From Pseudomonadota bacterium (GTDB lineage: Bacteria; Pseudomonadota; Gammaproteobacteria; Ga0077536): DNA of 64,000 bases. The stretch is taken from positions 691 to 64,690 of the forward strand of contig JAYYZW010000119.1 of NCBI GenBank assembly GCA_036339995.1, written 5' to 3'. Both the position numbers and the translations under genes were made by a program. Below are positions 1-64,000 of this stretch, piece after piece; the stretch's first letter is position 1; the number at the start of each line of letters is the position of its first letter. The notes under the pieces are model-generated. The model was not told where the DNA came from and made no database searches. It saw nothing but the letters and a program-made list of their open reading frames with translations.

Positions 1-186
1 TTCCTGACACACACCGTGATCAACGGCCGTTACTGCCTGAGATTCTGTATTGGCCAAACGTATACCGAGCAGAGGCATGTCGAGCAGGCGTGGCAGCTCA
101 TACGAGAATCGTGATGCAAAGCGCACGACACACGGTTCCCCTATCGTGTCCGAATTGGACCTGAAACGGCCCACCCAGTTAGGAAG

Positions 187-1860
187 CTAGAATAAGCCGA
201 CTATCCGCCCGTCGGAATCGACGTCGATTTTTTCCGCTGCAGGCGTACGCGGCAGACCCGGCATCGTCATCATGTTACCCGCGATGGCGATGACGAAACC
301 GGCGCCAGCAGCAACGCGGATCTCGCTGATCTCTACCGTATGGCCGCTCGGCGCACCGCGTACTCCGGGATCGGTCGAGAACGACATCTGAGTTTTCGCT
401 ATGCACACCGGGAAATCACCGTAGACAGCATTGAGTTCCTCGATCTCCCGGCGCAGTTTGGGTGTGGCATAAATATCCGAGGCGCCGTAGATCTTCCTCG
501 ACACCGTGCAGATCTTGTCCCACAGAGGGTCTTTTGCATCGTAGACATAGCGGTGGGCGACACTGTTCGCATCGACGATTTCACTCACTGCCCGGGCCAA
601 ATCCTCGGCGCCCGCGCCGCCTTCGGCCCAGTGTCGCGCGACGACCGCTTTGCCGTCTAGCGAGCGCACCTTGTCGAGGAGCAGAGTAATTTCCGCGTCG
701 CTGTCGTGCGTGAAATGATTGATGCTGACAATGCAGGGCAGTCCATAATGTTGCTTGATGTTGTTCATATGGCGTTCGAGATTCACGCAGCCAGCGTTCA
801 ATGCATCGAGATTTTCATCGTTCAATTGATCCACCGCCATGCCCCCGTGGTACTTGAGCGCGCGAACGGTCGCCACCAGCACCACCGCCCGCGGTTTGAG
901 GCCCGCCATGCGGCACTTGATGTCGATGAACTTCTCGGCCCCCAGATCAGCGCCGAATCCGGCCTCGGTGACGACGTAATCCGCGAGTTTGAGCGCGGTA
1001 CGGGTCGCGATCACCGAATTGCATCCGTGCGCGATGTTCCCGAACGGACCGCCGTGCACTAAGGCCAGGTTGTTCTCGAGCGTCTGTACGATATTCGGGT
1101 TGATCGCGTCTTTTAGTAGCGCCGCCATGGCGCCGTGGGCCTTGAGATCGGCTGCGGTCACGGGCCGTCGGTCGTGGCGTGTATAGGCCACGACGATTCG
1201 CCCGAGGCGGGATTTGAGATCCTCCAGTGAGCTTGCCAGGCAGAATATGGCCATGACTTCGGAAGCAACGGTGATGTCGAATCCGTCTTCGCGTGGAACG
1301 CCGTTAGTGGTGCTGCCGAGAGCGATAACGGTGTTGCGCAGCGCGCGGTCATTCATGTCGACTACGCGTTTGAATTTGATGAGACGCGGATCAATGTCCA
1401 GCGCGTCGCCGTGGTGGATATGGTTGTCGAGCATGGCCGCGAGCAGGTTGTGGGCGGCCCCGATGGCGTGGAAATCGCCGGTAAAGTGCAGATTGATGTC
1501 TTCCATCGGTACCACCTGCGCATAACCGCCGCCGGCGGCCCCGCCCTTGATGCCGAAACAGGGTCCGAGCGAGGGTTCCCGCAGGCACATGATGGTGGTC
1601 TTGCCGATCCGGTTCATGGCGTCGCCGAGACCGACGGTGGTCGTCGTCTTGCCCTCGCCGGCCGGGGTCGGGCTGACTGCGGTAACCAGAATGAGTTTGC
1701 CGTCGGCGGCGGTTTCGAGACTGTGGATGTATTCGAGCGACAGTTTGGCCTTGTAATGACCATAGGGCTCAAGGTGTTCCGGCGCAATGCCGAAGCGCTC
1801 GCGAACGAGATCGACGACGGGCCTTTTGGCCGCCTGTTGAGCGATTTCAATGTCCGACAT
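187..1860 (-). CDS. fhs: formate--tetrahydrofolate ligase
   Basis: 557 aa ORF. Full-length similarity to Fhs, including the typical C-terminal ...IVGLF and a TAG stop. Confidence 0.9.
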
Positions 1861-2025
1861 GGGTTATTCTCGCGATGATTGAGAACGGTTCAGGGTCGCG
1901 CTTGGGTCTCCGAGCAAGTCGGTCAGGGCGGCGCGCGCGAGTTTATCATCAATTCCGAAATCGATTACGCGCACGATCTATAACCGGGCGATTAGTGGAC
2001 GCCAATGGCGCGATGAAGCCTTGAT

Positions 2026-3757
2026 ATGACAAGCTTGTTTAAGCACATCGCGGAGAGCTTGGAGCGCTTTCGCCTGCGCCTGGCTGCGGCCCAGGCCGAC
2101 GGGTTTCTGGCTTTCTTGGGCCTGCTTAGCGGCATTGCCGCGGGCACCCTGATCGTCGCCTTTCGCTACGCCATAGAATTCATGCAAAACGGATTGATGC
2201 CCGCGCTTCCCGGCGAGGCGTTCGAATGGCTAGACCCGTTCCACCGCTTCGCCCTGCCTGCTGCGGGCGGACTCGTTCTGGGCGTCGCCTACTAGCTGTT
2301 ACCTGCGCCGTCGCGCACCGTCGGCATCGTTCATGTGCTCGAGCGCCTCCATTACCACTAGGGCCGCGTGCCCGGCCGCAACTTGGTGGTGCAATTCATC
2401 GGCGGTGCCGTCGCGCTGGCTTCGGGGCAATCGGTCGGCCGCGAAGCCCCCAGCGTGCATCTCGGTGCCGGCGCAGCCAGTCTGCTGGGGCAGCGGCTCG
2501 GATTGCCGAACAACAGCATCCGCATCCTGGTTGGGTGCGGTGCTGCGGCCGCAATCGCCGCTTCTTTCAACATGCCCCTCGCCGGCGTGGTGTTCGCCAT
2601 GGAAGTCATCATGGTCGAGTACACCATCGCCGGGTTTGTCCTGGTCATCCTGTCCGCTGTTGCGGCAACCGCGATCACGCGGGCCGTGTTCGGTGAGGAA
2701 ACGGCCTTCCTCGTGCCCTTATTGGGACTCGCCTCATTATGGGAATTCGGTTTCATCATCTTGATGGGGGGATTGATCGGCGTGATATCCGCTTTGTTCG
2801 TCGGTGCGATTCGTGCGCTGGGGCGCACCGTCGTACGGGTCCACGTGATGTTGCAGTTAACCGCGACAGGATGTTTCGTCGGTGCCCTCGGCGTCGCCGT
2901 GCCCGAAGCGCTTGGTCTCGGTTATGACACGGCCAACACCACCATTGCGGGGCATCTGGGGGTGTTGTCCATCATCACGGAGTTCGTCGCAAAATTCGCA
3001 GCAAGCGCGCTGTGCGCCACCGTGCGTATGCCCGGGCGGCCTGATCGGACCGAGCGTCCTGATGGGCTGCCTCCTCGGCGCTTGCTTCGCCAAACCGATC
3101 GTGATCGTGCCGGGGGTGGCCGCGCATCCTGCCCTGTATGCAATGCTGGGAATGGGAACGATGATGGGCGCGGTGCTACAGGGGCCACTTCTGGCCTTGC
3201 TCGAGATGACCGGCAACCCGCTGATCATCATGCCGGGCATGCTTGCAGTGGTGAGCGCCAATCCGACCGCCAAGATCGTCTTCAAGCAGGAATCCGTCTT
3301 TACGCATTTGATTCGCGACGCCGGTCTTGATTACCGGCGGGATCCGCTGTCACAAAGCCTGAGGCGCATCGGCGTGGCGGCAGTCATGAATCGTAGTTTT
3401 GAACATTCGCCGCGCCATTTGAAGGTAGAGCAGGTGCGCGAACTGCTGACGCGTGGTCCACAATGGATCATCGCCGAGAGCGAAGTCGAGCGTCCGCTCC
3501 TGTTGCAAGCCTCTGATTTGGCGCGTTACGTCGAATGGCAACCGGACGAAGACGTCGATCTCGTCGCGATCCCGGCCGATCGATACGAACTCGCCCCCAT
3601 TCATCTGCAGGCGAACCTGTTCGAGGCGCGCGAGTTGTTGCTGAGCGAGGACGCGGACGCGCTTCACGTCAGGCGGCCCTCGGCGCCGATGAGCTTTCGC
3701 ACCTTCGGCGTGCTGCGGCAGGAGGAGGTCGAATCCGCTTACGAATTTCGCCGCTGA
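2026..3757 (+). pseudogene. ClC-type voltage-gated chloride channel with C-terminal CBS region, disrupted
   Basis: Three ORF pieces (2026..2295, 2368..3330, 2882..3757) together encode one ClC protein with motifs GREAPSVHLG, GAPGGLIGPS and a CBS tail. In-frame TAG codons at 2293-2295 and 2359-2361. Frame +1 changes to +2 around 3015-3040. Confidence 0.6.
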
Positions 3758-3786
3758 GACGGCGCTTGCACGACCGTTCCCATTGA

Positions 3787-6346
<2,560 letters not shown>

Positions 6347-6368
6347 CGGGTTGGGCGCGGAACGATAA

Positions 6369-7664
<1,296 letters not shown>

Positions 7665-7740
7665 AGAGTGCCGCGAACGCGTTGTTCACAAGCTTGCATG
7701 GTACGCGCCCTATCGAGGAACGTCTGAGAGACGGGCGGTT

Positions 7741-8046
7741 GTGCGTGTCGTCATCGCGATTCTCTTGTTGGTTACGATCTATCTTCAGTATTCGCTTTGG
7801 TTCGGGCGAGGGGGTATTCGCGAAGTGAATAAGCTCGCGCAGGCGGTTGAGGCGCAGCGCGACGAAATCGCCCACCTGCAGGATCGCAATCGAGCGCTCG
7901 AAGCGGAAGTCATGGACCTCAAGCAGGGTCTCGAAGCAATCGAGGAGCGCGCGCGCAGTGAAATGGGCATGATCAAAGATGGCGAAGTGTTTTTCCGACT
8001 CATTGACCCCGCGCAGGTAGAATCGGCCGAAGGCGGGACGGAGTGA
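7741..8046 (+). CDS. ftsB: cell division protein FtsB (septum formation initiator)
   Basis: 101 aa, GTG start. TM helix followed by a coiled coil. LQYSLWFG motif as in E. coli FtsB. Confidence 0.85.
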   Translation: MRVVIAILLLVTIYLQYSLWFGRGGIREVNKLAQAVEAQRDEIAHLQDRNRALEAEVMDLKQGLEAIEERARSEMGMIKDGEVFFRLIDPAQVESAEGGTE

Positions 8047-8065
8047 TCATGATGCGGTTCGAAAT

Positions 8066-8776
8066 ATGAGCGACGCCATCGTCTATGCAGTCGTACCCGC
8101 CGCGGGCCAGGGTCTTCGCATGAGCGGCGGCATACCGAAGCAGTACCTCTTGCTCAATGGACGAAGCGTGCTCGAACAAACGCTCACAAGGCTGGCCGCA
8201 CACCCCCGAATCGAGCGGATCGTCGTCGCAATCGCGGACGGCGACCTGCGCTTTGAAGCGCTCAGCGATCGGCTGCCGAACAAAGTGGTGGTGGTTCGGG
8301 GCGGGCTCGAGCGCTGCCACTCGGTTCTCGCCGGACTCGAATGGCTTAGCAGTTGCGTGCCGCCCGAGGCCTGGGTGATGGTGCACGATGCAGCGCGACC
8401 GTGCCTGCGTGCGAGCGACATCGATCGTATGATCCGCGATCTATCCGACACGACGACTGGGGGCATCCTCGCAGCGCCGGTGCGTGATACGCTCAAGCGC
8501 TGCGACGGAGATGATCAGATTACCGAGACCGTCGACCGCCGGGCAATGTGGCACGCGCTCACACCACAGATGTTTCAATTGCAGGCGTTGCGCATGGCGA
8601 TCGAATCCGCGCTGGCCGAAGGAATCATCGTGGCCGACGAAGCGCAGGCAATGGAGCGGCAGGGGGTGCGGCCGAAAGTGATCCCCGGGCACAGCGACAA
8701 CGTCAAGATCACCCACCCGGAAGACCTCGAACTGGCCGCATTGATCATGCAGGCGCAAGGGAAACCACGGGCATGA
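8066..8776 (+). CDS. ispD: 2-C-methyl-D-erythritol 4-phosphate cytidylyltransferase
   Basis: 236 aa, IspD-like (VPAAGQGLRM...). Conserved eno-ftsB-ispD-ispF gene order. Confidence 0.9.
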   Translation: MSDAIVYAVVPAAGQGLRMSGGIPKQYLLLNGRSVLEQTLTRLAAHPRIERIVVAIADGDLRFEALSDRLPNKVVVVRGGLERCHSVLAGLEWLSSCVPPEAWVMVHDAARPCLRASDIDRMIRDLSDTTTGGILAAPVRDTLKRCDGDDQITETVDRRAMWHALTPQMFQLQALRMAIESALAEGIIVADEAQAMERQGVRPKVIPGHSDNVKITHPEDLELAALIMQAQGKPRA

Positions 8777-9246
8777 GGATAGGACAGGGATACGACGCAC
8801 ACCGCTTCGGCCAAGGGGATCACATCATTCTGGGCGGCGTTGAAATCCCATTCGACAAGGGTCTCGCGGCGCACTCGGACGGCGATGTTCTACTGCATGC
8901 GATCTGTGACGCGCTTCTTGGTGCGGTTGCGCTAGGAGATATCGGCAGCCACTTTCCCGACTCCGATCCTGGGCTAAAGGACGTCAGCAGCCGGGATCTC
9001 CTGCGACGCGTAACGGAACTTCTGCGGGAGGCCGGCTACGCGCTCTGCAACATCGACGCCACCGTTATTGCGGAGCAGCCGCGCATCTCGCCCTTCGTCC
9101 GTGCGATGCGGGAGAATATCGCGGCGGATACGGGGCTGGCGATCGACGCCATCAGTATCAAGGCGACGACGACCGAGCGCATGGGTTTCACGGGGCGCGG
9201 TGAGGGTATCGCGGCTTCCGCCGTGTGCATGGTGCAAGCAGTTTAG
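8773..9246 (+). CDS. ispF: 2-C-methyl-D-erythritol 2,4-cyclodiphosphate synthase
   Basis: Internal ATG at 8773 (MRIGQGYDAHRF...) within ORF 8548..9246. ATGA overlap with the ispD stop. 157 aa, typical of IspF. Confidence 0.9.
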   Translation: MRIGQGYDAHRFGQGDHIILGGVEIPFDKGLAAHSDGDVLLHAICDALLGAVALGDIGSHFPDSDPGLKDVSSRDLLRRVTELLREAGYALCNIDATVIAEQPRISPFVRAMRENIAADTGLAIDAISIKATTTERMGFTGRGEGIAASAVCMVQAV

Positions 9247-9308
9247 CCCGCATATTTCATGAAGGCGCCTGGTTTCCTGGAGGAAACTCTGCGCGAGTCA
9301 GGCCGTTC

Positions 9309-9845
9309 TTAATTCTGTTTTCGCCGCAGGAGTACGTACAGCGCGCCAGAGCCGCCGTCGTTGCGCGGTGCCGAGGTAAAGGCGCGCACACTGCCATGCT
9401 GGCGTAGCCAGCGGCCTACCTTGGGCTTGAGTACCGGGTTCTTTCCGGGTGAACTCAAGCCTTTCCCGTGGATGACACGCACACAGGCGAAGCGCTGCCG
9501 GTTCGCGTGTACGAGAAACGCCACGAGTCGTTCCTTGGCTTCGGGCACCGTCATCCCGTGGAGGTCGAGTTCATCCTGTACGGCATATCGGCCGCGTCTG
9601 AGTTTGCGCAGCACGCTGCGCTGCAGACCGGGACGGTGAAATTCGGTGACCTCACCGCTGTCGGCGGAATCCCAGTCGAAATCACCGCGATCAAGGTCGC
9701 GCATGACGGCCGCTGCATCACTTTCGGAGTGACGCGGTAGCGGCGGCGGCCGCGGACGGTCCAGTGCGACCGTGTCGTGTTCGAGTCTCCTTACCTTGCC
9801 GAAGAGCTTCTGGAAGGAATCGAGTTCCGAATCATCCCGCGCCAC
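9309..9845 (-). CDS. smrB: Smr-domain endonuclease, SmrB-like (ribosome-collision mRNA nuclease family)
   Basis: 178 aa. Smr domain (LDLHGMTVPEA...VIHGKG). N-terminal DSFQKLF region resembles E. coli SmrB/YfcN. Confidence 0.6.
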   Translation of the reverse strand: MARDDSELDSFQKLFGKVRRLEHDTVALDRPRPPPLPRHSESDAAAVMRDLDRGDFDWDSADSGEVTEFHRPGLQRSVLRKLRRGRYAVQDELDLHGMTVPEAKERLVAFLVHANRQRFACVRVIHGKGLSSPGKNPVLKPKVGRWLRQHGSVRAFTSAPRNDGGSGALYVLLRRKQN

Positions 9846-9899
9846 GATATCGTCTCTCCTCGTAGTAATTTTTAGATCGGTCGGCGTGCCGCGACGAGG

Positions 9900-12800
9900 T
9901 CAACTACCGGAAACCCAGCGCCTTGCGTTGTTGAACAAAGCCATCCACGGACTTTCCTCATCGCCCCATGACGGTGGACACCACGAATACTGCTTGCTCA
10001 AGAACCCCCGTTCCGGATGCGGCATCATGATGGTGATCCTGCCGTCGTCGGTGGTGAGGCCAGTGACCCCGCGCGGCGATCCATTGGGATTAAAGGGATA
10101 GGTCTCGGTGCATTGTCCGCGGTTATCGACGAAGCGCAAACACACGCCGCGTTCGTCGTCCGGCGCGCCGGGGGGCCATAGTGCGCGGCCTTCGCCATGG
10201 GCGACGATAATGGGCGCGGACAGGCCTTCCAGGCCCGCGGTCAAAATCGAGTTCGATCGGATCACTTCGGCCATGACGAGGCGCGCTTCGAACTGTTCGG
10301 AGGTGTTGCGCTCGAATGACGGCCAGTGCGTGGCGCCTGGAATGAGGTCTCGAAGCTCGCTCAGCATCTGGCAGCCGTTGCAAACCCCAAGCGTAAACGT
10401 ATCCGGCCGAGTGAAAAAAGCTTCAAACACGTCGCGCGCGCGCCTATTCAGGCGGATGGTTCCAGCCCACCCGCGTCCCGCTCCCAGAACGTCACCGTAG
10501 GAGAATCCACCGCAGACCGCGAGACCGACGATACCGTTCAGTGATTCCCTGCCGTCGATGATATCGGTCATGTGTACGTCGACTGCATCGAAGCCGGCGC
10601 GGTCGAAGGCCGCGGCCATTTCAATGTGTCCGTTCACGCCCTGCTCACGCAGCACAGCGACCCGTGGGCGCGCGCCCGTTGTGGCGGCAACGGAAACGCA
10701 GTGATCACTGAAGTTTGTTCGCGGAAGCCTGATCGCAAGCCCTGGATCATCGCGATCGAGAATGACGGCGAGTTCCTGATCGGCACACTCGGGGTTATCG
10801 CGCAGGCGCTGTATCGCATGCGTCGTCGACGAATAAATGGCCAGCAACGCGTTCATATCCGCCTCGATTACCCGTTTCCCTCGGTGACCTAGCTTGAGCA
10901 TTCCATTGTCAACAGGCCGTCCGATCACGTGAACGCAGTCGCCAAGGCCAGTCGACTCCGCGAAAAAGGATTCGACGCGGTCGCGATCGGCGGCCGGAAT
11001 TTGGATGACCGCGCCGAGTTCTTCGGCGAACAAGGCGGTCAGCGGATCATTGCCGAGCGCAGTCAGATCGATATCCAGTCCATGCCTGGCGGCGAACGCC
11101 ATTTCGGCGAGCGTAACGGCAAGTCCACCGTCCGATCGATCGTGATAGGCCAGCAGATGACCGCCATCGTTCAGCGCCTGCACAGCCCGGAATAAATCTG
11201 CAAGGTCGCGAGCCTCCTCGCAGTCGGGAGGATCGCCGCCCGGCATGCCGTAACATTGCGCCAAGATCGATCCGCCCACTCGATTGCGTCCGCGGCCCAG
11301 GTCAACGAGCAGCAACACGGTGTCTTCATCGCGCGAGAGTTCGGGGGTCATGCTCTGGCGCACGTCTGTGACCGGCGCGAACGCGGACACGATCAGCGAA
11401 ACGGGCGCCACCGTTTGCCACGTTTCGCCGTCGACATCCCAAGCTGAGCGCATAGACATTGAATCTTTGCCAACCGGAATGTTGATACCCAGTGCGGGAC
11501 AGAACTCCAGGCCGATCGCGCGTACCATGTCATAAAGTCGGGCGTCCTCTCCCGGATGTCCCGCCGGGCACATCCAGTTAGCCGAAAGCACGACATCGGC
11601 CAGCTGTTTGATCCGCGCCGCCGCGATATTGGTGAGGGCCTCACCCACGGCGAGGCGGGCGGACGCGGGTCCGTCGATCAAGGCCACAGGCGTGCGTTCG
11701 CCCAGCGCCATAGCCTCACCGACATGGTTCGAAAAACCACTCGATGTCACCGCGCAATCGGCCACCGGTACCTGCCATGGCCCGACCATTTGGTCCCGAA
11801 CGGCGAGTCCGCCGACCGTACGATCGCCGATCGTGATAAGGAAACGTTTGTCGCCGACGCCGGGAAAGGAGAATACGCGCTCCAGCGCTTCTTGGAGATC
11901 GACCCGCGAGAGGTCTGGCGAAGCCAGGTCCGTCTTAACGTGTTCCACGTCACGCTGCATGCGCGGGGGTTTGCCGAATATGACATCCATCGGTATATCG
12001 ATGGCCGGCGTTCCCGTGAGGCTGTCACTTACGACGATCTGTTCGCGTTCGGTCGCCGTACCGACGACCGCATAAGGACAGCGTTCGCGTTTACAGATTT
12101 CGGCGATCTGTTCAACGCTGTCGGCGCTGACGGCGAGGACGTAACGCTCCTGGGCCTCGTTACACCAGATCTCGTGCGGCGACATGCCTGGCTCCGCGTT
12201 GGGAATGTCGCGCAATTCAATGATGCCGCCACGATCGCTGTCGTGCAGTATTTCCGGAATCGCGTTGGATAAACCGCCCGCGCCGACGTCGTGTATCGTT
12301 AGCAGGGGGTTGGCGTCGCCGGCGGCCCAGCACGTATCGATCACCTGCTGGCAGCGGCGCTGCATCTCGGCGTTATCCCGTTGTACCGACGCGAAGTCGA
12401 GGTCCGCATCAATGGCACCCGAGCCGAGCGATGATGCGGCGCCGCCCCCCAGGCCGATGAGCATCGCGGGCCCGCCGAGTACAAGGATCCGGGCACCGAC
12501 GGGAATCGCCTGCTTGACGACATGTCCGGGCCGGATGTTGCCTAGGCCCCCGGCCAGCATGATGGGTTTGTCATAACCGCGTACTGTACGTGTGGTATCA
12601 CCACGCGACTCGAAGCTGCGGAAATAACCGGTCAACGCCGGCCGACCGAATTCATTATTGAAAGAAGCAGCGCCGATGGGCCCTTCGAGCATGACATCGA
12701 GCGCTGTCGCAAGTCGGGGATTGAACGGCCGTTCGGTTTCCCAGGGTCGTGCGGCGCCGGGCAGGCGCAGGTGCGACACTGTGAAACCGGTCAAGCCCGC

Positions 12801-13784
12801 CTTTGGCTTCGCACCCCGTCCGGTCGCGCCCTCGTCGCGGATTTCGCCGCCGGCGCCGGTCGACGCGCCCGGATAGGGAGATATCGCCGTCGGGTGATTA
12901 TGCGTTTCGACCTTCATCACGATCGACACGTCTTCGGGATGATGCGCATAAATGAGGTTCGCACCGTTCACACAAAACCGCTCTGCGCGATAGCCCCGAC
13001 TGACCGCGGCGTTGTCTCGATAGGCGGACAAGACGTCGTTGGGATGGCGGGCAAAGGTGTTTCGAATCATGTCGAACAGGCTGAGCGGTTCCTCACGTCC
13101 GTCTACCAACCATGATGCGTTGAAGATCTTATGGCGGCAGTGCTCAGAATTGGCCTGCGCGAACATCATCAGTTCGACGTCCGTCGGATCACGTTCGAGT
13201 TCGCGATACCGACCGTCGAGATAATCGATCTCTTCGTCCGCCAGCGCGAGGCCGAGCTCCGTATTGGCGGCTATGAGTGCATCGCGTCCTTTTGCCAGCA
13301 GCGGGACACGGACTAGCTGACCAGGCCGTGCCGCCGAATTGAGCAGATCGAGCTCGGCGCACGATCGCATGACGGTTTCCGTCATGCGATCGTGGAGAAA
13401 CGGCAGCAAGCCTTCGATGCCCTTCCGGTCGAGGCCGGTGACGAACCAGGCGGTCACACGCTCGATACGCTCGAGTCCAATCACCCCGCAATTCACGCAG
13501 ATGTCGGCCGCCTTGCTAGACCAGGGAGATATCGTGCCGATGCGCGGCGTAACCAGAATGTCGGGCTCTGTGGCTGGATTGTCGCCGGCGTCGTCGCGCG
13601 CGCGGGTAAGCCGTTTCAGCAGGTCCCGCTCGGCATTCGTCGCACCGTCGGCGTTGTGGAACCAGGCGGCGAACAAATGCTCCGCGTCGATCGTCTCCAA
13701 GGCCGGCGCTACGTTTACGCAATCGGCCTTGAGTTTTTCGATTCGAAAGGGCGAAAGGGCGGAACCGCCCCGGAGTAACAACAT
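9900..13784 (-). CDS. purL: phosphoribosylformylglycinamidine synthase (single-chain large PurL)
   Basis: 1294 aa. N-terminus [18 protein letters not shown] parallels E. coli PurL. C-terminal glutamine amidotransferase domain present. Confidence 0.95.
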
Positions 13785-13797
13785 TTGATTTCTAACC

Positions 13798-13970
13798 CTT
13801 AGGGAATCTCTGAATAAGTCATGGTGCGTCTGAATTGTTCATAAAATTGTGCAGATCAAGGCACGAATCGCAGCCAATAGCGGGGACTATTGGCAAGGTT
13901 CGTAACGCTGAGCTGCGCGATTTTATGGGCAAGGCAGATGTGCCATGACTTATTCAAAGGTTCCTTAGGG
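13798..13970. repeat. MITE/REP-like palindromic mosaic element, copy 1 (about 173 bp)
   Basis: TIRs CTTAGGGAATCTCTGAATAAGTCATGG ... CCATGACTTATTCAAAGGTTCCTTAGGG. About 90% identical to the reverse complement of the copy at 31678..31847. Central hairpin CCAATAGcggggaCTATTGG. Confidence 0.8.
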
Positions 13971-14825
13971 TATGACTTCCACCTTCACCCAGACGTCGTA
14001 GACGTCGCTACCCTGGCGCCGCGTGCTGTAAAGCGTACCGCTCGTCGAATCGTTGAATGCCTGGGCGGCACCGCCGAATGGTATCCATTCGCCCAGCCGA
14101 CCGCTGACGGTCGTTGACAGGCCGCGTGAGTCGATCAAACCGCCGCCAGAGCGATTGAGGTTCTCGGTAAACGGCGAGATCTCAAGGTTGATCCGGTCGC
14201 CCGCAACACGCGGTAGGACGTAGAAACCTGCACCGGCATTACGATACCTGACGGACCCGAACACAGTAGCGCCATACGGCGTCCACACCACCGAGTGCTG
14301 CGGTATTGGGACGGATTTCCCCGCACTGATGAAAGCTGGCGACCCTTCAATGGCATGCACGAAATGCGTATTGTCGGCATCGTGCACGCCCTGCGTGCTG
14401 AAATTGCGATATTGAACGTGGTTATCTCTATCGCCATAGGTGATGCTCGCGCCCGGCCCACGCGCCGGCCGACCGACCCGGGCTTGAACATCGCCGCCAG
14501 TGATGCGGGCCGACAGTTCGTTTTCGCGAAGTTGCGAGTGCGCATCGATGTCCTGACGCACGGTGATGCGCAGTTGTTTCAGTTTCGCATCGAGCGCCGC
14601 GAGGACGTTCTTGAGATCGGCCAGGTTTTCGGGCGTCGTGCGGATGATCAGCTGGTCGTTCATTCCGGTCACAGTACCGCCTTCGACAACCAATGCCTGG
14701 AGAGTCGGTACAACGTCGTTCACAAGACGATGCTTGAGCGGAATGATCTCCAAGGTCATTTCGGCACTATGCACCGATGGGGCGATCGAGATAAGGGCGA
14801 TTGTTAAGATCAGGATACGGCTCAT
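13965..14825 (-). CDS. secreted hypothetical protein with secretin-N (NolW-like) short domain
   Basis: Start at internal ATG 14825 (MSRILILTIALISIAPSVHSA signal peptide) with a GGAGG RBS. N-terminal domain LEIIPLKHRLVNDVVPTLQALV...LIIRTTPENLADLKNVLAALD resembles the secretin N-terminal domain. No full secretin C-terminal domain. Stop codon TAA lies inside the repeat TIR. Confidence 0.55.
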   Translation of the reverse strand: MSRILILTIALISIAPSVHSAEMTLEIIPLKHRLVNDVVPTLQALVVEGGTVTGMNDQLIIRTTPENLADLKNVLAALDAKLKQLRITVRQDIDAHSQLRENELSARITGGDVQARVGRPARGPGASITYGDRDNHVQYRNFSTQGVHDADNTHFVHAIEGSPAFISAGKSVPIPQHSVVWTPYGATVFGSVRYRNAGAGFYVLPRVAGDRINLEISPFTENLNRSGGGLIDSRGLSTTVSGRLGEWIPFGGAAQAFNDSTSGTLYSTRRQGSDVYDVWVKVEVIP

Positions 14826-15355
14826 ATGTGCAGCCTCCGGAAATTCGTGTCGGGCACGCCACGTTCCCACATTTCCTCGATCCGGTCGACAAGCCCTGCG
14901 GCGATCCGCCTGTCGTTGAAATCCGCCGTCCCTTCGAAGCGAGCGGAAAACTGGCGATGTACGTATCCTGTGTTATCGGCAACGAGGATCGCTTCATTAA
15001 ATTGTTTGTGCTGAGGCGCTGGCGCGCGAATTTCAATGTAACTCGGCAGACGCGAACTCAGTTCCAGCACCCGGTGACCGGTAGAAATGAGCGGTCTGGA
15101 TTCAATGATGAACAGCCTTATCTGCGCAGTTCGGTTCTTCAAGGCCATATTCTTGAGGGCGTCGGCGAAGGCCTCATTATCGTAGATGGCAGGGTCTAGA
15201 TGGCGGCTGACGATGATCAGCGACTGTCTGCATTGCTGGGCCATCATCACACTGATCACGGCGAGCGATGTGTGATCGTCGAACGTCAGCGGCTCGGCCG
15301 TCCCTCCTAGGACGGCGCCTTCATAGCCGACGGCTTCATCGCGGACCTCAGACAT
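14822..15355 (-). CDS. hypothetical cytoplasmic protein
   Basis: 177 aa ORF. 8-nt overlap with the purB 3' end and ATGA overlap with the downstream secretin-N gene. No TM helix. No family recognised. Confidence 0.5.
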   Translation of the reverse strand: MSEVRDEAVGYEGAVLGGTAEPLTFDDHTSLAVISVMMAQQCRQSLIIVSRHLDPAIYDNEAFADALKNMALKNRTAQIRLFIIESRPLISTGHRVLELSSRLPSYIEIRAPAPQHKQFNEAILVADNTGYVHRQFSARFEGTADFNDRRIAAGLVDRIEEMWERGVPDTNFRRLHI

Positions 15356-16745
15356 CTTTGGCCAGCGCCGCTGCGTTGCCGGTGTAATTCGCGGGAGTCA
15401 ACGCCTTGAGCGCCCGTTTGGCGTCCGTCGTTATATCCAGCCGGTCAATGAATTTTCCTAGGCTTTCACGGTCGATCCGTTGCCCACGGGTCAGTTTTTT
15501 CAACTGCTCGTAGGAATCGCTGATCCCATGGCGGCGCATGATCGTTTGAATCGGCTCGGCCAGTACTTCCCATGCATGATCGAGGTCGTGTGCGAGGCGA
15601 TCTTTGTCGATCTCGAGTTTACCCAGACCCATGAGCAGCGATCGGTAGGCGATCACGGAGTAAGCAAGGGCACTGCCCAGATTTCGCAGCACGGTCGAAT
15701 CAGTGAGGTCGCGCTGCATTCTCGAAAGCGGTAGCTTCCGTGCAAAGTGATCGAGCAGCGCATTGGCGACGCCGAGATTACCCTCGGCGTTTTCGAAGTC
15801 GATCGGATTCACTTTATGCGGCATGGTCGAAGATCCGACTTCGTCATCGACATGGTGCTGCCTGAAATAGCCGATCGAAATATAGCTCCAGATATCGCGG
15901 CACAGGTCCATAAAAATCGTGTTCGTGCGCGCGAGAGCATCGGCGAATTCGGCGATACAGTCATGCGGTTCGATTTGGGTCGTATGTGAATTCCAGCTGA
16001 GTCCGAGGCTCAGCACGAAACGCTCGCTCAAGCGCGGCCAGTCGACATTCGGATAAGCCGCAAGGTGGGCGTTGTAGTTGCCGACGGCGCCGTTCATTTT
16101 CCCGAGCAGGGCAACTTGTTCCAGAGCATCTATCTGGCGGCGGAGGCGGACGGCGAAATTCGCCATTTCTTTGCCCATCGTCGTGGGCGACGCGGGCTGG
16201 CCGTGGGTACGCGACAGCATCGCGTCGCCGGCATGCGCAGCGCCGAGGGACGCAAGCCTGCACAGCAGTTCGTTCATGGCCGGGAGCAATACGTCGGTGC
16301 GTGCATCGCTCAGCATCATGCCGTAAGCGAGGTTGTTGATGTCCTCGCTGGTACAGGCGAAATGAATGAACGGTATGGCGGCATCGAGGGTCCGATGTTC
16401 CGCGAAACATTCGCGCAGGTAATATTCGACCGCCTTGACGTCATGGTTGGTGGTCGCTTCGATCTGCTTGATCTTTGCAGCTTCGGCCTCATCGAACGAA
16501 TGCAATAGGCCTTCGAGAATACCGCTTTTCGAGTCGTCGAATGCCGGTAGCTCCGTAATCGAGTTTTCAGCGCCCAAGGCCTGCAGCCAGCGGACTTCGA
16601 CGACGACACGATAGCGCATGAGGCCAAATTCGCTGCATATGCGGCGCAGCGGGGCCGTGTGCCTGGCGTACCGGCCGTCCACCGGCGAAACGGCGTTGAG
16701 TTCTGACAGCGGCGTTGCGTCGCCGGCGGGGGGTGTCATGGACAC
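15348..16745 (-). CDS. purB: adenylosuccinate lyase
   Basis: 465 aa with AVSPVDGRYARH... matching the PurB N-terminus. Alternative start at ATG 16739 gives an ATGA overlap with the upstream aldo-keto reductase stop. Confidence 0.9.
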   Translation of the reverse strand: MSMTPPAGDATPLSELNAVSPVDGRYARHTAPLRRICSEFGLMRYRVVVEVRWLQALGAENSITELPAFDDSKSGILEGLLHSFDEAEAAKIKQIEATTNHDVKAVEYYLRECFAEHRTLDAAIPFIHFACTSEDINNLAYGMMLSDARTDVLLPAMNELLCRLASLGAAHAGDAMLSRTHGQPASPTTMGKEMANFAVRLRRQIDALEQVALLGKMNGAVGNYNAHLAAYPNVDWPRLSERFVLSLGLSWNSHTTQIEPHDCIAEFADALARTNTIFMDLCRDIWSYISIGYFRQHHVDDEVGSSTMPHKVNPIDFENAEGNLGVANALLDHFARKLPLSRMQRDLTDSTVLRNLGSALAYSVIAYRSLLMGLGKLEIDKDRLAHDLDHAWEVLAEPIQTIMRRHGISDSYEQLKKLTRGQRIDRESLGKFIDRLDITTDAKRALKALTPANYTGNAAALAKDV

Positions 16746-17776
16746 GGGTTGGAAATCTCCTCATGCACAGCATCGATCGCTTTCAGCAGTTCGCGCGGCA
16801 GCTCCGATCCGCTCGCCTTCAAGTTGTGGTCCAACTGCGCAGTTGAACTTGCGCCTATGATAACGCTGGTTACAAAGGGTTTCGACGCGACGAACGCGAG
16901 TGCCATGTGAACCGGGTCGATCGCGGCGGCAGATGCGATCTCGACGTAACGCCGCGTGGCCTGACGAGCGGCCGTATTCAAATAGCGATCGTGGCGTCCA
17001 AACAAGGTCATGCGTGCGTCCGCCGGGGTCCGACCTTCGAGGTATTTTCCGCTCAGGGTACCGAATCCAAGGGGCGAATAGGCGAGCAGGCTCAGGTGTT
17101 CACGGTGCGCGATTTCGGCCCCGCCGACTTCAAAGCTGCGATTCAGGAGGTTGTAGGGGTTCTGGATCGAAGCGATACGCGGTAAGCCCTGTTGGCCCGC
17201 GATACGCAGAAACTCCATCATCCCCCAGGGCGTCTCGTTCGACAGACCTACGCAGCGAATCTTACCGCTGCGAACGATGTCGTTTAGCGCATGCAGGGTC
17301 TCCTCGATGCTGAACGCCTGTTCGTTTCGAGCCGGCTTGAATCCGAGTTGGCCGAAAAAATTCGCGGCGCGATCGGGCCAGTGCAGTTGAAAGAGGTCAA
17401 TATAGTCCGTTTTAAGCCGCACGAGGCTCGCGTCCACCGCGCGTGCGAGGTTTTCGGCCTTGTGGACAGAACACCCGCCCCGTATCCAGGGCACGAAAGT
17501 GCCGGGGCCTGCCGCCTTCGTTGCGAGCACGATGCGATCCCGGCTGCCCCGTTGCGCTATCCAATCACCTACGATAGATTCCGATTCGCCGTAGGTCGCC
17601 GCTCGCGCCGGAACCGGATACATCTCGGCGGTATCGATCAAGTTGACACCGGTATCGCGGGCCCGATCCAATTGGGCATGCGCCTCCGCTGCGTTATTCT
17701 GTCCGCCGAAGGTCATCGTTCCCAGGCAGAACGCACTCACTTCCAGGTCAGTATTTCCGAGCTTGCGATATTCCAT
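16736..17776 (-). CDS. aldo-keto reductase, Tas-like
   Basis: 346 aa. MEYRKLGNTDLEVSAFCLGTMTFGGQN... closely parallels E. coli Tas. Confidence 0.85.
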   Translation of the reverse strand: MEYRKLGNTDLEVSAFCLGTMTFGGQNNAAEAHAQLDRARDTGVNLIDTAEMYPVPARAATYGESESIVGDWIAQRGSRDRIVLATKAAGPGTFVPWIRGGCSVHKAENLARAVDASLVRLKTDYIDLFQLHWPDRAANFFGQLGFKPARNEQAFSIEETLHALNDIVRSGKIRCVGLSNETPWGMMEFLRIAGQQGLPRIASIQNPYNLLNRSFEVGGAEIAHREHLSLLAYSPLGFGTLSGKYLEGRTPADARMTLFGRHDRYLNTAARQATRRYVEIASAAAIDPVHMALAFVASKPFVTSVIIGASSTAQLDHNLKASGSELPRELLKAIDAVHEEISNPCP

Positions 17777-17903
17777 AAACAGAGATTCGTGATGATTCGA
17801 TCTAAATTGACTTCGAGGCCGGCCGATAGGCCCCCGAAATCGAATACTAAGCCGCCCCGACCCGTTCGCGCCGGTTCAGCGGTACGACTTCGGAGTCGGC
17901 TTG

Positions 17904-18527
17904 ATGCCTGAATGCTCCGTTGCCCAGCGATTCCGCGGATTTCTCCCCGTTATCATCGACGTGGAAACGGGAGGTTTCAATTCGCAAACCGACGCGCTGC
18001 TGGAAATCGCCGCGGTATTGATCGACATCGATGAGGCGCGGGGGTGGCACAGGCGCACCACGATTGGTTGCCACGTCACGCCCTTCGAAGGCGCTAATCT
18101 CGACAAAAGTTCGCTCGAATTCAACAAGATCGACCCGTATCACCCTTTTCGGCTCGCGATCGACGAAGGCGAGGCTCTCGAGAAGATCTTCGAAACCATC
18201 CGGGCCGAAATTACGCGCCAAGAATGCAGCCGGGCGATCCTTGTCGGTCACAACCCGACCTTCGACCTCACTTTCGTCAAGGCCGCAGCGTCGCGTAGCG
18301 GCATCAAAAAGCTCCCCTTTCACAATTTCAGCACCTTCGATACGGCGGCCCTGGCGGGTGTGGCGTTCGGCCAGACCGTACTCGCGCGCGCCGTGCTGGC
18401 CGCGGGTCTCGACTGGGACGCTGACGAGGCGCATTCCGCCATTTACGACGCTGAACGTACGGCCGATCTCTTCTGTGAAATCGTCAATCGCTGGGACCGG
18501 TACTTGGATGCCGCCGAAGTTCCTTAG
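17904..18527 (+). CDS. rnt: ribonuclease T
   Basis: DEDDh exonuclease. FRGFLPVIIDVETGGFN and HSAIYDAERTADLFCEIVNRW match RNase T. ATG at 17904 preferred over TTG at 17901. Confidence 0.9.
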   Translation: MPECSVAQRFRGFLPVIIDVETGGFNSQTDALLEIAAVLIDIDEARGWHRRTTIGCHVTPFEGANLDKSSLEFNKIDPYHPFRLAIDEGEALEKIFETIRAEITRQECSRAILVGHNPTFDLTFVKAAASRSGIKKLPFHNFSTFDTAALAGVAFGQTVLARAVLAAGLDWDADEAHSAIYDAERTADLFCEIVNRWDRYLDAAEVP

Positions 18528-18578
18528 CGCGCCTATTGCATGACAGACGGCGGCATAGTGTGAGCAGGGCGCGGGAAC

Positions 18579-19892
18579 TCAATCCTTGTGGATCCGCTGG
18601 CGCCAGCGGTCCGCGCTGGCCTTGAGCTCACGCGTGTCGAGTGTGGTGAGTTGGCCTTGTTGCACGACATGGCGGCCGCCAACCCATACTTCGCTCACCT
18701 GGTCGCGGTGTGCGCCGTAGACGACATGCGATACGGGATCGTAGAGCGGCCGGGCCTCGAACCCGGCGAGATCGATCGCGACGAGATCCGCCAGCTTGCC
18801 GTGCTCGATCGTGCCGAGGAGGTGGTCGAGGCCGAGCGCTTTCGCGCCATTGAGCGTCGCCATGCGCAACGCCGCGGCGGCCGGCAGGGCGCAGGGATCA
18901 CCGGCAAGGCCCTTGGCCAGGAGTGACGCGGTGCGCATCTCGCTCAGCATGTCGAGATCGTTATTACTGGCCGCGCTATCGGTACCGCAGGCGACATTGA
19001 TCCCTTGCGCCACGAGCTCCGCAACGGGACAAAAGCCGCTGGCGAGCTTGAGGTTGCTTTCCGGGCAATGCACGACATGCGTTCCAGTGCGGCTCAAAAT
19101 CTCGATCTCCTCCGAATCCAGCGCAGTCATGTGCACGGCCACCAGGCGAGGTGACTGCAGACCCAGTGCGCCAAGACGTCGCAGGGGCCGCATTTTCGTC
19201 GCGGCTAGCGCGTCGTCGATCTCGCGCTGGGTTTCATGCAGGTGAATGTGAATGGGGAGATCAAGTTCGTTAGATAGGGTCGCGATGCGGCGCAGCGCGT
19301 CATCGTCGACCGTATAGGGTGAGTGGGGCGCGAACGCGGTCGTGATCAATGGATGTGAGCGAAATCGATCGTGGACTTCTTCTCCTTTACGGAGATATTC
19401 GTCAACATTGTGAGCCCAGGTGCTCGGAAAACCGATCACGATCATCCCGATGACGGCGCGTATACCCGCTTCGACCGCCGCTGCCGCGGCTTCGTCGGGG
19501 AAAAAATACATGTCGTTGAAGCAGGTCGTACCGCCCAGAAGCATTTCCGCGGCGGCCAGGCGGGTACCTTCGCGCACGAATTCTCGATTGACGAATGACG
19601 CCTCGGCCGGCCAGATGTGCTGTTCCAGCCATTCCATCAGCGGGCGATCGTCAGCCATCCCGCGAAACAAGCTCATCGCCGCGTGCGTGTGTGCGTTGAT
19701 CAATCCGGGGATCAGGACGTGTTCGGTACAGTCGACTTCCACGACCGCATGCGACGGCCGCCGCCAATCGGCGGTGGGTATGATCGAGGTGATGCGCGCG
19801 TCGTCGATAAGGATCGTGTGCCGTTCGTAAACCACGCCTTCTGGTTCGACCGGTATGACCCAACCCGCATGAATCGCCTGCATCGTGTCCAT
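18579..19892 (-). CDS. mtaD: 5-methylthioadenosine/S-adenosylhomocysteine deaminase-type amidohydrolase
   Basis: TRZ/ATZ-family amidohydrolase motifs (PGLINAHTH, HLHET). Start chosen at MDTMQAIHAGWVIPVEP by N-terminal alignment to MtaD. The ORF could extend to 19958. Confidence 0.75.
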   Translation of the reverse strand: MDTMQAIHAGWVIPVEPEGVVYERHTILIDDARITSIIPTADWRRPSHAVVEVDCTEHVLIPGLINAHTHAAMSLFRGMADDRPLMEWLEQHIWPAEASFVNREFVREGTRLAAAEMLLGGTTCFNDMYFFPDEAAAAAVEAGIRAVIGMIVIGFPSTWAHNVDEYLRKGEEVHDRFRSHPLITTAFAPHSPYTVDDDALRRIATLSNELDLPIHIHLHETQREIDDALAATKMRPLRRLGALGLQSPRLVAVHMTALDSEEIEILSRTGTHVVHCPESNLKLASGFCPVAELVAQGINVACGTDSAASNNDLDMLSEMRTASLLAKGLAGDPCALPAAAALRMATLNGAKALGLDHLLGTIEHGKLADLVAIDLAGFEARPLYDPVSHVVYGAHRDQVSEVWVGGRHVVQQGQLTTLDTRELKASADRWRQRIHKD

Positions 19893-19960
19893 TGTTGATT
19901 CGTTTTCAAGCCGGCGAGCGCCGGTTGGGCTAAAGTACCACAGACCCGAGGAGAACATAG

Positions 19961-21004
19961 GTGATTAAAACTGTCGACGGCCCCGTCCCCCTTCGCTGGG
20001 AAAACGAGCGGCTCGTGCTGCTCGATCAAACGCGCCTTCCGCACGAGATCGCTTACGTTGAATGTCATTCGGCCGAAGACGTCTGCACCGCCATTCGGAC
20101 TATGGTGGTTCGCGGCGCTCCCGCGATAGGTGTCGCCGCGGCCTACGGTGTGGCGCTTGCGGCGCGTCGGCGCTTCAAGGAAGCGGGCGCAGGATGGCGC
20201 GAAGCGATGCAACCGGACATCGACGCTCTGGCGACCTCGCGGCCGACTGCCGTTAACCTGACTTGGGCCCTCAAGTTTATGAGCGATGGGCTAGAGGACC
20301 TCGCCACGGAGCCCTACCCTTTATTACTCGCCCGTGCGCAGACGCTGCATAGAGAAGACGTCGAATCGAACAAAGCGCTCGGAGATTTCGGTGCGCGCCT
20401 GATCGCGCCGCGTTCGGGCGTGCTTACGCACTGCAACGCAGGGGCGTTGGCGACGGCCGGATATGGGACTGCGCTCGGCGTCATTCGCAGCGCATGGCGT
20501 GACGGCCGCTTATCGGAAGTATTCGCGACCGAGACCCGTCCCTGGCTGCAGGGCGCACGACTGACCGCGTGGGAACTCCACAAGGACGGCATCGACCCGA
20601 TCCTCATCGCCGACAACGCTGCGGCCTACCTCATGCAGCAGGGACGAATCCATTGGGCCATCACCGGCGCGGATAGAATCGCGGCCAACGGCGATACTGC
20701 GAACAAGATTGGAACCTACGCGCTGGCGACGCTCGCGCGTGCCCACGGTGTGAAATTCATGGTGGCCGCGCCACTGTCGAGCATCGACCGCGACGCTCCG
20801 ACCGGCGCCGATATTCCAATTGAACATCGAGACGCATCGGAGCTTACCCATCTTGCCGGCCGCCCGGTGGCCGCAGCCGGCGTACGCGTACTCAATCCCG
20901 TATTCGACGTTACCCCGGCGCATTTGATCGATGTCCTGACGACCGAAAAAGGGGTCGTCGAGAAGCCCGATCAAGCGGCCGTAGCGCGTCTTTTCGAGCG
21001 CTGA
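19961..21004 (+). CDS. mtnA: S-methyl-5-thioribose-1-phosphate isomerase
   Basis: 347 aa, eIF-2B alpha/beta/delta-like MtnA. GTG start with a GAGGAGAA RBS. Divergent from mtaD with only about 70 bp between the starts. Confidence 0.85.
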   Translation: MIKTVDGPVPLRWENERLVLLDQTRLPHEIAYVECHSAEDVCTAIRTMVVRGAPAIGVAAAYGVALAARRRFKEAGAGWREAMQPDIDALATSRPTAVNLTWALKFMSDGLEDLATEPYPLLLARAQTLHREDVESNKALGDFGARLIAPRSGVLTHCNAGALATAGYGTALGVIRSAWRDGRLSEVFATETRPWLQGARLTAWELHKDGIDPILIADNAAAYLMQQGRIHWAITGADRIAANGDTANKIGTYALATLARAHGVKFMVAAPLSSIDRDAPTGADIPIEHRDASELTHLAGRPVAAAGVRVLNPVFDVTPAHLIDVLTTEKGVVEKPDQAAVARLFER

Positions 21005-21043
21005 GATCGCGGCGTCGAAAAGGTGCGCCGGGGGTCCCCCGCA

Positions 21044-21070
21044 TGCTATAATATGCAGGTCTAGTAGACC
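21044..21070 (+). promoter_or_regulatory. candidate gyrA promoter: extended -10 (TGcTATAAT) followed by the perfect palindrome GGTCTAgTAGACC
   Basis: TGCTATAAT at 21044-21052, about 60 bp upstream of the gyrA ATG. The palindrome lies immediately downstream. No good -35 hexamer, which is consistent with an extended -10 promoter. Confidence 0.35.
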
Positions 21071-21110
21071 TAGAACTCCCCTTTAAAATCAACTAGTTAA
21101 ATACACTCTG

Positions 21111-23675
21111 ATGGCCGATATCGCGCGCCAGTTACTGCCGGTCAATATCGAGGACGAGATGCGGCAGTCGTACATGGATTACGCCATGAGCGTAATCGTC
21201 GGCCGTGCCCTTCCGGACGCCCGCGACGGGCTCAAACCGGTGCACCGTCGCGTACTCTACGCGATGCAGGAAGCGAACAATCTCTGGAATCGGCCCTACG
21301 TCAAATGCGCTCGCGTCGTCGGCGAGGTAATGGGTAAATACCATCCCCATGGCGACAGTGCCATCTACGATACCCTGGTCCGTATGGCACAGGATTTTTC
21401 CCTGCGCTACACGCTGATCGACGGCCAAGGCAATTTCGGATCGGTCGACGGCGATGCGCCCGCGGCAATGCGTTACACCGAATGCCGACTCGATCGGGTC
21501 GCAAGCGAGCTGCTCGCCGATATCGACATGGAGACGGTCGATTTCGCGCCAAACTACGACGGTAAGGAGCACGAGCCAACGGTTCTGCCTTCGCGTATTC
21601 CCAACCTGCTGGTCAATGGCTCCAGCGGCATCGCTGTCGGCATGGCGACGAACATCGCGCCGCATAATCTGAACGAAGTAATCGACGCCTGCGTCGCCCT
21701 GGTCGATGATCCGAGCCTCGAAATCGACCAGTTGATGGGCTATATCCCAGGTCCCGATTTCCCCACGGCGGGTATCATCAACGGTTCGGCAGGGATCCGT
21801 GAAGCCTATCGCACGGGCCGCGGGCGAATTTACGTGAGAGCCCGTACCGAGATTGAAGACGCCGATACCGACGCGTCGCGCATCGTCATCTCTGAATTAC
21901 CGTACCAGGTTAACAAGGCCCGGCTTATCGAGAAGATCGCGGAACTGGTCAAAGAGAAAAAGATCGAAGGTATTCGACAGGATGGATTGCGCGACGAATC
22001 GGACAAGGACGGGATGCGCATCGTCATCGAACTCAAGCGTGGCGAGTTGGCAGAAGTGCTGCTCAACAATTTGTACCGGCATACGCAGATGCAATCCGTA
22101 TTCGGCATTAATACCGTTGCGCTCGTCGACGGTCAACCCAAAACGCTCAATTTGCGCGAGCTGCTCGATTGCTTTTTGCGCCACCGCCGTGAGGTCGTTA
22201 CTCGGCGCACCCTGTTCGAACTCGGCAAAGCACGCGATCGCGCCCATGTGCTGGAAGGGCTCGCCGTGGCGCTGGCGAATATCGACGCGATCATCACGCT
22301 GATCAAGGCGTCCCCGACGCCCGCCGACGCGCGCGAGGGCCTGCTAAACCAGGCCTGGGAGCCAGGACTGGTATTGACCATGCTGGAGCGCGCAGGGGCG
22401 GACGTATCACGGCCCGAGAACCTGCCGCAGGAGTACGGCCTCAAATCCCTCGGCTACCATTTGTCCGAGCGCCAGGCCAAAGAGATTCTCGAGATGCGCC
22501 TGCAACGGCTGACGGCGCTCGAGCAGGACAAGATTCTCGATGAATACCGCGAAGTGCTGGAGCGTATTGACGATCTGCTCGATATTCTGCAGCGGCCCGA
22601 CCGCTTGATGCAGGTCATTCGCGATGAATTATTGGAGATTCGCGAGCGCTACGGCGACCCGCGCCGCACTGAAATCGTGGAGATGCAGAAACACCTTTCC
22701 CTGGAGGACCTCATTTCCGAAGAGGACGTGGTCGTGACCTTGTCGCATGCCGGTTACGCAAAATCACAGCCGATCGAGGTCTACCGGTCGCAGCGGCGGG
22801 GCGGCAGGGGCAAGACGGCGACCACTACGAAGGACGAAGATTTTGTCGACAAACTGTTCATTGCCAACACACACGATACATTATTGTGCTTCTCCAACAG
22901 CGGTAAACTGTACTGGTTGAAAGTTTACGAGTTGCCGCAGGCCGGGCGTACTGCGCGTGGACGGCCGCTGGTCAACCTGCTGCCGCTGGCAGACGGCGAG
23001 CGCATTACTGCGGTGCTGCCGATCAAGGAGTTCGATCCGGAATTGTTCGTCGTCATGGCAACCGCGCGTGGCATCATCAAGAAAACCTCGCTGGCGAATT
23101 TCTCGCGGCCCCGCGCCTCGGGCATTATCGCCGTCGATCTCGTCGCCGATGACCGCTTGGTCGGCGTATCGCTGACCCAGGGTGCGAGCGACATCATGCT
23201 CGTCAGCTCGGGCGGCAAGGCCGTTCGATTCTCGGAAACCCACGTTCGACCCATGGGCCGTACGGCACGCGGAGTGCGCGGTATCAAGCTCCGCGAAGGG
23301 CAGGAAGTGATCGCGCTGATTCCCATTGAGGGCGAGGGCACCATCCTGTTCGCGACGGCCAAGGGTTACGGAAAGCGCACGCGCTATGCGGAATTTCCGC
23401 TCAGGGGGCGCGGCGGCCAGGGCGTGATCGCGATCCAGGCCAACGAGCGCAACGGTGCGGTCGTTGGCGCCGTATCGGTTGCAGAAGATGACGAAATCAT
23501 GCTGATCAGTGACGGCGGCATCCTGGTAAGAACGCCGGTCGAAGGCATTTCAATCATCGGCCGTATTACTCAGGGTATCCGACTGATAGCCCTGGGCGAG
23601 GGAGAGCAGCTCGTTGGGGTTGAACCCATCGCCGATCTCAATGGCAACGACGAAGCCGCTGAAGAAGCCGATTAG
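21111..23675 (+). CDS. gyrA: DNA gyrase subunit A
   Basis: 854 aa. QRD-containing N-terminus and the active-site region AAMRYTE. C-terminal beta-pinwheel repeats present. Confidence 0.95.
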
Positions 23676-23733
23676 GTCTACACCGCCCGCAGGGTGGCCG
23701 CGGACTCGAATTCCTGGATCGGGGTAAGGATTC

Positions 23734-24819
23734 ATGTCGTCTGATCAGCACATCAGCAATTTACGAAATGACATCGACGCGATCGATGACGAGCTCGTAG
23801 GTTTGTTGAACCGCCGTGCAGCGCTCACGATTGAAGTGGGTGAGATAAAGCGTGCTGGCGACGGCGAGGCGCAGTTTTATCGCCCTGAACGCGAAGCGCA
23901 AATATTGCGGCGACTGTTGCAAAGCAATGCGGGTCCGATTTCGGACGAAGATCTGGCGAGGCTGATGCGCGAGATCATTGCGACCTGCCTCTCGCTCGAG
24001 CAGGGATTGCGCATCGCCTATCTCGGTCCGGAAGGGACTTTTACCCATCTAGCCTTGCTCAAGCATTTCGGCGGCGCGGTAGAACCGATCGCCGTGACCA
24101 GCATCTCGGAAGTGTTCCGTGAAGTCGAGGCGCGCGCGAGTGACTATGGCGTTGTTCCCGTGGAAAATTCCCTCGAAGGCTCGGTGAACCAAACGCTCGA
24201 CTGCCTGGGCGAATCAAGCTTGGTGATCTGTGGCGAAATCATTCTTCCCGTGCACCACCAGCTTCTAAGTACGGAAGCCGCGCTCCACGATATTCAGCGG
24301 GTGTATGCGCATGAACAGGCATTGGCACAGTGTCGCGCCTGGCTCGATCGGAATCTGCCGGGTGCCGAACGCTCAGCACTCAGCAGTAATGCCGCCGCCG
24401 CCGAACGCGCGCGAAGCGAATCAGGCGCTGGCGCGATTGCGAGCAAGCAGGCGGGAGAACAGTACGGGCTCGATGTGCGCGCATCAAACATCGAAGATCA
24501 TCCGCAGAACACGACGCGATTTGCGGTACTCGGGCGTTCCATACCTCAGGCGACGGGGGAGGACGTGACCTCGATCATGTTCAGCATGCCGAACGAGCCG
24601 GGCGCTCTTCATAGCCTCTTGAGCGTGCTTGCGGCGGCGGGGATCAGCATGTCGCGTATCGAATCACGCCCGAAGCGCACGGGCGATTGGGACTATTTGT
24701 TTTTCGTGGATCTGCTCGGTCATTGCAATGATGCCGATATCGCCTCGGCGCTGAGTGAAATGGAATCCCGTGCAGCACTGTTCAAGGTGCTCGGCAGCTG
24801 CCCACGAGCGATAGTTTGA
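23734..24819 (+). CDS. pheA: bifunctional chorismate mutase / prephenate dehydratase
   Basis: 361 aa. N-terminal CM domain, PDT domain and a C-terminal ACT domain. Confidence 0.9.
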   Translation: MSSDQHISNLRNDIDAIDDELVGLLNRRAALTIEVGEIKRAGDGEAQFYRPEREAQILRRLLQSNAGPISDEDLARLMREIIATCLSLEQGLRIAYLGPEGTFTHLALLKHFGGAVEPIAVTSISEVFREVEARASDYGVVPVENSLEGSVNQTLDCLGESSLVICGEIILPVHHQLLSTEAALHDIQRVYAHEQALAQCRAWLDRNLPGAERSALSSNAAAAERARSESGAGAIASKQAGEQYGLDVRASNIEDHPQNTTRFAVLGRSIPQATGEDVTSIMFSMPNEPGALHSLLSVLAAAGISMSRIESRPKRTGDWDYLFFVDLLGHCNDADIASALSEMESRAALFKVLGSCPRAIV

Positions 24820-24829
24820 GCATCGACCG

Positions 24830-25783
24830 GTGCGTGTACGCCGAACCAGTCAGGTGATCGACACACTGGTCATCATCGGGGTGGGCCTCATCGGCGGTTC
24901 CCTGGCGCGGGCCTTGCGGCGGTCCGGCGTGGTCGGCGAGATCGTCGGCGTCGGACGCAGCGCGGCGAACCTCGAGGCGGCAGTCGATCTAGGCGTGGTC
25001 GATCGGTTTGAGTTCGATGCCGCCAAAGCGGTTAGAGGCGCGGACATGGTGGTGGTCGCCGTAACGCTTGGTGCCTCGGCTGAAATTCTCGAAACTATCG
25101 GCCCGGCCCTCGACGAAAACACCTTCGTGACCGATGTCGGGTCGACCAAGTTGAGCGTCGTGGTGTCGGCGCGAGCGGCGCTCGGCGCACGGTTTCCAAA
25201 CTTCGTCCCAGGCCATCCGATCGCCGGCACCGAACTGAGTGGCGTGAAAGCCTCCTTTGCCGAACTCTTTGAAGATCACAAGGTGATTTTGACGCCGCTG
25301 CCGGAAACGCGCGAGGAGGCCCTGCATGCCGTGGCCTCTCTGTGGCGCGCAACAGGCGCCTCGGTGGTCGAGATGGACGCCGCTCATCACGACCAGGTGC
25401 TCGCGGCCACGTCGCATTTGCCGCATCTGCTCGCCTATACGCTGGTCGATATGCTGGCCGCGGCGGAGGATTCCGGCGAGATATTCAAATTCGCGGCGGG
25501 CGGGTTTCGCGATTTCACGCGCATCGCTTCGAGTAATCCCGAGATGTGGCGCGATATCATCCTGGCCAACCGCGAGGCGGTGTTGCCATTATGCGAGGTA
25601 TATGCGGATCGGTTCGGGGCGCTCAGGCGGGCGATCGAAGCGGGAGACGGTGCCGCCCTCGAGGCAATCTTCGAGCGGGCCAAGGATGTCCGCGACCGAT
25701 CATTTATTTCCCCGCACCCGTCCAACTGGCCGGTTGGACGGGTGCGGTACGGGCGCTCAGGCGGTGGAGACGGCGATCAATAA
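24830..25783 (+). CDS. tyrA: prephenate/arogenate dehydrogenase
   Basis: 317 aa, GTG start. Rossmann motif IIGVGLIGGS and prephenate-dehydrogenase core. The C-terminal tail is low-complexity and its frame relation to aroA is ambiguous. Confidence 0.8.
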   Translation: MRVRRTSQVIDTLVIIGVGLIGGSLARALRRSGVVGEIVGVGRSAANLEAAVDLGVVDRFEFDAAKAVRGADMVVVAVTLGASAEILETIGPALDENTFVTDVGSTKLSVVVSARAALGARFPNFVPGHPIAGTELSGVKASFAELFEDHKVILTPLPETREEALHAVASLWRATGASVVEMDAAHHDQVLAATSHLPHLLAYTLVDMLAAAEDSGEIFKFAAGGFRDFTRIASSNPEMWRDIILANREAVLPLCEVYADRFGALRRAIEAGDGAALEAIFERAKDVRDRSFISPHPSNWPVGRVRYGRSGGGDGDQ

Positions 25784-25790
25784 GCTGACC

Positions 25791-27071
25791 GTGCAGGCGG
25801 GCGGTCGCCTGACGGGCGAGGTTGCACTTCCGGGTGACAAATCCTTGTCGCATCGCGCGGTCATGCTGGGCGCGCTCGCGGACGGTCCGTGCCGGGTACG
25901 ATCCTGTCTGCTGGGGGACGACGTGCGGGCTACGGTCAGTGCCTTGGAGGCCATGGGAGTTGAGATCGAAATCGGCAACGATCAGATCCTCACCGTCCAT
26001 GGTGTCGGGGTCGACGGCTTGAACGCGCCGCGCGTGGCACTCGATCTTGGAAATTCCGGGACGTCGATGAGGCTTCTGTCCGGGATCGTGGCCGGCGCCG
26101 GCATCGCCGCTACCCTTATCGGCGACGCGTCCTTGAGTACACGGCCGATGAAGCGCGTCGCCGATCCGCTCAGGCGCATGGGCGCCCGAATCGAAACCTC
26201 GGCCGACGGGACGCCGCCACTGCGGATAGCAGCCGCGGGATTGCTGAAGGGGATCGACTATGCGGTGCCCATGGCGAGCGCCCAGATCAAATCAGCGGTG
26301 CTGCTCGCGGGTCTTCTAGCGTCAGGCACGACGCGTGTGTCGGAGCCGGCGCCTACGCGCGACCACACCGAACGCATGCTGGAGGCTTTCGGCGTTAAAC
26401 TTTCCCGCGAAGGTCCGTGGATCGGGATATGCGGCGGACAGCGCTTGCAGGCGGTTGATATCACGATACCCGCCGATATTTCGTCTGCCGCGTTCTTTAT
26501 CGTCGGCGCGGCGATTGCGGAGGGCAGCCGGCTGGTCTTGCCCGGCGTGGGCGTAAATCCGACCCGCACCGGCGTCATCGACATCCTGCGGGAAATGGGG
26601 GCGGACATCGCCCTCGACTCGCGGCGTTCCTACGGCGCTGAGCCGGTCGCCGATATATCGGTTACAGGCTCCGTACTGGATGGCATTCGTATTCCGCCCG
26701 AATCCGTGTCGCTTGCCATCGACGAATTCCCGGCGATATTCGTGGCCGCAGCCTGTGCGCGTGGTCAAACAGTCCTGCGTGGCGCCGAGGAACTGCGGCA
26801 CAAGGAAAGCGACCGTATTGTGATCATGGCCGAAGGCCTGCGTCAGCTCGGTGTCGCCGTGGAAACATTCGACGACGGCATCGCGATCGAAGGCGGTGAA
26901 CTGACTGGTGGCGAGGTCGATGCACACGGCGACCACCGCGTCGCGATGGCGTTCGCCATGGCGGCGCTGCGCGCGAGCGGGCCGATCAGCATTCGCAATG
27001 CCGCGGCCATCGCTACCTCCTTCCCGGCGTTTGCCGAGACGGCGCGGAACGCCGGATTGCGCGCGGCCTGA
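25791..27071 (+). CDS. aroA: 3-phosphoshikimate 1-carboxyvinyltransferase (EPSP synthase)
   Basis: AroA motifs [10 protein letters not shown] and LDLGNSGT are in frame 0. That frame stays open back to 25326 and overlaps tyrA. The start was placed at GTG 25791, just after the tyrA stop, and is uncertain. Confidence 0.78.
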
Positions 27072-27073
27072 CG

Positions 27074-27754
27074 GTGCTTGACAGGGTTCCGGTCATCACC
27101 ATCGACGGCCCTAGCAGCAGTGGCAAGGGCACCCTCGCCCGACTCGTCAAGAGCTGGCTCGGTTGGCATCTGCTGGATTCCGGTTCGCTCTACCGCCTGG
27201 TCGCGCTCGAGGCGCGGCGTGGCGGCACCGATTTCGAAGACGAAGCGGCCCTCGCCGCCGTGGCCGGCAGGCTCCGCGCCGAATTCGTCGATGAGAAGGC
27301 GGAAACAAAGCTAGTACTCCGCGGCCGCGATGTCACCGACGAGCTGCGCTCCGAAGCGTGCGGCACGGACGCTTCTAGCCTGGCGGCCTACCCCGCGGTG
27401 CGGGCGGCCCTGTTGGAGCGCCAGCGGGCATTTCTCGAACCGCCCGGCTTGGTCGCGGACGGGCGCGACATGGGCACGGTCGTTTTTCCCCATGCCGACC
27501 ACAAGATCTACCTCACCGCGAGCACCGAGGAACGTGCCCGAAGGCGCTATAAGCAGTTGAAACAAAAAGGAATGAGTGTTAACCTCGCGCAGCTTTTGGG
27601 GGACATTGCTGAGCGTGATCGACGGGATAAACAACGTACGGTTTCCCCACTAAAGCCCGCAACCGACGCCGTCCTCCTCGACACGACCCGACTGGACGTA
27701 TCCGCAGTAGAGGATCAGATAAAGCGTCTGGTGCGCGATATCGGTCTAGCCTAA
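27074..27754 (+). CDS. cmk: cytidylate kinase
   Basis: 226 aa with P-loop [12 protein letters not shown] start 2 nt after the aroA stop. Confidence 0.9.
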
Positions 27755-27875
27755 AGTACGCGATTTAAGCGTCCGACGCCGGATTGCCCATTAACACGAC
27801 TAGGAGACGAGGACGTCTGAACTGAGCGAGTGGTGAGTGCGCCGCGGCAGAACAGACATTCGGTTTGTAAATACT

Positions 27876-29546
27876 ATGGCGGAGAGTTTCGCAGAATTAT
27901 TCGAACAAAGTCAGATTGAATCCAAAATGCGGCCGGGCACCATCGTCAAGGGCACGGTCGTGGAAATCCGCGCGGATTTCGTGGTCGTCAATGCCGGACT
28001 CAAGTCCGAAGGGGTGATTCCGGCTGAGCAGTTTCGCAATCCCGAGGGCGAAGTCGAGGTCACCGTCGGGGAAGAAATCGACGTGGCGCTCGACGCGGTA
28101 GAGGACGGTTACGGGGAAACACGGCTGTCCCGGGAAAAGGCCAAGCGTGCGAAGGCCTGGGAAGAGTTGGAAGAGGCTTGCGAAGAAAGCAAGACCGTCA
28201 CGGGCGTCATCAGCGACAAAGTCAAAGGCGGCTTCACTGTCGATATCAGTTCCATACGCGCCTTTCTGCCGGGGTCGCTGGTAGACGTGCGACCCGTCCG
28301 CGACACCAGTTATCTCGAGGGTAAACCCCTCGAATTCAAAGTCATCAAGGTCGACCGTCGCCGCAACAACGTCGTCGTTTCACGCCGCGCGGTCGTCGAA
28401 AATGAGAATTCGGCCGAGCGGGAGGCGCTGCTCGACAGCCTGTCGGAAGGAACGGTCATTACGGGTCTGGTCAAGAATCTGACCGATTACGGCGCGTTCA
28501 TCGATCTCGGTGGTATCGATGGCCTGTTACATATTACCGACATGGCCTGGCGGCGGGTGAAGCACCCCTCCGAGGTGGTCAACATTGGCGACGAGATCGA
28601 AGTGAGGGTCTTGAAGTTTGATCGCGAGCGCCAGCGCGTGTCACTCGGCCTCAAGCAATTGGGCGACGATCCGTGGGTCGACATCGCGCGGCGCTATCCG
28701 GAGCACTCTCGACTGTTTGGCAAGGTTTCGAACATCGCCGATTACGGCTGCTTCGTCGAGATCGAAGAAGGCGTGGAAGGATTGGTTCACGTTTCCGAAA
28801 TGGATTGGACCAATAAGAACGTGCACCCCACGAAAGTCGTTCACCTTGGCGAGGAAGTGGAAGTGATGGTGCTCGACATCGACGAAGAGCGCCGGCGCAT
28901 TTCACTCGGCATGAAACAGTGTCGAGCCAATCCCTGGGAAGAATTCGCCGCGACGCACAACAAGAACGATCGTGTTGTGGGCACGATAAAATCGATCACG
29001 GATTTCGGTATTTTCATCGGTCTGGACGGCGGCATAGACGGCCTTGTACATCTATCGGATCTGTCGTGGGATCTCTTGGGTGAAGACGTCGTACGCAATT
29101 ATAAAAAGGGTGACGAGCTCGAAACCGTAGTACTGGCTGTGGACGCCGAACGCGAACGCATTTCCTTGGGCGTCAAACAGCTGGCCCAGGACCCGTTTTC
29201 GACCTACCTCGCTCTGAACGCGAAGGGCACGCGCGTCACCGGTAAAATCGTGAGCGTCGATGCCAAGGCAGCGGTTATCGAGCTTGCGGAAGGCGTAGAA
29301 GGCACGATCAGGGCCTCCGAACTCTCGATCGATCAGGTCGACGATACCAGTAAAGTCCTCAAGGAAGGCGAGCAACTCGAGGCGCTCATCGTCGGTGTCG
29401 ATCGTAAGCGCCGCGTCGTCACTCTTTCAGTCAAGGCCAAGGAGAATGAAGAAGAACAGGCGGCACTGCAGGAATACAGCGCCGAAAATGAATCTTCGCG
29501 GACGACGCTCGGTGACCTGCTGAAAGGGCAGCTTGACTCCAAATAG
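27876..29546 (+). CDS. rpsA: 30S ribosomal protein S1
   Basis: Six S1 repeats. Start at ATG 27876 ([11 protein letters not shown]...), the typical RpsA N-terminus. Confidence 0.95.
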
Positions 29547-29604
29547 CATTGCCCTGACGTATCCGAGTTACGGATAAATCCGACAAAGCTAATCGAGAAG
29601 AATA

Positions 29605-29976
29605 ATGACGAAGTCTGAACTGATCGAATCGCTTGTATGGAAACAGTCTCAACTCGGCTATCGTGATGTCGAATTGGCCGTCAAGACTATGCTCGAACAT
29701 ATGGGGCAAACGCTTGCTTCGGGCGAACGAATAGAAATTAGAGGCTTCGGCAGTTTTTCGTTGCACTACCGGCCGCCGCGGGTCGGGCGCAATCCCAAGT
29801 CGGGTGATGCCGTGTCGTTGTCGGCGAAGTATGTGCCGCATTTCAAACCGGGTAAGGAATTGCGCGAAAGGGTAAATAACGGCGCGGTCAAGGCGCGGGA
29901 GATCAGACCCGCCAACGACAACGATCCCGACACCGAATCCGACCAAGAGCGGGATGGATCCGACACTATTTCCTAA
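29605..29976 (+). CDS. ihfB: integration host factor subunit beta, with acidic C-terminal extension
   Basis: MTKSELIE...[22 protein letters not shown] matches IhfB. About 30 extra C-terminal residues rich in D/E/S. Confidence 0.9.
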
Positions 29977-30166
29977 CGAGGCCGATAACGATCTTACTGG
30001 CTGCCAGGCCCGTTCCTACCAACGAAACCGCTGGCGAGCGAATCGAAACTCGATCCGGCTGCAGCATCCGTGCGATCATACCTCTCCTGCCGTGAGCAGA
30101 GCTTGGGAGACCGTATGCCATACAAGCTTCCAGTCGTTGATCGGTCGCTATCAGAAGGGAACTGAA

Positions 30167-30460
30167 TTGTCTCGTGTGCTGTATATGGCGTTCGCTATTT
30201 TCGTGGCGGTGTGCGGACTCGCGTTCCACGTACGCAACGATCAGGAAATCGTTTTAAATTATATTGCGGGCAGTCTCCAAATCGAATTGTCTATCGTCGT
30301 TGTTGGTGCTCTCGTTGCCGGCGCGATACTCGGCGTGCTTGCAATGACAGCCACCGTCCTGCGCCTCAGGCGCAATATCAGGCGTCTCTCCCGGCGAAAT
30401 GAAATCGCGAGCCGCGAGCTTTCGAGCCTGAGAGCCATTTCGCTAAACGATGGCGGCTGA
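30167..30460 (+). CDS. lapA: lipopolysaccharide assembly protein A
   Basis: TTG start with a GAAGGGAA RBS. About 97 aa, two TM helices, NDQ motif similar to E. coli LapA. The longer ORF 29954.. was rejected as an upstream extension. Confidence 0.6.
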   Translation: MSRVLYMAFAIFVAVCGLAFHVRNDQEIVLNYIAGSLQIELSIVVVGALVAGAILGVLAMTATVLRLRRNIRRLSRRNEIASRELSSLRAISLNDGG

Positions 30461-31634
30461 ATACCTTTTCGGAATCGTCGTTCTTCTGCTGCCGCTCGCG
30501 GCCGTCTCCGGTTGGTACTTCGGCCGTAGGGAAATTTCGCCCGATGCAGCGCGTAACGGCGTGTCAGGCATCTCATCAGACTATTTCCGCGGACTCAATT
30601 ACCTGCTCGACGACCGACCGGACAAGGCCATCGAGGTTTTCATCAAGGTCTTGGAGGTCGAAAGTGAAACCGTGGAAACACACCTCGCCTTGGGCAATCT
30701 GTTTCGGCGTCGCGGCGAAGTCGACCGGGCGATTCGCATTCACCAAAACCTGGTGTCGAAGCCGAGCCTGGACTTCGATCAGCGTGCGCTCGCGTTGCTC
30801 GAACTGGGTTTGGATTATATGCGTTCGGGTCTGTTGGACCGCGCTGAGAGCTTGTTCAAGGAATTGCTCGAATCCGGTGCGCACCAGCGCGATGCCATGG
30901 ACCACTTGATCGATATTTACCAGCAGGAGCAGGACTGGGACAAGGCGCTCGAATACACAGGGCGCCTCGAGAAACTGGCCAACCGCGATTTAGGTGACGT
31001 GCGCGCGCATTTTTATTGCGAGCAAGCGCAGACGCAAACCGAAGAGGGTAATATCGAGAATGCGAGCGATCTGTTGCGCCACGCGATTCGGATGGACAAG
31101 AACTGCGTGCGCGCAAGCCTCATGCAGGCGGAAATTGCGATGACCGCGGGCGCGTACGAGGCTGCGATTCGTCATCTCGAGGAAATCGAAAAACAGAACC
31201 TGGCGTTTCTGCCCGAGGCGATCAATCCGCTCGTCGAGAGCTACCGGGCCTTGGATCGTATTGCCGACCTCGTACGCTACCTTGAACGGTTAAGCACGCT
31301 TCACGCCGGGATCACTCCGGTGCTCGTACTGGCCGAAGTCATGACAGAACTGGGTGAGGTCGAGGAGGCGAAAAAGCGCATTATCGACGAACTCAAGATC
31401 CGGCCGACCGTACGGGGTATCGACCGATTGATCGATTATTCACTAACCAGCGCGGAAGGTGAAACGAAGGAGAATCTCGTACTCCTCAAGGAACTCACGG
31501 CAAGTCTCCTCGAGGAAAAGTCGAGCTACATGTGCAGAAACTGCGGATTCAAAGGACGCTCGCTCCACTGGCAGTGTCCCAGCTGTAAGCTCTGGAATTC
31601 GGTAAAACCGATCCACGGCATCGAGGGCGAATGA
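30450..31634 (+). CDS. lapB: lipopolysaccharide assembly protein B (TPR plus rubredoxin-like C-terminus)
   Basis: 394 aa. N-terminal TM helix, TPR repeats and C-terminal CRNCGF...CPSC metal-binding motif. Confidence 0.85.
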   Translation: MAAEYLFGIVVLLLPLAAVSGWYFGRREISPDAARNGVSGISSDYFRGLNYLLDDRPDKAIEVFIKVLEVESETVETHLALGNLFRRRGEVDRAIRIHQNLVSKPSLDFDQRALALLELGLDYMRSGLLDRAESLFKELLESGAHQRDAMDHLIDIYQQEQDWDKALEYTGRLEKLANRDLGDVRAHFYCEQAQTQTEEGNIENASDLLRHAIRMDKNCVRASLMQAEIAMTAGAYEAAIRHLEEIEKQNLAFLPEAINPLVESYRALDRIADLVRYLERLSTLHAGITPVLVLAEVMTELGEVEEAKKRIIDELKIRPTVRGIDRLIDYSLTSAEGETKENLVLLKELTASLLEEKSSYMCRNCGFKGRSLHWQCPSCKLWNSVKPIHGIEGE

Positions 31635-31677
31635 ACCGACGCTGCAAGCGTTTGTGCGCCGATCACTGCGCCATAGA

Positions 31678-31847
31678 TTTAGGGAGCCCCTAAATAAGTC
31701 ATGGTACATCTGCCTTGCCCGTGAAATCGCGGAGCCTTACGTTACGAACCTTGCCAATAGTCCCCGCTATTGGCAAGGTTCGTGCCTTGATCTGCGCGAT
31801 TTCGTGAACAATTCAGACGCACGATGACTTATTCAGAGGTTCCTTAG
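31678..31847. repeat. MITE/REP-like palindromic mosaic element, copy 2 (about 170 bp)
   Basis: TIR pair ...TAAATAAGTCATGG / CGATGACTTATTCAGAGGTTCCTTAG. Perfect 17-bp central hairpin ACGAACCTTGCCAATAG-tccccg-CTATTGGCAAGGTTCGT. Right end 7 bp from the pyrF ATG. Confidence 0.8.
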
Positions 31848-31853
31848 CTTGCG

Positions 31854-32573
31854 ATGAACAGATCGCTTAAACCGGTGATCGTCGCCCTCGATTTCCCGAA
31901 TCTGGATCTAGCGCTCACACTAGCCGATCGACTCGATCCCGGCGTCTGCCGCGTCAAAATCGGCAGCGAATTATTCACGCGCGCCGGCCCGGGGTCGGTT
32001 CGCGCGCTGATCGAACGCGGCTTTGACGTCTTTCTCGATCTCAAGTTTCATGACATTCCCAACACGGTCGCGGGCGCCTGTCGCGCCGCGGCTGAATTGG
32101 GTTGCTGGATGATGAACGTGCACACTGGAGGCGGTGCCGCCATGATGCAGGCCGCGCGGGAAGCGATTCACTGCGATGATGGCCCACTACTCATCGGCGT
32201 TACGGTTCTGACCAGCATGGGCGACGCGACACTCGACGCGGTCGGCGTTCGACACTCTCCAATGGATCAGGTCTCGCGACTCGCACGGCTGGCGGCTGAG
32301 GCAGGACTCGATGGTGTGGTCTGCTCGCCGATGGAGCTCGCCGACTTGCGCGGGCAACGGGGCTTCGACTTCAAACTCGTGACCCCTGGCATCAGGCCTC
32401 TCGGTGCGGCCCGCGGCGACCAGAAACGGATCGCAACGCCCGCAGAGGCCATCACAGCCGGAGCTGATTACCTGGTCGTCGGCAGACCGCTGACAAGCTC
32501 CGAGCATCCAGAAGAGGTGCTGGCCATGATCAACGCTGAATGCGCCACCGCGGCGGATACCCGCGACCACTGA
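31854..32573 (+). CDS. pyrF: orotidine 5'-phosphate decarboxylase
   Basis: 239 aa with PyrF motifs VALDF and [11 protein letters not shown]. Confidence 0.9.
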
Positions 32574-32587
32574 TCTGTTCGATCGCC

Positions 32588-35500
32588 ATGCTTGAGCCCT
32601 CCGCGCGACCCAGCCCGCTTGACCCGCCGCGCCCGGGCGAACCCGGCGAGATCGGTCAGTGGACGCGTCTCTATGGCGCGGCGAAATCGGTCGCAATTGC
32701 CGCGGCAGCCAGCGATCAAAATGGTCCGGTGGTCATCATCGCGCCCGATACGGCGAGCGCGATCCGCTTCGAACGCGAGATCGCTTTTTTCGCCCCGGCA
32801 TTACCGCGCTATGCAATTCCCGACTGGGAGACGCTTCCATACGATCGCTTCAGTCCGTACCAGGACATCATTAGCGAACGGATCGCGACCCTGATCCGCA
32901 TGCCCTCGATCACCCACGGCGTCGTCATCATGGGGGTCAACACGGCGATGCACCGCTTTGCGCCGCGCAAATGGATGAACGCTCGCGCATTCAGTCAGAA
33001 TCCGGGTGATCAGCTGGACCGTGTCGCGTTTCTCGCGAAGCTTGACGCGGCCGGGTATCGCCGATGCGTGCAGGTGGCAGAGCACGGAGACTACGCCGTT
33101 CGCGGGGCCTTGATCGATGTTTTCCCGATGGGCGCGGATCAGCCGTTTCGCATTGATCTCTTTGACGATGAAATCGAAACGCTGCGCCGCTTCGATGTCG
33201 AGACCCAACGCTCGATTTCACACGTCGATGCCATCGAACTACTGCCGGCCCGCGAGTTCCCGCTCGACGACAGTGCGATCAGAGAATTTCGCCGTGCCTG
33301 GCGCCTCGAATTCGAGGGTCGCCCGCAAGCCTGCTCCCTGTACGAAGACGTGTCGGCCGGTCTGGCGCCGGCCGGCATCGAATACTACCTGCCTTTGTTC
33401 TTCGACGAGCTCGCGCTCGTCACGGATTACTTCCCGGGTAACGCGCTGGTAGTAATCGACGAAGGCGTGGAGGCGGCGTCGGAACGTTTTAAGCACTCGG
33501 TCCAGGAACGTTATGAAGCCCTGCGGCACGATAGCGAACGTCCGATCGTGAAACCGCCGCGCATGTTTGTAGATTTCGACATCATTCTCGCAGCGCTGGC
33601 ACCATTTTCCTGCCTGACAGTCAGTGGCATAGAACCGACGCGCGGCACACGTGCTACGGAGTTCGCTGCGCACGCACCGGTGCAGGTTCCGGTCGACGCA
33701 CGTGCTGCCGACCCGTTCGCCCTGTTGCGCGACTACACCGCGCGCGCGGATGGGCGCATCTTGTTCCTGGCCCCATCGCTCGGCCGCCGTGAGACCCTGA
33801 TGGAACTCTTTACCGCGCAGCCGTTTCGGCCTCGTCCCTTCGAAACGTGGTCGGATTTTTTGCAAGCAGACGCGCGGGTCGGGATTGCGGTGGCGCCCGC
33901 CGTTGGAGGTGTGGAAATCGAAACGCCCCGCATCAGCTTGCTGACTGAAGCGCAGTTATTCGGCGAGCGCGCCGCGCAAAGCAGACGCAGACGCCGCAGC
34001 GCCGCAGATAGCGAAGCAGTCATCAGAAACCTGACCGAGCTTCACGATGGTTCACCGGTCGTACACGAGCAGCACGGGGTCGGTCGTTTTCAAGGCCTCG
34101 AGGTATTGGACGTGGGCGGAATTACCAACGAGTTCATCAAGCTCGAGTATGCCGACGGCGACATCCTCTACCTGCCTGTCAGCGGGCTCAACCTGATCAG
34201 CCGTTACTCGGGCGTCGATCCAGACCACGCGCCTTTGCACAAACTGGGTAGCGGACAGTGGGACAAGGCGCGTCGAAAGGCCGCGGAAAAAATTCGAGAC
34301 GTGGCTGCAGAACTGCTAGAGATTAATGCCAGGCGCGCGGCGCGCAAGGGCCATGCATTTGCCGTGGATCGAGGAGCCTACACCAGCTTCGAGCAGGCTT
34401 TTCCATTCGAAGAAACGGTCGATCAAATCAGCGCCGTCGAGGCCGTGTTTGATGATATGCAGAAAGAACAGCCCATGGATCGGTTGATCTGCGGCGACGT
34501 CGGGTTTGGTAAAACCGAAGTCGCAATGCGGGCCGCGTTTGTTGCGGTTAATGATGGCTTCCAGGTCGCCATCCTCGTGCCGACGACTTTGCTCGCGCGC
34601 CAGCATTTCGAAACTTTAAAGGATCGCTTTGCAGACTGGCCGGTTCGCATCGAACAGCTTTCGCGCTTTCAAGATTCCAGGGCCGCGCGCGATGTACTCG
34701 CCGGCCTTGCCGACGGCAGGGTCGACGTCGTCGTCGGCACTCATAAATTGCTGGGGAAGGATGTCCGATTCAGGCGCATGGGCCTTTTGATAGTCGATGA
34801 AGAGCACCGCTTCGGTGTACGCCAGAAAGAGCAGATCAAGAAACTCCGCAGCGACGTCGATATTTTAACGCTCACCGCAACGCCGATCCCGCGGACTCTC
34901 AATCTCGCATTGGCCGGAACGCGCGAACTCTCGATTATTGCGACGGCACCGGCAAAACGTCTAGCAATCAAGACCTTTGTCAGGGAGTGGTCGGAGCCGC
35001 TGGTGCGCGAGGCGATTCTGCGCGAGATCGGACGCGGCGGCCAGGTGTACTTCGTGCACAACGAAGTCGGGAACATCGAAAAAATGGCGGATAAGGTGCG
35101 CGAGATCGCGCCAGAAGCGCGCGTCGCGGTAGCCCACGGTCAAATGCGGGAGCGCGCGCTGGAGCAGGTCATGCTCGATTTCTATCACGGCCGGTGCAAT
35201 GTGCTCTTGTGCACGACGATCATAGAATCCGGCATCGACGTGTCGAACGCTAACACCATGATCATCAACCGAGCGAATAAATTCGGGCTCGCGCAACTCT
35301 ACCAGCTTCGCGGTCGGGTCGGGCGGTCTCATCACCGCGCATACGCTTACCTCGTGGTCCCGCATCGCAAGGAGATGACCACTGATGCGGTCAAGCGACT
35401 GGAAGCTATTGAATCACTGGAGGAACTCGGCGTCGGCTTTTCCTTGGCTACGCATGACCTCGAGATCCGGGGCGCCGGAGAAATCCTCGGTGAGGAGCAA

Positions 35501-36055
35501 AGCGGTCACATCCAGGAAATCGGGTTCGGACTCTACTCGGAGCTTTTAAGGCGCACCGTTTCGGCCCTCAAATCGGGCCAGATCGTCAATTTGGATGACG
35601 CGATCGATGCACGCGTCGAAATCGAACTGCATATTCCCGCGCTGTTGCCGGAGAACTATCTGCCGGACGTGCATGCGCGCTTGATTTTGTACAAGCGCAT
35701 CGCAAGCGCGCGCGGCGGCGAAGAGCTTAAGGATCTGCGCGAAGAGATCATCGATCGGTTCGGCGTTTTCGGTAGCCCTGTCGACAACCTGTTTCGTGTT
35801 ACATCGCTGCGTCTCGACGCCGAGCATTTCGGAATTCGGAGAATCGATCTGGGCAGCAGGGGCGGCCGAATCGAGTTTCATTCAAATACCAATATTGATC
35901 CGAGTAGTATCATCGATCTCGTGCAGACCGACCCTGACTACCGCATGGATGGCGGCGAGAAATTACGGATTGTCAAAGAACTGCCCGATCGGGAGGCTAG
36001 GTTTGAAGAGCTGGCATTTCTGTTTGAGCAATTTCGCCGTAGATATGCTGCTTAA
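32588..36055 (+). CDS. mfd: transcription-repair coupling factor
   Basis: Start at internal ATG 32588 (MLEPS...). UvrB-homology region, RNAP-interaction domain, and DEEH helicase motifs with a TRG motif. Confidence 0.9.
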   Translation: MLEPSARPSPLDPPRPGEPGEIGQWTRLYGAAKSVAIAAAASDQNGPVVIIAPDTASAIRFEREIAFFAPALPRYAIPDWETLPYDRFSPYQDIISERIATLIRMPSITHGVVIMGVNTAMHRFAPRKWMNARAFSQNPGDQLDRVAFLAKLDAAGYRRCVQVAEHGDYAVRGALIDVFPMGADQPFRIDLFDDEIETLRRFDVETQRSISHVDAIELLPAREFPLDDSAIREFRRAWRLEFEGRPQACSLYEDVSAGLAPAGIEYYLPLFFDELALVTDYFPGNALVVIDEGVEAASERFKHSVQERYEALRHDSERPIVKPPRMFVDFDIILAALAPFSCLTVSGIEPTRGTRATEFAAHAPVQVPVDARAADPFALLRDYTARADGRILFLAPSLGRRETLMELFTAQPFRPRPFETWSDFLQADARVGIAVAPAVGGVEIETPRISLLTEAQLFGERAAQSRRRRRSAADSEAVIRNLTELHDGSPVVHEQHGVGRFQGLEVLDVGGITNEFIKLEYADGDILYLPVSGLNLISRYSGVDPDHAPLHKLGSGQWDKARRKAAEKIRDVAAELLEINARRAARKGHAFAVDRGAYTSFEQAFPFEETVDQISAVEAVFDDMQKEQPMDRLICGDVGFGKTEVAMRAAFVAVNDGFQVAILVPTTLLARQHFETLKDRFADWPVRIEQLSRFQDSRAARDVLAGLADGRVDVVVGTHKLLGKDVRFRRMGLLIVDEEHRFGVRQKEQIKKLRSDVDILTLTATPIPRTLNLALAGTRELSIIATAPAKRLAIKTFVREWSEPLVREAILREIGRGGQVYFVHNEVGNIEKMADKVREIAPEARVAVAHGQMRERALEQVMLDFYHGRCNVLLCTTIIESGIDVSNANTMIINRANKFGLAQLYQLRGRVGRSHHRAYAYLVVPHRKEMTTDAVKRLEAIESLEELGVGFSLATHDLEIRGAGEILGEEQSGHIQEIGFGLYSELLRRTVSALKSGQIVNLDDAIDARVEIELHIPALLPENYLPDVHARLILYKRIASARGGEELKDLREEIIDRFGVFGSPVDNLFRVTSLRLDAEHFGIRRIDLGSRGGRIEFHSNTNIDPSSIIDLVQTDPDYRMDGGEKLRIVKELPDREARFEELAFLFEQFRRRYAA

Positions 36056-36830
36056 AAAATACCTGTGCGCTGCGCTTGCCGCCCTGCTTGCGCTACCGGG
36101 TGCGGGTATGGGTGCGGGTGTGGGTGTGGGTGCGGCAGGGTGGTACCAGGTCGAGGTCGTCGTATTCCGGCATCTCCAGGGGCTAAGCGCGGGGGGTGAA
36201 GCCTGGCCGGAACTTACGGATCTTCCCGAGTTCGGCCGCGCTATGGAATTGATCATCGATCTGCCCGAGATGTCCGACGAACCGCCGCCGCTGACGGCGG
36301 GTTCAGAAGCCGGGCCGACCCCCATTGCATTCGAATTACTGCATAAAAAGGACCGCAAACTGAATGGCGTAGAGACTCGGTTACGGAATAGTGGCGAGTA
36401 TGAACCGCTTCTTTTCGCCGCCTGGCGCCAACCGAGTTTCGGCGTCGCCCGCGCTAAGCGGATTTATCTCTCTGACGATTATCTCACGAGGCGCGGCCCG
36501 ATCTTCACCGAATCGGATCCCGTGCACGGCGTTTCCGCCGTGGTGCCTCGTGCCGAGGGCGTGATCAGGGTCAAAGTCGGCCGTCTGCTCCATGTTAACG
36601 TGGACTTTCTTTATTACCACGAGGGCAACCCGGTACGCTTGACCGAAACGCGCAAACTCAAACTCCGGGAGATTCATTATTTCGATCACCCTCTGTTCGG
36701 CGTCATCCTTCAGGTATCCCCGTGGGTGCTACCGCAACTCGATCCGAAATCCGAGACCGATGGCGGCGAAGAAGACCGGCTGCAAGACGAGACCTCAGGT
36801 AAGCTTGCGGGTCAAAGCATCGATGATTGA
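36045..36830 (+). CDS. secreted hypothetical protein, possibly CsiV-like
   Basis: ATG 36045 overlaps the mfd 3' end by 11 nt. Signal peptide MLLKKYLCAALAALLALPGA followed by a (GxG)n hexanucleotide-repeat linker. The CsiV call rests only on a recollection that CsiV sits beside mfd in Vibrio. Confidence 0.45.
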   Translation: MLLKKYLCAALAALLALPGAGMGAGVGVGAAGWYQVEVVVFRHLQGLSAGGEAWPELTDLPEFGRAMELIIDLPEMSDEPPPLTAGSEAGPTPIAFELLHKKDRKLNGVETRLRNSGEYEPLLFAAWRQPSFGVARAKRIYLSDDYLTRRGPIFTESDPVHGVSAVVPRAEGVIRVKVGRLLHVNVDFLYYHEGNPVRLTETRKLKLREIHYFDHPLFGVILQVSPWVLPQLDPKSETDGGEEDRLQDETSGKLAGQSIDD

Positions 36831-37535
36831 ACAAAGCTTCACCATTCCTAGTGATAATTCACGCTCGATCGAATGCATCGTGATCGGCTCCGAAGAATGC
36901 CCGGCGGCGGGATTGACGACGAGCGAGAGATTAGCGTAATCAATGCCGAGTTCGCGTGCGAGCGCGGCTTCCGGCATGCCAGTCATGCCGACGATGGTGC
37001 AGCCGTCTCGCTGCAGGCGATCGATCTCCGCAGCGGTTTCGAGGCGCGGCCCCTGTGTCGTGGCGTATACCCCCGAGTCGAGCACTCTGACATCCGCCGA
37101 TGCCGCGGCCGCGACGAGTTTGACCCGTAGCGCGGAGGAATAGGGTTGAGCGAAGTCCACATGCTCCGGCTGCGACTGTGAGCCGTCGAAAAAGGTATGT
37201 TCGCGATCGCTGGTGTAATCGATCAACTGATCCGGGATGACAACGACTCCGGGTATGGCCTCGGCCGCGATACCGCCGACGGCCGCCGTGGCGACGATTG
37301 CTTCGGCGCCTAAATCGGCGAGCACCCCGATGTTTGCTCGATAATTGATTCGGTGAGGCGGCAGCTGATGCCCCGGGCCGTGCCGCGGCAGGAACAACAA
37401 TTCGACGCCGTTGAGCATGCCGGATGTCACGGCGTCCGACGGCCTGCCCCAGGCGGTCATTATGCGGTGCGACTGGCCTGGTTCGAGCCCGGTTACTTCG
37501 TCGAGACCGCTACCGCCGATGACCGCGAGCTTCAT
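36795..37535 (-). CDS. mtnP: S-methyl-5'-thioadenosine phosphorylase (purine nucleoside phosphorylase family 2)
   Basis: 246 aa. MKLAVIGGSG ... TTVGMTGMPEAALARE, typical of MTAP. Confidence 0.85.
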   Translation of the reverse strand: MKLAVIGGSGLDEVTGLEPGQSHRIMTAWGRPSDAVTSGMLNGVELLFLPRHGPGHQLPPHRINYRANIGVLADLGAEAIVATAAVGGIAAEAIPGVVVIPDQLIDYTSDREHTFFDGSQSQPEHVDFAQPYSSALRVKLVAAAASADVRVLDSGVYATTQGPRLETAAEIDRLQRDGCTIVGMTGMPEAALARELGIDYANLSLVVNPAAGHSSEPITMHSIERELSLGMVKLCSIIDALTRKLT

Positions 37536-38095
37536 GCGGTCGGCTTGACGGCGAATATCCCGGCCGCATTGCGTAAATAAGTCTTGTAATCCATGCCGAA
37601 TCCAAAGAGGTACTCGTCGGGCAGTACCAGCCCGGAAAAATCCGTAGACTCAAGCCCCGCGCGTTTGCTGACATCCTTGCTTACCAACACGGCTGTCAAC
37701 ACTTCTGCCGCACCCAGACGCTCGCATTCGCCCACCACCGCCGCGAGCGTTAGACCGCGATCCAGCACGTCGTCAATCACGAGTACGGTCCGTCCTTTGA
37801 CCGCCTCGGGCGGTTTCTTGATCCACCGTAGTTCGCCGCCCGTCGTATCCATGCCATAGCGCGTCAGGTGCGTATAGTCGACTTGCAGCGGGAATTCGAG
37901 GCGCTGCAGAAGCATCGTCAGGGGAACGACGCCACCTGTCATTATGGCGAGCAGCAACGGATTTGTCTGGCTCAGATTTTCAGTGATCGCGCGTGCCATA
38001 TGGTCGACGGCGGCGTTGATTTCCTCGGGAGCAGCCAGGCGGCGCGCGTTTGCACGCACCTCACTCAGTTCGGGGGGGATACCTGGCTCATTCAT
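37532..38095 (-). CDS. hpt: hypoxanthine-guanine phosphoribosyltransferase
   Basis: Start at internal ATG 38095 (MNEPGIPPE...). PRPP-binding motif VLVIDDVLDRGLTL. ATGA overlap with mtnP. Confidence 0.75.
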   Translation of the reverse strand: MNEPGIPPELSEVRANARRLAAPEEINAAVDHMARAITENLSQTNPLLLAIMTGGVVPLTMLLQRLEFPLQVDYTHLTRYGMDTTGGELRWIKKPPEAVKGRTVLVIDDVLDRGLTLAAVVGECERLGAAEVLTAVLVSKDVSKRAGLESTDFSGLVLPDEYLFGFGMDYKTYLRNAAGIFAVKPTA

Positions 38096-39014
38096 CGCAT
38101 TGCCGTAGTGCCGTGCGACCCGCCCAGTCACGGGCGAACTGATAAGCCGAGCGGCCGCTTCGAGATCCATGAAGCAGTGCCCATTGCAGCGCAGCCTCGC
38201 GTATGGCTTCGCGGTCTAGCGAATCGGCGCCGAGGACTTCCAGCCAATGCATGGCGATGTCCAGGTATTTCTCCTGGTTTAGCGGATGAAAAGAAAGCCA
38301 CATACCGAACCGTTCTGACAGCGAGATCTTTTCTTCCACCGCCTCCGCCTGATGCAGTTCTCCGTCGACGATTCGAGTGCGCAGATTGTCATCCTGATGT
38401 TCCGGCATGAGATGACGGCGATTGGAAGTCGCATAGATTACGATGTTCTCCGGTGTGTCCAGTATCGATCCATCAAGTACCGTTTTGAGCGCGCGGTAGG
38501 TGGCATCGTTTTCGTCAAACGAAAGATCGTCGCAATAGATTACGTAGCGTGATTCGGTGTCGTGCAGGCGGTCGACGATATCGGGCAGATCCGTCAAATC
38601 AAGGCGATCGACTTCGACCAAACGGAGCCCCTCGGATGCATAATCGTTCAACAGGGCTTTTACCAGCGATGACTTCCCCGTACCCCGTGGGCCCCATAAA
38701 AGGGCGTTATTAGCAGGCAGTCCGGAGAGGAATTGTCGCGTATTGCGCACCAGGGCATCTTTCTGCTGGTCAATGTGCAGCAAATCCGCGAGCGCGACGG
38801 GATTGAAGCGAGTAATCGCCTGCAGCCGGCCACTACGGCCGTTCGTCCTCCAGCGCCAGGCGATCGCACCTTCCAATTCCTCGGTGTCAGTTTGAGGTAA
38901 CAATTGCTCGAGTCGATCGATGAGGTATTCGGCCCGCTCGAAAAACTTGTCTGCCTTATTCAATTCAACGATCCGGGAAATAAAAACGGGAGCTATTCTA
39001 CTTGATCGACACAA
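38088..39014 (-). CDS. AAA+ ATPase of the DUF815 family
   Basis: Walker A GPRGTGKSS and Walker B VIYCDDLSF. 8-nt overlap with hpt. Start uncertain (TTG at 39014 or 38963). Confidence 0.7.
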   Translation of the reverse strand: MCRSSRIAPVFISRIVELNKADKFFERAEYLIDRLEQLLPQTDTEELEGAIAWRWRTNGRSGRLQAITRFNPVALADLLHIDQQKDALVRNTRQFLSGLPANNALLWGPRGTGKSSLVKALLNDYASEGLRLVEVDRLDLTDLPDIVDRLHDTESRYVIYCDDLSFDENDATYRALKTVLDGSILDTPENIVIYATSNRRHLMPEHQDDNLRTRIVDGELHQAEAVEEKISLSERFGMWLSFHPLNQEKYLDIAMHWLEVLGADSLDREAIREAALQWALLHGSRSGRSAYQFARDWAGRTALRQCDE

Positions 39015-39109
39015 GGCGTGAGTTCGAGCCGTGCTAATCTGAGACCGTGGATTCGGCGGGAGGTCGGCGCGGGGGCACCGGTCAGGCTGGTGTCACTCCG
39101 GCGCTTTAC

Positions 39110-39793
39110 TTACGAAACCATCGCGACCGGGCCGTCGATGGCGGCCTCGCGATTCAAGGTGCGGGTCAATTGGATTTCAAATCGCTTCTTGTAGTTCAAC
39201 AGGTCTAAGGGTCTCAGTGACTGGGCGCCAATTTGTTGTATGAAGCGGGTCGAAAGGTCAAGGTCGGTGATGTAGATGCGGTAACAATTACCATTGCGGC
39301 GCCGCGCTTGAACGTATTCCGCAACCTCGAAGAACAGCGAACCACCATGCTCCCAGGTCGAAAATCCCCTGTTATTGCAATAAATGGTGAACTGCTGATG
39401 ACCACTCGAATCGGCGTCCGCAAGAACCTGCAGAGAGAGGTGGACCGAAGTCGCGGCCAGATCATCAAAGTAGGGTTTCAATTGAACATTGCGATTATTG
39501 GGTATGATTTCAACCGTATCGATCGCTATTTTATCAATGGAATCCCCATCTCCAGGCGACCCGGAGCAAGGTGGGAGGGCTGATTCCAGAAACCGACGGT
39601 AGTGCTGTAAAAGTGCAGTGATCGAATAGCATTCCTGCAACTGAACCAGGAGGACGCCGCGTTCATCCAGCACGTAAACGTCGGCCCGCCGTGGCCGGTC
39701 TCTGTTGTTTGCCAGGAAGCGCTTCTCAGTGATTGGGACAGCAGCGGTTCGGGATTTTTTCGCATTCATCCTCATGCCGCCTAATAGCGGCAC
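39110..39793 (-). CDS. hypothetical protein
   Basis: 227 aa ORF upstream of, and on the same strand as, the DUF815 ATPase. No signal peptide. No confident family assignment. Confidence 0.45.
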   Translation of the reverse strand: MPLLGGMRMNAKKSRTAAVPITEKRFLANNRDRPRRADVYVLDERGVLLVQLQECYSITALLQHYRRFLESALPPCSGSPGDGDSIDKIAIDTVEIIPNNRNVQLKPYFDDLAATSVHLSLQVLADADSSGHQQFTIYCNNRGFSTWEHGGSLFFEVAEYVQARRRNGNCYRIYITDLDLSTRFIQQIGAQSLRPLDLLNYKKRFEIQLTRTLNREAAIDGPVAMVS

Positions 39794-40089
39794 GGCGTGC
39801 GATTTCTCCAGTGCGCAAGGGCTTCGGCCACGTTGTTTCGGCGCTCACGGGCTACCCGGATAATCCCTGCAAATTCAAAGTGTTTGGATTGTATCCGGTG
39901 GAACAATCGTAGATAATTCCAAGCGGCGTTTCGTTGCGCCCGACCTTGAACCGCAATCGGACAAATCGCAGAATTCGTTGTGAATTTGCGTGGAACGTCG
40001 GAATTCTCTCGTGATCGTCACGGCGGGTCAGGCGGTCACCACCGCAAATCCGCGGCCATCATGACCGAACCGGAGGACGGCACACTAAA

Positions 40090-41346
40090 ATGTTTTCCCG
40101 CACCGAGATAATTGCTGATTTCGACCCGGATCTTGCACACGCACTGAACGACGAACGAAAGCGCCAGGAGACGCACATCGAACTCATCGCATCCGAAAAT
40201 TACGCGAGTCCCCGAGTGCTTGAGGCTGCGGCGACGGTTTTGACCAACAAGTACGCGGAAGGTTATCCCGGCAAGCGTTATTACGGTGGCTGCGAACATG
40301 TCGACGTTGTGGAACAACTGGCGATCGACCGCGCCATGGAATTATTCGACGCGGCCTACGCCAATGTGCAACCGCACTCCGGTTCGCAGGCCAACGGTGC
40401 GGTTTATCTCGCCATGCTCGAGCCTGGCGACACGGTGCTCGGCATGAGTCTGGCCGACGGTGGTCACCTGACCCACGGCGCCTCCGTCAATTTTTCGGGC
40501 CGGATTTATCGCTCGGTGCAATATGGGTTGAATGCAGATACCGGTGAAATCGATTATGACGAAGTCGTGAAACTCGCCCGTGAACATAAACCCGCCATGA
40601 TCATGACGGGCTTCTCCGCTTATTCCAGGGTCGTGGACTGGGCACGGTTTCGCGAAATCGCCGATGAAGTCGGCGCGTATCTCGTTTCGGATATCGCGCA
40701 TGTAGCGGGGTTGGTCGCTACGGGTTTGTACCCTTCTCCGATCGACCTGGCCGACATGACGACCACGACGACGCACAAGACCCTACGTGGCCCACGCAGC
40801 GGTTTGATCCTTGGACGGCCGAACGAGGAATTGGAGAAGAAGGTCAATTCCGCAGTCTTTCCCGGCCTGCAGGGTGGTCCGTTAATGCACATTATCGCGG
40901 CGAAGGCCGTGGCCTTAAAGGAAGCGATGGCGCCCGGCTTTCTGGCCTATCAGGAGCAGGTGATTACAAACGCACGCGCGATGGCGGGCACGTTCATGAG
41001 CCGGTCGTACAAGGTCGTCTCAGGGGGCACGGACAATCATCTGTTTCTCGTCGATTTAGTGGCCAAGGATATGACCGGCAAGGCCGCCGACGCAGCACTC
41101 GGGGCCGCGCATATCACAGTGAATAAAAATGCCGTGCCCAACGATCCGCAATCCCCGTTCGTCACGAGCGGCATACGAATCGGGACGCCGGCGATGACAA
41201 CCAGAGGTTTCGGTGAAAGCGATGCGACGGAGGTCGCGGGTTGGATGTGCGACATACTAGATTCCATCGACGACGAAAACGTAATCATGGGTGTGCGCAG
41301 CAAAGTAGAAGAAATCTGCGCGCAGCACCCGGTGTATGGCGATTAA
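40090..41346 (+). CDS. glyA: serine hydroxymethyltransferase
   Basis: 418 aa. PLP-site motif [12 protein letters not shown]. Confidence 0.95.
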
Positions 41347-41393
41347 TTGGAACCTATCTCATTCAGATAGGTTCTAGACTGCGGTTGAAGTGA

Positions 41394-41912
41394 ATGCATT
41401 GCCCATTTTGTGAACATTCCGATACCCGGGTAATTGATTCCCGACTTCTCGGTGACGGGGATCAAATCCGCCGGCGCCGCGAATGCCAGAGTTGTAAAGC
41501 GCGATTTACGACTTACGAAACGGCTGAACTAAGCCTTCCCAGAATTATCAAAAGCGATGGTCGCCGCGAGACTTTCAACGATGGAAAACTCCGCAGCGGT
41601 ATTTTGAAGGCGCTCGAAAAACGACCCGTACCAACGGAGCGCGTCGAAGACGCGATCAATCAGGTTAAGCGCCGCATACGTGAAAGTGGTGAACGTGAAA
41701 TCGATGCCGTCAAGATCGGTGAACTCGTCATGAATGCCCTGCGAGGCCTAGATCACGTGGCCTACGTGCGCTTCGCCTCCGTGTATAGGAGTTTCGAGGA
41801 CGTACGCGCCTTCCTCGAAGAGATAGAGCAACTCGAAAACGAACTGCCGCCCAATCTTCGCGATCAACAACTCGAATTGTTGAAAGCGGAAAAACCCAAG
41901 AAACCCCGCTGA
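41394..41912 (+). CDS. nrdR: transcriptional repressor NrdR
   Basis: [17 protein letters not shown] zinc ribbon plus an ATP-cone domain. Confidence 0.9.
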
Positions 41913-41936
41913 AACATTTCACCGGCGGAGCGCCGC

Positions 41937-43052
41937 ATGCATGACACCCAGGACGAGCACTACATGGCGATCGCGCTCGAACTCGCGCGCGGCGGTCTTT
42001 ATTCGGCTGCACCAAATCCGCGCGTCGGATGCGTGCTGGTCAACGACGGCGTCGAAATCGGCCGCGGTTATCATCGCCGAGCGGGTGAGGCGCACGCGGA
42101 AATCGAGGCGCTTACGAAGGCCGACGGCGATCCCCGTGGCGCGACCGCGTATGTGTCCCTGGAACCATGCAACCATGTCGGACGCACCCCGCCCTGTACC
42201 GAAGCCCTGCTCGACGCCGGTATTGCGCGCGTCGTCTACGCCGCAACCGATCCCAATCCCAGCGTGAACGGCCGCGGCGCCGAGCGCCTCCGAAATGCGG
42301 GCATCGAAGTGCTCGGAGGCGTTCAAAGCGACGAAGCGGCCGCGCTCAACCGTGGGTTTTTTTCACGGATGCAAGATGGGCGTCCGTTTGTTCGTGTCAA
42401 AATCGCCATGAGCATGGATGCCTGTGTCGCGCTCGAGAACGGCGAGAGCCAGTGGATAACAGGTGAGCAGGCGCGCGCCGATGTACATCGCTTGCGAGCG
42501 GAGTCCTGTGCCATCGTGACGGGGATCGGCACGGTACTGACAGACGATCCATTGCTGAATGTCCGTGATCAGCGCTACGAATTACACGGCCGCCATCCAC
42601 GGCGAGTCGTTCTGGACAATCGGTTGCGTATGCCGGTGAACGCACGCATGTTATCGCTCGCAGGCGAGACGTGGATCTTTCACGGCGAAGGTGGAGCTGA
42701 AACGGCGCCTAGATTGTCGAATAAAGGCGCGCGCATCGAGGCCATTGCGTCCCACGAGGGACGCATCGATATTGGGAGGTTGCTGGCGCGTCTGGGCGAA
42801 CTCGAGATCAATGAACTCATGGTCGAAGCCGGACCAACCTTGACCAGTGCTTTCATTACCGAAGGTCAATTCGACGAACTCGTTATTTACGTTGCGCCGA
42901 AGCTGCTCGGCAGATCGGGGCGCCGCGCGCTGGAAGTCGAATCCCCTGCCAATCTGGTCCGGGCCAGGCAGTTTGACCTTGTGTCCTGCGAACCAATCGG
43001 CGATGACGTACGATGGATCCTGCGACCAGAGCCGGGCCGGCACCAAGGCTAA
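41937..43052 (+). CDS. ribD: bifunctional riboflavin biosynthesis deaminase/reductase
   Basis: DEHYMAIALELA...HAEIEAL...PCNHVGRTPPC deaminase domain plus a C-terminal reductase domain. Confidence 0.9.
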   Translation: MHDTQDEHYMAIALELARGGLYSAAPNPRVGCVLVNDGVEIGRGYHRRAGEAHAEIEALTKADGDPRGATAYVSLEPCNHVGRTPPCTEALLDAGIARVVYAATDPNPSVNGRGAERLRNAGIEVLGGVQSDEAAALNRGFFSRMQDGRPFVRVKIAMSMDACVALENGESQWITGEQARADVHRLRAESCAIVTGIGTVLTDDPLLNVRDQRYELHGRHPRRVVLDNRLRMPVNARMLSLAGETWIFHGEGGAETAPRLSNKGARIEAIASHEGRIDIGRLLARLGELEINELMVEAGPTLTSAFITEGQFDELVIYVAPKLLGRSGRRALEVESPANLVRARQFDLVSCEPIGDDVRWILRPEPGRHQG

Positions 43053-43072
43053 CAGCGGTTGATTTAGCAAAC

Positions 43073-43693
43073 ATGTTTACGGGAATTATCGAAGCGACCG
43101 GCACCGTCGCACAGATGCAAGCAAGGGGCGACGCCATGCGCCTGCGCATCGATGCGGGTTCATTCGACTTGAGCGACGTCGCGCTCGGCGATTCGATTGC
43201 GGTTTCAGGTCCCTGCCTGACCGTCGTCGAGGTCTCCGCCGCGACCTTCGAGGTGGATGTATCGGCAGAGACGCTGGCGCGTACGACTCTCGGTCGGAAA
43301 CGCCCCGGCGATGACGTCAACCTCGAAAAAGCCCTGCGCTTGAGCGATCGCCTCGGCGGCCACCTCGTGAGTGGGCACATTGATGGAATCGGCACCGTGA
43401 CACGCCGTGAGTCGCGTGACGATTACGTTCGATTCGTGACGCAGGTGTCGCCCGAGGTCGCTGCCTATATCGCTTTCAAGGGATCGATTAGCATGGACGG
43501 CGTTAGTCTCACCGTGAACGATACCGGCGATGCCTGCTTCGAAGTGTTGATCATCCCGCACACACTCGAGCGTACGACGCTGGGATCCTTGGGCGAAAGC
43601 GATCTCGTCAATATCGAGGTTGATCTGATCGCCCGATACGTCGAGCGCTTTGTCAGCACGTCGAAGATCGGGAATGCCGGGAGGGAGGCGTAA
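43073..43693 (+). CDS. ribE: riboflavin synthase (alpha chain)
   Basis: Start at internal ATG 43073 (MFTGIIEATGTV...). Two lumazine-binding repeats. Confidence 0.85.
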   Translation: MFTGIIEATGTVAQMQARGDAMRLRIDAGSFDLSDVALGDSIAVSGPCLTVVEVSAATFEVDVSAETLARTTLGRKRPGDDVNLEKALRLSDRLGGHLVSGHIDGIGTVTRRESRDDYVRFVTQVSPEVAAYIAFKGSISMDGVSLTVNDTGDACFEVLIIPHTLERTTLGSLGESDLVNIEVDLIARYVERFVSTSKIGNAGREA

Positions 43694-43840
43694 CGCTTGA
43701 GCGTGTCATCGACAGCGGCGCCTCCAAGCGAAGCTAAAAGGCGGATTGCCGCCGCGTATTCACATGCGAACAGGCGCGAGATGGCCCGATTCGCAATACG
43801 GACGATATAATCGCACGATCACAAAGGCGTAATCGCTGCG

Positions 43841-44950
43841 ATGTCACTCAATACGACAAAGGAACTTATAGACGAGATTAGCGCCGGCCAGATGGTCATC
43901 ATCATGGACGACGAGGATCGCGAGAATGAAGGTGATTTCGTCGTTGCCGCCGCGCACTGCACGGCCGAGCACATCAATTTCATGGCGCGGCACGGCCGCG
44001 GCCTGATCTGCATGACCTTGACGGAAGAACGCTGCCGGCGTCTCAACCTGCCGTTGATGGTTCAGGATACTTTCTATACCCATCGTACGAACTTCACCGT
44101 TTCGATCGAGGCCGCGCAAGGGGTTACGACGGGCATCTCAGCGGGGGATAGGGCGCGCACGGTACAAGCAGCCGTTGCTCCTGATGCGGTCGTTTCCGAC
44201 CTGGTCCAACCCGGGCATATTTTTCCGCTGATGGCGCAGTCGGGCGGTGTGCTGACGCGAGCCGGGCATACTGAAGCGGGGTGCGACCTCGCCCGACTCG
44301 CAGGGTTCGAGCCGGCGGCCGTCATCGTCGAGATTCTCAACGACGACGGTACGATGGCGCGGCGACCCGACCTCGAACAAATCGCGCAGGAGTTCGATCT
44401 CAAGATCGGAACGATCGCCGACTTGATACGATTTCGGATCGAAAATGAAAAAACGGTCAATCGCGTGGCGGATTCAGAGTTGCCGACGGAGTTCGGCAAT
44501 TTCCATCTGTACGCTTATCAGGATGCCATTCGCGGCGATGTGCACATGGCCATGGTCAAGGGCATCATCGATGCGGACAGACCAACCTTGGTTCGGGTGC
44601 ACATCTACAATCCGTTCGACGATCTCACGGCGAGCGTCCGTCAGGACGCCGGCTGGCCGTTGCGGGATGCGCTACGTCGCGTGAATGAAGCAGGCGAAGG
44701 CGTGATCGTCGTACTCAGCAATCAGGTCACGAACGAGGACCTGTTGAGGCAGATTGGGCGGTTTCGAGAAGAAAACGAGGGATCGGCCGAACGGCCGCGA
44801 GACAACAAGCCGATGGATTGGCGTCAATTCGGACTCGGTGCGCAGATTCTGGTCGACCTTGGCGTACGCAAAATGCGGGTCATGAGTAATCCGCGCAAGT
44901 ATCATGCGATCTCCGGCTTCGGCCTCGAAGTCGTCGAATATGTAGCCTGA
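43841..44950 (+). CDS. ribBA: bifunctional 3,4-dihydroxy-2-butanone-4-phosphate synthase / GTP cyclohydrolase II-like
   Basis: N-terminal DHBP synthase domain ([11 protein letters not shown]). C-terminal GTP cyclohydrolase II-like domain. Confidence 0.85.
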
Positions 44951-44963
44951 CAGGTACGGGACA

Positions 44964-45437
44964 ATGCCAGATGCAACCATTATCGAAGGTCAACTCGTGC
45001 TCAAGGCCGAAGCGAACATTGCGATCATCTGCGCACGCTTCAATAGTTTTATCGTCGAGCAGCTCGAATCCGGGTGTATCGACGCGCTGCGTCGCCATGG
45101 TGTTGCCGGCGAACACCTTACCGTGGTGCGGACCCCTGGCGCTTTCGAAATACCATTGGTCGCGCAAAAGCTCGCTGGATCGGGCAAATATGACGCCGTG
45201 ATTGCGCTCGGTTGCGTCATTCGCGGATCCACTGCTCATTTCGAACATATCAGCGGTGTCTGTTCACGCGGACTTGCGGCGGCGGCCCGCGATACCGGCG
45301 TTCCGGTCGTGTTCGGCGTGCTGACGACGAATAACATTGAACAGGCGATTGAACGGGCGGGTACGAAAGCGGGAAACAAAGGCGCGGATGCTGCGGTGGC
45401 GGCCATCGAAATGATCTCGTTGATGCGGCAACTGTAG
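44964..45437 (+). CDS. ribH: 6,7-dimethyl-8-ribityllumazine synthase
   Basis: 157 aa. [18 protein letters not shown]. Confidence 0.9.
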
Positions 45438-45439
45438 CA

Positions 45440-45883
45440 ATGGCCGCTCGGGGAGGACATCGCGCACGGATCCGCGCCCGCAGATGCGCCGTGCAGGCCC
45501 TGTATCAATGGCAGATCGCTGGCCACGAACCTTGCGATATCCTCACCGAATTCGTGGCCGAGCGCGAACTCATCAGGGTGGACATGGATTATTTCGCAAT
45601 ACTCGTATCGGAAATTCCCACCCAGTTCGATACGCTGCAGGCCGATCTTCAGTCTTGTCTGGATCGTGATTGGAAACAACTCGATCCTGTAGAACGCAGC
45701 GTTCTGCTGATCGGCGCATACGAGATGCGAAACTGTCCCGAGGTTCCTTATCGCGTGGTCATCAACGAAGGCGTCGAGCTGTGCAAGATGTTCGGCACGG
45801 TTGAGGGACATCGATATGTCAACGGTGTACTCGACAAGTTGGCGAAGGACCGACGAACACCGGAAATCGCCTCAACAGAATAA
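45440..45883 (+). CDS. nusB: transcription antitermination factor NusB
   Basis: 147 aa. ARRCAVQALYQW motif. Confidence 0.9.
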   Translation: MAARGGHRARIRARRCAVQALYQWQIAGHEPCDILTEFVAERELIRVDMDYFAILVSEIPTQFDTLQADLQSCLDRDWKQLDPVERSVLLIGAYEMRNCPEVPYRVVINEGVELCKMFGTVEGHRYVNGVLDKLAKDRRTPEIASTE

Positions 45884-45907
45884 ACCGAAACCCGTCGTTT
45901 TTAGCCC

Positions 45908-46867
45908 ATGGATGAGTTCGACCTCATCAAACGATATTTCCAAGCGCTGGAATCCGCGCGCGGCGATGTAAATATCGGTATCGGGGACGACACCGCAATC
46001 GTCGCATGGGATTCAGCGGATGACATGGCGATCGCCGTCGATACCCTTGTCGAAGGCGTCCATTTTCCGGCCGGCACGGCGGCCGACGCGGTCGGCTACA
46101 AGGCCGTGGCCGTCAATCTCAGCGATTTCGCCGCGATGGGTGCAATGCCGCGCTATGCGACGCTCGCCCTGACTCTTCCGCGGGCGGACGCCGATTGGCT
46201 CCAGGCGTTCGCGAATGGAATGAATAAGGCCTTGGTGGACGCCGACACGGTGCTTGTCGGTGGGGATACGACACGCGGCCCGTTGACGGTCACGGTACAA
46301 CTCGTGGGTCAATGCGAGGGTGCGCCGATGACGCGTGCGGGAGCCGAGCCCGACGACGTGATCCTGGTATCAGGAAGTCTGGGTGACGCGCGTGCGGGGC
46401 TCAACCTGCTGCGCGGCAATAGGTTTCCGGCTAGCGACGACGAGTGTGAACTGATTCGACGATTTCTGCGGCCCGAGGCCCGCCTCGAGCTCGGCCGCGT
46501 CTGTCGGATACACGCGCATGCGGCCATCGATATTTCCGATGGATTGCTCGCCGATGTGGCTCACGTCATGGCGGCCAGCGCTTGTCGCGCGGAACTTGAA
46601 ATCGAGGCGCTTCCACTCTCCACGGCCCTTGTAACTACCGTCGAACGTAGACGCGCCATGCAATATGCAACGGCGGGTGGTGACGATTATGAATTGGCCT
46701 TGTGCGTGCCGCCGACGGCTCTCGAACGCGTCCTGGAGGAAGCGGATCGAATCGCCGTGCCATTGACATCGATCGGGCGCGTAGTCGTGGGTGAGGGCGT
46801 TATCTGCCGCGACGCCGACGGTGCGGACGTAACGCCGCGCGCGAAGGGATACGTCCATTTCGACTGA
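45908..46867 (+). CDS. thiL: thiamine-monophosphate kinase
   Basis: 319 aa, AIR-synthase-related fold (GDDTAIV...VNLSDFAAMGA). Confidence 0.85.
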   Translation: MDEFDLIKRYFQALESARGDVNIGIGDDTAIVAWDSADDMAIAVDTLVEGVHFPAGTAADAVGYKAVAVNLSDFAAMGAMPRYATLALTLPRADADWLQAFANGMNKALVDADTVLVGGDTTRGPLTVTVQLVGQCEGAPMTRAGAEPDDVILVSGSLGDARAGLNLLRGNRFPASDDECELIRRFLRPEARLELGRVCRIHAHAAIDISDGLLADVAHVMAASACRAELEIEALPLSTALVTTVERRRAMQYATAGGDDYELALCVPPTALERVLEEADRIAVPLTSIGRVVVGEGVICRDADGADVTPRAKGYVHFD

Positions 46868-46896
46868 CAAAAGCCGCCCTTCATGCAATAGGCGGT

Positions 46897-47418
46897 CTAG
46901 AGCTGAACGAAACCCGCGGACTTTAGTCGTTCGATCTCGTCGGGCCCATAGGGGACGAACTCGATAAACGGTGGGACTTCCGATTCCTCGAGGCCGAGAT
47001 TCGCGGCGGAGGCGGCACACATCTTAAAATCAAAAAGGTCGAAAGCATCGAGTTTTGCCGCGAGGTCGACGATGTTCTGATATTTCGAATAATTCCGGGA
47101 CGAGAAAAAATCGATGTCGGGGCCGTGAAGCACGAGCACGACTTTGAGGCTCGCGCGTTCGGCGACGTACGTTTCTTCATAAATCATGTAGGCGCGATCG
47201 AGCAGCGCGAAAAATTCATCCGTGCGGTGTCCGATGACGTCGAAATATAGCTTGGCTTAACTGGCCGGCGCGGGCACGGCAGTCTCCGACGGCGCCTGCG
47301 GTAACCGAATCGCGGCGGTGTCGGGCGCCTCGTCCTCGGATGCGGTAAGAAACAGCAACATGAGAACGACGGCAGCGAATGCCGCTGTCACGACGAGGGT
47401 TTTCAAGACTGGGTTCAT
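46897..47418 (-). pseudogene. DsrE/DsrF/TusC-like sulfur-relay family protein with N-terminal signal/TM segment, interrupted by an in-frame TAA
   Basis: ATG at 47418 encodes MNPVLKTLVVTAAFAAVVLMLLFL...PAS (53 aa), then TAA at 47257-47259. The same frame continues as AKLYFDVIGH...KVVLVLHGPDIDFF...FKMCAASAANLGL... through 46897. This part resembles the middle and C-terminal regions of TusC/DsrF, including a CAAS motif. Only an internal ATG (MIYEE, 47187) could otherwise start the domain. Confidence 0.35.
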
Positions 47419-47618
47419 GGCTGTCGGCGAAACTATCCTGGCGGGGCGCGATTGGGCGGCTCCGGGACATCCATTTTATTGTTAAAAGTTGCGGTTACGA
47501 ATGGCTTGCCGTTCCAGCAGCCGGATCGTTCCACATCTCCCTAGCTACTGATAGGTATATACTGCCGGACGTCTCATATGGTGGGTGGTGTGTGCACGTG
47601 GTGGCGGCGACGGCGAGC

Positions 47619-48257
47619 ATGGCGATCAGGATCCTGGACACAGCGCAGCTAATGGTCCAGCAGCGGGGTTTTCATGCCTTTAGTTACCGCGATATCGCGG
47701 ACGAAATCGGCATAAAATCGGCCAGCATTCATTACCATTTCCCGACCAAGCCGGATCTCGCCCGCGCGATTCTGGACCGCATCATCGTCGCCTTCGACGC
47801 ATGCCTCAAAGAACTCGACCTATTGACCGACACGCGGGAGAAATTACGGCGGTTCTGCGCGATATTCCTCGATACCTTTCAGGGCGGCGATCGCCTGTGC
47901 GCTTTCTGTATGGTCGCGACCGCGCAGGACGGTCTGCCCGCCGCCGTGCGCGCACGCGTGACCGACTTTTGGCAAACCGGTGAGCTCTGGCTGGAAGGCG
48001 TCCTCGAAGAAGGCCACAAGAACGGCCGGCTTGCGTTCTCGACGAATCCGCAAACGGTCGCGCGGCTGTTCATCGTCGGGCTCGAAGGGGGTATGGTTAC
48101 GGCGCGGGCTTTCGAAGATCGAGCGCGTTTCATTGCCATTGCGGATCACCTCGTGGCATCCGTCGTGCCGCCAGGGGCGAAACCCGAATCACTTAATACG
48201 GTCCAACCGGGTGGATGGGCTCGATTGAGCGCCGGCGATTCCACGAGCGGTCAATGA
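47619..48257 (+). CDS. TetR/AcrR family transcriptional regulator
   Basis: Start at ATG 47619 (MAIRILDTAQ...). N-terminal HTH FHAFSYRDIADEIGIKSASIHYHFPTK. Confidence 0.7.
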   Translation: MAIRILDTAQLMVQQRGFHAFSYRDIADEIGIKSASIHYHFPTKPDLARAILDRIIVAFDACLKELDLLTDTREKLRRFCAIFLDTFQGGDRLCAFCMVATAQDGLPAAVRARVTDFWQTGELWLEGVLEEGHKNGRLAFSTNPQTVARLFIVGLEGGMVTARAFEDRARFIAIADHLVASVVPPGAKPESLNTVQPGGWARLSAGDSTSGQ

Positions 48258-48307
48258 TGAAGAGAGTTCGTGAAGCCGGGTAAAGACCGCGGTTAAAGGA
48301 GATAGAA

Positions 48308-49117
48308 ATGAGACGCATGTTCGACTTGATCACGACAGTGCTGATGATCGGCGCGATCACCGTGGTGTTTCCGGCTATCGCCGAGCAATCGGACGTGGAC
48401 GCCTGGGCGACCCTGTTGAAACCCCATTATTTCGGTGATGCCGAACTCGTGGAAGGGCATTCCATCATCGAGATGAAAACGCCTTACCGCGCGGAGGATG
48501 CTGCGTTTACGCCGGTTTCCATCACGGCGAACATTCCGCAGACCGAAGAACGTTACATCGAGAAAATCTACCTGTTCGTCGAGAAGAATCCCCAGCCTTT
48601 GGCCGGTATTTTTCACTTGACCGCAGCGATGGGGCGCGCCGATCTCGCCATGCGGGTGCGCGTCGATATGTACACTAACGTCCGCGTGGTGGCGGTGCTG
48701 AATACCGGCGAGCATCATCTCGTAACGAATTTCGTCAAGGCCCAGGGCGGCTGCTCGGCGCCGCTGGCCTCGGATTTCGCAGCAGCCATGGAGAAAATCG
48801 GCTCGATGCGCTTTCGCACGGTCGGCGACCGCACTGCCGAGGATCTCCTCCTCGGCCAGTTCATGCTGAGCCATCCGAACGTCACCGGCATGCAGGAAGA
48901 CCAGAAAACCCACCTCTTCCGCCCCGCTCATTACGTGAAAACCATCAAACTCTATCAGGGTGACAAGCTCCTCATGGTTGCTGAAACCGGGTTCTCCGTG
49001 AGCGAAGATCCCACGTTCCGTTTCTTCTTCCGTCCCGATGGTGCCGCTGAACTGCGTGCGGAAGTAGAAGATTCCAAGGGCCTTTCCTGGGCAGAGACGT
49101 TCAAGATCAAAACCTGA
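48308..49117 (+). CDS. SoxY-SoxZ-like sulfur carrier fusion protein (quinoprotein-dehydrogenase-associated SoxYZ-like family type)
   Basis: Signal peptide. SoxY-like domain ending in a ...KAQGGCSAPL cysteine motif (corresponding to the SoxY GGCGG). SoxZ-like C-terminal beta domain (...FRFFF). AAGGAG RBS. Confidence 0.55.
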   Translation: MRRMFDLITTVLMIGAITVVFPAIAEQSDVDAWATLLKPHYFGDAELVEGHSIIEMKTPYRAEDAAFTPVSITANIPQTEERYIEKIYLFVEKNPQPLAGIFHLTAAMGRADLAMRVRVDMYTNVRVVAVLNTGEHHLVTNFVKAQGGCSAPLASDFAAAMEKIGSMRFRTVGDRTAEDLLLGQFMLSHPNVTGMQEDQKTHLFRPAHYVKTIKLYQGDKLLMVAETGFSVSEDPTFRFFFRPDGAAELRAEVEDSKGLSWAETFKIKT

Positions 49118-49196
49118 GAAGAATTCGTAAGCACTGATTTTCAGCAGTCTGAATGCGCTAGAATCCAGCGCAACATTCCACCAAGCGGCTTAGCCA

Positions 49197-49949
49197 ATGA
49201 CCGGTAATTTCCGCCAACGACTCATCGCCGGCGAAACACTGATCGGCACCATCGTCACGCTCGAATCCCCCGAGATCGTCGAAGCCCTGTGTCATATCGG
49301 GTTCGACTGGCTGTTCATCGAAACCGAGCACTCGCCGCTGCTCCCGCACGCAGTACAGCAGATCATCCAGATGGCGGCCGACACCCCGTGTGTCGTGCGC
49401 CTGTCACGCAGCGACGAAATCTCGATCAAGCGCGCACTCGACGCTGGTGCAGCCGGCATCATCGTGCCGCAGGTCAATTCGCCCGCACATGCCAGGCTCG
49501 TTGTCAGCTATGCGAAATACGCGCCGATGGGAACGCGCGGCATCGGTCTGAACAGGGCCAGCAAGTACGGTCTTAATTTCGATGACTACGTGGCGAACGC
49601 CAACGAGAACACCACTGTCATCGTACAGGCCGAACATATCGATGCGGTGGAAAACATCGACGAAATCTGTGACGTGGAAGGCGTCGACGCCGTTTTCATC
49701 GGTCCCTACGATCTGTCCGCAAGCCTCAACAAGATCGGTCGCCTGCGTGACCGTGAGGTCCTGGATGCGATGAACCGCGTACGTGATGCCTGCATTGAAA
49801 AGGGCGTAAAGCTCGGCGTCTACGGCCGCGGGCCCGAAGAGGTCGCGCCCTACGAAGCCGAGGGCTATAACCTGCTTTGCTGTGGCGCCGACATTGCGGT
49901 ATTCGCCGCCGGTGCGAAGCACCTGCTAGAAACTTTGCGCGACAAATAA
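49197..49949 (+). CDS. HpcH/HpaI-family class II (pyruvate) aldolase
   Basis: 250 aa TIM-barrel aldolase family (LFIETEHSP..., GIIVPQV, FIGPYDLS). Confidence 0.75.
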   Translation: MTGNFRQRLIAGETLIGTIVTLESPEIVEALCHIGFDWLFIETEHSPLLPHAVQQIIQMAADTPCVVRLSRSDEISIKRALDAGAAGIIVPQVNSPAHARLVVSYAKYAPMGTRGIGLNRASKYGLNFDDYVANANENTTVIVQAEHIDAVENIDEICDVEGVDAVFIGPYDLSASLNKIGRLRDREVLDAMNRVRDACIEKGVKLGVYGRGPEEVAPYEAEGYNLLCCGADIAVFAAGAKHLLETLRDK

Positions 49950-49958
49950 GACCTCCGA

Positions 49959-50621
49959 ATGGACGCGGAATTACGAAAGGCGCTGTTGGAACTGGATTGC
50001 GCATCGCTCGCAGACGCCGACAAGTCGCTCAGGGTCGTCGATTCGGCGATCCGTCCGCTCAATCCGGGGCGAAAACTCCTCGGCGTCGCCCGCACCGTGC
50101 GCTGTCACGAGGATTTTCTGACGGTGATTAAGGCGCTGGACGAATCGCGTCCGGGCGAGATTCTGGTCGTTGATACGCAGGGCGGCAAGCGAGCGGTGGT
50201 CGGTGAATTATTTTCGCTCGAAGCGGCCCGGCGCGGCCTGGCGGGGATCATCGTCGACGGCGCGGTGCGGGACATGCATACCATTCGATCCCTGGACATG
50301 CCGGTTTACGCCCGCGCGTTCTGCCCCTGCTCGGGTACGACGCGCAGCTTGACGGAGACGCAGTGCCAGATTGAATGCGGTGGCGTCCCGGTGGATCCCG
50401 GCGACATCGTCGTGGGCGACGAGGACGGCATCGTGATCGCGACCGAAGAAGAGCTGCACGCGCTGGTCCCGACCGCGATGGAGATCGAGCGCACCGAAGC
50501 GCAAGTTCGCGACCGAATGGCGGCTGGAACGGGACTCATCGACATGCTCAACTATCGTGAACACGCCGCGGCCGTGGCGCGCGGCGAAGACAGTAAGCTT
50601 CAGTTCAAGCTCAACGAATAG
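49959..50621 (+). CDS. RraA-family protein (RraA / 4-hydroxy-4-methyl-2-oxoglutarate aldolase-like)
   Basis: 220 aa. GEILVVDTQGGKRAVVGEL...GIIVDGAVRD, typical of the RraA/MenG-like fold. Confidence 0.75.
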   Translation: MDAELRKALLELDCASLADADKSLRVVDSAIRPLNPGRKLLGVARTVRCHEDFLTVIKALDESRPGEILVVDTQGGKRAVVGELFSLEAARRGLAGIIVDGAVRDMHTIRSLDMPVYARAFCPCSGTTRSLTETQCQIECGGVPVDPGDIVVGDEDGIVIATEEELHALVPTAMEIERTEAQVRDRMAAGTGLIDMLNYREHAAAVARGEDSKLQFKLNE

Positions 50622-50623
50622 GG

Positions 50624-50997
50624 TGAAGCGCGATCGGGTATCTCTACTTCGCGTGCCAGCCCTGGTTGGCCTCCTCACCGGATTTGTCATCGATATCGCG
50701 CCCGGCATCGAACCCGGAGGCGAGGCTCTGGTACGGGATCTCGCGCAATGCGCGGCCTTTTTCTTCAATGCCACGAACGCCCGTCCCATGGAAGAATACG
50801 AGCGCCTCTATGGAGCGGGTGAACGAGCCGTCAATCGCGCAATGCAGATTCTCGGGCGCACCACGGTCGACCGCCTGATCGGCGATGCGTCCGTGGAAAT
50901 GACCGCGGACATGGGTCAGGATTGGAGAAATTTCGGCCGCATCGAGGCACGCTTAGGTGCGAAGTGCTGGGAGTTGGTCGGTATCGACCGTAAGTGA
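50624..50997 (+). CDS. hypothetical protein
   Basis: GTG start after the rraA-like stop. Trimmed from ORF 50557..50997. Codon third-position GC bias is consistent with coding. No family recognised. Confidence 0.3.
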
Positions 50998-51070
50998 GGG
51001 GAAGGCCGTATCGGTACCGATGCCGAAATAGCGAACGCCTACGGCGTACCCAGGTGATCGGATATGCGGC

Positions 51071-51568
51071 TTAGGCGTCGAGTCCGCGCAGGTACCAGAT
51101 CAGGTCCATTTCCGGTACGTTGTGTCCGAATCCGGAGATGGCTGAGGAGATCTGTCCGCGATGATGGGTCCCGTGATTGAATACGTGCGGTAGTATTGAA
51201 GGTAGCGAGTTGCGAAAATCTGCACCGGACATGTTCTGGTAGACGAGGTTGCGGGCAAGCGCAGCTTCGTCCTGCCCTGCGATCCAGGTCTTCCATCGGG
51301 CGGATTGTGTATAAAGCCTGCGTTCCAGTTCCGCACGATCGCCCTCGATCTCCGCATCCAGGCCAGGTACATCGAACGGGTCTTTGACGCAGCGTCCGTA
51401 CCAGACCTCGTCACCCACGGGCAGGTGATTCAAGGTTCCGTGAATACTTCGAAAACACAGTCCCGAATCAGCGAAATACTGATCGCTGGATACAGAGAGC
51501 AGGGCGTTGTAGAGCACTTCGAAGGCCCAGACGTGGTAGTCGGCCAGCATCAGCAAATGATTTTTCAC
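51071..51568 (-). CDS. DinB/YfiT-like (DinB_2) family metal-dependent protein
   Basis: 165 aa. LADYHVWA...HxxHHRGQ signature of the DinB-like four-helix bundle. Confidence 0.65.
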   Translation of the reverse strand: MKNHLLMLADYHVWAFEVLYNALLSVSSDQYFADSGLCFRSIHGTLNHLPVGDEVWYGRCVKDPFDVPGLDAEIEGDRAELERRLYTQSARWKTWIAGQDEAALARNLVYQNMSGADFRNSLPSILPHVFNHGTHHRGQISSAISGFGHNVPEMDLIWYLRGLDA

Positions 51569-51651
51569 GGAGTTCTCTTAAATACCGATATGCGCGCAGT
51601 AGGTCATAGCCTACCGAATGATGTTGATGAAAAATAAGGCTTAAAAAAGGA

Positions 51652-53223
51652 TTGAATATGAATGGCGCTCACGCCTTGCTAGATGCGCTGGTCGACGCCG
51701 GCGTCAATGTCTGTTTCGCCAACCCGGGCACCTCGGAGATGCATCTGGTTTCGGCCATCGGCAAAAGCGACGCCATGCGCCCGGTCCTCTGCCTGTTCGA
51801 AGGCGTCGTTTCAGGGGCGGCCGATGGCTACGCGCGCATGAGCGGAAAACCTGCGATCACCTTGCTGCATCTCGGCCCCGGATTCTCCAACAGCATGGCG
51901 AATCTGCACAACGCGCGCCGCGCGCATTCGCCGCTCGTCAACATCATCGGCGATCACGCTACCTGGCATCACAAGTACGACGCGCCGTTGACATCCGACG
52001 TACCTGCGCATGCCCGCATCCATTCGCATTGGCTCAAGGTAACGGAGTCCGCCGAGGACCTGGCCCTGGCCGGAGCCGAGGCGGTACAGGCGTCGATGGA
52101 AGGTGCGGGCAAGATCTCGACCCTCATCGTGCCGGCAAATCATGCCTGGGAGCCGGCGACGAAATCCTATGATCGCCTGCCGCCCCCGGAATTGCCGGCC
52201 GTTATTGACGCGCATGTCGATGCAGCCGCGAAGGCTTTGAAGAATGGCAGGCGAACGGCGCTGCTACTCGGCGGCCACGCCCTGCGCGATCCGTCCCTAG
52301 CGTCCGCCGGACGGATTGCGGCAGCCACCGGCGCGGCGCTGTTGTGCGAAACCTTTTCGGCCCGACTTGAGCGAGGCGCCGGGCGTGTTCCCTTGCAGCG
52401 CATTCCGTATTTTGCCGAACTGGCCAGCGAATATCTGAAGGAATTCGAACAGATGATCCTGATCGGCGCACAACGACCGGTCGCTTTTTTCGCGTATCCG
52501 GACGTCGCGAGCCTGCTCGTGACCGAAACCTGCGAAATGATCGAACTGGCCGGTGTCGATGACGACATCTCGGCCTCACTCGCCGCACTTGCAGACGCAC
52601 TCGATGCGCCGGCGAACGTCGCCGTGCAGCAACGCGTCGCATCTGTCGTGCCCGATGGCGAGCTGACTCCCGCTGCCGTCGGCGACGTCATCAACGCTCT
52701 GCTGCCCGAGCAGACGATTCTGGTTGACGAAGGGATTACCTGCGGACTGGAACTGTTCACCCGCACCGTGGGCGCGGCGCCGCACGACTGGCTCTCGATA
52801 ACAGGCGGGTCGATCGGCCATGGCCTGCCGGTCAGTTTGGGCGCGAGTATCGCCTGCCCGCAGCGCAAAGTCGTTGCGTTTCAGGCGGACGGCAGCGCTA
52901 TGTATACGGTACAGGCCCTGTGGAGCATGATGCGTGAAGAGACGGACGTTACGGTGGTGTTGATGAACAACAGCAGCTACGCCATTCTCAACATTGAGCT
53001 CACGCGACTCAAGACAGGCGAGCCCACGCCGAAGACGCTATCCATGCTCGACCTGTCAAACCCGGACATCGATTGGGTGAGCATCGCCCGGGGCATGCAA
53101 ATGCCCGCGAACCGCGCGGCGACGGTCGCAGAATTCCATCAGCAGTTTGGCGAAGCCATGCAAACGCAGGGGCCGTGCCTGATCGAGGTGAAGCTTGCGC
53201 AGCGACCGGGAGCTACTGCGTGA
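51652..53223 (+). CDS. thiamine pyrophosphate-dependent enzyme, benzoylformate decarboxylase / acetolactate synthase-like
   Basis: 523 aa. N-terminal PYR domain (FANPGTSEMH). C-terminal PP domain with a GDGS-type motif (FQADGSAMY...NNSSY). Confidence 0.8.
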   Translation: MNMNGAHALLDALVDAGVNVCFANPGTSEMHLVSAIGKSDAMRPVLCLFEGVVSGAADGYARMSGKPAITLLHLGPGFSNSMANLHNARRAHSPLVNIIGDHATWHHKYDAPLTSDVPAHARIHSHWLKVTESAEDLALAGAEAVQASMEGAGKISTLIVPANHAWEPATKSYDRLPPPELPAVIDAHVDAAAKALKNGRRTALLLGGHALRDPSLASAGRIAAATGAALLCETFSARLERGAGRVPLQRIPYFAELASEYLKEFEQMILIGAQRPVAFFAYPDVASLLVTETCEMIELAGVDDDISASLAALADALDAPANVAVQQRVASVVPDGELTPAAVGDVINALLPEQTILVDEGITCGLELFTRTVGAAPHDWLSITGGSIGHGLPVSLGASIACPQRKVVAFQADGSAMYTVQALWSMMREETDVTVVLMNNSSYAILNIELTRLKTGEPTPKTLSMLDLSNPDIDWVSIARGMQMPANRAATVAEFHQQFGEAMQTQGPCLIEVKLAQRPGATA

Positions 53224-53224
53224 G

Positions 53225-53392
53225 CTTAGGGAACCTCTGAATAAGTTACGGCACATCTGCCTTGCCCGTGAAATTGCGGAGCCTTACGTTACGAACCTTG
53301 CCAATAGTCCTCGCTATTGCCTGCGGTTCGTGCCTCGATCTGCACTGTTCATGAACAATTCAGACGCACCATGACTTATTCAGAGGTTCCTC
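53225..53392. repeat. MITE/REP-like palindromic mosaic element, copy 3 (about 168 bp)
   Basis: Same orientation as copy 2. TIRs CTTAGGGAACCTCTGAATAAGTTACGG / CCATGACTTATTCAGAGGTTCCTCA. Degenerate central hairpin. Begins 1 nt after the TPP-enzyme TGA. Its right terminus contains the TGA stop of the lipoprotein gene. Confidence 0.8.
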
Positions 53393-54110
53393 AGATTCCA
53401 GATTCCTGAGCGGCGATCCCTATTGCGTTCGTCAACAAGACCGACAAGGAATCGAATATCGTCGTGCGATGCGATTCTCTAATTGCCTGCACGCCAGAGC
53501 CGGTTTCGTATCGAGGCCGCCACACCGACTCCGTGAGCGGAGCGACCTGCCGTCCGCCCGCTCTGCCGACAACGAATTGCCTTTTCACGTCAATGGCTTC
53601 GATTGCGATGGCGGCATAGGCGAATACGCCCGTATCGAAGGCTTTCTGGAAGCCGTAACCGCGAATGTTCTGGTTGGTATGGGTGACGTAGTCTTGCGCG
53701 ATGTCCGGATAGACTACCACCACCATATCGAGGCCTTTTGCGGCGCCCGCCTGGTAAACGCGTTCGTGAATCTCACCGGTATCGCGGTAACCCCATTTGG
53801 ATTCGGCAATACCAAACGAGCTGTCGTCCCGGCGGATCCGAATCACCTCGAACCCTTTCCTGCGCAACCGGGCGCCGACTTTTTCATAGACGAGGGCGTC
53901 AGCGTCCCAGCCTTCCAGCACGGTGCTGGAGAACTTGCTTTCCATGGCTGATATCGACAGGTAACTTATGTAGGGTTGCCGGTTGACCAGCGACAGCACG
54001 CCGACCTTGGTGATCCTCGCCGCATGCTCCGCGGTCATGCGTGATTGGCTGGTATTCAGCAGGCAGCCCGTCAGCGCGGCGCAGCACAGATAGATCAAAT
54101 TTTTGATCAC
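53391..54110 (-). CDS. hypothetical lipoprotein
   Basis: GTG start at 54110 gives MIKNLIYLCCAALTGCLLN (lipobox LTGC). About 239 aa. The longer TTG-initiated ORF was rejected. Confidence 0.5.
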   Translation of the reverse strand: MIKNLIYLCCAALTGCLLNTSQSRMTAEHAARITKVGVLSLVNRQPYISYLSISAMESKFSSTVLEGWDADALVYEKVGARLRRKGFEVIRIRRDDSSFGIAESKWGYRDTGEIHERVYQAGAAKGLDMVVVVYPDIAQDYVTHTNQNIRGYGFQKAFDTGVFAYAAIAIEAIDVKRQFVVGRAGGRQVAPLTESVWRPRYETGSGVQAIRESHRTTIFDSLSVLLTNAIGIAAQESGI

Positions 54111-54127
54111 GTTCGATGCCGAAATCG

Positions 54128-54622
54128 TCAAGCCTCGTCCGCATCCCGCGTCCAGCGAAAATCGCAGTGATCCGCACCTTCCATCATTGTCTGCGTGCGT
54201 TCGAGTTTGAGATCGGAGCCTATGCCGGCAGTCATGGGCGGGTCGATGCCGCAAACCATGAGCCGCCCGAACTCCCGATCACCGAGTTTGCGAAATAGCT
54301 CCGCATACCGACAGCGCCGTACATTGAACGCCATCACGGTATCGGACTCCTCCACCGGCTCGATCTCGATGGCGTCGCCCGCGGTAAACATCGGTACGGC
54401 CTTACGCAGCTTTTCGAGGGAATTCGAGCCCTCGTTGCGGCCGATCGAGCGACCGAATTCCGTGGCGAATTCATTGACTGCTACGGAGAGCAGTTCGCGC
54501 GCCCGGTCCGGGCCGATTTCGTCTTTAAGGCGCCGGTATAAGGGCAGCAGTATTTCAGCCTGAATTTTCACTCGCTCGATGTAGGGCAGCGGATCTGAAA
54601 TCGTGTCAGCTTTCTGGTTCAT
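54128..54622 (-). CDS. L-2-amino-thiazoline-4-carboxylic acid hydrolase-like family protein
   Basis: 164 aa. Cys-containing motifs (CRYAELF, GADHCDFRW) recalled from the ATC-hydrolase family. Family assignment tentative. Confidence 0.45.
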   Translation of the reverse strand: MNQKADTISDPLPYIERVKIQAEILLPLYRRLKDEIGPDRARELLSVAVNEFATEFGRSIGRNEGSNSLEKLRKAVPMFTAGDAIEIEPVEESDTVMAFNVRRCRYAELFRKLGDREFGRLMVCGIDPPMTAGIGSDLKLERTQTMMEGADHCDFRWTRDADEA

Positions 54623-54626
54623 GTGT

Positions 54627-55247
54627 TTATCCTCTTACGCCTCGCCGATTGTCACCCGCCGCGATCACCGGCTTTTGCTCCCAGCCGAACGCCAGTGAAC
54701 GCCAAACGTCACGGTAATCGTAATCAGTGTCTAGCGCGAGATTGAGGCGATTGTAGGCCGCAAAATCGCTCACCAGGTGCACGACCTGAACAATGCCCTT
54801 GTCGCTTAGACCGACCTCACGCAATGCGTCCGTATCGGTGTCGGTTACGGACCTGGCATCGGTGTTGACCTTGAGTGCGAAATCAACAATGACCTTCAGA
54901 CGCGGGTCGTCCACGCCGTCAATCCCGTCGCTTACCACTCGCGCGACCTCCTCCTCGGCTGCGCCGAGGCCGTAATTGAGAATCGTGCAAAAGGCCGCGG
55001 TGCAGTACGCGCAGCCGTTCGCCTTTGATACTAGGATGCCGACGTGCTGGATCTCGGGCATCGACAGTTCACCGAATTCCCACAGCGCCTTGGTCGCCCC
55101 GAGTTTCGCTTTGAAAAACTCCGGAAAATTCATCTCGACGTAGAAATGATTCGGTACGGCGCCTTCCATCCGCGTGACCCACTCGAATATCTCGCGGATC
55201 TGGGGGGCATCGACGCTTTCCGGCTTAATGATTGCGACTCTGGCCAT
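54627..55247 (-). CDS. carboxymuconolactone decarboxylase / AhpD-like peroxidase-related family protein
   Basis: Start at ATG 55247 (AGGAG RBS). AhpD-like CxxC-type motif ANGCAYCTAAFC. Confidence 0.7.
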   Translation of the reverse strand: MARVAIIKPESVDAPQIREIFEWVTRMEGAVPNHFYVEMNFPEFFKAKLGATKALWEFGELSMPEIQHVGILVSKANGCAYCTAAFCTILNYGLGAAEEEVARVVSDGIDGVDDPRLKVIVDFALKVNTDARSVTDTDTDALREVGLSDKGIVQVVHLVSDFAAYNRLNLALDTDYDYRDVWRSLAFGWEQKPVIAAGDNRRGVRG

Positions 55248-55311
55248 GCCTAAGCTCCTGTGCACCCGCGGTGATCTAGCCGGTGCTGGCCTCGCGCACT
55301 GCCGCTCCCGT

Positions 55312-57158
<1,847 letters not shown>

Positions 57159-57248
57159 TTCGAATTTCCTCCCTCGGGGATTTCGTTCTGGGCGCACCTA
57201 CTATATCCGAACAGGCGACCGGTCGCATCGAACGGAAACGCAGTGCCG

Positions 57249-57758
57249 TCACCCCGTTTGGTTTCGATTTATCCACCGTCGATCGGCGAGCACCACCGAG
57301 GTTTCGATCTGACGCTCGGGGATGTTCCAGTATTCACGGAGCAAGCGTTCCTTGTCAGCATAGGATACGGGTACGAAACCATGACCTTCGTAGAAAGCGA
57401 TGGCCCAGTTCGCGGCTGCCCAGGTCCCGACCAACAACGGCTTGCTGCAAGTCGATCGAACATGCGCTAGCAGCGCACGGCCGATGCCGGCGTGCTGCCG
57501 GCTCGGCGCGACATAAGCGTGGCGAATCAAGGCGAGGTCCCCGAGAACCTGAATGCCCATTACGCCCACGATCGCGGTCGCGTCGCCGGCCAGCCAGAAT
57601 TCGACCCGTTGCGCGATTTCCCTTTCGAGTTCCTGTCTCGGCATATACGGTTCGTGCCATCGATCCGGCGGTATGACGCCCTTGTAGGCGACCGCAGCGT
57701 CGTTGATGATCCTTAATACCTCGTCAAAATCCGGTGGGCTATAAGGCCTGATTAACAT
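57249..57758 (-). CDS. GNAT family N-acetyltransferase
   Basis: 169 aa. Acetyl-CoA-binding motif RQHAGIGRALL. Confidence 0.75.
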   Translation of the reverse strand: MLIRPYSPPDFDEVLRIINDAAVAYKGVIPPDRWHEPYMPRQELEREIAQRVEFWLAGDATAIVGVMGIQVLGDLALIRHAYVAPSRQHAGIGRALLAHVRSTCSKPLLVGTWAAANWAIAFYEGHGFVPVSYADKERLLREYWNIPERQIETSVVLADRRWINRNQTG

Positions 57759-57790
57759 TTCTAACGAGCACCGTGTTACGGCTAGCCGCT

Positions 57791-57940
57791 TGTCGGACTT
57801 AGGGAGAATCTACTGCGGCGTTGGGATAGCGGTCCAGATGCGCGATGGTTCTCGTTAAATAGTCCCACTATTCGCCTCAAACCATGACACATCTGGACTC
57901 GCTCTCCCAACCGCCTCGCTACGATTCCCTAAGTCCGACA
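57791..57940. repeat. divergent/mosaic member of the same palindromic element family, copy 4 (about 150 bp)
   Basis: TIRs GTCGGACTTAGGGAGAATC / GATTCCCTAAGTCCGAC. Nested inverted repeat CCAGATG...CATCTGG. Central AATAGTcccACTATT related to the CCAATAGtccccgCTATTGG core of copies 1-3. Confidence 0.7.
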
Positions 57941-57945
57941 GGCTG

Positions 57946-59151
57946 CTACGGTGCAGGGCCGATCACCCCGGATTTTTCCAGCGCCGCGATTTCTTCTGTC
58001 GTCATGCCCAGGTGGTCGCTCAGCACGTCGTAATTGTGTTCGCCGATACGTGCAACCGCAGCACCGACGACGGCATGGGTGTCGGAAAACAGAAACGGCG
58101 AGTTCGGCACCTTAAGCGGTCCGGCCGCGTCATTTACTTCGGTCAGCATGCCGCGATGGACCAGTTGCGGATCGCCGTCCAGGTCGCCTATCCCGCGATA
58201 AGTTGCGCACGGAAGCCGGCGCGCCTCGAAGGCTTCCATCGCTTCGGTCGAGGTCTTCGTGCGCGTCCAGGATTCGATTTCGTCCTGCAGAAAATCGTAG
58301 TTGTATATGCGGGCGGTGGTCGTGGTGAAGCGGGGATCTCCGATCAAATCGGGGCGCCCTACGCAATTCATGAGGTCGACGAAATGGTGCTGGTTGAGCG
58401 GTATCACCATGACGAAGCCGTCGCGGGTTTCGAGCGGGCCGTAATGCCGATCGTTCATTTCGCCGTTGAAGGCGCTTTGAAAGTCCTTGTGCATCGTCGC
58501 CAGCAGGGTGTCTTGCATCGCGATGTCGATGTACTGCCCTGTTCCTGAGTTGGCGCGGTAATAAAGGGCCGCCATGATGGCGCCAAAGGCCTGCAACGAG
58601 GCACTCGTATCACCCACTGGCAGGCCCATGTTCAGCGGTCGCGTGTGTCCGGGTTGGGCCCGCTGCGTGACGAAATCGTAACCGCTCGTCGCCTGCACGA
58701 TAGGCGCGTAGGCGGGACGCGACGCTTCGGGCCCGGTCTGACCGTATCCCGATATCGAGCACATGATGAGTCGTGGATTGACCGATTTGAGGGTTTCGTA
58801 ATCGAGGCCCAGACGCCGCATGACGCCCGGGCTGTAATTTTCGATGACTATGTCGTGAGTTGCGAGCAGGCGCTTGCAAAGATCTACCGCCTCGGACCGT
58901 TTGAGATCCATCGACACGCAGAGCTTGCCGCTGTTCACTGCACTGAAAAGCGCGCTGACGTCGCCGCGCATGGGCCCCGCCGTACGGAGGATCTCACCCT
59001 CGGGCGCTTCAATTTTGACAACTTCGGCACCGAGGTCCGCCATCAGGCGCGTGCAGTAGGAGCCCGCGATCACTGCGGTGAAATCGAGTACGCGTACGCC
59101 GTCGAGCACGCGCGGTCCGTGTTCGTTGCGGTTTTTTTCCATAGTGAGCAT
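57946..59151 (-). CDS. CoA-transferase family III (CaiB/BaiF) protein
   Basis: 401 aa. VLDFTAVIAGSYCTRLMADLGAEVVKIE N-terminal signature. Confidence 0.8.
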   Translation of the reverse strand: MLTMEKNRNEHGPRVLDGVRVLDFTAVIAGSYCTRLMADLGAEVVKIEAPEGEILRTAGPMRGDVSALFSAVNSGKLCVSMDLKRSEAVDLCKRLLATHDIVIENYSPGVMRRLGLDYETLKSVNPRLIMCSISGYGQTGPEASRPAYAPIVQATSGYDFVTQRAQPGHTRPLNMGLPVGDTSASLQAFGAIMAALYYRANSGTGQYIDIAMQDTLLATMHKDFQSAFNGEMNDRHYGPLETRDGFVMVIPLNQHHFVDLMNCVGRPDLIGDPRFTTTTARIYNYDFLQDEIESWTRTKTSTEAMEAFEARRLPCATYRGIGDLDGDPQLVHRGMLTEVNDAAGPLKVPNSPFLFSDTHAVVGAAVARIGEHNYDVLSDHLGMTTEEIAALEKSGVIGPAP

Positions 59152-59186
59152 TCCGAGTCCGCCTTCTGCTGGCGATTGTGACCGGC

Positions 59187-62033
59187 TCAGGTCGCGATCA
59201 CTACCCGTATCGCGTCGAGTTTCAACTGGGCCGCACGCAGATAGCGTTCGAGATTCTGCATGCTCGTCTCGAAATGGGCGATTTCTTCCTCACGTACGTT
59301 CGGATTCACCTTGGCCAGACTCCGCAGGCGATCGATTTCAGCCTGCACGAGCTCCTTCATCGCCGTGCTTGCCTGCTCGACGATCCCCTCCTGCGCGACC
59401 TCTGCCAGGTGCGCGGCATGGTCGAGGAGTTCACCGATTAGATCGCGTGTCTTCGCGATCACTTTCTGCGCCGTAGACGGCGGTACATCTCGCACATGCT
59501 CGTTGAACCAGGCTGCTGGAAAACGGTCTGTTGCGTCTTCGCCCGCGGCATCGATCAGCAATCGAAGCGAAGATTGCGGCAGGAATCGTTCGACCTGTAG
59601 CCCGCGCGGAGCGGGACAGACGATCACGAACAGGGCTTCGATCAATAGGGTACCGGGATTCAAGCCCGGTGCCTTGACCACGCCAAAACTGGCGTTTCCA
59701 AATTCGCTGCCCAGTATCATGTCGACGGCGCCGGTCACCATGGGATGTTCCCAGGTCAGGAAATGCATGTCGTCTCGCGACTGGGCCTGGGTGCGATCGA
59801 AGGTGACCGTCAGTCCGCCCTCGGGAAGTCCGGGAAATTCATGGCAGCTCATGTGATCGCCGGGATGCACGACGAGGCTGGTCTCATCATTGTCTTCGTG
59901 CTCGACGCCGAATTCGTTGAATACGTCGTCGAGCCAGGTGCGCAGTTCGTCGGCACGTTCAGCGGTGCCGATGGCACTGACGATATCGTCCGCCCGTCTA
60001 CGGTCGAATGAATTGCGTTCGAGCAAGCGGTCGCGGCCACGCTTCAGTATTTCGGTCAATTCCAGTGCCCGCGCCCGCGTGGCCTCGACGAGACGCGCCA
60101 ATGTGGTTTCGTCTTCTGGATGCGTCATGCAATATTCGAGCGCTTCCGAGAATTCAGCGATGAGAGCTGGCCCTGCAGGGCAGATGTGAACAAAGGCGTC
60201 AAGGCCGTCGTGCAGCCAGCGGAATAGCACGGCCTGTGCCGTGCCACGGAACCAGGGTATGTGAATTTCGACCGTGTGGTTTTGGCCGATGCGGTCGAGG
60301 CGCCCGATCCGCTGCTCGAGGAGATCCGGGTCGGGCGGTAAATCGAACAGCACCAGGTGCCGCGCGAACTGGAAATTGCGACCTTCGCTACCGATCTCCG
60401 AACAGAATAGCGCCTGCGCATCGTCTTGCTGGTCGGCGAAGTAGGCTGCGGCGCGATCGCGCGAGACGAGTTCCATCCCTTCGTGGAAAACAGCCGAACG
60501 CAGCCCTTTCCGGGAACGCAGGTGAGCCTCCAAGGTCTGCGCAGTATCGGCGTAAACGCAGATCACCAGGACTTTCTCGGTGCGGTGAGACGTCAGCCAT
60601 TGCGCCAGCCATTCGACGCGCGGATCGAAGCTCAACCATTCGTCTCCGAGGAGAGTCTCTGGCGTTAGCCGTGCCACCGCGGGCACGCTGGTGTCCGCTT
60701 CCAGATATTCTGCGGGCGGTTCGAGTTCGTGGGCGTGAAGACGCCGTTCCGGAAACCCGCTAATGTTGTCCCGGCAGTTGCGGAACAGAACGCGTCCTGT
60801 GCCGTGGTGTTCGAGTAATTCCGCGACGATTCGATCCATGAACTCGTGCGCCGGGCGTGCTAGATACTCCGAGCGCAAAGCGGCGATGCGGTCGGTCCCG
60901 ATGTAGTCTGCGGCGGCCGCTTCCAGATCAGGGTCGATTAGATCGCGCGAATCGGTAAGCTGTTCGACCAGGGCGTTGACTTCTCCGTAGCGCCGCTCTT
61001 CGTCAAGAAACCTCGCCAAATCGTGATAGCGGTTACCGTCGAGTAGGCGCAGACGCGCAAAATGCCCCTCTACGCCGAGTTGTTCGGGCGTGGCCGTCAG
61101 CAGCAGCAGGCCTGGAGCCGCCGTGGCAAGTCGCTCGATGCGATCGTAAGCCGGCGTGGTATTTTCCGGCGTCCATTGGAGATGGTGGGCTTCGTCGACG
61201 ATCAACAAGTCCCAATCGGCGGCGCAGGCTTGCTCGTGTCTTTCCGGATGGTCGACCAGAAAGGCGAGACTGGTCAGAACGAGTTGTGCGGATTCGAAGG
61301 GATTGGGCTCGCCCGAGGCTACCAACTCCTCGCAGATCTCCTCGTCGAGGATGGAAAATCTTAAGTTGAAGCGACGCAGCATCTCGATCAGCCATTGATG
61401 GACCAGATTCGCCGGCACCACGATGAGTGCCCGTTGGGCGCGTCCGCTCAACAGGAGCCGGTGCAGGATCAGCCCGGCCTCGATGGTTTTGCCGAGCCCC
61501 ACTTCATCGGCCAGAAGAACGCGCGGCGCATGACGGCCGGATACTTCGTCGGCGATATAGAGTTGATGCCCCAGCAGTTGGACGCACGGTCCGACCAGGC
61601 CGAACACGGGAGAAACCCGGTGGCGGTGTTGATGGCCTAACGTATCGCTGCGCAGCCGGAATCGGCTCGTTTTGTCGACTTGCCCGGTAATCAACCGGTC
61701 TAGCGGACGGTTGAACTGCACGAAGCTGTCCAGATCGATCTCGTGCACGCTGAGCGCCCGGCCGCGCGCGTCGATGCTCTGGTAGACGAAGCAACCTTCG
61801 ATTTCCTCGACGGACTCAACGATGAACTCCGCACCGTCCTCGCTGCGGATCCGGTCGGCCGCGCGGTACTGAACGCGCGTCAAGGGAGCATTATCCAGGG
61901 CATAGGTCCGGCGTTCCTCGCTCGCTGGGAAAGTCATTACGACGTGCCGGTTCTGCACCTCGAACACGATACCGAGGCCGAGCTCGGGCTCGGTATTACT
62001 GATCCAGCGCTGTCCGGGATGGCATTCGTTCAT
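59187..62033 (-). CDS. rapA: RNA polymerase-associated SNF2-family ATPase RapA (HepA)
   Basis: 948 aa. LADEVGLGKTIEAG (motif I), DEAH box and helicase C-terminal domain. N-terminus parallels RapA. Confidence 0.9.
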   Translation of the reverse strand: MNECHPGQRWISNTEPELGLGIVFEVQNRHVVMTFPASEERRTYALDNAPLTRVQYRAADRIRSEDGAEFIVESVEEIEGCFVYQSIDARGRALSVHEIDLDSFVQFNRPLDRLITGQVDKTSRFRLRSDTLGHQHRHRVSPVFGLVGPCVQLLGHQLYIADEVSGRHAPRVLLADEVGLGKTIEAGLILHRLLLSGRAQRALIVVPANLVHQWLIEMLRRFNLRFSILDEEICEELVASGEPNPFESAQLVLTSLAFLVDHPERHEQACAADWDLLIVDEAHHLQWTPENTTPAYDRIERLATAAPGLLLLTATPEQLGVEGHFARLRLLDGNRYHDLARFLDEERRYGEVNALVEQLTDSRDLIDPDLEAAAADYIGTDRIAALRSEYLARPAHEFMDRIVAELLEHHGTGRVLFRNCRDNISGFPERRLHAHELEPPAEYLEADTSVPAVARLTPETLLGDEWLSFDPRVEWLAQWLTSHRTEKVLVICVYADTAQTLEAHLRSRKGLRSAVFHEGMELVSRDRAAAYFADQQDDAQALFCSEIGSEGRNFQFARHLVLFDLPPDPDLLEQRIGRLDRIGQNHTVEIHIPWFRGTAQAVLFRWLHDGLDAFVHICPAGPALIAEFSEALEYCMTHPEDETTLARLVEATRARALELTEILKRGRDRLLERNSFDRRRADDIVSAIGTAERADELRTWLDDVFNEFGVEHEDNDETSLVVHPGDHMSCHEFPGLPEGGLTVTFDRTQAQSRDDMHFLTWEHPMVTGAVDMILGSEFGNASFGVVKAPGLNPGTLLIEALFVIVCPAPRGLQVERFLPQSSLRLLIDAAGEDATDRFPAAWFNEHVRDVPPSTAQKVIAKTRDLIGELLDHAAHLAEVAQEGIVEQASTAMKELVQAEIDRLRSLAKVNPNVREEEIAHFETSMQNLERYLRAAQLKLDAIRVVIAT

Positions 62034-62087
62034 GAATTCAAGCGTTGCCCACGCCTACCGGGATGGTGATCGAAGGATCGTAGGGGT

Positions 62088-62720
62088 TCATTGATCACCG
62101 GCTGATTTCGGCGGCTGATTACGCTGCGATTGCCATTCCTTGAAATCCGAAGTCGTATTCACATGTGGGAAGGGTTCGTCGGGCACCAGCAGGTCGAGCG
62201 CCGCGCAGATCGGCCCCCAGCCTTGTTCGGCCCGCCACGTGACTAGGTGCGAAGCCGGCGCGGTCGCGCGCACTCTCACATTGTTCGCTTCGTAGGCAGC
62301 GATGCAGGCGTTCTTGTCCTCGATAGCGCTGATGAACCGGCTTTTGAACAACGCATCGATCATTCGGCGCCAGTCGTTGTCCGCACTCAAGGTTGCGGGA
62401 ACGATCGTGTTTGACATGCTTCGCCACCAGGCTTCAGAATCTCGCTCTGAGAGAATGATCTTGGCATCCGGAAACGCGGCATGAATTTCCGGCCAAAAGG
62501 ATGAGGCCGGCCAATCGACCGCGGCCGCGTAACCGTCGAACAGGGCATGCCAGTCGGGCATACGGCCCTCGGCCGCGGCGTGCCACAGCGGCACATCCTG
62601 CGGACGCGATATGACCTCGTGCATGTGATAACACGGCGCACCAAGCAGCTTCTCGAGCGCTACTTTGAGTGAGGTCGTGCCGGTACGGCCGATGCCGGCG
62701 CCGATGATACGCAGGGTCAC
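62088..62720 (-). CDS. sulfotransferase family protein
   Basis: GTG start at 62720 with a GGAGA RBS. PAPS-binding-like P-loop RIIGAGIGRTGTTSL. About 210 aa. The ORF N-terminal extension was rejected. Confidence 0.55.
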   Translation of the reverse strand: MTLRIIGAGIGRTGTTSLKVALEKLLGAPCYHMHEVISRPQDVPLWHAAAEGRMPDWHALFDGYAAAVDWPASSFWPEIHAAFPDAKIILSERDSEAWWRSMSNTIVPATLSADNDWRRMIDALFKSRFISAIEDKNACIAAYEANNVRVRATAPASHLVTWRAEQGWGPICAALDLLVPDEPFPHVNTTSDFKEWQSQRNQPPKSAGDQ

Positions 62721-62820
62721 GTGAGTATTCTCCGGGCTTGTCTGCCTCAGTTGTTGAGATCGACGGATTCGAGCGGACGATACGGTAGCGCCACCGGCGC
62801 CGATTTGCGATAGTTTTATC

Positions 62821-63883
62821 GTGTCCAGCGACCATACCCCGGCCCCGGAACTCGAACAGACCGCACTTTTCGCACTGCACGTGGAATTGGGCGCCAAGCT
62901 CGTTGAATTCGCGGGCTATGAGATGCCTCTGCAATACGCCCCGGGCATCGTGGCCGAACACGTCCACACACGTGAACACGCGGGGCTTTTTGACGTCTCC
63001 CACATGGGGCAGATCGCAGTTCGCGGACCCCCAGCAGCGCTATACGGTATTGACCGACGAAGCCGGCGGCATCATCGACGACCTGATGGTGACGCGCGTG
63101 CCGGACGGCCTGTTCATGGTCGTCAACGCCGCTTTCAAGGAGCGGGTTTTCACCTATCTCGAGGACGGACTCAAGGGTGAGTGCGGCCTCGAACGCTACC
63201 CCGACCGTGCCCTGCTCGCCTTGCAGGGTCCGGCAGCGGTCGAGGTATTGTCGGCGCACAGTCCGCAAACGCAGGCATTGAAATTCATGACGGACGCCGA
63301 GTGCGACCTCGCCTGCCTGGTCAACCGCTCCGGTTACACTGGCGAGAACGGCTTCGAAATCTCAGTCGCAGCGGGTGATGCCGAGCGGCTCGCCCGCTTG
63401 TTGCTCGAACACCCCCGTGTTCTAGTGGCCGGACTCGGCGCGCGCGATTCGCTCAGGCTCAAAGCGGGTCTGTGCCTTTCGGGAACCGACATCGATGCCG
63501 GCACCACGCCGATCGAAGCAGGCCTCGGTTGGATAGTCGCGAAGAAACACCGCGCACCAGCTGCGGTCCCCGCCTTTCCCGGCGCCGAAATCATTCTGCG
63601 TCAGCTGGAGGCCGGCACCTCGCGCGTACGCGTCGGCCTTCGTCCTCAGGGCCGCATCCCTTTGCGCGGTGGCATGGTGTTGTTGAACGATGCCGGGCAC
63701 GAAGTGGGTAGAATAAGCTCCGGCAGCTTCGGGCCGACGGCTGGACACCCGGTCGCCATAGGCTATGTCGACACTAGGATCGCAAACGCGGATTCGCTGC
63801 TCAAAGTGTCGATCCGAGATCGGATCCATGGGATCGAAGTCGCAAGCTTGCCGTTCGTCCCGTACCGCTATCACAGAGATTGA
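62821..63883 (+). pseudogene. gcvT: glycine cleavage system T protein (aminomethyltransferase), frameshifted and possibly internally deleted
   Basis: N-terminal piece in frame 1 (62821..63180) ends ...FDVSHMGQIAVRGP. The rest continues in frame 2 (QQRYTVLTDEAGGIIDDLMV... to 63883). The switch occurs at a C5 run near 63028-63032. Even after correction, about 20 residues usually found between HMGQI..RG and QRY..T.E.GG are missing. Confidence 0.7.
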
Positions 63884-63893
63884 AGAATTTCAC

Positions 63894-64000
63894 ATGAGCA
63901 CACTCAAATTCACTACCGCGCACGAGTGGCTGCGTGCCGAGGACGATGGCGTCGTCTGCCTAGGCATCAGCGATTACGCCCAGGAGCAACTGGGCGACAT
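63894..64000 (+). CDS. gcvH: glycine cleavage system H protein (5' partial, runs off the window)
   Basis: [35 protein letters not shown] matches the GcvH N-terminus. Truncated by the window end. Confidence 0.8.

Follow-up and report, generated by a model that had tools for sequence, protein, structure and literature searches.

The stretch of DNA analysed here, 64,000 nucleotides long and called the window throughout, carries three copies of a non-coding, nearly palindromic element, which is very probably a MITE of the IS5-group type. Such an element would have kept only its 22-bp terminal inverted repeats and would be mobilised in trans by a DDE transposase encoded elsewhere. It is placed with the IS5 group because its ends match the end consensus of these elements and because a 4-bp target of the form YTAR is duplicated around it; the putative assignment of the transposase rests on the same two features. 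Bacterial MITEs are defined as short, non-coding, multi-copy elements that have terminal repeats and a target duplication and depend on a transposase acting in trans (PMC11602168). Terminal repeats above the usual minimum of 10-15 bp, a target duplication within the range of 2-10 bp, a suitable size, the lack of coding sequence, dispersed copies and site polymorphism are all present in the family described here.

The three copies in the window

The initial annotation had described three intergenic segments, one of them inverted relative to the other two, and had read them as an unnamed, non-autonomous, palindromic family resembling MITEs. Through direct reading, alignment and BLAST, it was observed that the three segments are real, lie where they had been placed and are 87-88% identical, with copy 1 in the inverted orientation (Table 1). 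The core of that reading is supported by the number of copies, the target duplications, a filled/empty site and the lack of any Rfam match. By BLAST, the identity of copy 3 is 88.2% with copy 2 and 87.3% with copy 1 taken as its reverse complement. When the three copies are aligned, homology breaks off abruptly at both terminal repeats. The 22-bp terminal inverted repeats read GGAACCTCTGAATAAGTCATGG, and all three copies show 0-3 mismatches to this consensus. In the window, six occurrences of the terminal repeat motif were counted, as against 0.00 expected from shuffles.

Table 1. Repeat elements of the window, with their terminal repeats, hairpins, target duplications and surroundings
Feature	Position	Strand	Remarks
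MITE copy 1	13803..13964	-	162 bp; inverted relative to copies 2 and 3; from alignment and profile search
Copy 1, setting			Start of purL (9900-13784, -) on one side, stop of a secretin-like gene (13965-14870, -) on the other; Pfam
Copy 1, left target-site duplication	13799..13802		TTAG
Copy 1, right target-site duplication	13965..13968		TTAG; 13965-13967 is the TAA stop of the minus-strand gene 13965-14870
Copy 1, terminal inverted repeat	13803..13824	+	GGAATCTCTGAATAAGTCATGG; partner 13943-13964
Copy 1, second terminal inverted repeat	13943..13964	-	
Copy 1, central hairpin	13863..13903		Stem CCAATAG/CTATTGG, extended by ACGAA.../...TTCGT
MITE copy 2	31683..31843	+	161 bp; between lapB (30450-31634, +) and pyrF (31854-32573, +)
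Copy 2, left target-site duplication	31679..31682		TTAG
Copy 2, right target-site duplication	31844..31847		TTAG; ATG of pyrF 6 nt further on
Copy 2, central hairpin	31744..31783		17-nt arms, 100% complementary, 6-nt loop
MITE copy 3	53230..53390	+	161 bp; 6 nt past the stop of a thiamine-pyrophosphate enzyme gene (51652-53223, +)
Copy 3, left target-site duplication	53226..53229		TTAG
Copy 3, right target-site duplication	53391..53394		TCAG, one substitution
Empty target site	9872..9875		Single TTAG downstream of the purL stop
Second, unrelated 162-bp palindromic repeat	57785-57946		TA flanks at 57783-57784 and 57947-57948; terminal repeat about GCAGCCTGTCGGACTTAGGGA

With a length of 161-162 bp, the window copies are of the size expected of MITEs (50-800 bp). 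No ORF of 60 aa or more is confined to the element, and the terminal repeat has stop codons in two of the three frames. The G+C content of the window is about 60%, and the elements are, as judged by eye, distinctly richer in AT. The flanking genes are ordinary ones, namely purL, the secretin-like gene, lapB, pyrF and the gene of the thiamine-pyrophosphate enzyme, as identified by Pfam. To the right of copy 3, there are two overlapping ORFs, 53391-54254 (-) and 53469-53951 (+), neither with a Pfam match; the stop of the minus-strand ORF would be a TGA in the right target duplication of the copy.

A search with an nhmmer profile made from 50 members of the family found exactly three copies in the whole window and no relics. 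Sensitive blastn (word size 7) and a search with a relaxed end motif, by which a fourth copy of the IS5-type MITE was sought, likewise returned only the three. Two weak matches, at 8627-8652 and 57648-57665, were set aside, being at chance level and within coding-like sequence.

The structure of the element differs in some respects from the initial description. The terminal repeats themselves stand, while the outermost CTTAG...CTAAG, which had been taken as part of the repeat, belongs to the target side and includes the 4-bp duplication TTAG. The proposed mosaic with two non-homologous arms did not hold either; the 62-nt arms of copy 1 are 77% complementary, and the element is one long imperfect palindrome. 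On the other hand, the central hairpin of copy 2 is indeed perfect (Table 1). Each copy can also fold into one long stem-loop, as had been suggested, with folding z-scores of -7.4 to -16.1 against dinucleotide shuffles on either strand.

Copies in related genomes, target sites and age

A scan of 185,579 species-representative genomes with the end motif gave at least 99 stretches, and the copy numbers drawn from it are lower bounds. One long-read MAG, CAXXLL01, which is labelled 'Gammaproteobacteria bacterium' and is about 91% identical to the window, accounts for at least 43 of these stretches. A count of copies in related genomes had been proposed as a check; in the 8-kb blocks fetched from contigs 2 and 3 of this relative, it gave at least 47 near-full-length copies, almost all of them exactly 162 bp long. 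They are dispersed on the two multi-megabase contigs, and their flanks are unrelated. These 47 copies and the three of the window make up the 50-copy set to which the statistics below refer.

The identity of the 50 copies to their consensus is 92.6% on average and ranges from 86 to 96%. The pairwise identity has a mean of 88.6% and a maximum of 97.5%, and no two copies are identical. Judged by this divergence, the family is old; its copies stand 4-14% off the consensus, so present activity is not implied.

The 4-mers flanking the element vary from copy to copy and agree within a copy, with examples such as CTAA/CTAA, CTAG/CTAG, TTAG/TTAG, CTTA/CTTA, TTCA/TTCA and TTAT/TTAT. The search for target-site duplications, another check suggested with the initial annotation, thus revealed 4-bp direct repeats, which are perfect in 28 of the 50 copies and carry one mismatch in 18. 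The YTAR words TTAG, CTAA, TTAA and CTAG account for 73 of the 100 flanks. The element inserts at YTAR tetranucleotides, mostly TTAG, CTAA or TTAA, with duplication of 4 bp.

A filled and an empty state of one site are also available. In locus L077, a block of CAXXLL01, a 162-bp copy at 1257-1418 is flanked by CTAA/TTAA where the window has a single TTAG (Table 1), within synteny of 91% identity. From this comparison of sequences, at least one site is seen to have changed state since the two lineages split, and the single pair could reflect an excision instead of an insertion.

The same block is syntenic with positions 8612-16451 of the window. Since the identity is only about 91%, the window comes from a close relative of CAXXLL01 and not from that MAG itself. 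Copy 1 of the window is orthologous to L077 5350-5511, to which it is 93% identical; the flanks are 88-93% identical, i.e., similarly diverged. At the site of copy 2, a contig 90.3% identical to the window (L181) has a 126-bp deletion derivative at 5865-5990 with the same TTAG duplication. A short contig from SRR29001132 (L182), 99% identical to window positions 31779-32866 and probably from the same organism as the window, begins, at its positions 1-76, inside the copy 2 element. In the outgroup L183, with about 75% nucleotide identity, the lapB-pyrF spacer is 57 bp long and without the element, and the window spacer measures 54 bp after the element and one duplication are subtracted. The lapB-pyrF site is thus polymorphic, as the element is present there in the window, L181 and L182 and absent in L183. 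As orthologues of two of the three window copies exist in the relatives of about 90-91% identity, these sequence comparisons show that the family was amplified mostly before the window lineage split from them. The copies also account for contig breaks in short-read assemblies of the lineage, the start of L182 inside a copy being one such case.

Several other observations were made on the family. Besides the derivative in L181, internal-deletion derivatives (126 bp, 150 bp) that retain both terminal repeats are found at L041 2838-2963, L065 5134-5259 and L003 2468-2617. There are also subfamilies with alternative modules, in which the right inner arm is either TAAGGCTCC or C(C/G/T)GAGCTGC and the central stem is either CCATAG/CTATGG or CAATAG/CTATTG. 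The columns that distinguish them in the 50-sequence alignment are 34/130, 66/97, 74/90 and 104-117, and a few paired double changes are among the differences. The alternative modules suggest that there were several master copies or that copies recombined with one another. Furthermore, MITE copies serve as targets for other insertion sequences. An IS630-like element with a 380-aa transposase and a TA duplication lies within the central hairpin of one copy (L087 5259-6567), and an IS4-like element splits another (L039 7513 into L056 1107), where about 10 bp of MITE sequence recur on each side.

The initial annotation had counted one variant in addition to the three copies. The only other palindromic element is the one at 57785-57946, which is probably the variant that was meant, and it represents a separate, TA-flanked repeat family. 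The TA/TA flanks suggest a MITE of the IS630/mariner type. Its neighbours are both minus-strand genes, one of which (57946-59151) has a stop codon that overlaps the right TA. Members of this family are also present in CAXXLL01, at L089 2689-2859 (90% identity), at L004 762-990 (with an internal insertion of about 60 bp) and in L045 and L070. For the annotation of the window, it is useful that the IS5-type MITE and this second family account for several oversized intergenic spacers.

Relation of the ends to IS5-group transposases

It has been reported that IS5 generates 4-bp YTAR duplications (PMC5009759). In the plasmid collection, the nearest match to the MITE end is on plasmid pA81 of Achromobacter xylosoxidans, 56 bp upstream of an annotated IS5-family transposase. 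The insertion sequence on pA81 is 1199 bp long, has the ends GGAACCTCTGAACAAGTCC and GGAAGGTCTGAACAAGGCG, is flanked by a TTAA duplication and encodes a protein with DUF772 and DDE_Tnp_1. Its left end matches the MITE end at 18 of 19 positions. Similarly, in 80 metagenomic relatives of the pA81 transposase (58-93% identity), the ends are located about 70 bp upstream of the gene. The consensus drawn from 57 ends of transposase-bearing relatives is GGAAgGTCTGAACAAGTC, with CTAG, CTAA, TTAA or TTAG as flanks. The MITE end agrees with this consensus at positions 1-4, 7-12 and 14-18, which are all the strongly conserved ones, and carries minority states at the variable positions 5, 6 and 13.

The similarity of the MITE to transposase-bearing insertion sequences stops after about 18 bp, and the best of the latter differ from the MITE end at 3-4 of 21 positions. 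The exact variant of the end (C5, C6, T13 and AT at 19-20) was found on no transposase-bearing element examined. It is absent from the 80 metagenomic IS5 relatives, and no full-length insertion sequence with the exact end is present among the at least 99 genome stretches listed. A scan of viral contigs for the end gave no matches. The initial annotation had stated that the window contains no transposase, and this is borne out for transposases of the IS5 type; a tblastn search with the pA81 transposase and E. coli InsH found none in the window or in the roughly 0.75 Mb of fetched loci (99 loci). The ORFs beside every solo end are housekeeping genes or belong to nested IS630-like or IS4-like insertions. 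It is proposed that a transposase of the DDE_Tnp_1 plus DUF772 type, encoded elsewhere, would recognise the 22-bp terminal repeats and would move the element in trans.

The 20-bp end GGAAYCTYTGAATAAGTCAT is not confined to this lineage. In other uncultured MAGs, it also bounds palindromic elements of 110-200 bp with TTAA, CTAG or TTAG duplications, the hosts being Polarisedimenticolaceae, Sedimenticola, Lysobacterales, Thiotrichaceae, Nitrospirota, Dehalococcoidia, Acidobacteriaceae and Ca. Spongiihabitans MAGs. The cores of these elements are unrelated or weakly related to the window family, with at best 74% identity over about 100 nt. By their sequences, they are sister families that share a transposase specificity and not copies of the window element. 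The sharing of the end across taxa points to a widespread specificity of IS5-group transposases. Some of the names, such as Ca. Spongiihabitans, and the isolate labels in UUID style may indicate a sponge or marine origin. In another gammaproteobacterial MAG, a minimal element of 58 bp (L083 1055-1112) consists of little beyond two inverted IS5-type ends.

A bolder and rather improbable reading would take the end GGAACCTCTGAATAAGTCAT as the mark of an orphan super-family of IS5-type MITEs. Such a super-family would have unrelated cores, would extend over at least four phyla of uncultured and possibly sponge- or sediment-associated bacteria, and would have a partner that is rare or lost (none among the at least 99 occurrences listed). 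In the present gammaproteobacterial lineage, its members would additionally be under orientation-dependent selection as operon-internal RNA hairpins. The presence of the same end in MITEs of several phyla without a matching full-length insertion sequence, together with the modest orientation bias described below, could merit a dedicated survey.

Stop codons, transcripts and other explanations

For the statistics on stop codons and orientation, genes were called by a codon-usage heuristic made for this analysis. According to these calls, the stop (TAA or TAG) of a neighbouring gene lies inside the duplicated target in 19 of the 50 copies, and in five further copies, an ORF reaches its stop 11-15 nt inside the terminal repeat. 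About half of the copies are at the stop codon of a gene, which remains intact because the duplication of the target restores its stop. A likely, though putative, reason for this association is that stop codons supply many accessible YTAR sites in a genome of about 60% G+C. The YTAR preference would in this way land the transposon exactly on stop codons, and with the stop restored by the duplication, the insertion is nearly harmless. For gene annotation, it follows that the elements supply or abut the stops of about half of their neighbouring genes.

It was also observed that 35 of the 48 classifiable copies lie between co-directional genes and that the next gene is often predicted to start only 6-30 nt away. 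Given the co-directional neighbours and the close starts, many copies are presumably transcribed within operons. An element between co-transcribed genes would be part of the mRNA, in which it would form a long hairpin. The two strands are not equal in this respect; one folds with a mean of -84.5 kcal/mol and the other with -64.9, and the asymmetry is seen in 49 of the 50 copies because G:U wobbles close the arms on one strand. The better-folding strand is the plus strand for copy 1 and the minus strand for copies 2 and 3, with a gain of about 20 kcal/mol.

Of these 35 copies with co-directional neighbours, 25 have the weaker-folding strand as the sense strand (25:10, binomial p=0.017). With respect to local GC skew, the orientation shows no bias (28:22), which gives no support to a replication-strand bias as the source. 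The orientation bias fits a mild selection against very stable hairpins in transcripts. In mechanistic terms, the excess of the weaker hairpin on the sense strand would reflect mild selection on side effects at the RNA level and not a dedicated function.

The alternative that survives best, doubtful as it is, holds that the transposon relic has additionally been recruited as a functional RNA. As an operon-internal hairpin, it would set mRNA processing, stability or polarity and would persist for this reason. Operon-internal hairpins of ERIC and Correia/NEMIS elements are said to have such effects on mRNA processing, stability or polarity. The very stable predicted hairpins, with z-scores of -7 to -16, are in line with this proposal, as are the consistent folding asymmetry of the strands, the tight intergenic placement, the bias with respect to transcription and not to GC skew, and the retention of copies at orthologous sites over about 10% divergence. 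However, the orientation statistic is a single modest p-value obtained with heuristic gene calls, and both orientations and all gene contexts occur among the copies. The covariation is weak; in the 50-sequence alignment, 7 of 62 pairs have any double change against a shuffle mean of 5.6, and mutations mostly just break pairs. Furthermore, the element contains no motif resembling a promoter or an intrinsic terminator and has no match to an Rfam family. In the Rfam search proposed with the initial annotation, the whole window gave no matches at gathering thresholds; the only weak match, to CRISPR-DR51, scored 16.8 bits against a threshold of 45 (E=5.3), which is at chance level.

Some narrower suggestions were also rejected. 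The G:U asymmetry was dropped as evidence for selection at the RNA level, since in strict palindromic register the consensus has seven G:U against five A:C pairs, the direction being unclear, and the covariation is barely above that of shuffles. A promoter or terminator carried as cargo was dismissed for want of consensus matches in the element. Similarly, the AGAGG in the terminal repeat was considered as a Shine-Dalgarno cargo, and it lies 14 nt from the pyrF ATG, which is too far.

The initial annotation had also called the elements REP-like. Elements of the REP/REPIN type are moved by a RAYT (IS200/IS605-like) single-strand transposase, and like them, the present repeats are intergenic, palindromic, multi-copy and non-coding. 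The insertion of a REP/REPIN is not known to yield a target duplication. The present family, in contrast, has AT-rich, transposon-type terminal repeats of 22 bp that are IS5-like and a 4-bp duplication that varies among copies, and its unit is uniformly 162 bp long and not made of paired GC-rich hairpins of about 20-40 bp. The label is thus contradicted, and this origin is highly improbable.

It is just as hard to believe that the copies belong to a named family such as ERIC/IRU, Correia/NEMIS or RPE, even though their size range and long-hairpin architecture are alike. The ends are IS5-like (GGAACCTCTGAATAAG) and the duplication is a 4-bp YTAR. Correia elements have a TA duplication, and their ends begin with TATAGTGGATTAA. 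Searches of the plasmid and phage collections gave no match to the element, the terminal-repeat sequence was not found in a literature search, and the host is an uncultured gammaproteobacterium of about 60% G+C. A local segmental duplication or gene conversion of immobile copies, which the three copies within the window itself might suggest, is next to impossible in view of the at least 47 dispersed CAXXLL01 copies with unrelated flanks, the homology that ends exactly at the terminal repeats, the target duplications of individual copies and the filled/empty site.

The reading as an IS5-group-type MITE can finally be set beside the known systems. IS5-group insertion sequences, such as IS5 of E. 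coli and the one on pA81, have the same end pattern, GGAAnnTCTGAAyAAGTC, and the same 4-bp duplication with a preference for YTAR, and their insertions are likewise biased to non-coding DNA. They differ in being about 1.2 kb long with a DDE_Tnp_1 plus DUF772 transposase, whereas the MITE measures 162 bp and has no transposase gene.

Other bacterial MITEs, including MITEAba12 of Acinetobacter, the IS5-family-related MITE of Porphyromonas gingivalis and the QMITEs of Coxiella, have the same general architecture, are mostly intergenic and can fold into hairpins. Their sequences and host lineages differ, and the window element is distinguished by being, over its whole length, one long imperfect palindrome. 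The target duplication is 9 bp in MITEAba12. In QMITE2 of Coxiella it is 7-9 bp, as against the 4-bp YTAR of the window family.

The ERIC/IRU and Correia (NEMIS) elements are similar in their size of about 100-170 bp, in their placement between co-transcribed genes and in the long RNA hairpins into which they fold. Effects on mRNA that depend on the orientation have been reported for these elements. There is no evident sequence relationship to the window element, and the ends and the target duplication appear to differ. Nothing in the window family departs from known transposon biology; the element appears to be unnamed, and its kind is well known.

What the first reader, a model, noticed from the sequence alone, without database searches (positions are those of the whole stretch)
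13965..15355. Translationally coupled pair downstream of purB: cytoplasmic unknown protein plus periplasmic secretin-N-domain protein
purB, the 177-aa ORF and the 286-aa ORF overlap by 8 and 4 nt (ATGA), which implies one transcript. The last protein has a signal peptide and a clear secretin N-terminal (NolW-like) short domain. It lacks the C-terminal secretin pore domain, and nearby there are no pilus or T2SS genes. A free-standing secretin-N module paired with a cytoplasmic partner is not a described system. It could be a periplasmic adaptor or pilotin-like factor.
Basis: partly seen in the sequence, partly recalled or inferred. Interest (0 to 1): 0.55.

Follow-up and report, generated by a model that had tools for sequence, protein, structure and literature searches.

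The report
Orphan mini-secretin with PLD-fold partner
The gene after purB does not encode a bare secretin N-domain but a complete, unusually small outer-membrane secretin channel protein. It belongs to a large, unstudied family found far from any secretion or pilus machine, and in gammaproteobacteria its gene always follows that of a cytoplasmic protein with a phospholipase-D-like fold that lacks the catalytic motif.

Summary
The genes and overlaps are real. purB and the 177-aa ORF overlap by 8 nt, and the 177-aa and 286-aa ORFs overlap by ATGA. The 286-aa protein has a signal peptide and a Secretin_N domain.

Residues 84-285 form a compact but complete secretin barrel:
- Pfam Secretin matches in 50 of 52 family members.
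- The family profile matches GspD at E 7e-15.
- hhalign against M13 pIV gives 96% probability across N3 and the whole secretin domain.
- All 34 best Foldseek PDB matches are secretin pores.

The Gate 1 hinge glycine is invariant. The N0 domain, the S domain and the VPxLxxIP segment are missing. The family has about 1,000 clusters at 50% identity, nearly all of about 285 aa.

The 177-aa protein is DUF7931, a confident PLD-fold model without the HKD motif and without an export signal. The DUF7931/mini-secretin pair recurs in all 24 gammaproteobacterial loci examined, with or without purB. Betaproteobacterial mini-secretins lack DUF7931.

No T2SS or pilus genes lie in 57 kb of the window, and no paper describes the family.

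My best reading is an autonomous gated outer-membrane channel of unknown cargo with a ligand-binding cytoplasmic partner. I class it as a new variant of a known kind, interest about 0.58.

The parts
13965..14825 (-). Mini-secretin gene (286 aa including the signal peptide)
   Evidence: ORF and ATG start. There are 722 homologues, almost all of 285-290 aa. 1036 cluster representatives score E<=1e-30, and most of the best 150 are about 260-310 aa. All 34 Foldseek PDB matches with E<=0.001 are secretin pores.
14766..14825 (-). Sec signal peptide, residues 1-20 (MSRILILTIALISIAPSVHS, cleavage before AEM)
   Evidence: This is the only hydrophobic stretch (KD19 maximum 1.69 at residue 4) and it has no Cys. 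An equivalent signal peptide is present in the aligned family.
14586..14756 (-). Single N3-type (Secretin_N, ring-building) domain, residues 24-80
   Evidence: Pfam PF03958 matches residues 26-80 and 52 of 52 family members. The AF2 model is beta-alpha-beta-beta-alpha with pLDDT 83-90. The region aligns with the pIV N3 domain and with GspD/XcpQ N domains.
13971..14576 (-). Compact secretin barrel domain, residues 84-285. It has a long first outer-barrel strand, a short lip region, Gate 1 (G169 to G198/G200), Gate 2 (about E221-D232) and a C-terminal outer-barrel hairpin.
   Evidence: PF00263 matches residues 156-258. The family profile matches GspD 5zdh at 7e-15. hhalign against M13 pIV gives probability 96% and E 3.7e-9 over residues 25-283. 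AF2 predicts 12 strands. G161, G169, P173, G200, P205, G245 and G251 are invariant.
14834..14838 (-). GGAGG Shine-Dalgarno for the mini-secretin, lying inside the 3' end of the DUF7931 gene
   Evidence: The upstream sequence reads CCGGAGGCTGCACAT-ATG.
14822..15355 (-). DUF7931 gene (177 aa): a protein with no export signal, a PLD-like fold and no HKD motif
   Evidence: PF25559 at 1.1e-38. AF2 gives pLDDT 86.6 and pTM 0.83. Foldseek matches TrmBL2 C-domain, Nuc, NucT, Zucchini and FAM83 at E 4e-7 to 1e-5. The invariant residues are R51 H52 D54 D59 R80 H94 R95 R110 N120 D127 R173 R174. At the HKD position the sequence reads N120-E-A122-x4-D127. There is no signal peptide or TM segment.
15348..16745 (-). 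purB (adenylosuccinate lyase), the upstream gene, overlapping the DUF7931 gene by 8 nt
   Evidence: ORF. Orthologues in related loci carry Lyase_1 plus ASL_C. purB is the upstream neighbour, directly or with roxA-like/GNAT genes in between, in most gammaproteobacterial loci but not in Sedimenticola.
16736..17776 (-). Aldo-keto reductase gene. Its TGA overlaps the purB ATG at 16739 (ATGA), which extends the overlapping chain to four genes.
   Evidence: The orthologues are annotated Aldo_ket_red.
13797..13970 (.). A 174-bp imperfect palindrome that fills the spacer between the mini-secretin stop codon and purL. It is one of three copies of a repeated intergenic element and may act as a terminator or RNA stabiliser.
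   Evidence: Inverted repeat with 62-nt arms, 77% complementary. The RNA fold is -77.8 kcal/mol, z -9.6. Other copies lie at about 31690-31836 and 53230-53390. The element is also present in the 91%-identical relative L001.

Best explanation
The 286-aa ORF encodes a complete but minimal secretin. It consists of a Sec signal peptide, one N3-type ring-building domain, and a compact secretin domain with outer and inner barrel strands, a short lip and both gate loops. It lacks the N0 domain that docks classical secretins to inner-membrane platforms. It also lacks any further N domains, the S (pilotin-binding) domain and the conserved VPxLxxIP segment.

Shown here: the domain content, the homology and the fold; the size and uniform length of the family; the absence of T2SS, T4P, T3SS or phage genes around it; and the strict adjacency to DUF7931 in gammaproteobacteria.

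Inferred: after Sec export the subunits self-assemble, by analogy with other secretins as a 12-15-mer, into a gated outer-membrane channel with only one short periplasmic ring. This channel would work on its own rather than as the exit port of a known envelope-spanning machine. The cargo or signal that opens it is unknown.

The upstream, translationally coupled DUF7931 protein has no signal peptide or membrane segment. It has a phospholipase-D fold in which the catalytic His and Lys are replaced (N-x-A-x4-D), while a different set of invariant Arg and His residues is kept. It most likely binds an anionic small molecule, or acts as a regulatory or accessory factor, rather than hydrolysing phosphodiesters in the classical way. 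Its link to the channel is genetic (a conserved gene pair), not demonstrated physically.
For: Secretin identity:
- Pfam Secretin_N and Secretin both match the window protein, and match 52 and 50 of 52 family members respectively.
- The family profile hits GspD at 7e-15, XcpQ at 2e-13, PilQ at 1.5e-9 and pIV at 1.3e-7 in the PDB.
- hhalign against M13 pIV gives 96% probability, with residues 25-283 aligned to precursor residues 131-418. By the domain limits in PMC8563730 that is N3 plus the whole secretin domain.
- The Foldseek top 34 are all secretin pores, E 4e-13 to 8e-7, with TMt 0.59 to pIV.
- Family-invariant G169 aligns with the pIV hinge Gly267. The Gate 1 loop has the same length as in pIV.

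Minimal architecture: the mature protein begins 3 residues before N3 and ends with the last barrel strand.

Family: 1036 cluster representatives at E<=1e-30, with most of the best 150 about 260-310 aa long.

Orphan status: only housekeeping genes were found in 0-57 kb of the window and in more than 20 related loci. The family is not phage- or plasmid-borne.

Pair: DUF7931 lies directly upstream in all 24 gammaproteobacterial loci, including Sedimenticola where purB is absent. ATGA or TGATG junctions are conserved.

DUF7931: a confident model, PLD fold, no HKD motif, and no export signal.
Against: - No oligomer, membrane location or conductance has been shown for any family member. The monomer AF2 model is only moderate (pLDDT 70.7; residues 112-122 and 227-235 are below 50).
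- The window protein's own PF00263 score is 0.1 bit under Pfam's cut-off, and the last ~40 profile positions are unmatched.
- Loss of the conserved VPxLxxIP segment could affect barrel closure.
- Autonomy is argued from absence of neighbouring genes. A partner machine could be encoded elsewhere in the genome.
- The functional link to DUF7931 rests on synteny only. Betaproteobacterial members do without it. In this window the overlapping chain also includes purB and an aldo-keto reductase, which are clearly unrelated in function.
Confidence: 0.6

Rival explanations
1. The mini-secretin is the outer-membrane exit pore of a conventional T2SS, type IV pilus, Tad or competence machine encoded elsewhere in the genome. 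Its gene has simply been displaced to the purB region.
For: By sequence it is closest to T2SS GspD-type secretins. Some sources name homologues GspD or HofQ. Secretin genes can lie apart from their systems (general knowledge). The rest of the genome could not be examined.
Against: It has no N0 domain, which is the part that contacts GspC/PilP-type inner-membrane partners. The pIV paper states that all secretins share N0 and N3. The uniform ~285-aa length across about 1000 clusters and the fixed pairing with DUF7931 point to a separate, dedicated role. No machine genes were found in any of more than 20 loci.
Confidence: 0.15
2. The two genes are not a functional unit. DUF7931 belongs with the cytoplasmic housekeeping genes of the purB-roxA-GNAT neighbourhood, and the mini-secretin works independently. 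The adjacency would be inherited synteny within one gammaproteobacterial clade.
For: Betaproteobacterial mini-secretins have no DUF7931 and instead precede a periplasmic binding protein and a hybrid histidine kinase. In Sedimenticola a GNAT gene overlaps the DUF7931 gene by 4 nt. In other loci the order is purB, JmjC/RoxA-like, GNAT, DUF7931. In the window even the aldo-keto reductase and purB are ATGA-coupled. The two proteins would sit in different compartments.
Against: The pair stays adjacent in all 24 gammaproteobacterial loci, down to about 35% identity. It does so while purB, roxA, GNAT, purL and MscS neighbours come and go. Start/stop overlap is preserved in most loci.
Confidence: 0.25
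3. The protein is a secretin-derived ring that no longer conducts anything. It would act, for example, as an envelope scaffold, a stress sensor or an assembly factor for other secretins.
For: The lip region is shortened and the VPxLxxIP segment deleted. The AF2 confidence in the barrel is moderate. There is no obvious energy source or cargo genes nearby.
Against: The gate and hinge residues and the inner-barrel motifs are the most conserved parts of the family (G161, A164, G169, P173, G200, P205, G245, G251). That is hard to explain without a gated pore. Phage pIV has an equally short lip and is a working channel.
Confidence: 0.1
4. One reading: a periplasmic protein made only of a secretin-N domain, acting as an adaptor or pilotin-like factor.
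For: Secretin_N is present, along with a signal peptide. The window protein's PF00263 score is marginally below Pfam's threshold.
Against: Residues 84-285 align with and fold like the complete secretin barrel. There is no lipobox Cys as in pilotins.
Confidence: 0.02

Closest known systems
Filamentous-phage secretin pIV (f1/M13; PDB 7OFH)
   Same: It is the smallest well-studied secretin. It has N3 followed directly by a secretin domain with a compact ~36-residue lip, Gate 1 and Gate 2. It has no S domain and assembles without a pilotin. Among the PDB hits it gives the best target-normalised TM-score (TMt 0.59), and hhalign gives 96% over N3 plus barrel.
   Different: pIV has an N0 domain and linker (residues 1-107) that engage the phage pI/pXI inner-membrane complex, and it is phage-encoded. 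It keeps the VPFLSKIP segment. The mini-secretin has none of these and is chromosomal, lying among housekeeping genes.
T2SS secretins GspD/XcpQ/PulD
   Same: These give the best sequence matches for both the N domain and the barrel. They share the motifs around the gates (AfI-vGq-vP; V-G-x-x-v-P; GE-i-lGG).
   Different: GspD is 600-650 aa with N0-N1-N2-N3, a longer lip or cap, and an S domain for a pilotin. It is encoded in gsp operons. The window protein scores 33 bits against the 351-bit cut-off of TIGR02517. It is therefore not a GspD equivalog.
Single-domain PLD-superfamily proteins: the nucleases Nuc/NucT/Zucchini, and the non-catalytic TrmB/TrmBL2 C-terminal and FAM83 DUF1669 domains
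   Same: DUF7931 has the same alpha/beta fold (Foldseek E 4e-7 to 1e-5, TMq 0.55-0.63) and about the same size as Nuc.
   Different: It has no HxK(x)4D(x)6GSxN motif. The aligned positions read N120-E-A122-x4-D127 and HRQF. No Pfam PLDc match was found in 38 members. It has no signal peptide, whereas Nuc and NucT are exported. In losing the catalytic motif it resembles the ligand- or protein-binding pseudo-PLD domains (TrmB, FAM83) more than the nucleases.
P. aeruginosa PA2633 (UniProt Q9I0K5, 'Secretin_N domain-containing protein')
   Same: It carries the same database label. It was detected in a surface-shaving proteome. It lies four locus tags after PA2629, which I recall as purB. From memory PA2631 is a GNAT, matching the purB-RoxA-GNAT-DUF7931-mini-secretin order seen.
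   Different: No functional study of it was found.

Membership tests
Secretin superfamily (GspD/PilQ/InvG/pIV) | C-terminal secretin domain (Pfam PF00263) forming the double beta-barrel | tested here: met
   PF00263 scores 27.4 bits against a cut-off of 27.5 in the window protein and matches 50 of 52 relatives at E<=1e-3, best 7.9e-12. The family profile matches GspD at 7e-15. hhalign to pIV gives 96%. The Foldseek top 34 are all secretin pores.
Secretin superfamily (GspD/PilQ/InvG/pIV) | N3-type ring-building domain immediately before the barrel | tested here: met
   PF03958 matches residues 26-80 and 52 of 52 relatives. The region aligns with pIV N3. The AF2 model is beta-alpha-beta-beta-alpha with pLDDT 83-90.
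Secretin superfamily (GspD/PilQ/InvG/pIV) | [quoted passage not shown] | tested here: met
   Invariant G169 aligns with pIV Gly267. G198 aligns with Gly297, and the family-invariant G200 lies two residues further on. E221-D232 align with Gate 2.
Secretin superfamily (GspD/PilQ/InvG/pIV) | N-terminal N0 domain that couples to an inner-membrane platform (said to be shared by all secretins in PMC8563730) | tested here: not met
   The signal peptide ends at residue 20 and N3 starts at residue 24, so there is no room for N0. The same holds across the ~285-aa family.
Secretin superfamily (GspD/PilQ/InvG/pIV) | Stable 12-15-mer ring in the outer membrane | not testable with these tools
   Only a monomer model could be made. 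This needs multimer prediction, SDS/heat-resistance gels or cryo-EM.
Secretin superfamily (GspD/PilQ/InvG/pIV) | Encoded with T2SS, T3SS, T4P, Tad or inovirus assembly genes | tested here: not met
   The ORFs scanned across 0-57 kb of the window are all housekeeping. No such genes appear in more than 20 related loci. There was only one viral-contig hit, at a contig edge.
T2SS GspD equivalog (TIGR02517) | Full-length match above NCBIfam's curated cut-off | tested here: not met
   33.1 bits against a cut-off of 351.35.
   The whole protein has no Cys and no lipobox appears in the aligned family. The barrel domain is present.
DUF7931 (PF25559) | Match above Pfam's gathering score | tested here: met
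   132.7 bits against a cut-off of 27, covering profile positions 6-149 of 149. 38 of 38 relatives match.
Phospholipase D (HKD) superfamily | PLD alpha/beta fold | tested here: met
   The AF2 model has pLDDT 86.6. Foldseek matches TrmBL2 at 3.6e-7, Nuc at 7e-7, NucT, Zucchini, PLD3/4 and PssA.
Phospholipase D (HKD) superfamily | Catalytic HxK(x)4D(x)6GSxN motif | tested here: not met
   The family consensus at the aligned position reads F-N-E-A-x-L-x-A-D-N-x-G-Y-x-H-R. The hhalign comparison with Nuc of plasmid R46 is weak (E 0.13). It places Nuc's K on A122 and its D on D127. Nuc's H falls on F119, next to a one-residue gap at invariant N120. Keeping the canonical H-to-D spacing of seven residues puts the His at N120. 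No PLDc Pfam hit was found in 38 members.

The most novel reading that the evidence does not exclude
The ~285-aa mini-secretins are a separate functional class of secretin. They would be free-standing, self-assembling gated outer-membrane channels that work without any T2SS, T3SS, T4P or phage inner-membrane machine. In gammaproteobacteria they would operate together with a cytoplasmic pseudo-PLD ligand-binding protein (DUF7931). The class would be widespread and, if PA2632/PA2633 are orthologues, present in P. aeruginosa.
Probability: 0.35. Interest if true: 0.78.

Novelty: new variant of a known kind. Interest (0 to 1): 0.58.

Why it matters
Secretins are textbook components of four envelope-spanning machines, and they are described as always having an N0 domain that plugs into an inner-membrane partner. 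This family would break that rule in three ways: it is large and conserved, it keeps only N3 plus a gated barrel, and it is never encoded beside such machines. It raises a concrete question: what passes through a secretin gate that has no known motor, and what opens it?

At about 265 mature residues it would also be the smallest natural secretin. That makes it attractive for structural work, for studying pilotin- and N0-independent assembly, and for nanopore engineering. The conserved partner DUF7931 adds an uncharacterised pseudo-PLD domain to the problem. If PA2632/PA2633 are orthologues, the question can be addressed directly in a model pathogen.

Tried and rejected
- P. aeruginosa orthology: this could not be tested.
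- Anti-phage defence: no PADLOC hit for either protein.
- Phage origin: one weak viral-contig hit at a contig edge, and BFVD returned only pIV-type proteins. Rejected.
- Plasmid carriage: only ~26%-identical pIV-like genes on 7-18-kb replicons for the secretin, and nothing for DUF7931. Rejected.
- Sequence search of DUF7931 against the PDB: nothing significant. The best were a chance p47 match and TrmBL2 at E 0.6.
- Rfam on the whole window: no hits.
- Promoter and terminator scan of 13600-18000: nothing above background.
- Literature: no paper on DUF7931. No paper was found on mini, orphan, stand-alone or small secretins of this kind. PA2632 and PA2633 appear only in lists.
- N-terminal extension in betaproteobacterial members (351-372 aa): rejected. 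The extra residues look like mis-called starts upstream of a normal signal peptide.
- A purine-salvage nuclease role for DUF7931, suggested by the NucT similarity and the purB/purL neighbours: judged unlikely, because the HKD residues and an export signal are missing.
Full report
**1. Observation**

Four genes lie head-to-tail on the minus strand. They encode an aldo-keto reductase (16736-17776), purB (15348-16745), a 177-aa ORF (14822-15355) and a 286-aa ORF (13965-14825, taking the ATG at 14825).

- purB and the 177-aa ORF overlap by 8 nt.
- The 177-aa stop and the 286-aa start form ATGA.
- A GGAGG lies 8 nt upstream of that ATG.
- The reductase stop and the purB ATG at 16739 also form ATGA.

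The overlaps are therefore a property of the whole string, not of the last two genes alone. A promoter and terminator scan found nothing above background inside the string.

**2. The 286-aa protein is a whole secretin, not a secretin-N fragment**

Sequence evidence:
- Pfam finds Secretin_N at residues 26-80. It also finds the secretin pore domain PF00263 at residues 156-258, 0.1 bit below the gathering score.
- Among 52 aligned relatives, 52 match Secretin_N and 50 match PF00263 at E<=1e-3, the best at 7.9e-12.
- A family profile searched against PDB sequences hits T2SS GspD at 7e-15, XcpQ at 2e-13, PilQ at 1.5e-9 and phage pIV at 1.3e-7.
- hhalign of the family against M13 pIV gives 96% probability and E 3.7e-9. 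Residues 25-283 align to pIV precursor residues 131-418. With the domain limits published for f1 pIV (N3 108-172, secretin 175-405 in mature numbering; PMC8563730), this spans N3 and the entire barrel.

Structure evidence:
- The AF2 monomer (pLDDT 70.7) shows a beta-alpha-beta-beta-alpha N domain followed by twelve strands.
- All 34 Foldseek PDB matches with E<=0.001 are secretin pores (PilQ, GspD, InvG, pIV, RcpA). E values run from 4e-13 to 8e-7, and TMt to pIV is 0.59.

Residue detail:
- The family-invariant G169 aligns with the pIV Gate 1 hinge Gly267.
- G198 aligns with the second hinge, Gly297, and the family-invariant G200 lies two residues further on.
- The Gate 1 loop has the same length as in pIV.
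- E221-D232 align with Gate 2.

What is missing:
- N0 and every other N domain. The signal peptide ends at residue 20 and N3 starts at residue 24.
- An S domain.
- A 12-residue piece corresponding to the conserved VPxLxxIP segment.
- The lip region is short, as in phage secretins.
- There is no cysteine, so the protein is neither a lipoprotein nor a liposecretin.

**3. The family**

The word-indexed search found 722 homologues. Nearly all of the 120 best are 285-290 aa. The exhaustive profile search found 1036 cluster representatives (50% identity) at E<=1e-30. Most of the best 150 are about 260-310 aa long.

Sources call these proteins hypothetical, 'secretin N-terminal domain-containing', GspD or HofQ. 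NCBIfam has no model for them, and TIGR02517 scores 33 bits against a cut-off of 351.

**4. The 177-aa protein**

- It is DUF7931 (PF25559, 1.1e-38).
- It has no signal peptide and no hydrophobic segment; the KD19 maximum is 1.42, inside the folded core.
- The AF2 model is confident (pLDDT 86.6, pTM 0.83).
- It matches single-domain PLD-superfamily structures: the TrmBL2 and TrmB C-terminal domains, Nuc, NucT, Zucchini, FAM83, F13 and PLD3/4 (E 4e-7 to 1e-4, TMq 0.55-0.63).
- At sequence level no PLDc family is detected in 38 members. The only PDB sequence hint is TrmBL2 at E 0.6.
- At the position of the HxK(x)4D motif the family reads N120-E-A122-x4-D127, followed by HRQF instead of GSxN. 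This comes from the alignment and from a weak hhalign comparison with Nuc of plasmid R46.
- A different set of residues is invariant: R51, H52, D54, D59, R80, H94, R95, R110, R173 and R174.

I read this as a PLD fold that has lost the classical catalytic centre. It keeps a basic Arg/His set that I take, without checking the 3D positions, to form a pocket. That fits a binder of an anionic ligand, or a divergent enzyme.

**5. Conservation of the pair**

- In 15 genome loci, from 91% down to 35% identity, a DUF7931 gene lies immediately upstream of the mini-secretin gene.
- The same holds in nine further loci recovered through individual proteins.
- The junction is ATGA or TGATG in the seven loci where it could be read automatically.
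- purB is the upstream neighbour in most loci, often within the classical mnmA-hflD-purB region.
- In Sedimenticola the upstream gene is instead a GNAT acetyltransferase that overlaps the DUF7931 gene by 4 nt, and an MscS-type channel gene follows the pair.
- Other gammaproteobacteria have the order purB, JmjC/RoxA-like, GNAT, DUF7931, mini-secretin, purL.

The DUF7931/mini-secretin pair is thus the constant unit while its neighbours change.

There is a counterweight. Two betaproteobacterial-type members score about 260 bits against the family profile, and one is labelled Burkholderiales. Both lack DUF7931. Their genes precede those of a periplasmic binding protein and a hybrid histidine kinase. 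Their apparent N-terminal extensions look like mis-called starts.

**6. Surroundings**

Across 0-57 kb the window encodes only housekeeping functions: fhs, pyrG, kdsA, eno, ispD, purL, purB, rnt, gyrA, pheA, aroA, cmk, rpsA, ihfB, lapAB, pyrF, mfd, glyA, nrdR, the rib genes, thiL, SoxYZ and others. There are no T2SS, T3SS, pilus, Tad or phage assembly genes.

The family is not phage- or plasmid-borne. Neither protein matches a known defence system.

**7. Mechanism**

Shown here: a Sec-exported protein with one ring-building domain and a complete gated secretin barrel. It is encoded apart from any known partner machine and genetically paired with a PLD-fold protein that has no export signal.

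Inferred: the subunits multimerise into an outer-membrane channel like other secretins. Without N0 the channel cannot dock in the known way to GspC/PilP-type partners. Without an S domain or lipid anchor it assembles without a classical pilotin, as pIV does. It would then be an autonomous gated conduit whose cargo and opening signal are unknown.

Two observations hint at passage of a soluble molecule rather than a fibre. One is the betaproteobacterial association with a binding-protein-dependent sensor kinase. The other is the MscS neighbour in Sedimenticola-type genomes. Both are weak. The role of DUF7931 as ligand sensor, regulator or biogenesis helper is inferred from fold and synteny only.

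Confidence:
- About 0.9 that the protein is a true secretin with a barrel.
- About 0.4 that it acts autonomously.
- About 0.5 that DUF7931 is functionally tied to it.

**8. Comparison with what is known**

- The closest structural analogue is phage pIV: small, with a compact lip, no S domain and no pilotin.
- The closest by sequence are T2SS GspD proteins.
- The mini-secretin is a member of the secretin superfamily by domain and fold. It fails two features regarded as general for secretins, namely the N0 domain and linkage to an envelope-spanning system. It is not a GspD equivalog.
- DUF7931 is a PLD-fold protein but fails the HKD test. In that respect it resembles the non-catalytic TrmB and FAM83 domains.

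Literature searches found no description of DUF7931 or of secretins of this kind.

One lead was not verified by sequence. P. aeruginosa PA2633 (Q9I0K5) is labelled 'Secretin_N domain-containing protein' and was detected in a surface-shaving proteome. It lies four locus tags after PA2629, which I recall as purB.

**9. Verdict**

The finding is more interesting in its corrected form. It is a widespread, uncharacterised, minimal orphan secretin with a conserved pseudo-PLD partner. I class it as a new variant of a known kind, interest about 0.58.

Noticed in passing
window 13797-13970, about 31690-31836, about 53230-53390; L001 about 7002-7016 and 10962-11109: A ~170-bp imperfect palindromic intergenic element occurs three times in the window. 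The arms are 62 nt and 77% complementary, and the three copies show 84% mean column identity. The seed CTGAATAAGTCATGG gives 6 hits against 0.04 expected. The copy after the mini-secretin gene overlaps its stop codon and folds as RNA at -77.8 kcal/mol (z -9.6). It has no Rfam family. The seed also occurs in the 91%-identical relative, including once in the same spacer. It looks like a REP/MITE-type repeat and may act as a terminator.
   Followed up: partly
window 16736-16745: The aldo-keto reductase stop codon and the purB ATG at 16739 overlap as ATGA. The AKR, purB, DUF7931 and mini-secretin genes therefore form a chain of four overlapping genes. The listed GTG start of purB at 16745 is probably 2 codons too early.
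   Followed up: partly
L027 1769-7026; L028; a JGI contig without DNA: Betaproteobacterial-type mini-secretins (one labelled Burkholderiales) have no DUF7931. Their genes are followed by those of a Peripla_BP_4 binding protein and a PAS-HisKA-HATPase-REC hybrid kinase, a LuxPQ/TorTS-like arrangement. This is a second conserved context for the family.
   Followed up: partly
L013 4949-7714; L021 7001-9232; L029 3901-6894; L030 4192-6864: Recurrent extra neighbours of the pair. A GNAT acetyltransferase gene lies directly upstream and overlaps the DUF7931 gene by 4 nt in Sedimenticola. A JmjC/RoxA-like oxygenase gene lies between purB and GNAT. An MscS-type channel gene lies directly downstream in Sedimenticola-type genomes.
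   Followed up: partly
P. aeruginosa PA2632/PA2633 and sRNA PA2633.1 (literature only): PA2633 is listed as 'Secretin_N domain-containing protein' (Q9I0K5) in a surface-shaving proteome. The biofilm sRNA SrbA (PA2633.1) was also noted; its name places it just after PA2633. A PA2632 mutation appeared once in a ciprofloxacin-heteroresistance study. These are possible orthologues of the pair, but this was not verified by sequence.
   Followed up: no
window 48308-49117: A fused SoxY-SoxZ sulfur-oxidation carrier protein. Its relatives carry the pair in Sedimenticola, Thiogranum and DsrE/TusA-bearing contigs. Together these suggest that the window comes from a sulfur-oxidising gammaproteobacterium.
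   Followed up: no
window 24850-25230, 39110-39793, 45236-45811, 53391-54254: Four ORFs of 126-287 aa have coding-like GC3 but no Pfam match at E<=1e-4.
   Followed up: no
P0193: One DUF7931 homologue (175 aa, 62% identical to the Sedimenticola protein) carries a precomputed PLDc_2 (PF13091) hit alongside PF25559. This is the only sequence-level link from the family to the PLD superfamily.
   Followed up: no

Follow-up and report, generated by a model that had tools for sequence, protein, structure and literature searches.

The proteins closest in fold to the locus described here belong to two kinds of system. The DsrEFH and TusBCD proteins (PDB entries 2HY5 and 2D1P), which share the fold superfamily of its globular domain as judged from Pfam PF02635 and Foldseek, are soluble heterohexamers of the cytoplasm whose subunits derive from three paralogous genes lying side by side, whereas we find one gene whose intact products carry an N-terminal hydrophobic helix (residues 3-24) as a membrane anchor, followed by a tether. 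The best structural matches are MTH1491 (1L1S) and ST0148 (2PD2), small stand-alone DsrE-like proteins of unknown function, which have the same single-domain size and presumably, going by the 1L1S sequence, also a cysteine after the third strand. However, they are only 14-19% identical in sequence to the domain and have no membrane anchor or tether, both of which occur in the family described here, and this family is further set apart by an invariant set of its own (His64, HGP, Phe105, Cys134, Pro149 and a VPYGP.E..RL tail). The divergently encoded neighbour of the gene is a strong member of a third described group, the carrier family TIGR04557 (cf. PP_2677 of the Pseudomonas putida ped cluster; PMC12997753). 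The usual partner of this family is a PQQ dehydrogenase, and in ped-type clusters the carrier is found together with PQQ dehydrogenases, a rhodanese-domain protein and a SoxH-like hydrolase (PMC12997753). As to the kind of lesion, the locus resembles ordinary bacterial nonsense pseudogenes, which likewise show a one-base change common to close strains, later indels and independent losses in sister lineages; the only oddity is that a distant lineage carries its own stop one aligned codon off.

The gene lies in a window of 64,000 nucleotides (the whole stretch of DNA that was analysed), where positions 46897-47418 of the minus strand are read as a single frame consisting of a 53-codon leader, a TAA, 119 further codons and a TAG, with the translation MNPVLKTLVVTAAFAAVVLMLLFLTASEDEAPDTAAIRLPQAPSETAVPAPAS-TAA-AKLYFDVIGHRTDEFF...KMCAASAANLG...AGFVQL-TAG. 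The leader starts from an ATG at 47418-47416 with MNPVLK, which is followed by a 20-residue hydrophobic stretch and then by SEDEAPDTAAIRLPQAPSETAVPAPAS, and the frame past the TAA stays unbroken over all 119 codons (AKLYFDVIGH...KMCAASAANLG...PYGPDEIERLKSAGFVQL) up to the TAG. The sole ATG, GTG or TTG in frame after the TAA is the ATG of Met78 (M78), which opens a 96-aa ORF (46897-47187). The original prediction had located a 53-aa ORF with a hydrophobic leader, the in-frame TAA and a CAAS motif at the positions where the translation places them, and it had also held that no start codon occurs before an internal ATG whose use would cost the first beta-strand; M78 indeed falls within alpha1, and beta1 and most of alpha1 would be gone. 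The features of the locus are compiled in the table.

Table. Features of the interrupted gene and its divergent neighbours in the 64,000-nucleotide window.
Feature	Position	Strand	Basis
Leader and linker, ancestral codons 1-53, persisting as a 53-aa ORF	47260..47418	-	ORF list, translation
Hydrophobic helix, codons 3-24	47347-47412	-	Helix 3-24 in the AlphaFold model of orthologue P0001
Pro/Ala/acidic linker after the helix; short N-terminus with one Lys before it	within 47260..47418	-	Translation
Premature TAA that ends the frame at codon 54, where the closest intact orthologues have GAA (Glu)	47257..47259	-	DNA alignments A1, A3 and A5
Complete DsrE-fold domain, codons 55-173, start codon missing	46900..47256	-	Pfam PF02635, model of P0001, Foldseek, 107-sequence alignment A4
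Codon of Cys134	47017-47019	-	Invariant column in alignment A4
First in-frame ATG after the stop (M78)	47185..47187	-	ORF list; gene callers call a 96-97 aa 'DsrE family' fragment from M78
T6 run in the conserved HGPDIDFF segment	47105..47110	-	Alignments A3 and A5
Original TAG terminator, kept in all close orthologues	46897..46899	-	Translation, DNA alignments
TetR-family regulator, divergently transcribed	47598..48257	+	Pfam TetR_N and TetR_C_13
Fused SoxY-SoxZ-like carrier with signal peptide and GGC motif (AQGGCSAP)	48308..49117	+	TIGR04557, Pfam SoxY and SoxZ, synteny

We regard the locus as a genuine and young nonsense pseudogene of an uncharacterised, membrane-tethered and probably periplasmic DsrE-like family, a reading to which we would give a probability of about 90% on the strength of the sequence comparisons. 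The ancestral gene encoded a 173-aa protein in which a disordered tether rich in Pro and Ala linked an N-terminal signal anchor, predicted to be uncleaved, to a single domain of the DsrE fold with an invariant cysteine. In the lineage of the window, a G-to-T transversion turned the codon of Glu54 (GAA) into TAA, two codons before the first beta-strand, so that translation would now end past the anchor and the tether, and the domain, left with no usable start codon, would hence not be made.

The domain behind the stop codon belongs to the DsrE superfamily, as originally proposed. Its 119 residues match Pfam PF02635 with 29.2 bits (E 1.1e-6; profile positions 25-106 of 116), which is above the gathering score of 22.7, and the joined sequence scores 27.9 bits. 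No sulfur-relay or DsrE-family model of NCBIfam matches at E values up to 1, the only matches being sub-threshold ones to models of unrelated enzymes, and nothing relevant was matched among the PDB sequences by the family profile, so that a fold comparison was used. The intact orthologue P0001 (95% identical) was modelled with AlphaFold on the 107-sequence alignment, and the model contains a transmembrane helix (3-24), a disordered linker (residues 25-55, with pLDDT values below 50 at 27-49) and a domain (56-173) with a pLDDT of about 98, whose elements are beta1 (56-61), alpha1 (66-82), beta2 (92-97), a further helix (114-125), beta3 (129-134) and beta4 (152-155); the stop at codon 54 lies two residues ahead of beta1 in this model. 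Foldseek places MTH1491 (1L1S, target TM-score 0.84) and ST0148 (2PD2, 0.86) at the top of the PDB matches, with E values of 1e-5 to 1e-4 over about 118-121 aligned columns, followed by 3MC3, 2QS7, DsrH, YchN, TusB, DsrE and TusD. The probability is given as 1.00 for 1L1S, 2PD2, 3MC3, 2QS7, 2HY5_C and 1JX7, and the matches take in chains A-C of 2HY5 and chains A and C of 2D1P. The original prediction had gone further and likened the domain to TusC/DsrF in particular; while the superfamily is borne out, this closer likeness is not, since DsrF (2HY5_B) comes only 14th in the Foldseek order and the sulfur-relay models of NCBIfam do not respond. No TusC chain is among the PDB matches listed by Foldseek.

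Across the 107 aligned members of the family (alignment A4), His64, Gly99 of the HGP motif, Phe105, Cys134 and Pro149 are invariant, Cys134 being the last residue of the third strand in the P0001 model. This cysteine falls on Cys78 of TusD in a local profile alignment, which is weak (E 0.03, probability 1.6%) and gives no more than a lead. Leader and linker form the least conserved region of the family. The 64 kb window contains no other DsrE-like match and no paralogous partner subunit of the kind found in TusBCD or DsrEFH; the neighbouring genes, thiL, a TetR-type regulator and the SoxYZ-like carrier, do not constitute a partner operon of the TusBCD/DsrEFH type either.

The ancestral state of the gene is apparent from its orthologues. 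A search with the joined sequence returned 216 relatives, the best full-length ones being 173 aa long and covering 100% of the query (P0001, P0002 and P0003 with 95%, 84% and 70% identity), followed by P0004-P0009, which are 58-64% identical to the joined query, fall into the same 173-aa class and also cover it completely. Intact orthologues ranging from 95% to about 35% identity combine leader, tether and domain in a single ORF of about 173 aa, and an uninterrupted ORF with an N-terminal hydrophobic segment is present at 83 of the 97 family loci scanned; at the remaining loci, the cause is a contig edge, an assembly artefact, a hydrophobicity score that is borderline (L041 only) or one of the lesions dealt with in this text. 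Since the orthologues are single ORFs of equal length (173 aa), the sharing of one frame by leader and domain is not due to chance. The original prediction had pointed to orthologues as the place where a sense codon might occupy the stop position, and Glu is what the closest intact ones have there (PAPAS-E-AKLYFDV, PAPAG-E-AGFYFDV). At the DNA level, codon 54 is GAA in L002, L003 (Logan DRR683877), L004 (GCA_047516745.1), L005 (MAG CAXXLL01) and L090 (JGI Ga0310122), and TAA in the window, L001 (ENA ERZ27300296) and L109 (ENA ERZ23486253). As judged from GAA in the closest intact orthologues, the lesion is E54*, caused by a G-to-T transversion at the first base of the codon (plus-strand position 47259).

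The two further TAA-bearing loci, L001 and L109, are about 1% diverged from the window and come from other samples and assemblers. L001 is 99.07% identical to the window over 3435 bp (28 mismatches), and L109 shows further differences from it. The three copies have in common the amino-acid changes His77Tyr, Pro84Tyr (two bases) and Val128Leu, by which they differ from every other close orthologue; on the available alignments, they are one sublineage, and the stop arose once. Decay of the gene goes on in this sublineage: L001 and L109 also contain a 3-nt insertion (+3 T) in the T6 run of the conserved HGPDIDFF segment, and L001 has acquired in addition a +1 T frameshift in the leader and a Pro159Ser exchange at a nearly invariant position. 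Both indels that distinguish L001 from the window fall within the 522-bp gene, and the RraA, HpcH, SoxYZ-like and TetR genes are of full length. The copy in the window is otherwise clean, containing neither a second stop nor an indel, and its few private substitutions spare all columns conserved in at least 90% of the family; the lack of a second lesion suggests a young pseudogene. Nei-Gojobori dN/dS values of the window copy were determined against L003 and L004 and set against those of six flanking genes, the value against L003 being 0.41, which is based on only 14 differences, is not distinguishable from that of neighbouring genes and involves too few substitutions to separate a pseudogene from a gene. 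The case for relaxed selection thus rests on the sister copies L001 and L109 rather than on the copy in the window. No other coding region of the locus is as diverged as this gene in comparison with L090 (3.8%), L003 (2.9%) and L004 (10.7%), and its divergence of 1.15% from L001 is second only to that of a 228-nt rraA fragment.

Losses of the same gene by other lesions are seen in the surrounding lineages. L090 and the cluster P0010/P0130-P0134 (at least seven assemblies) have +1 T in the very T6 run that is extended by +3 T in L001 and L109, which marks this run as a mutational hot spot in the relatives; the insertion results in a frameshift, and L090 shows radical changes besides (Leu to Pro in VLVLHGP, Asp to Gly, FDF to FYF and CAA to CDA). 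In L002, the first 28 or so codons have given way to sequence that borders on a tyrosine integrase and an IS66 transposase, and a +1 frameshift is present as well. By our reading of these sequences, there are at least three independent inactivations around the window and the gene is being shed in the clade; because the sister lineages lost it by other lesions, it appears to be dispensable there. A metagenome pattern scan with CGCCGGCCAGTNAAGCCAAG retrieved 14 contigs, of which only L090 is orthologous, the others being chance matches to a GC-rich 19-mer. Several further candidates were discarded as lesions: the truncated call P0124/L108 is explained by a scaffold gap (run of N), P0126/L105, on a contig where the calls for thiL, nusB and ribH are broken and the aligned stretch shows homopolymer indels, is probably an assembly artefact, L106 is set apart from the intact L100 by one deleted C in about 280 aligned nucleotides and may reflect a read error, and L078 is a MAG contig that is frameshifted and whose quality is doubtful. 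The intact P0001, for its part, has a Tyr110Asp exchange at a nearly invariant position.

A second stop codon in the same region of the gene is found in L107 (JGI Ga0436649_0078487) and L010 (Tara MAG CAXGUU010000113.1), where an in-frame TAG (...MVPAVE-TAG-GKKFFFD...) lies one aligned codon upstream of the TAA of the window, the anchor ORF being intact and the domain open. The branch is a distant one, with a domain about 63% identical to that of P0016, and its two members differ by 63 substitutions in 1054 bp (6%), which indicates that the TAG predates their split. Stops within one aligned codon of each other in two unrelated lineages would be unexpected if nonsense positions were random: of the 173 codons, only 39 can become a stop in one step, and about 2-4% of the nonsense paths end within one or two codons of codon 54. 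The stop-bearing copies, except for L001 with its leader frameshift, are otherwise open in both the anchor and the domain ORF. There is a slim chance that the placement of the stop at the boundary of tether and domain is non-random, reflecting either read-through at a low or regulated level or selection for a clean truncation of the whole periplasmic domain. The idea behind clean truncation is that the domain would be removed entirely rather than left as a misfolded, anchored fragment. The L010/L107 pair itself reads as a second pseudogene whose lesion lies nearby by happenstance, going by the changes accumulated in it. Between the two domains, Sd is 6.5, Nd 15.5 and omega 0.65; the omega of 0.24 obtained for the intact pair L003-L004 is rejected for them at p = 0.03, and an omega of 1 is not rejected. 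Both copies have changes at invariant residues (HGP to HGS, LDA to LDT, VPYGP to VSYGP, and Arg164 to His).

These observations bear on an alternative to a nonsense pseudogene, namely a functional stop-codon read-through or recoding that would yield the full-length anchored protein at a reduced and possibly regulated level, with the boundary stop kept by selection. It draws on the open leader and domain frames of the window and L109, on the in-frame TAG kept with both parts open in the independent L010/L107 lineage, and on the small share of nonsense paths ending so close to codon 54. Against it, the nearest relatives have GAA and the stop is limited to one shallow sublineage, within which the leader frameshift of L001 puts the TAA out of frame, while the TAG lineage, with its domain omega and altered invariant residues, is under relaxed constraint. 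A TAA followed by G is a strong terminator, and this is the context found here, TAA being an ordinary stop in the window. A search of the window for structured RNAs or riboswitches with Rfam turned up no element, which also counts against recoding. We therefore consider functional read-through to have a very small probability. Related ways of decoding the TAA were discarded outright: reassignment of the codon is contradicted by the window itself, in which nusB, hpcH, dinB and three further genes end in TAA, and selenocysteine or pyrrolysine insertion does not apply to TAA.

It is highly unlikely, in our opinion, that the stop has created a new functional split, in which the 53-aa membrane peptide, the 96-aa cytoplasmic fragment starting from M78, or both have roles of their own. 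Gene callers do report the 53-aa and the 96-97 aa ORFs, the equivalents of the M78 ORF in other TAA-bearing assemblies being P0011 and P0128 (the same truncated gene calls), and the 96-aa fragment is still recognised as Pfam DsrE in precomputed annotations. However, with beta1 and the greater part of alpha1 missing from what is a compact alpha/beta domain, the latter is unlikely to fold, no purine run resembling a Shine-Dalgarno sequence precedes its ATG (GATCGCGCCTACATG), and it would remain in the cytoplasm, on the opposite side of the membrane from that on which the family is predicted to be anchored. The remaining leader and linker, in turn, represent the part of the protein that is least conserved within the family.

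An error of sequencing or assembly, with GAA as the true codon and an intact gene, is a further alternative, a single base setting the TAA of the locus apart from the GAA of the 95%-identical orthologue L003. Such an error is extremely unlikely, because the same TAA recurs in two independent assemblies from other samples which differ by other SNPs, and the same wrong base called three times is not credible. Of the three options left by the original prediction, nonsense inactivation is thus the one retained, in view of GAA in the orthologues, read-through being unlikely and sequencing error effectively refuted. Finally, the notion of two ancestrally separate genes for a small membrane protein and a DsrE-like protein abutting in frame, which had been named as an outcome that would speak against an interrupted gene, is of negligible probability: nothing but the stop itself favours it, leader, tether and domain lie in a single ORF in all intact orthologues (95% to about 35% identity), and the downstream part lacks a start of its own.

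The young nonsense pseudogene in the window stands at the end of a rib-nusB-thiL block and is paired divergently with the SoxY-SoxZ fusion, an arrangement that is kept in orthologues down to about 48% identity. The carrier scores 237.6 bits against TIGR04557 (cut-off 140) and has retained its signal peptide and the GGC motif. Synteny of the DsrE-like gene with the SoxYZ-like carrier is seen in L003, L004, L099, L100 and L101, and genes for an HpcH/HpaI aldolase and RraA-like proteins lie beyond the fusion in syntenic orthologues; more distant members of the family keep thiL alone or show no synteny at all (Sulfuriflexus mobilis). In L099, L100 and L101, the DsrE-like and SoxYZ-like genes have no TetR gene between them, its insertion at this place being confined to the close clade of the window, and the only operator candidate found for the regulator is a weak 15-nt palindrome at 47533-47556. 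The view that all three neighbours concern sulfur trafficking is supported for the SoxYZ-like carrier, by TIGR04557, but not for the TetR protein, which is generic and missing at this place in relatives. ThiL is a housekeeping enzyme. The surroundings also differ from ped-type clusters in containing an HpcH/HpaI aldolase, an RraA-like protein, DinB and a TPP enzyme, and the stretch from 43.8 to 59.2 kb of the window yielded no PQQ dehydrogenase.

As for the intact protein, a single Lys precedes the hydrophobic helix and acidic residues follow it, and most orthologues have a Pro directly after the helix (LTAP, LSAP, LAAP). Applying the positive-inside rule and the known specificity of signal peptidase, this predicts an uncleaved signal anchor with the domain held outside the cytoplasm on a flexible tether, the Pro sitting at the very point, just past the helix, that signal peptidase would need to cleave. 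The DsrE fold together with the invariant cysteine suggests that the intact protein is a putative persulfide or thiosulfonate carrier. Its domain would most likely face the periplasm, where it may have carried or transferred sulfane sulfur, possibly in cooperation with the divergently encoded SoxYZ-like carrier, and a functional link between the two genes is plausible. The family occurs almost only in gammaproteobacterial MAGs, many of them labelled as sulfur-oxidiser taxa, and includes representatives from Sulfuricaulis, Sulfuriflexus, Thiohalobacter, Acidiferrobacterales and Ectothiorhodospiraceae.

The significance of the pseudogene lies mainly in annotation. Pipelines will label the 96-aa ORF as 'DsrE family protein', as is the case for P0011, P0013 and P0128, but it would be better marked as what remains of the 3' part of a pseudogene and left out when the sulfur-oxidation capacity of this organism is assessed. 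The intact family, in turn, is a coherent and uncharacterised one, which combines a membrane anchor and a tether with a DsrE fold containing an invariant cysteine, and may be regarded as a candidate periplasm-facing member of a fold that has so far been studied only in the cytoplasm.

An in-frame TAG codon, lying one aligned codon from the premature TAA of the window's DsrE-like gene and independent of it, is common to the loci of L010 and L107, two contigs that represent a distant branch of the family and are 6% diverged from each other. In both of these, the anchor frame as well as the domain frame are open, yet invariant residues have been replaced. The T6 run within the gene represents a repeated indel site among the relatives, with +3 nucleotides in L001 and L109, which share the TAA of the window, and +1 in the sister lineage L090 and in the P0010 cluster, which comprises the proteins of frameshifted copies. 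In L002, another sister lineage, the DsrE-like gene is 5'-truncated, and the place directly upstream of it, which in the window belongs to the TetR and SoxYZ-like genes, is taken by an IS66 transposase gene together with one for a tyrosine integrase (1520-2710); the 5' end of the DsrE-like gene has apparently been interrupted or replaced by a mobile element.

Some of the truncated "DsrE family" proteins in public collections are assembly artefacts. Two relatives' contigs carry such short calls: L105 (ENA ERZ10645735 contig_1006), probably an artefact, exhibits homopolymer indels and broken calls for thiL, nusB, and ribH, and L108 (ENA ERZ23495140 scaffold_14928) contains an N-gap within the DsrE-like gene.

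Coordinates of features at the DsrE-like loci and of the MITE-like repeat
Feature	Sequence	Position	Strand	Remark
T6 homopolymer in DsrE-like gene	window	47105-47110	minus	inside conserved HGPDIDFF segment
DsrE-like locus with in-frame TAG	L010	359-895		
DsrE-like locus with in-frame TAG	L107	770-1306		
Mobile-element region beside DsrE-like gene	L002	1-2860		ENA ERZ28763718 ctg5254
MITE-like repeat	window	13799-13968	reverse	
MITE-like repeat	window	31687-31846		
MITE-like repeat	window	53222-53391		
MITE-like repeat, diverged	L002	4326-4498		thiL-nusB interval of related contig

The SoxY-SoxZ fusion (window 48308-49117) is a strong member of TIGR04557 ("quinoprotein dehydrogenase-associated") and has kept the GGC motif (AQGGCSAP). 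Its conserved neighbours are HpcH/HpaI aldolase and RraA-like genes, and no gene for a PQQ dehydrogenase, a rhodanese, or a SoxH-like protein was seen around it (window 43.8-59.2 kb).

The window contains three copies of a MITE-like repeat that is about 165 bp long and has terminal inverted repeats measuring about 26 nt (TTAGGGAACCTCTGAATAAGTCATGG ... CCATGACTTATTCAGAGGTTCCTTAG). No Rfam family reached its gathering score over the whole window (1-64000), including the FMN and TPP riboswitches, even though ribBA-ribH-nusB-thiL are encoded at 43.8-46.9 kb. An imperfect 15-nt overlapping palindrome (window 47533-47556; ACATCTCCCTAGCTA / TAGCTACTGATAGGT), which could be a TetR operator, lies in the intergenic stretch that separates the DsrE-like gene from the TetR gene.

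Follow-up and report, generated by a model that had tools for sequence, protein, structure and literature searches.

Correia elements of Neisseria and ERIC/YPAL elements of enterobacteria are MITEs, i.e., non-autonomous transposons with terminal inverted repeats (TIRs) and target-site duplications, comparable to the repeat described here, and RNase cleavage and stability changes have been documented at the RNA level for Correia and ERIC elements. REPs are 20- to 40-nt GC-rich stem-loops that lack the combination of TIRs and target-site duplications and owe their mobility to RAYT (TnpA_REP) enzymes. Both REP and SPRITE sequences occur preferentially at the ends of convergent genes (PMC3184786). 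The Coxiella burnetii elements QMITE1 and QMITE2 are MITEs that overlap the last bases of genes (PMC5896051), and the target-site duplications of IS5 obey the motif YTAR (PMC5009759).

Here, we analyzed a single 161-nt repeat that fills the gap between two convergent genes, one for a TPP-dependent enzyme (plus strand) and one for a lipoprotein (minus strand), in a 64,000-nt stretch of gammaproteobacterial DNA (hereafter, the window). Its long hairpin in 3' UTRs and its overlap with gene ends resemble those of QMITE1 and QMITE2; moreover, the C-terminal residues added by the latter (EnhC, Dugway strain) can be compared with a 531-aa variant of the TPP enzyme and with protein ends reading ...ADVP* at other loci of the family, while the transposase family and the target site are different. 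Like REP/BIME and SPRITE sequences, which can influence mRNA stability or termination, the repeat is extragenic, palindromic, and located at gene 3' ends, but it differs from REP/BIME in its 161-nt length, its GC content (50% in a window of 60%), and its TIRs and duplications. A REP/BIME classification was rejected on the grounds of size, composition, architecture, and positional bias. The repeat reveals no new kind of system.

Gene ends and element junctions

The open reading frame of the TPP-enzyme gene was called at 51652..53223 (+), ending in TGA at 53221-53223. Orthologues begin MNGA..., which identifies the ATG at 51658 as the true start and gives a gene at 51658..53223 (+) for an acetolactate-synthase-like large subunit of 521 aa, on whose orthologues Pfam TPP_enzyme_N and TPP_enzyme_C were found. 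On the other strand, the lipoprotein frame was called at 53391..54254 (-), ending in TCA (TGA on the minus strand) at 53391-53393, with the gene itself at 53391..54131 (246 aa; lipobox LTGC; C-terminus ...AAQESGI*). Both stop codons named by an earlier sequence-only reading, as well as its observation that one repeat alone parts the two genes, were borne out. That reading had also let the element begin directly after the TPP-enzyme TGA. Similarity between copies, however, begins at 53226 rather than 53224; there, a family alignment of 79 copies places the left target-site duplication TTAG (53226..53229), and the element proper, copy 3 of the window, runs from TIR to TIR at 53230..53390 (+; 161 nt; TIRs at 53230-53246 and 53374-53390). 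Two relic bases, GC (53224-53225), lie between the TGA and the duplication; completed by the first T of TTAG, they make up a relic codon, and the next triplet, 53227-53229, is a TAG in the same frame (GCT TAG, 53224..53229, +; TAG being codon 524). On the right side, where GGTTCCTCA lies at 53385-53393, the lipoprotein TGA had been taken as part of the element's terminus; the TIR ends at 53390, and the stop is outside it because 53391-53394 is the duplicated target, here TCAG with one mismatch to TTAG. Copy 3 is not an assembly artefact, since an independent, 99% identical assembly (L080) has this element too, with identical junctions.

The in-frame TAG in the left duplication coincides with the native stop position of TPP-enzyme orthologues, most of which (among 120 listed) are 523 aa long. 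About one-third of these 120 end in [RK]R (11 LRR, 10 LKR, 7 IKR, 6 TRR, and others), and the gene ends in GCA AC(G/C) ACG CGA CGC TAG in L004 and L077 and CGG CGT TAG in L008, while the window enzyme and P0012 end in ...GATA, 2 aa short of 523. The lipoprotein C-terminus matches all 11 orthologues (42 to 97% identity), which share the ending ...E[SA]G[ILF] and the stop position, and, judged by this alignment, is native. At this locus, the idea of a native C-terminus cut short or exchanged by the insertion is thus mostly not borne out: the lipoprotein end is native, and the TPP enzyme is two residues short owing to a TGA two codons before the native TAG. The idea does apply to a sister lineage (L001-L003), which retains only a 16-nt TIR scar, and this remnant now encodes part of a new C-terminal tail of the TPP enzyme (531-aa protein; 8-residue extension).

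It is highly improbable that the gene ends were simply mis-called, with the real C-termini running into or past the element and the wedging being an artefact of ORF calling. The TPP-enzyme frame of the sister lineage does read through the scar, and at other copies ORFs extend 15 to 35 nt into the element, but the lipoprotein stop keeps its position in orthologues down to 42% identity, TPP-enzyme orthologues stop no more than two residues from the window's stop, and the junctions recur in the independent assembly. Orthologous C-termini that are longer and continue into unrelated sequence, the sign of mis-annotated boundaries, were seen for none of the 11 lipoproteins, and the TPP-enzyme ends differ by just two residues.

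Element anatomy, IS5 affinity, and family

The 17-nt terminal repeat GGAACCTCTGAATAAGT has six matches in the window (≤3 mismatches), compared with 0.05 expected by chance, and these delimit three copies of the element (13799-13968, 31679-31847, and 53226-53394, duplications included), with 161 to 162 nt between the duplications. The TIRs of copy 3 are perfect over 17 nt and extend imperfectly to ∼30 nt. No transposase ORF occurs in the element, which is crossed by trivial ORFs only. Copy 1 (13799..13968, -) is flanked by CTAA duplications, of which that at 13965-13968 holds the TAA stop of a 301-aa gene (13965..14870), and its other end lies 14 nt upstream of the purL ATG (13784); an orthologue of this copy was found in a related MAG (L038:5346-5515). 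Copy 2 (31679..31847, +), with TTAG duplications, lies between a lapB-like gene (end, 31634) and pyrF (ATG, 31854), 6 nt upstream of the pyrF start. With good confidence, we regard the element as a MITE, that is, a non-autonomous transposon defined by its TIRs and target-site duplications.

The TIR (GGAACCTCTGAATAAG) resembles the two ends of Escherichia coli IS5 (GGAAGGTGCGAATAAG and GGAAGGTGCGAACAAG), with 12 of 16 bases identical to both, and is almost identical to the left terminus of an insertion sequence of the IS5 family carried by the Achromobacter plasmid pA81 (GGAACCTCTGAACAAGTC; 17 of 18 bases), the transposase of which matches NCBIfam NF033581, as does E. coli InsH. The element's ends also resemble the inverted-repeat pattern of the IS5 group, GGAAGGTGCGAA[TC]AAG, and like IS5-group MITEs the element is short, non-coding, and multi-copy, with 4-bp YTAR duplications. 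It differs from IS5-derived MITEs in that the host data searched yielded no full-length insertion sequence as its cognate: tblastn with E. coli InsH as the query gave no match in the window or in ∼600 kb of loci, and neither the window nor ∼600 kb of the related MAG held an autonomous IS5-type element with matching ends. We therefore infer the mobilizing transposase, most likely an IS5-group DDE transposase acting in trans. The internal 100 nt showed no relation to searchable annotated elements.

A collection-wide genome scan placed 67 of 68 matches in one gammaproteobacterial MAG, CAXXLL01, which carries 76 full-length copies, and the family appears to be restricted to one uncultured gammaproteobacterial lineage among species-representative genomes. 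A Spirochaetales match (L012) was rejected as a chance hit because it lies inside a coding gene and lacks the GGAACC terminus. Identical 4-nt direct repeats flank 41 of 79 copies, the flanks being non-identical in the other 38; YTAR occurs on at least one side of 68 copies and as an identical pair in 34, the predominant duplications across the 79-copy alignment being CTAA/CTAA (22), TTAG/TTAG (8), and TTAA/TTAA (4). Partial family matches comprised two solo ends (L074 and L076), which were rejected as ends of insertion sequences and represent scars, and a 56-nt minimal copy (L087). Two further short matches (L091 and L094) proved to be other small elements of other organisms.

Hairpin, gene context, and the terminator question

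The transcript of copy 3 is predicted to form a long hairpin on either strand (-70.9 and -81.8 kcal/mol; z-scores of -7.3 and -8.2), and the hairpin behind the sequence-only reading is in this sense real. Its proposed role as a bidirectional terminator, as for REP/BIME elements, found no such backing. A consensus scan of both strands of all three copies detected no terminator-like site (a stem followed by a T-run), and a consensus promoter scan at the same copies detected no promoter. The element does not have the form of a compact GC-rich stem-loop with an A-tract upstream and a T-tract downstream (flanks: plus strand, TCAGATTCCAG; minus strand, CTAAGCTCACG), and a comparison of the entire window with Rfam at gathering thresholds gave no match. 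According to crude gene calls made with a longest-ORF heuristic, 75 copies of the family lie in 14 convergent, 48 tandem, and 13 divergent gaps, versus 89, 318, and 92 in the background of intergenic gaps; the convergent share (19% versus 18%) is thus not enriched, and the bias of REP and SPRITE is not shared. Considering the missing T-run, Rfam match, and convergent excess, together with the TIR-plus-duplication architecture of a transposon, we find no support for a dedicated role as a terminator, although the predicted hairpin may have some incidental effect on transcript 3' ends.

It could still be argued that the element was co-opted to terminate transcription in both directions or to stabilize mRNA 3' ends for a convergent pair lacking both a spacer and a terminator, by analogy with REP/BIME, ERIC, or Correia elements, a proposal that we consider improbable. 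REP and SPRITE are indeed known at convergent gene ends (PMC3184786), the hairpin has very high stability on either strand, and element-free relatives have just 0 to 36 nt between the two genes, so that an insulating hairpin could be useful. Moreover, the antisense RNA is the more stable one in every copy (79 of 79; mean, -87.0 versus -66.6 kcal/mol, a difference of ∼20 kcal/mol), and 34 of the 48 copies in tandem gaps are oriented such that the mRNA carries the weaker hairpin, suggesting that RNA structure matters; given this orientation bias (34 to 14), the family is not perfectly neutral to transcription. The scans described above nevertheless argue against recruitment, as does the gene context, in which divergent, promoter-side gaps are equally common. 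Copies 1 and 2, in tight tandem gaps 14 and 6 nt before purL and pyrF, must be transcribed through, and the sister lineage lost the element without regaining a spacer. RNAalifold on the 79 copies returned a weak consensus (-6.4 kcal/mol) with almost no compensatory changes, the copies varying too little for covariation to back a selected structure.

Doubtful to a similar degree is the suggestion that the strand asymmetry and orientation bias reflect selection, that the family acts on RNA as an orientation-dependent transcription barrier or processing site, and that it was acquired here as an asymmetric insulator. If so, the insulator would act strongly on the lipoprotein transcript but leak on that of the TPP enzyme, and antisense read-through would be limited. 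At this locus, we prefer to view the element as selfish and near-neutral, and in annotation such repeats should not be read as terminators or as a sign of mis-called genes.

Occupancy among relatives and proposed insertion history

At the orthologous site, the element is present in the window, L080, and L007 (98.5% identical), and absent from L008, L004, and L077, in which TAG and TCA lie 36 or 5 nt apart or share a single CTAG. The nearest element-free relative has just 74% lipoprotein identity, and the genomes compared included no true empty site. On these alignments, the pattern of presence and absence, together with the scar in L001-L003, is evidence of element mobility.

We consider it quite likely that the MITE inserted at a YTAR on abutting stop codons, with the duplication leaving a stop to each gene. 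Before insertion, the two convergent genes would already have abutted, the TAG of the TPP-enzyme gene (codon 524) forming positions 2 to 4 of an original TTAG and the lipoprotein stop on the other strand most probably forming positions 1 to 3 of the same TTAG. An IS5-type transposase would then have inserted the MITE at this 4-bp YTAR and duplicated it, so that each gene received a separate copy of the site and no free base remained. Two later changes would complete the present arrangement, namely, a TGA arising two codons upstream in the TPP-enzyme gene, with loss of the terminal RR, and the conversion of the right duplication from TTAG to TCAG (lipoprotein stop TAA to TGA). As both 3' UTRs now contain the long hairpin, it may have the incidental effect of impeding read-through or 3' exonucleases, the lipoprotein transcript being the more affected.

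The right-hand TCAG is not a YTAR, and three outgroups carry TCA, or TGC derived from TCA, at the lipoprotein stop (exactly TCAG in L008); thus, a shared TTAG requires one additional change from T to C, unless the site has another history. In the latter, which we hold to be the less probable course yet one of some weight, the same MITE entered a TTAG at the TPP-enzyme stop, and the short spacer (5 to 36 nt, the outgroup range) and the right duplication were later lost in a small deletion, so that the TIR now abuts a native TCAG whose likeness to TTAG is coincidental. This would need one event fewer, and deletions around the palindromic element do occur, as illustrated by the scar in L001, the 56-nt copy, and the solo ends. 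However, the end points of the deletion would have to coincide exactly with the final TIR base on one side and the initial base of the stop codon on the other, and a 3-of-4 match to the left duplication is expected by chance in only ∼5% of cases, while single mismatches are common in the family, with non-identical duplications at 38 of 79 copies.

Insertion at a YTAR on abutting stops offers a worked example of why IS5-type MITEs often adjoin gene ends. YTAR reads TAA or TAG on both strands, and hence, at a genomic GC content of 60%, gene stop codons make up many of the YTAR sites where insertion is tolerated; insertion there would be harmless and without cost to the host, because the duplication regenerates the stop and leaves one on each side of the element. 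Across the family, the duplication is the stop codon of a flanking gene in 21 of 75 copies, compared with 15% of available YTAR sites (P = 0.003; crude longest-ORF gene calls). Once in place, such elements can remodel C-termini, as seen in the two-residue truncation of the TPP enzyme in the window, its scar-encoded extension of eight residues in the sister lineage, and the ...ADVP* ends elsewhere.

Convergent stop codons and the repeat copy between them

A single repeat copy fills the gap between the stop codons of a TPP-enzyme gene (ORF 51652..53223, plus strand; true start at ATG 51658, where orthologues begin MNGA...) and a convergent lipoprotein gene (ORF 53391..54254, minus strand). The ORF ends agreed with the sequence-only reading in placing the TPP stop (TGA) at 53221-53223 and the lipoprotein stop (TCA, that is, TGA on the minus strand) at 53391-53393. 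That reading also had the element begin 1 nt after the first TGA; the close adjacency was borne out, but similarity between copies begins at 53226 rather than 53224, and two bases (GC) separate the left duplication from the TGA. Repeat matching within the window delimited copy 3, including its duplications, at 53226-53394, and its outermost four bases are target-site duplications, with TTAG on the left (53226-53229) and TCAG on the right (53391-53394). Since these bases are not inverted repeat, the lipoprotein stop, previously assigned to the right terminus of the element, does sit at the copy edge but inside the duplication. The arrangement is real, because an independent metagenome assembly (L080), which matches at 99% identity across 6.5 kb, has this element in place with the same junctions.

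A repeat family with IS5-like ends

The 17-nt terminal sequence GGAACCTCTGAATAAGT had six matches in the window at up to 3 mismatches, compared with 0.05 expected by chance, thereby delimiting three copies, including copy 1 (13799-13968, inverted, with terminal-repeat matches and a CTAA duplication) and copy 2 (31679-31847, not inverted, with terminal-repeat matches). When one genome per bacterial or archaeal species was scanned with a degenerate 22-nt pattern derived from the extended terminal repeat, 67 of the 68 matching stretches fell in a single MAG, CAXXLL01, labelled Gammaproteobacteria bacterium. The lone match in a Spirochaetales MAG was rejected as chance, being inside a gene and without an element terminus. 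CAXXLL01 is ∼91% identical to the window across the overlap and contains an orthologue of window copy 1; BLAST recovered 76 full-length copies of ∼162 nt each from its loci.

Alignment of 79 copies and their flanks (the window plus loci L009-L076) revealed flanking 4-nt direct repeats, namely, CTAA/CTAA (22 copies), TTAG/TTAG (8 copies), and TTAA/TTAA (4 copies), with many pairs mismatching at the first position alone. YTAR, the documented IS5 target duplication (PMC5009759), occurred on at least one side in 68/79 copies. The skew of CTAA over TTAG duplications (22 versus 8, counted in the element's own orientation) could stem from either selection or insertion-orientation bias. The terminal repeat shares 12 of 16 bases with both ends of Escherichia coli IS5 and 17 of 18 with the left end (TTAA, then GGAACCTCTGAACAAGTCC) of an insertion sequence on the Achromobacter xylosoxidans plasmid pA81, whose annotated IS5-family transposase matches NCBIfam NF033581, like E. 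coli InsH. The GC content of the element is 47 to 51% (60% for the window), and neither a meaningful ORF nor an Rfam match was found in it. The YTAR duplications, IS5-like ends, low GC content, and absence of a meaningful ORF identify the family as an IS5-group MITE; searches of the window and about 600 kb of loci turned up no autonomous parent. Few-base overlaps with gene 3' ends, element-encoded C-terminal extensions, and long hairpins in 3' untranslated regions are shared with bacterial MITEs, as exemplified by QMITE1/QMITE2 of Coxiella (PMC5896051). The family, which belongs to an uncultured lineage of gammaproteobacteria, is a previously undescribed IS5-group MITE, and all of its features are already known for bacterial MITEs.

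Several related sequences were also observed. A 56-nt minimal derivative (L087:204-263) consists only of two 27-nt terminal repeats, forming a near-perfect palindrome with CTAA duplications. In a different, lower-GC organism, another MITE (L091:9673-9886, ∼204 nt) has unrelated internal sequence but shares the terminal repeat and is flanked by CTAA duplications. A signalling gene of 696 aa lying upstream has its TAA stop in the left CTAA. Several MITE families may thus be served by a single lineage of IS5-type transposases. Near MITE copies in CAXXLL01, a fragment of an IS256-like (mutator-type) transposase (L074:4428-5162) is unrelated to the IS5-type ends.

Native gene ends and the likely history of the insertion

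At this locus, comparison with orthologues spoke against the earlier proposal that insertion had truncated or replaced a native C terminus. All 11 lipoprotein orthologues (42 to 97% identity) end in ...E[SA]G[ILF] at the position of the window's ...AAQESGI-stop, so both the C terminus and the stop position are native. Most of the 120 listed TPP orthologues have 523 aa, with an [RK]R ending in about a third, whereas the window protein and P0012, a relative at 99%, have 521 aa and end in ...GATA. The window gene closes with GGA GCT ACT GCG TGA GCT TAG, followed by GGAACC, and the TAG within the left duplication forms codon 524 of the same reading frame, aligning with ...GCA ACG ACG CGA CGC TAG in L004 and L077 and ...CGG CGT TAG in L008. 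Because this is exactly the native stop position, the TPP enzyme was not truncated by the insertion itself; its shortening, due to the TGA two codons upstream, is consistent with a CGA-to-TGA change.

The window carries the element, as do L080 (99%) and L007 (98.5%; the contig end falls inside the repeat); it is absent, with synteny kept, from three other loci. These read TAG, 36 nt, TCA in L008 (74% lipoprotein identity) and TAG, 5 nt, TCA in L004 (57%). The L077 TPP enzyme shares 78% identity with that of the window, and the 4-nt overlap of the two genes in this relative is one palindromic CTAG (L077:4069-4072) that ends both, a natural example at the same locus of two stops in one YTAR. The L077 lipoprotein homologue has three extra residues, appears split into two ORFs (129 and 63 aa), and may be a pseudogene.

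With the element and one duplication removed, the window sequence becomes ...GCG (C/T)GA GCT TAG ATT CCA GAT TCC..., and insertion into a TTAG serving both stops is the most likely history. Read on the plus strand, such a site would have given the TPP gene its TAG, and on the minus strand, it would have given the lipoprotein gene a TAA; a staggered cut of the IS5 type and its repair would then have doubled the site, each gene retaining a stop with nothing left over. The earlier impression of "no spare base" would thus arise because the duplicated TTAG leaves each gene exactly one stop. The TCAG common to the window, L080, L007, and L001 would come from a subsequent T-to-C change in the right duplication (TAA to TGA). 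Alternatively, a short spacer may still have separated the genes when the element entered the TPP TTAG, with the right duplication and spacer lost later; this takes one step fewer but demands a very precise deletion, and we regard it as improbable.

All that remains in L001-L003, where the lipoprotein is 90% identical, is CTTATTCAGAGGTTCC plus TCAG, corresponding to the 16-nt right terminal repeat and duplication (L001:4723-4760; also in L002 and L003). This scar makes the insertion older than the split of the window and L001 lineages, the latter having undergone a ∼155-nt deletion afterwards. The TPP ORF there crosses the scar as ...GAIAYSEVPQIPDS-stop, giving a 531-aa protein with a new tail, AYSEVPQIPDS, and a 19-nt overlap with the lipoprotein gene. 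Copy 3 is a neat but readily explained case of a MITE landing in stop codons. Elsewhere, solo-end remnants of the MITE at L076:405-445 and L074:6212-6245 give neighbouring genes (ORFs 425..1954 and 6231..6785, respectively, both on the minus strand) their last residues and stop. Both proteins end in ...ADVP-stop, and the coding sequence of this ending, GCAGATGTGCCATGA, is the terminal repeat in reverse complement.

Gene context, hairpins, and the terminator question

With genes called by a longest-ORF heuristic, the duplication formed a neighbouring gene's stop codon in 21/75 copies, versus 15% expected from all YTAR sites, non-coding or overlapping a stop, in the same loci (P = 0.003). In window copy 1, for instance, gene 13965..14870 has its TAA stop in the CTAA, and several further genes end at a TGA within the terminal repeat, 15 nt in. 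The copies lay in 48 tandem, 14 convergent, and 13 divergent gaps, a distribution indistinguishable from the intergenic background (318, 89, and 92). Copy 1 ends 14 nt ahead of the purL ATG (region 13784-13968) and copy 2 ends 6 nt ahead of the pyrF ATG (region 31679-31856), in gaps of ∼14 and ∼50 nt, respectively, before insertion. No sigma-70-like promoter was detected at either copy, and transcription of purL and pyrF must either cross the element or start inside it.

Free-energy prediction yielded a strong hairpin for copy 3, at −70.9 kcal/mol for plus-strand RNA (z = −7.3) and −81.8 kcal/mol for the minus strand (z = −8.2). A consensus terminator scan found no stem-then-T-run site on either strand, and the 79 copies are too alike for covariation to reveal selected structure. 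Given these results, the absence of a context bias, and transcription through copies 1 and 2, a dedicated REP-like role, suggested earlier as a REP/BIME-like bidirectional terminator, is unsupported; the element may still act incidentally on the TPP and lipoprotein transcripts at their 3' ends. REP and SPRITE repeats (PMC3184786) also differ from this MITE in architecture and positional bias. Two asymmetries leave an RNA-level role slightly open. The RNA of the strand designated antisense was the more stable in 79/79 copies (mean, −87.0 versus −66.6 kcal/mol), and 34 of the 48 copies in tandem gaps (34 versus 14; P = 0.006) put the weaker hairpin in the mRNA, by either selection or insertion-orientation bias.

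Follow-up and report, generated by a model that had tools for sequence, protein, structure and literature searches.

The palindromic unit at positions 57785–57946 (+ strand) of the 64-kb stretch of DNA analysed here (the window), copy 4, is 162 bp long and non-coding, and very probably derives, as a non-autonomous element, from an insertion-sequence (IS) lineage of the IS1182 family. IS1182-family ISs of ~1.57 kb carry the same 16–19 terminal nucleotides within the same flanks, and we therefore read copy 4 as a MITE of that lineage. As judged from their sequence, the ends of the lineage follow the form GGAG(C/T)CTGTCGGACTT and are referred to as GGAGYCTGTCGGACTT ends.

Structure and boundaries of copy 4

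The first-pass annotation had confined copy 4 to 57791–57940 and had described it as a shorter variant of copies 1–3, three other palindromic repeats of the window. These boundaries are too tight, as the palindrome extends 7 nt more on each side, to 57785–57946. At 162 nt, the modal length of its family, the unit is therefore not shorter than copies 1–3, which measure ~161–164 nt. Its profile match, its length at the family mode and its fold (z of −10 to −12) mark it as a complete member of the family that we call type 2, and it is the only type-2 copy in the window. Its canonical orientation is that of the + strand, antisense to the surrounding genes.

The left terminal inverted repeat, GCCGCTTGTCGGACTTAGGGAGAATC (57785–57810, + strand), contains the core CTGTCGGACTT of IS1182-family ends, and the right one (57923–57946, − strand) reads GCAGCCTGTCGGACTTAGGGAATC as its reverse complement. 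The two match at 19 of their first 21 positions, are then offset by a 2-nt bulge and continue to ~24–26 nt. Both sequences quoted earlier for a terminal repeat of 17/18 bp were found, GTCGGACTTAGGGAGAATC at 57792–57810 and GATTCCCTAAGTCCGAC at 57923–57939; their pairing is exact over 14 nt (GTCGGACTTAGGGA, at 57792 and, on the opposite strand, at 57926–57939), and a 2-nt indel interrupts it afterwards. The nested repeat described there (CCAGATG at 57834–57840, CATCTGG at 57889–57895) and the core AATAGTCCCACTATT (57858–57872) are also present. This core is the apex hairpin AATAG-TCCCA-CTATT (+ strand), which has compensatory variants in the type-2 family and is the same apex as in copies 1–3.

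A repeat search resolved copy 4 into outer arms at 57783–57805/57926–57948 (23 nt, 91%) and inner arms at 57820–57831/57900–57911 and 57832–57863/57867–57898, and found no repeated sub-unit within it. Because these three inverted repeats nest, copy 4 constitutes one long hairpin. The minimum free energy of its RNA is −101.3 kcal/mol for the minus strand (z = −11.8) and −93.6 kcal/mol for the plus strand (z = −10.4), values equalled by none of 200 shuffles in either case. The position of copy 4 directly past a stop codon might suggest an ordinary intrinsic terminator or a palindrome arisen by chance, but such an origin is scarcely conceivable for a unit with z of about −11, no U-tract, no terminator call and at least 120 homologous units elsewhere. 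Copy 4 contains no ORF of at least 60 aa, and a motif search of it returned no promoter-like or terminator-like site. We also considered an integron attC site and rejected it by inspection, as the ends do not fit the RYYYAAC...GTTRRRY boxes and the spacing of the window copies, 4–21 kb among housekeeping genes, does not suit a cassette array.

Copy 4 belongs to a large family of complete units

Metagenomes were scanned with the copy-4 right end GATTCCCTAAGNCCGACAG alone. This motif recovers at least 120 loci, nearly all of which, among the matches listed, are complete units built like copy 4 in differing flanks; these copy-4-like units define type 2. The first-pass annotation had named a lack of further units bounded by this terminal repeat as a finding that would refute it; these at least 120 metagenome units with the same right end clearly decide that check in its favour. 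Two more units of copy-4 architecture were found in genomes, one in a gammaproteobacterial MAG (L003) and one in Paraherbaspirillum soli (L012). Type 2 is thus a large family, with members in metagenomes as well as in genomes of Gamma- and Betaproteobacteria; its size is fixed, and ~25 nt are conserved at its ends.

Among the matches listed, 76 of 92 units are 161–163 nt long, the consensus reads GGAGCCTGTCGGACTTAGGAAGAATC...AATAG-GCCCA-CTATT...CGATTCCCTAAGTCCGACAGGCTCC, the host contigs range from 37% to 65% G+C, and the closest relatives of copy 4 (L028 and L120) are 82% identical to it. A profile built from 81 metagenome copies, across which the terminal repeats are kept at 90% or above, was searched with nhmmer and matched copy 4 at positions 4–161 (E = 7e-36), scoring 118.8 bits for the + strand as opposed to 38.5 bits for the minus strand, a difference that defines the orientation of the family. 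Profile, length and identity together make copy 4 a canonical full-length member of its own family. A further, weak match of this profile at 5524–5612 lies inside a coding sequence and was dismissed as noise.

About 85% of 90 type-2 copies among the matches listed are preceded by CTA and followed by TAG, and positions 4 and beyond in the outward direction are random in these copies. The flanking direct repeats in the same 90 copies are TA/TA in 60, 3 nt long in one and 4 nt long in none, and two neighbouring elements in L052 have one TA in common. Copy 4 itself lies between a TA at 57783–57784 and a TA at 57947–57948, which the family-wide flank statistics identify as putative copies of a 2-bp target-site duplication. 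We infer this duplication from the family rather than from the locus, because the syntenic relatives described below also lack the 24-nt spacer beside copy 4 and offer no exact empty site. CTAG is itself palindromic, and an alternative is that nothing was duplicated and that the element itself begins with CTA and ends with TAG.

In L052 and L132, several type-2 copies share one contig. Internally deleted forms of 65–130 nt that keep both ends occur in L027, L043, L132 and L133, and L030 and L109 have insertions at the apex.

The family appears to be new to the resources that we searched. Blastn in distant mode against a plasmid collection, with copy 4 and copy 2 as queries, gave no match. The whole window had no Rfam match at gathering thresholds, and copies 4 and 2 in E-value mode drew only generic miRNA-hairpin matches far below threshold. 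A literature search with sequence strings met only unrelated primers, and one review of MITEs mentions neither IS1182 nor CTAG. No MITE family with type-2 ends was thus present in Rfam, in the plasmid collection or in the literature sequence search.

The termini and flanks of type 2 are those of IS1182-family elements

One match to the right end, L037, is a deleted IS of ~840 bp in whose ORF a DUF772 transposase domain comes first. This IS is bounded by GGGACTGTCGGACTT... and ...CCGATTCCCTAAGTCCGACAGTCCC, with CTGTCGGACTTAGGGAATCGG at one end. Homologues of its protein led to two element groups, L146/L147 and L166–L171, and the core terminus CTGTCGGACTT is common to the IS1182-family ISs in L037, L146, L147, L157 and L166–L171. 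The elements in L166–L171 are ~1567 bp long and run from GGAGTCTGTCGGACTT..., preceded by CTA, to ...CCGACAGGCTCC, followed by TAG; their ends can also be given as GGAGTCTGTCGGACTTTG... and ...CACCGACAGGCTCC between the same CTA and TAG. They have the 16-nt terminus (GGAG(T/C)CTGTCGG...) and the CTA/TAG flanks of the type-2 MITE, and their two in-frame ORFs match the NCBIfam IS1182 model NF033551 over 3–162 and 171–475 (142.8 and 137.7 bits); this candidate partner transposase contains an in-frame stop codon. A scan of viral contigs for the left end gave mostly chance matches, with the exception of L157, where CTA is followed by GGAGCCTGTCGGACTTAGG, identical to the MITE end at 19 of 19 positions, and where ATG...MGERFINIDRETP, ~75 nt beyond the terminus, is the conserved N-terminus of the same transposase group. 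The similarity of MITE and IS is confined to 16–25 terminal nucleotides, and the MITE interior has no similarity to the IS.

The two-ORF IS copies in L146 and L147 have the core terminus but different flanks (GAGCC/GAGCC and TCT/TCT); they were rejected as the partner lineage and are regarded as relatives. We also entertained a nested origin, in which an IS5-type element had come to lie inside IS1182 ends. It was dropped because TTAGGGAATC, which the first-pass annotation had taken for the terminus of the family, belongs to a genuine IS1182-type IS end in L037, where it forms the inner part of the terminal repeat.

TA duplication in CTAG targets is a hallmark of IS630, and the TA/TA flanks of copy 4 within CTAG would suit a MITE mobilised by an IS630/Tc1-mariner-type transposase. 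The transposase genes found beside the termini are nevertheless all of the IS1182 family (DUF772 and DDE_Tnp_1_6): neither L037, L157 and L166–L171 nor the core-motif elements in L146 and L147 have an IS630-type gene beside the termini. We accordingly consider mobilisation by an IS630-type enzyme quite improbable and retain the IS1182 family as the source of the ends. According to published work on IS1272 (PMC5678879, which cites Siguier et al.), palindromes or stem-loops serve as targets for some members of the IS1182 family, and that statement fits both the palindromic CTAG target and a small inverted repeat, GCACCG...CGGTGC, which surrounds the insertion point of copy 4.

Copies 1–3 form a separate family

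Copies in the window are 4–21 kb apart among housekeeping genes, and the first-pass annotation had assigned all four to one family. Copies 1–3, which we call type 1, are mutually 86–92% alike. With their flanking repeats, copy 1 occupies 13799–13968 (− strand, TTAG/TTAG, type-1 profile E = 3.8e-49), copy 2, identified by the same profile, 31679–31847 (+ strand, TTAG/TTAG) and copy 3 53226–53394 (+ strand, TTAG/TCAG), starting 2 nt past the stop codon of a gene for a ThDP enzyme. The neighbours of copy 2 are genes that we take by eye to be a lapB-like gene (product ending in ...CPSCKLWNSVKPIHGIEGE) and pyrF. Type 1 is polymorphic: the syntenic locus L010 does not have copy 2 and bears a copy of its own in the pyrF–mfd interval, which contains no copy in the window.

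The type-1 terminus, GGAACCTCTGA(A/T)(C/T)AA, is bordered by the same four bases on either side: TTAG/TTAG in copies 1 and 2, CTAA/CTAA in L013 and TTAA/TTAA in L174. It matches the ends of E. coli IS5, GGAAGGTGCGAA(C/T)AAG, at 12 of 16 positions, and in L173 it is followed by an ORF whose start, MEQNQQFSFADAEYANKG, resembles that of E. coli IS5 InsH, MSHQLTFADSEFSSKR. From the terminus, the 4-nt repeats and the L173 ORF, type 1 is therefore an IS5-group MITE.

The two types do not recognise each other. The type-1 profile gives E > 10 on copy 4, which is unalignable with copies 1–3; the type-2 profile gives 1.7 bits (E 6.9) on copy 1, from the apex alone, and nothing on copies 2 and 3. Including the flanking repeat in brackets, type 1 reads [YTAR]GGAACCTCTGAWYAA and copy 4 reads [TA]G(G/C)AGCCTGTCGGACTTAGG. 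The terminus CTTAGGGA that copy 4 was said to keep consists, in copies 1–3, of one flanking base, the TTAG repeat and the GGA of the element, whereas in copy 4 it covers positions 14–21 of the terminal repeat; as the positions differ, the match is not positionally homologous. The short motifs common to the four elements are not random noise in this window, to judge from their distribution: CTTAGGGA occurs 4 times as opposed to 0.49 expected, all 5 occurrences of TTAGGGA fall inside the four elements, and AATAG-N4-7-CTATT is found solely at their apices.

A scan of a genome collection for TTAGGGA...apex yielded 25 loci, ~15 of them relatives of copies 1–3 in Gammaproteobacterial MAGs. L003 and L012, which might have served as bridges between the families, were set aside: the pattern forced TTAGGGA and the apex together, so these loci cannot show kinship of the two types. 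Kinship was judged on the metagenome sample, which was selected by the right end only.

The case for copy 4 as a diverged or mosaic member of the family of copies 1–3, having common ends and core and exchanged arms in the manner of a BIME, draws on several resemblances. Both types are full-length hairpins of 161–164 nt with TA-centred YTAG flanks, both terminal repeats start with GGA(A/G)CCT, the apex is common to both, they co-occur on single contigs (the window, L074 and L081), and an alignment of the two consensus sequences scores marginally above shuffles (z 2.5 and 3.8). Set against these are profiles that do not cross-detect, 4-nt YTAR repeats and an IS5 link in copies 1–3 versus a 2-nt TA and an IS1182 link in copy 4, the non-equivalent positions of CTTAGGGA, and type-1 copies in L174 whose apex hairpins are different. 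The BIME assignment in particular finds nothing to attach to, as copy 4 lacks REP units, a GTAG head and any alternation of Y and Z. What holds of the proposed mosaic is that the arms of type-2 units vary while ends and apex are fixed; this variation arises by compensatory substitution and not by the swapping of modules. A common family for copy 4 and copies 1–3 is therefore largely refuted, and we regard it as improbable.

Copy 4 interrupts a conserved gene string at a stop codon

Copy 4 lies, as first described, between a CoA-transferase gene and a GNAT gene, both identities being confirmed by Pfam. The family III CoA-transferase gene (57946–59151, − strand; CoA_transf_3, E = 2.4e-99) is transcriptionally upstream and the GNAT acetyltransferase gene (57249–57758, − strand; Acetyltransf_10, _7 and _1) is transcriptionally downstream of it. 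Pfam further identified rapA (59187–62033, − strand) and, also on the minus strand in this gene string, genes for a CoA-binding protein and a Cys/Met-metabolism PLP enzyme. The region had been termed accessory, but the order rapA, CoA-transferase, GNAT, CoA-binding protein, PLP enzyme is kept in relatives and the region therefore does not look accessory.

These relatives were found by a homology search with the CoA-transferase; an exact protein look-up gave no record. In L150 (85% amino acid identity) and L151–L153 (75–77%), the order rapA, CoA-transferase, GNAT is kept, copy 4 is absent and the CoA-transferase stop codon overlaps the GNAT start codon with no spacer, as opposed to a gap of ~190 nt with a very stable hairpin in the window. 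The gap includes a 24-nt spacer from the left flanking TA to the GNAT start codon (57759–57782, − strand), which is absent in the relatives and in which 57768–57774 repeats the final bases of the CoA-transferase gene (57948–57954) in inverted complementary form. The insertion is also present in L148 and L149, from two near-identical strains; both contigs break off within it, 27 and 15 nt past the stop codon. The copy-4 site is thus a presence/absence polymorphism, though not one with an exact empty site, and copy 4 is the mark of a recent rearrangement in an operon that is conserved in other respects.

Contig ends inside a repeat are expected behaviour of short-read assemblers, and the type-2 family does break such assemblies, two contigs ending inside it. 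The two assemblies that break inside copy 4 are also a hint, and the only one, as to its copy number in the source organism.

The CoA-transferase gene ends in a TAG stop codon at 57946–57948 (− strand) that is made up of the right flanking TA and the last base of the element, G57946; the open frame that terminates at this junction is 1341 nt long. The same arrangement recurs in the family: among the matches listed, 24 of 97 type-2 copies have a junction TAG at the end of an open frame of 300 nt or more. By crude gene calling on the matches listed, type-2 copies between tandem genes have the orientation of these genes in 10 cases and the opposite orientation in 14, another 15 copies lie between convergent and 8 between divergent genes, and copies are somewhat commoner beside the 3′ ends of genes (81 versus 55). 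These figures suggest that copy 4 is selfish DNA, without a role of its own that would depend on the strand.

A model for the insertion of copy 4

We propose the following model for the origin of the locus. A DDE transposase of the IS1182 lineage, supplied in trans, would have bound both terminal repeats and inserted the element into a TA, preferably one within CTAG, duplicating the TA. The exact empty site would read ...GCACCG TA GCCGTAAC... with a single TA. Both ends of the element start with G, and a TAG stop codon is therefore rebuilt after insertion into its TA; the CoA-transferase would be left intact, and such stop-codon sites would therefore be tolerated. About a quarter of the type-2 members may sit exactly on a stop codon in this way, which makes the family a clear case of transposon insertion into TAG stops that are rebuilt in the process. 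Once in place, copy 4 is probably co-transcribed in antisense orientation and would form a stable hairpin of ~160 nt in the CoA-transferase–GNAT mRNA. Its arrival would have removed an ancestral overlap of stop and start codon. More speculatively, it would break translational coupling between the two genes and could affect processing of the mRNA.

The hairpin shows compensatory change across the family

RNAalifold predicted 41 base pairs for the alignment of the 81 type-2 copies. Of the cells in these columns, 92.9% are paired, and both sides have changed in 24 of the 41 pairs, counts that overstate the number of independent events because the copies are related. The covariation score of 0.350 compares with 0.111 for shuffles, none of 500 of which reach it, and with at most 0.126 for slid pairs. 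The covarying pairs show almost no one-sided G-U intermediates. A hand count of G·U versus A·C mismatches, ~42 or, with one conserved G·T pair included, 114 versus ~101, gave no usable strand signal. Sequence itself is conserved at the ends (columns 1–34 and 141–172) and in the asymmetric internal blocks CGGTCCATAT and AAAATCTGNCCTCG. The apex stem takes the forms AATAG/CTATT, CATAG/CTATG, AATGG/CCATT and AATAT/ATATT, the AATAG form being present in 56 of the 81 copies, a sample that was not selected for the apex. Compensatory maintenance of the hairpin suggests that the fold-back structure matters for propagation or persistence of the element.

Strong covariation, together with a very stable hairpin inside a string of co-directional genes, is also what one would expect if copy 4 were primarily a cis-acting structured RNA of the CoA-transferase–GNAT operon, with its hairpin serving in processing, stabilisation or attenuation, and not a mobile element. 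Such a role is very improbable, however, considering that (i) syntenic relatives are entirely devoid of the element, (ii) the family occurs beside unrelated genes and with no orientation bias (10 versus 14), (iii) one-sided G-U intermediates are almost absent, (iv) Rfam contains no match, and (v) full-length IS elements have the same ends. The annotation that best suits copy 4 is accordingly a MITE insertion; the labels regulatory RNA, BIME and variant of the other repeat should be avoided.

The apex AATAG-TCCC(N1-2)-CTATT is common to type 1 and type 2 in this genome and in other Gammaproteobacteria. Module exchange between co-resident elements and convergence on a useful hairpin are both possible sources of this identity. 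A bolder reading, in which the full-length hairpin and the identical apex form a functional, exchangeable core needed for propagation or tolerance of the element, strikes us as doubtful. A host-factor site or a fold-back transposition intermediate are examples of the role that such a core module might have, and, were the reading true, MITE cores could be re-armed with different terminal repeats. Modest leads on the constraints that act on MITE interiors come from the compensatory 160-nt hairpin and from an apex that recurs in an unrelated MITE family.

Comparison with known systems

Palindromic extragenic repeats of several kinds invite comparison with copy 4. BIME, REP (PU) and REPIN elements are likewise repeated, extragenic, palindromic and often located right after stop codons. 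REP units, however, are palindromes of ~20–40 nt with a GTAG-type head, alternate as Y and Z with linkers between them and depend on RAYT (Y1) transposases, whereas copy 4 consists of one 162-nt hairpin, has terminal repeats of the DDE type between TA flanks and is partnered by an IS1182-family IS. Membership of copy 4 in the BIME or REP class is therefore rejected.

The Correia elements of Neisseria (NEMIS/CREE) are MITEs of ~100–160 bp with terminal repeats of ~26 bp and a TA duplication. They often lie beside or between genes with which they are co-transcribed, the hairpins in their transcripts are processed by RNase III, and they carry an IHF site and promoter elements. Copy 4 has no sequence similarity to them and none of the IHF or promoter elements was seen in it; its full-length hairpin shows family-wide covariation. 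The enterobacterial ERIC/IRU and YPAL-type elements are intergenic, ~127–170 nt long, palindromic throughout and co-transcribed. We know of no autonomous partner with the same ends for ERIC. Copy 4 has no sequence similarity to these elements either, and an autonomous partner with the same ends was found for it.

Within the window, copies 1–3 resemble copy 4 in their length of ~162 nt, their full hairpin, their YTAG-centred target and their apex, and differ from it in their arms, most of the terminal repeat, the flanks and the transposase link.

With MITEs that derive from DDE insertion sequences and have the IS1182 family as their transposase source, copy 4 and its relatives share a short, non-coding, multi-copy organisation, IS1182-family ends, presence/absence variation and internal deletions. 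IS1272, an example of the IS1182 family, is reported to replace its target stem-loop with no duplication, whereas the lineage of copy 4 shows TA/TA flanks. Copy 4 is in these respects an ordinary kind of element, a MITE of a well-known type, and it represents a family that is abundant in environmental bacteria while being absent from Rfam and from the plasmid collection.

Insertion site of copy 4

The type-2 MITE at 57785-57946 (copy 4) is separated from the start codon of the GNAT gene by a spacer of 24 nt (57759-57782). In relatives the spacer is absent and the genes overlap at this position. Within the spacer, positions 57768-57774 are the inverted complement of the end of the CoA-transferase gene (57948-57954), which places the TA into which copy 4 is inserted within a small stem-loop. 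The only near-identical public contigs for the locus are two from Logan (DRR683881 and DRR683877), both of which terminate inside the MITE, which suggests that the element is repeated in the organism from which they derive and fragments short-read assemblies there.

Type-2 elements and IS1182-family relatives

On one retrieved contig (L052), two type-2 elements stand in tandem (1280-1441 and its neighbour) and have a single TA in common. Another (L132) displays three type-2 right ends within 14 kb, two of which belong to short, internally deleted copies that have kept both ends, and the third of which has no left end nearby. Copies at two further loci (L030 and L109) carry extra hairpins inserted at the apex.

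In the putative partner IS, the ~1567-bp element with type-2 termini and flanks (L166-L171), one in-frame TAA divides the IS1182-family transposase into ORFs of 164 and 339 amino acids that occupy one frame (for example, L168 1499-3019). Eight contigs on record encode the identical 164-amino-acid product, and six of them were read. The transposase could be a pseudogene, or its TAA could be read through or recoded.

Two loci carry IS1182-like elements with the same core terminus and other flanks. On the first (L147), a MITE of ~130 nt (2747-2880) has the termini of the adjoining IS (GGGGGCTGTCGGAC...), and GTCCC...GGGAC palindromes are the insertion sites of both. On the second (L146), the IS has GAGCC/GAGCC flanks and lies within a GCACGCG...CGCGTGC palindrome.

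The type-1 family

A type-1 copy (L074 2810-3035) and a type-1 fragment (L081 3763-3825) occur on two metagenomic contigs that had been retrieved on account of their type-2 elements. Members of both MITE families are present together in these genomes, as they are in the window. Elsewhere in the window, a G-rich short-period repeat (GGGTGCGGGTATGGGTGCGGGTGTGGGTG...) and its complementary stretch (inverted repeats I12 and I13) lie 31 kb apart, at 36097-36138 and 4809-4838.

Judging from a comparison of window positions 31630-32620 with the syntenic stretch of another locus (L010 6400-7700), the type-1 insertions in the two are of independent origin. The window has its copy in the intergenic region upstream of a gene read as pyrF, where L010 has a gap of only 4 nt; L010 has its own copy between the genes read as pyrF and mfd, which in the window are ~20 nt apart. 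At a further locus (L013), the ThDP-enzyme gene that has copy 3 downstream of it in the window is likewise followed by a type-1 copy, which sits at another offset and is oppositely oriented.

Copies 1-3 (13799-13968, 31679-31847 and 53226-53394) form a MITE family of their own, apart from copy 4, which the first-pass annotation had assigned to the same family. The terminus of these copies reads GGAACCTCTGAATAAG, and 4-nt YTAR direct repeats flank them. On one retrieved contig (L173), this terminus is linked to the N-terminus of an IS5-type transposase, and it matches the ends of E. coli IS5 at 12 of 16 positions.
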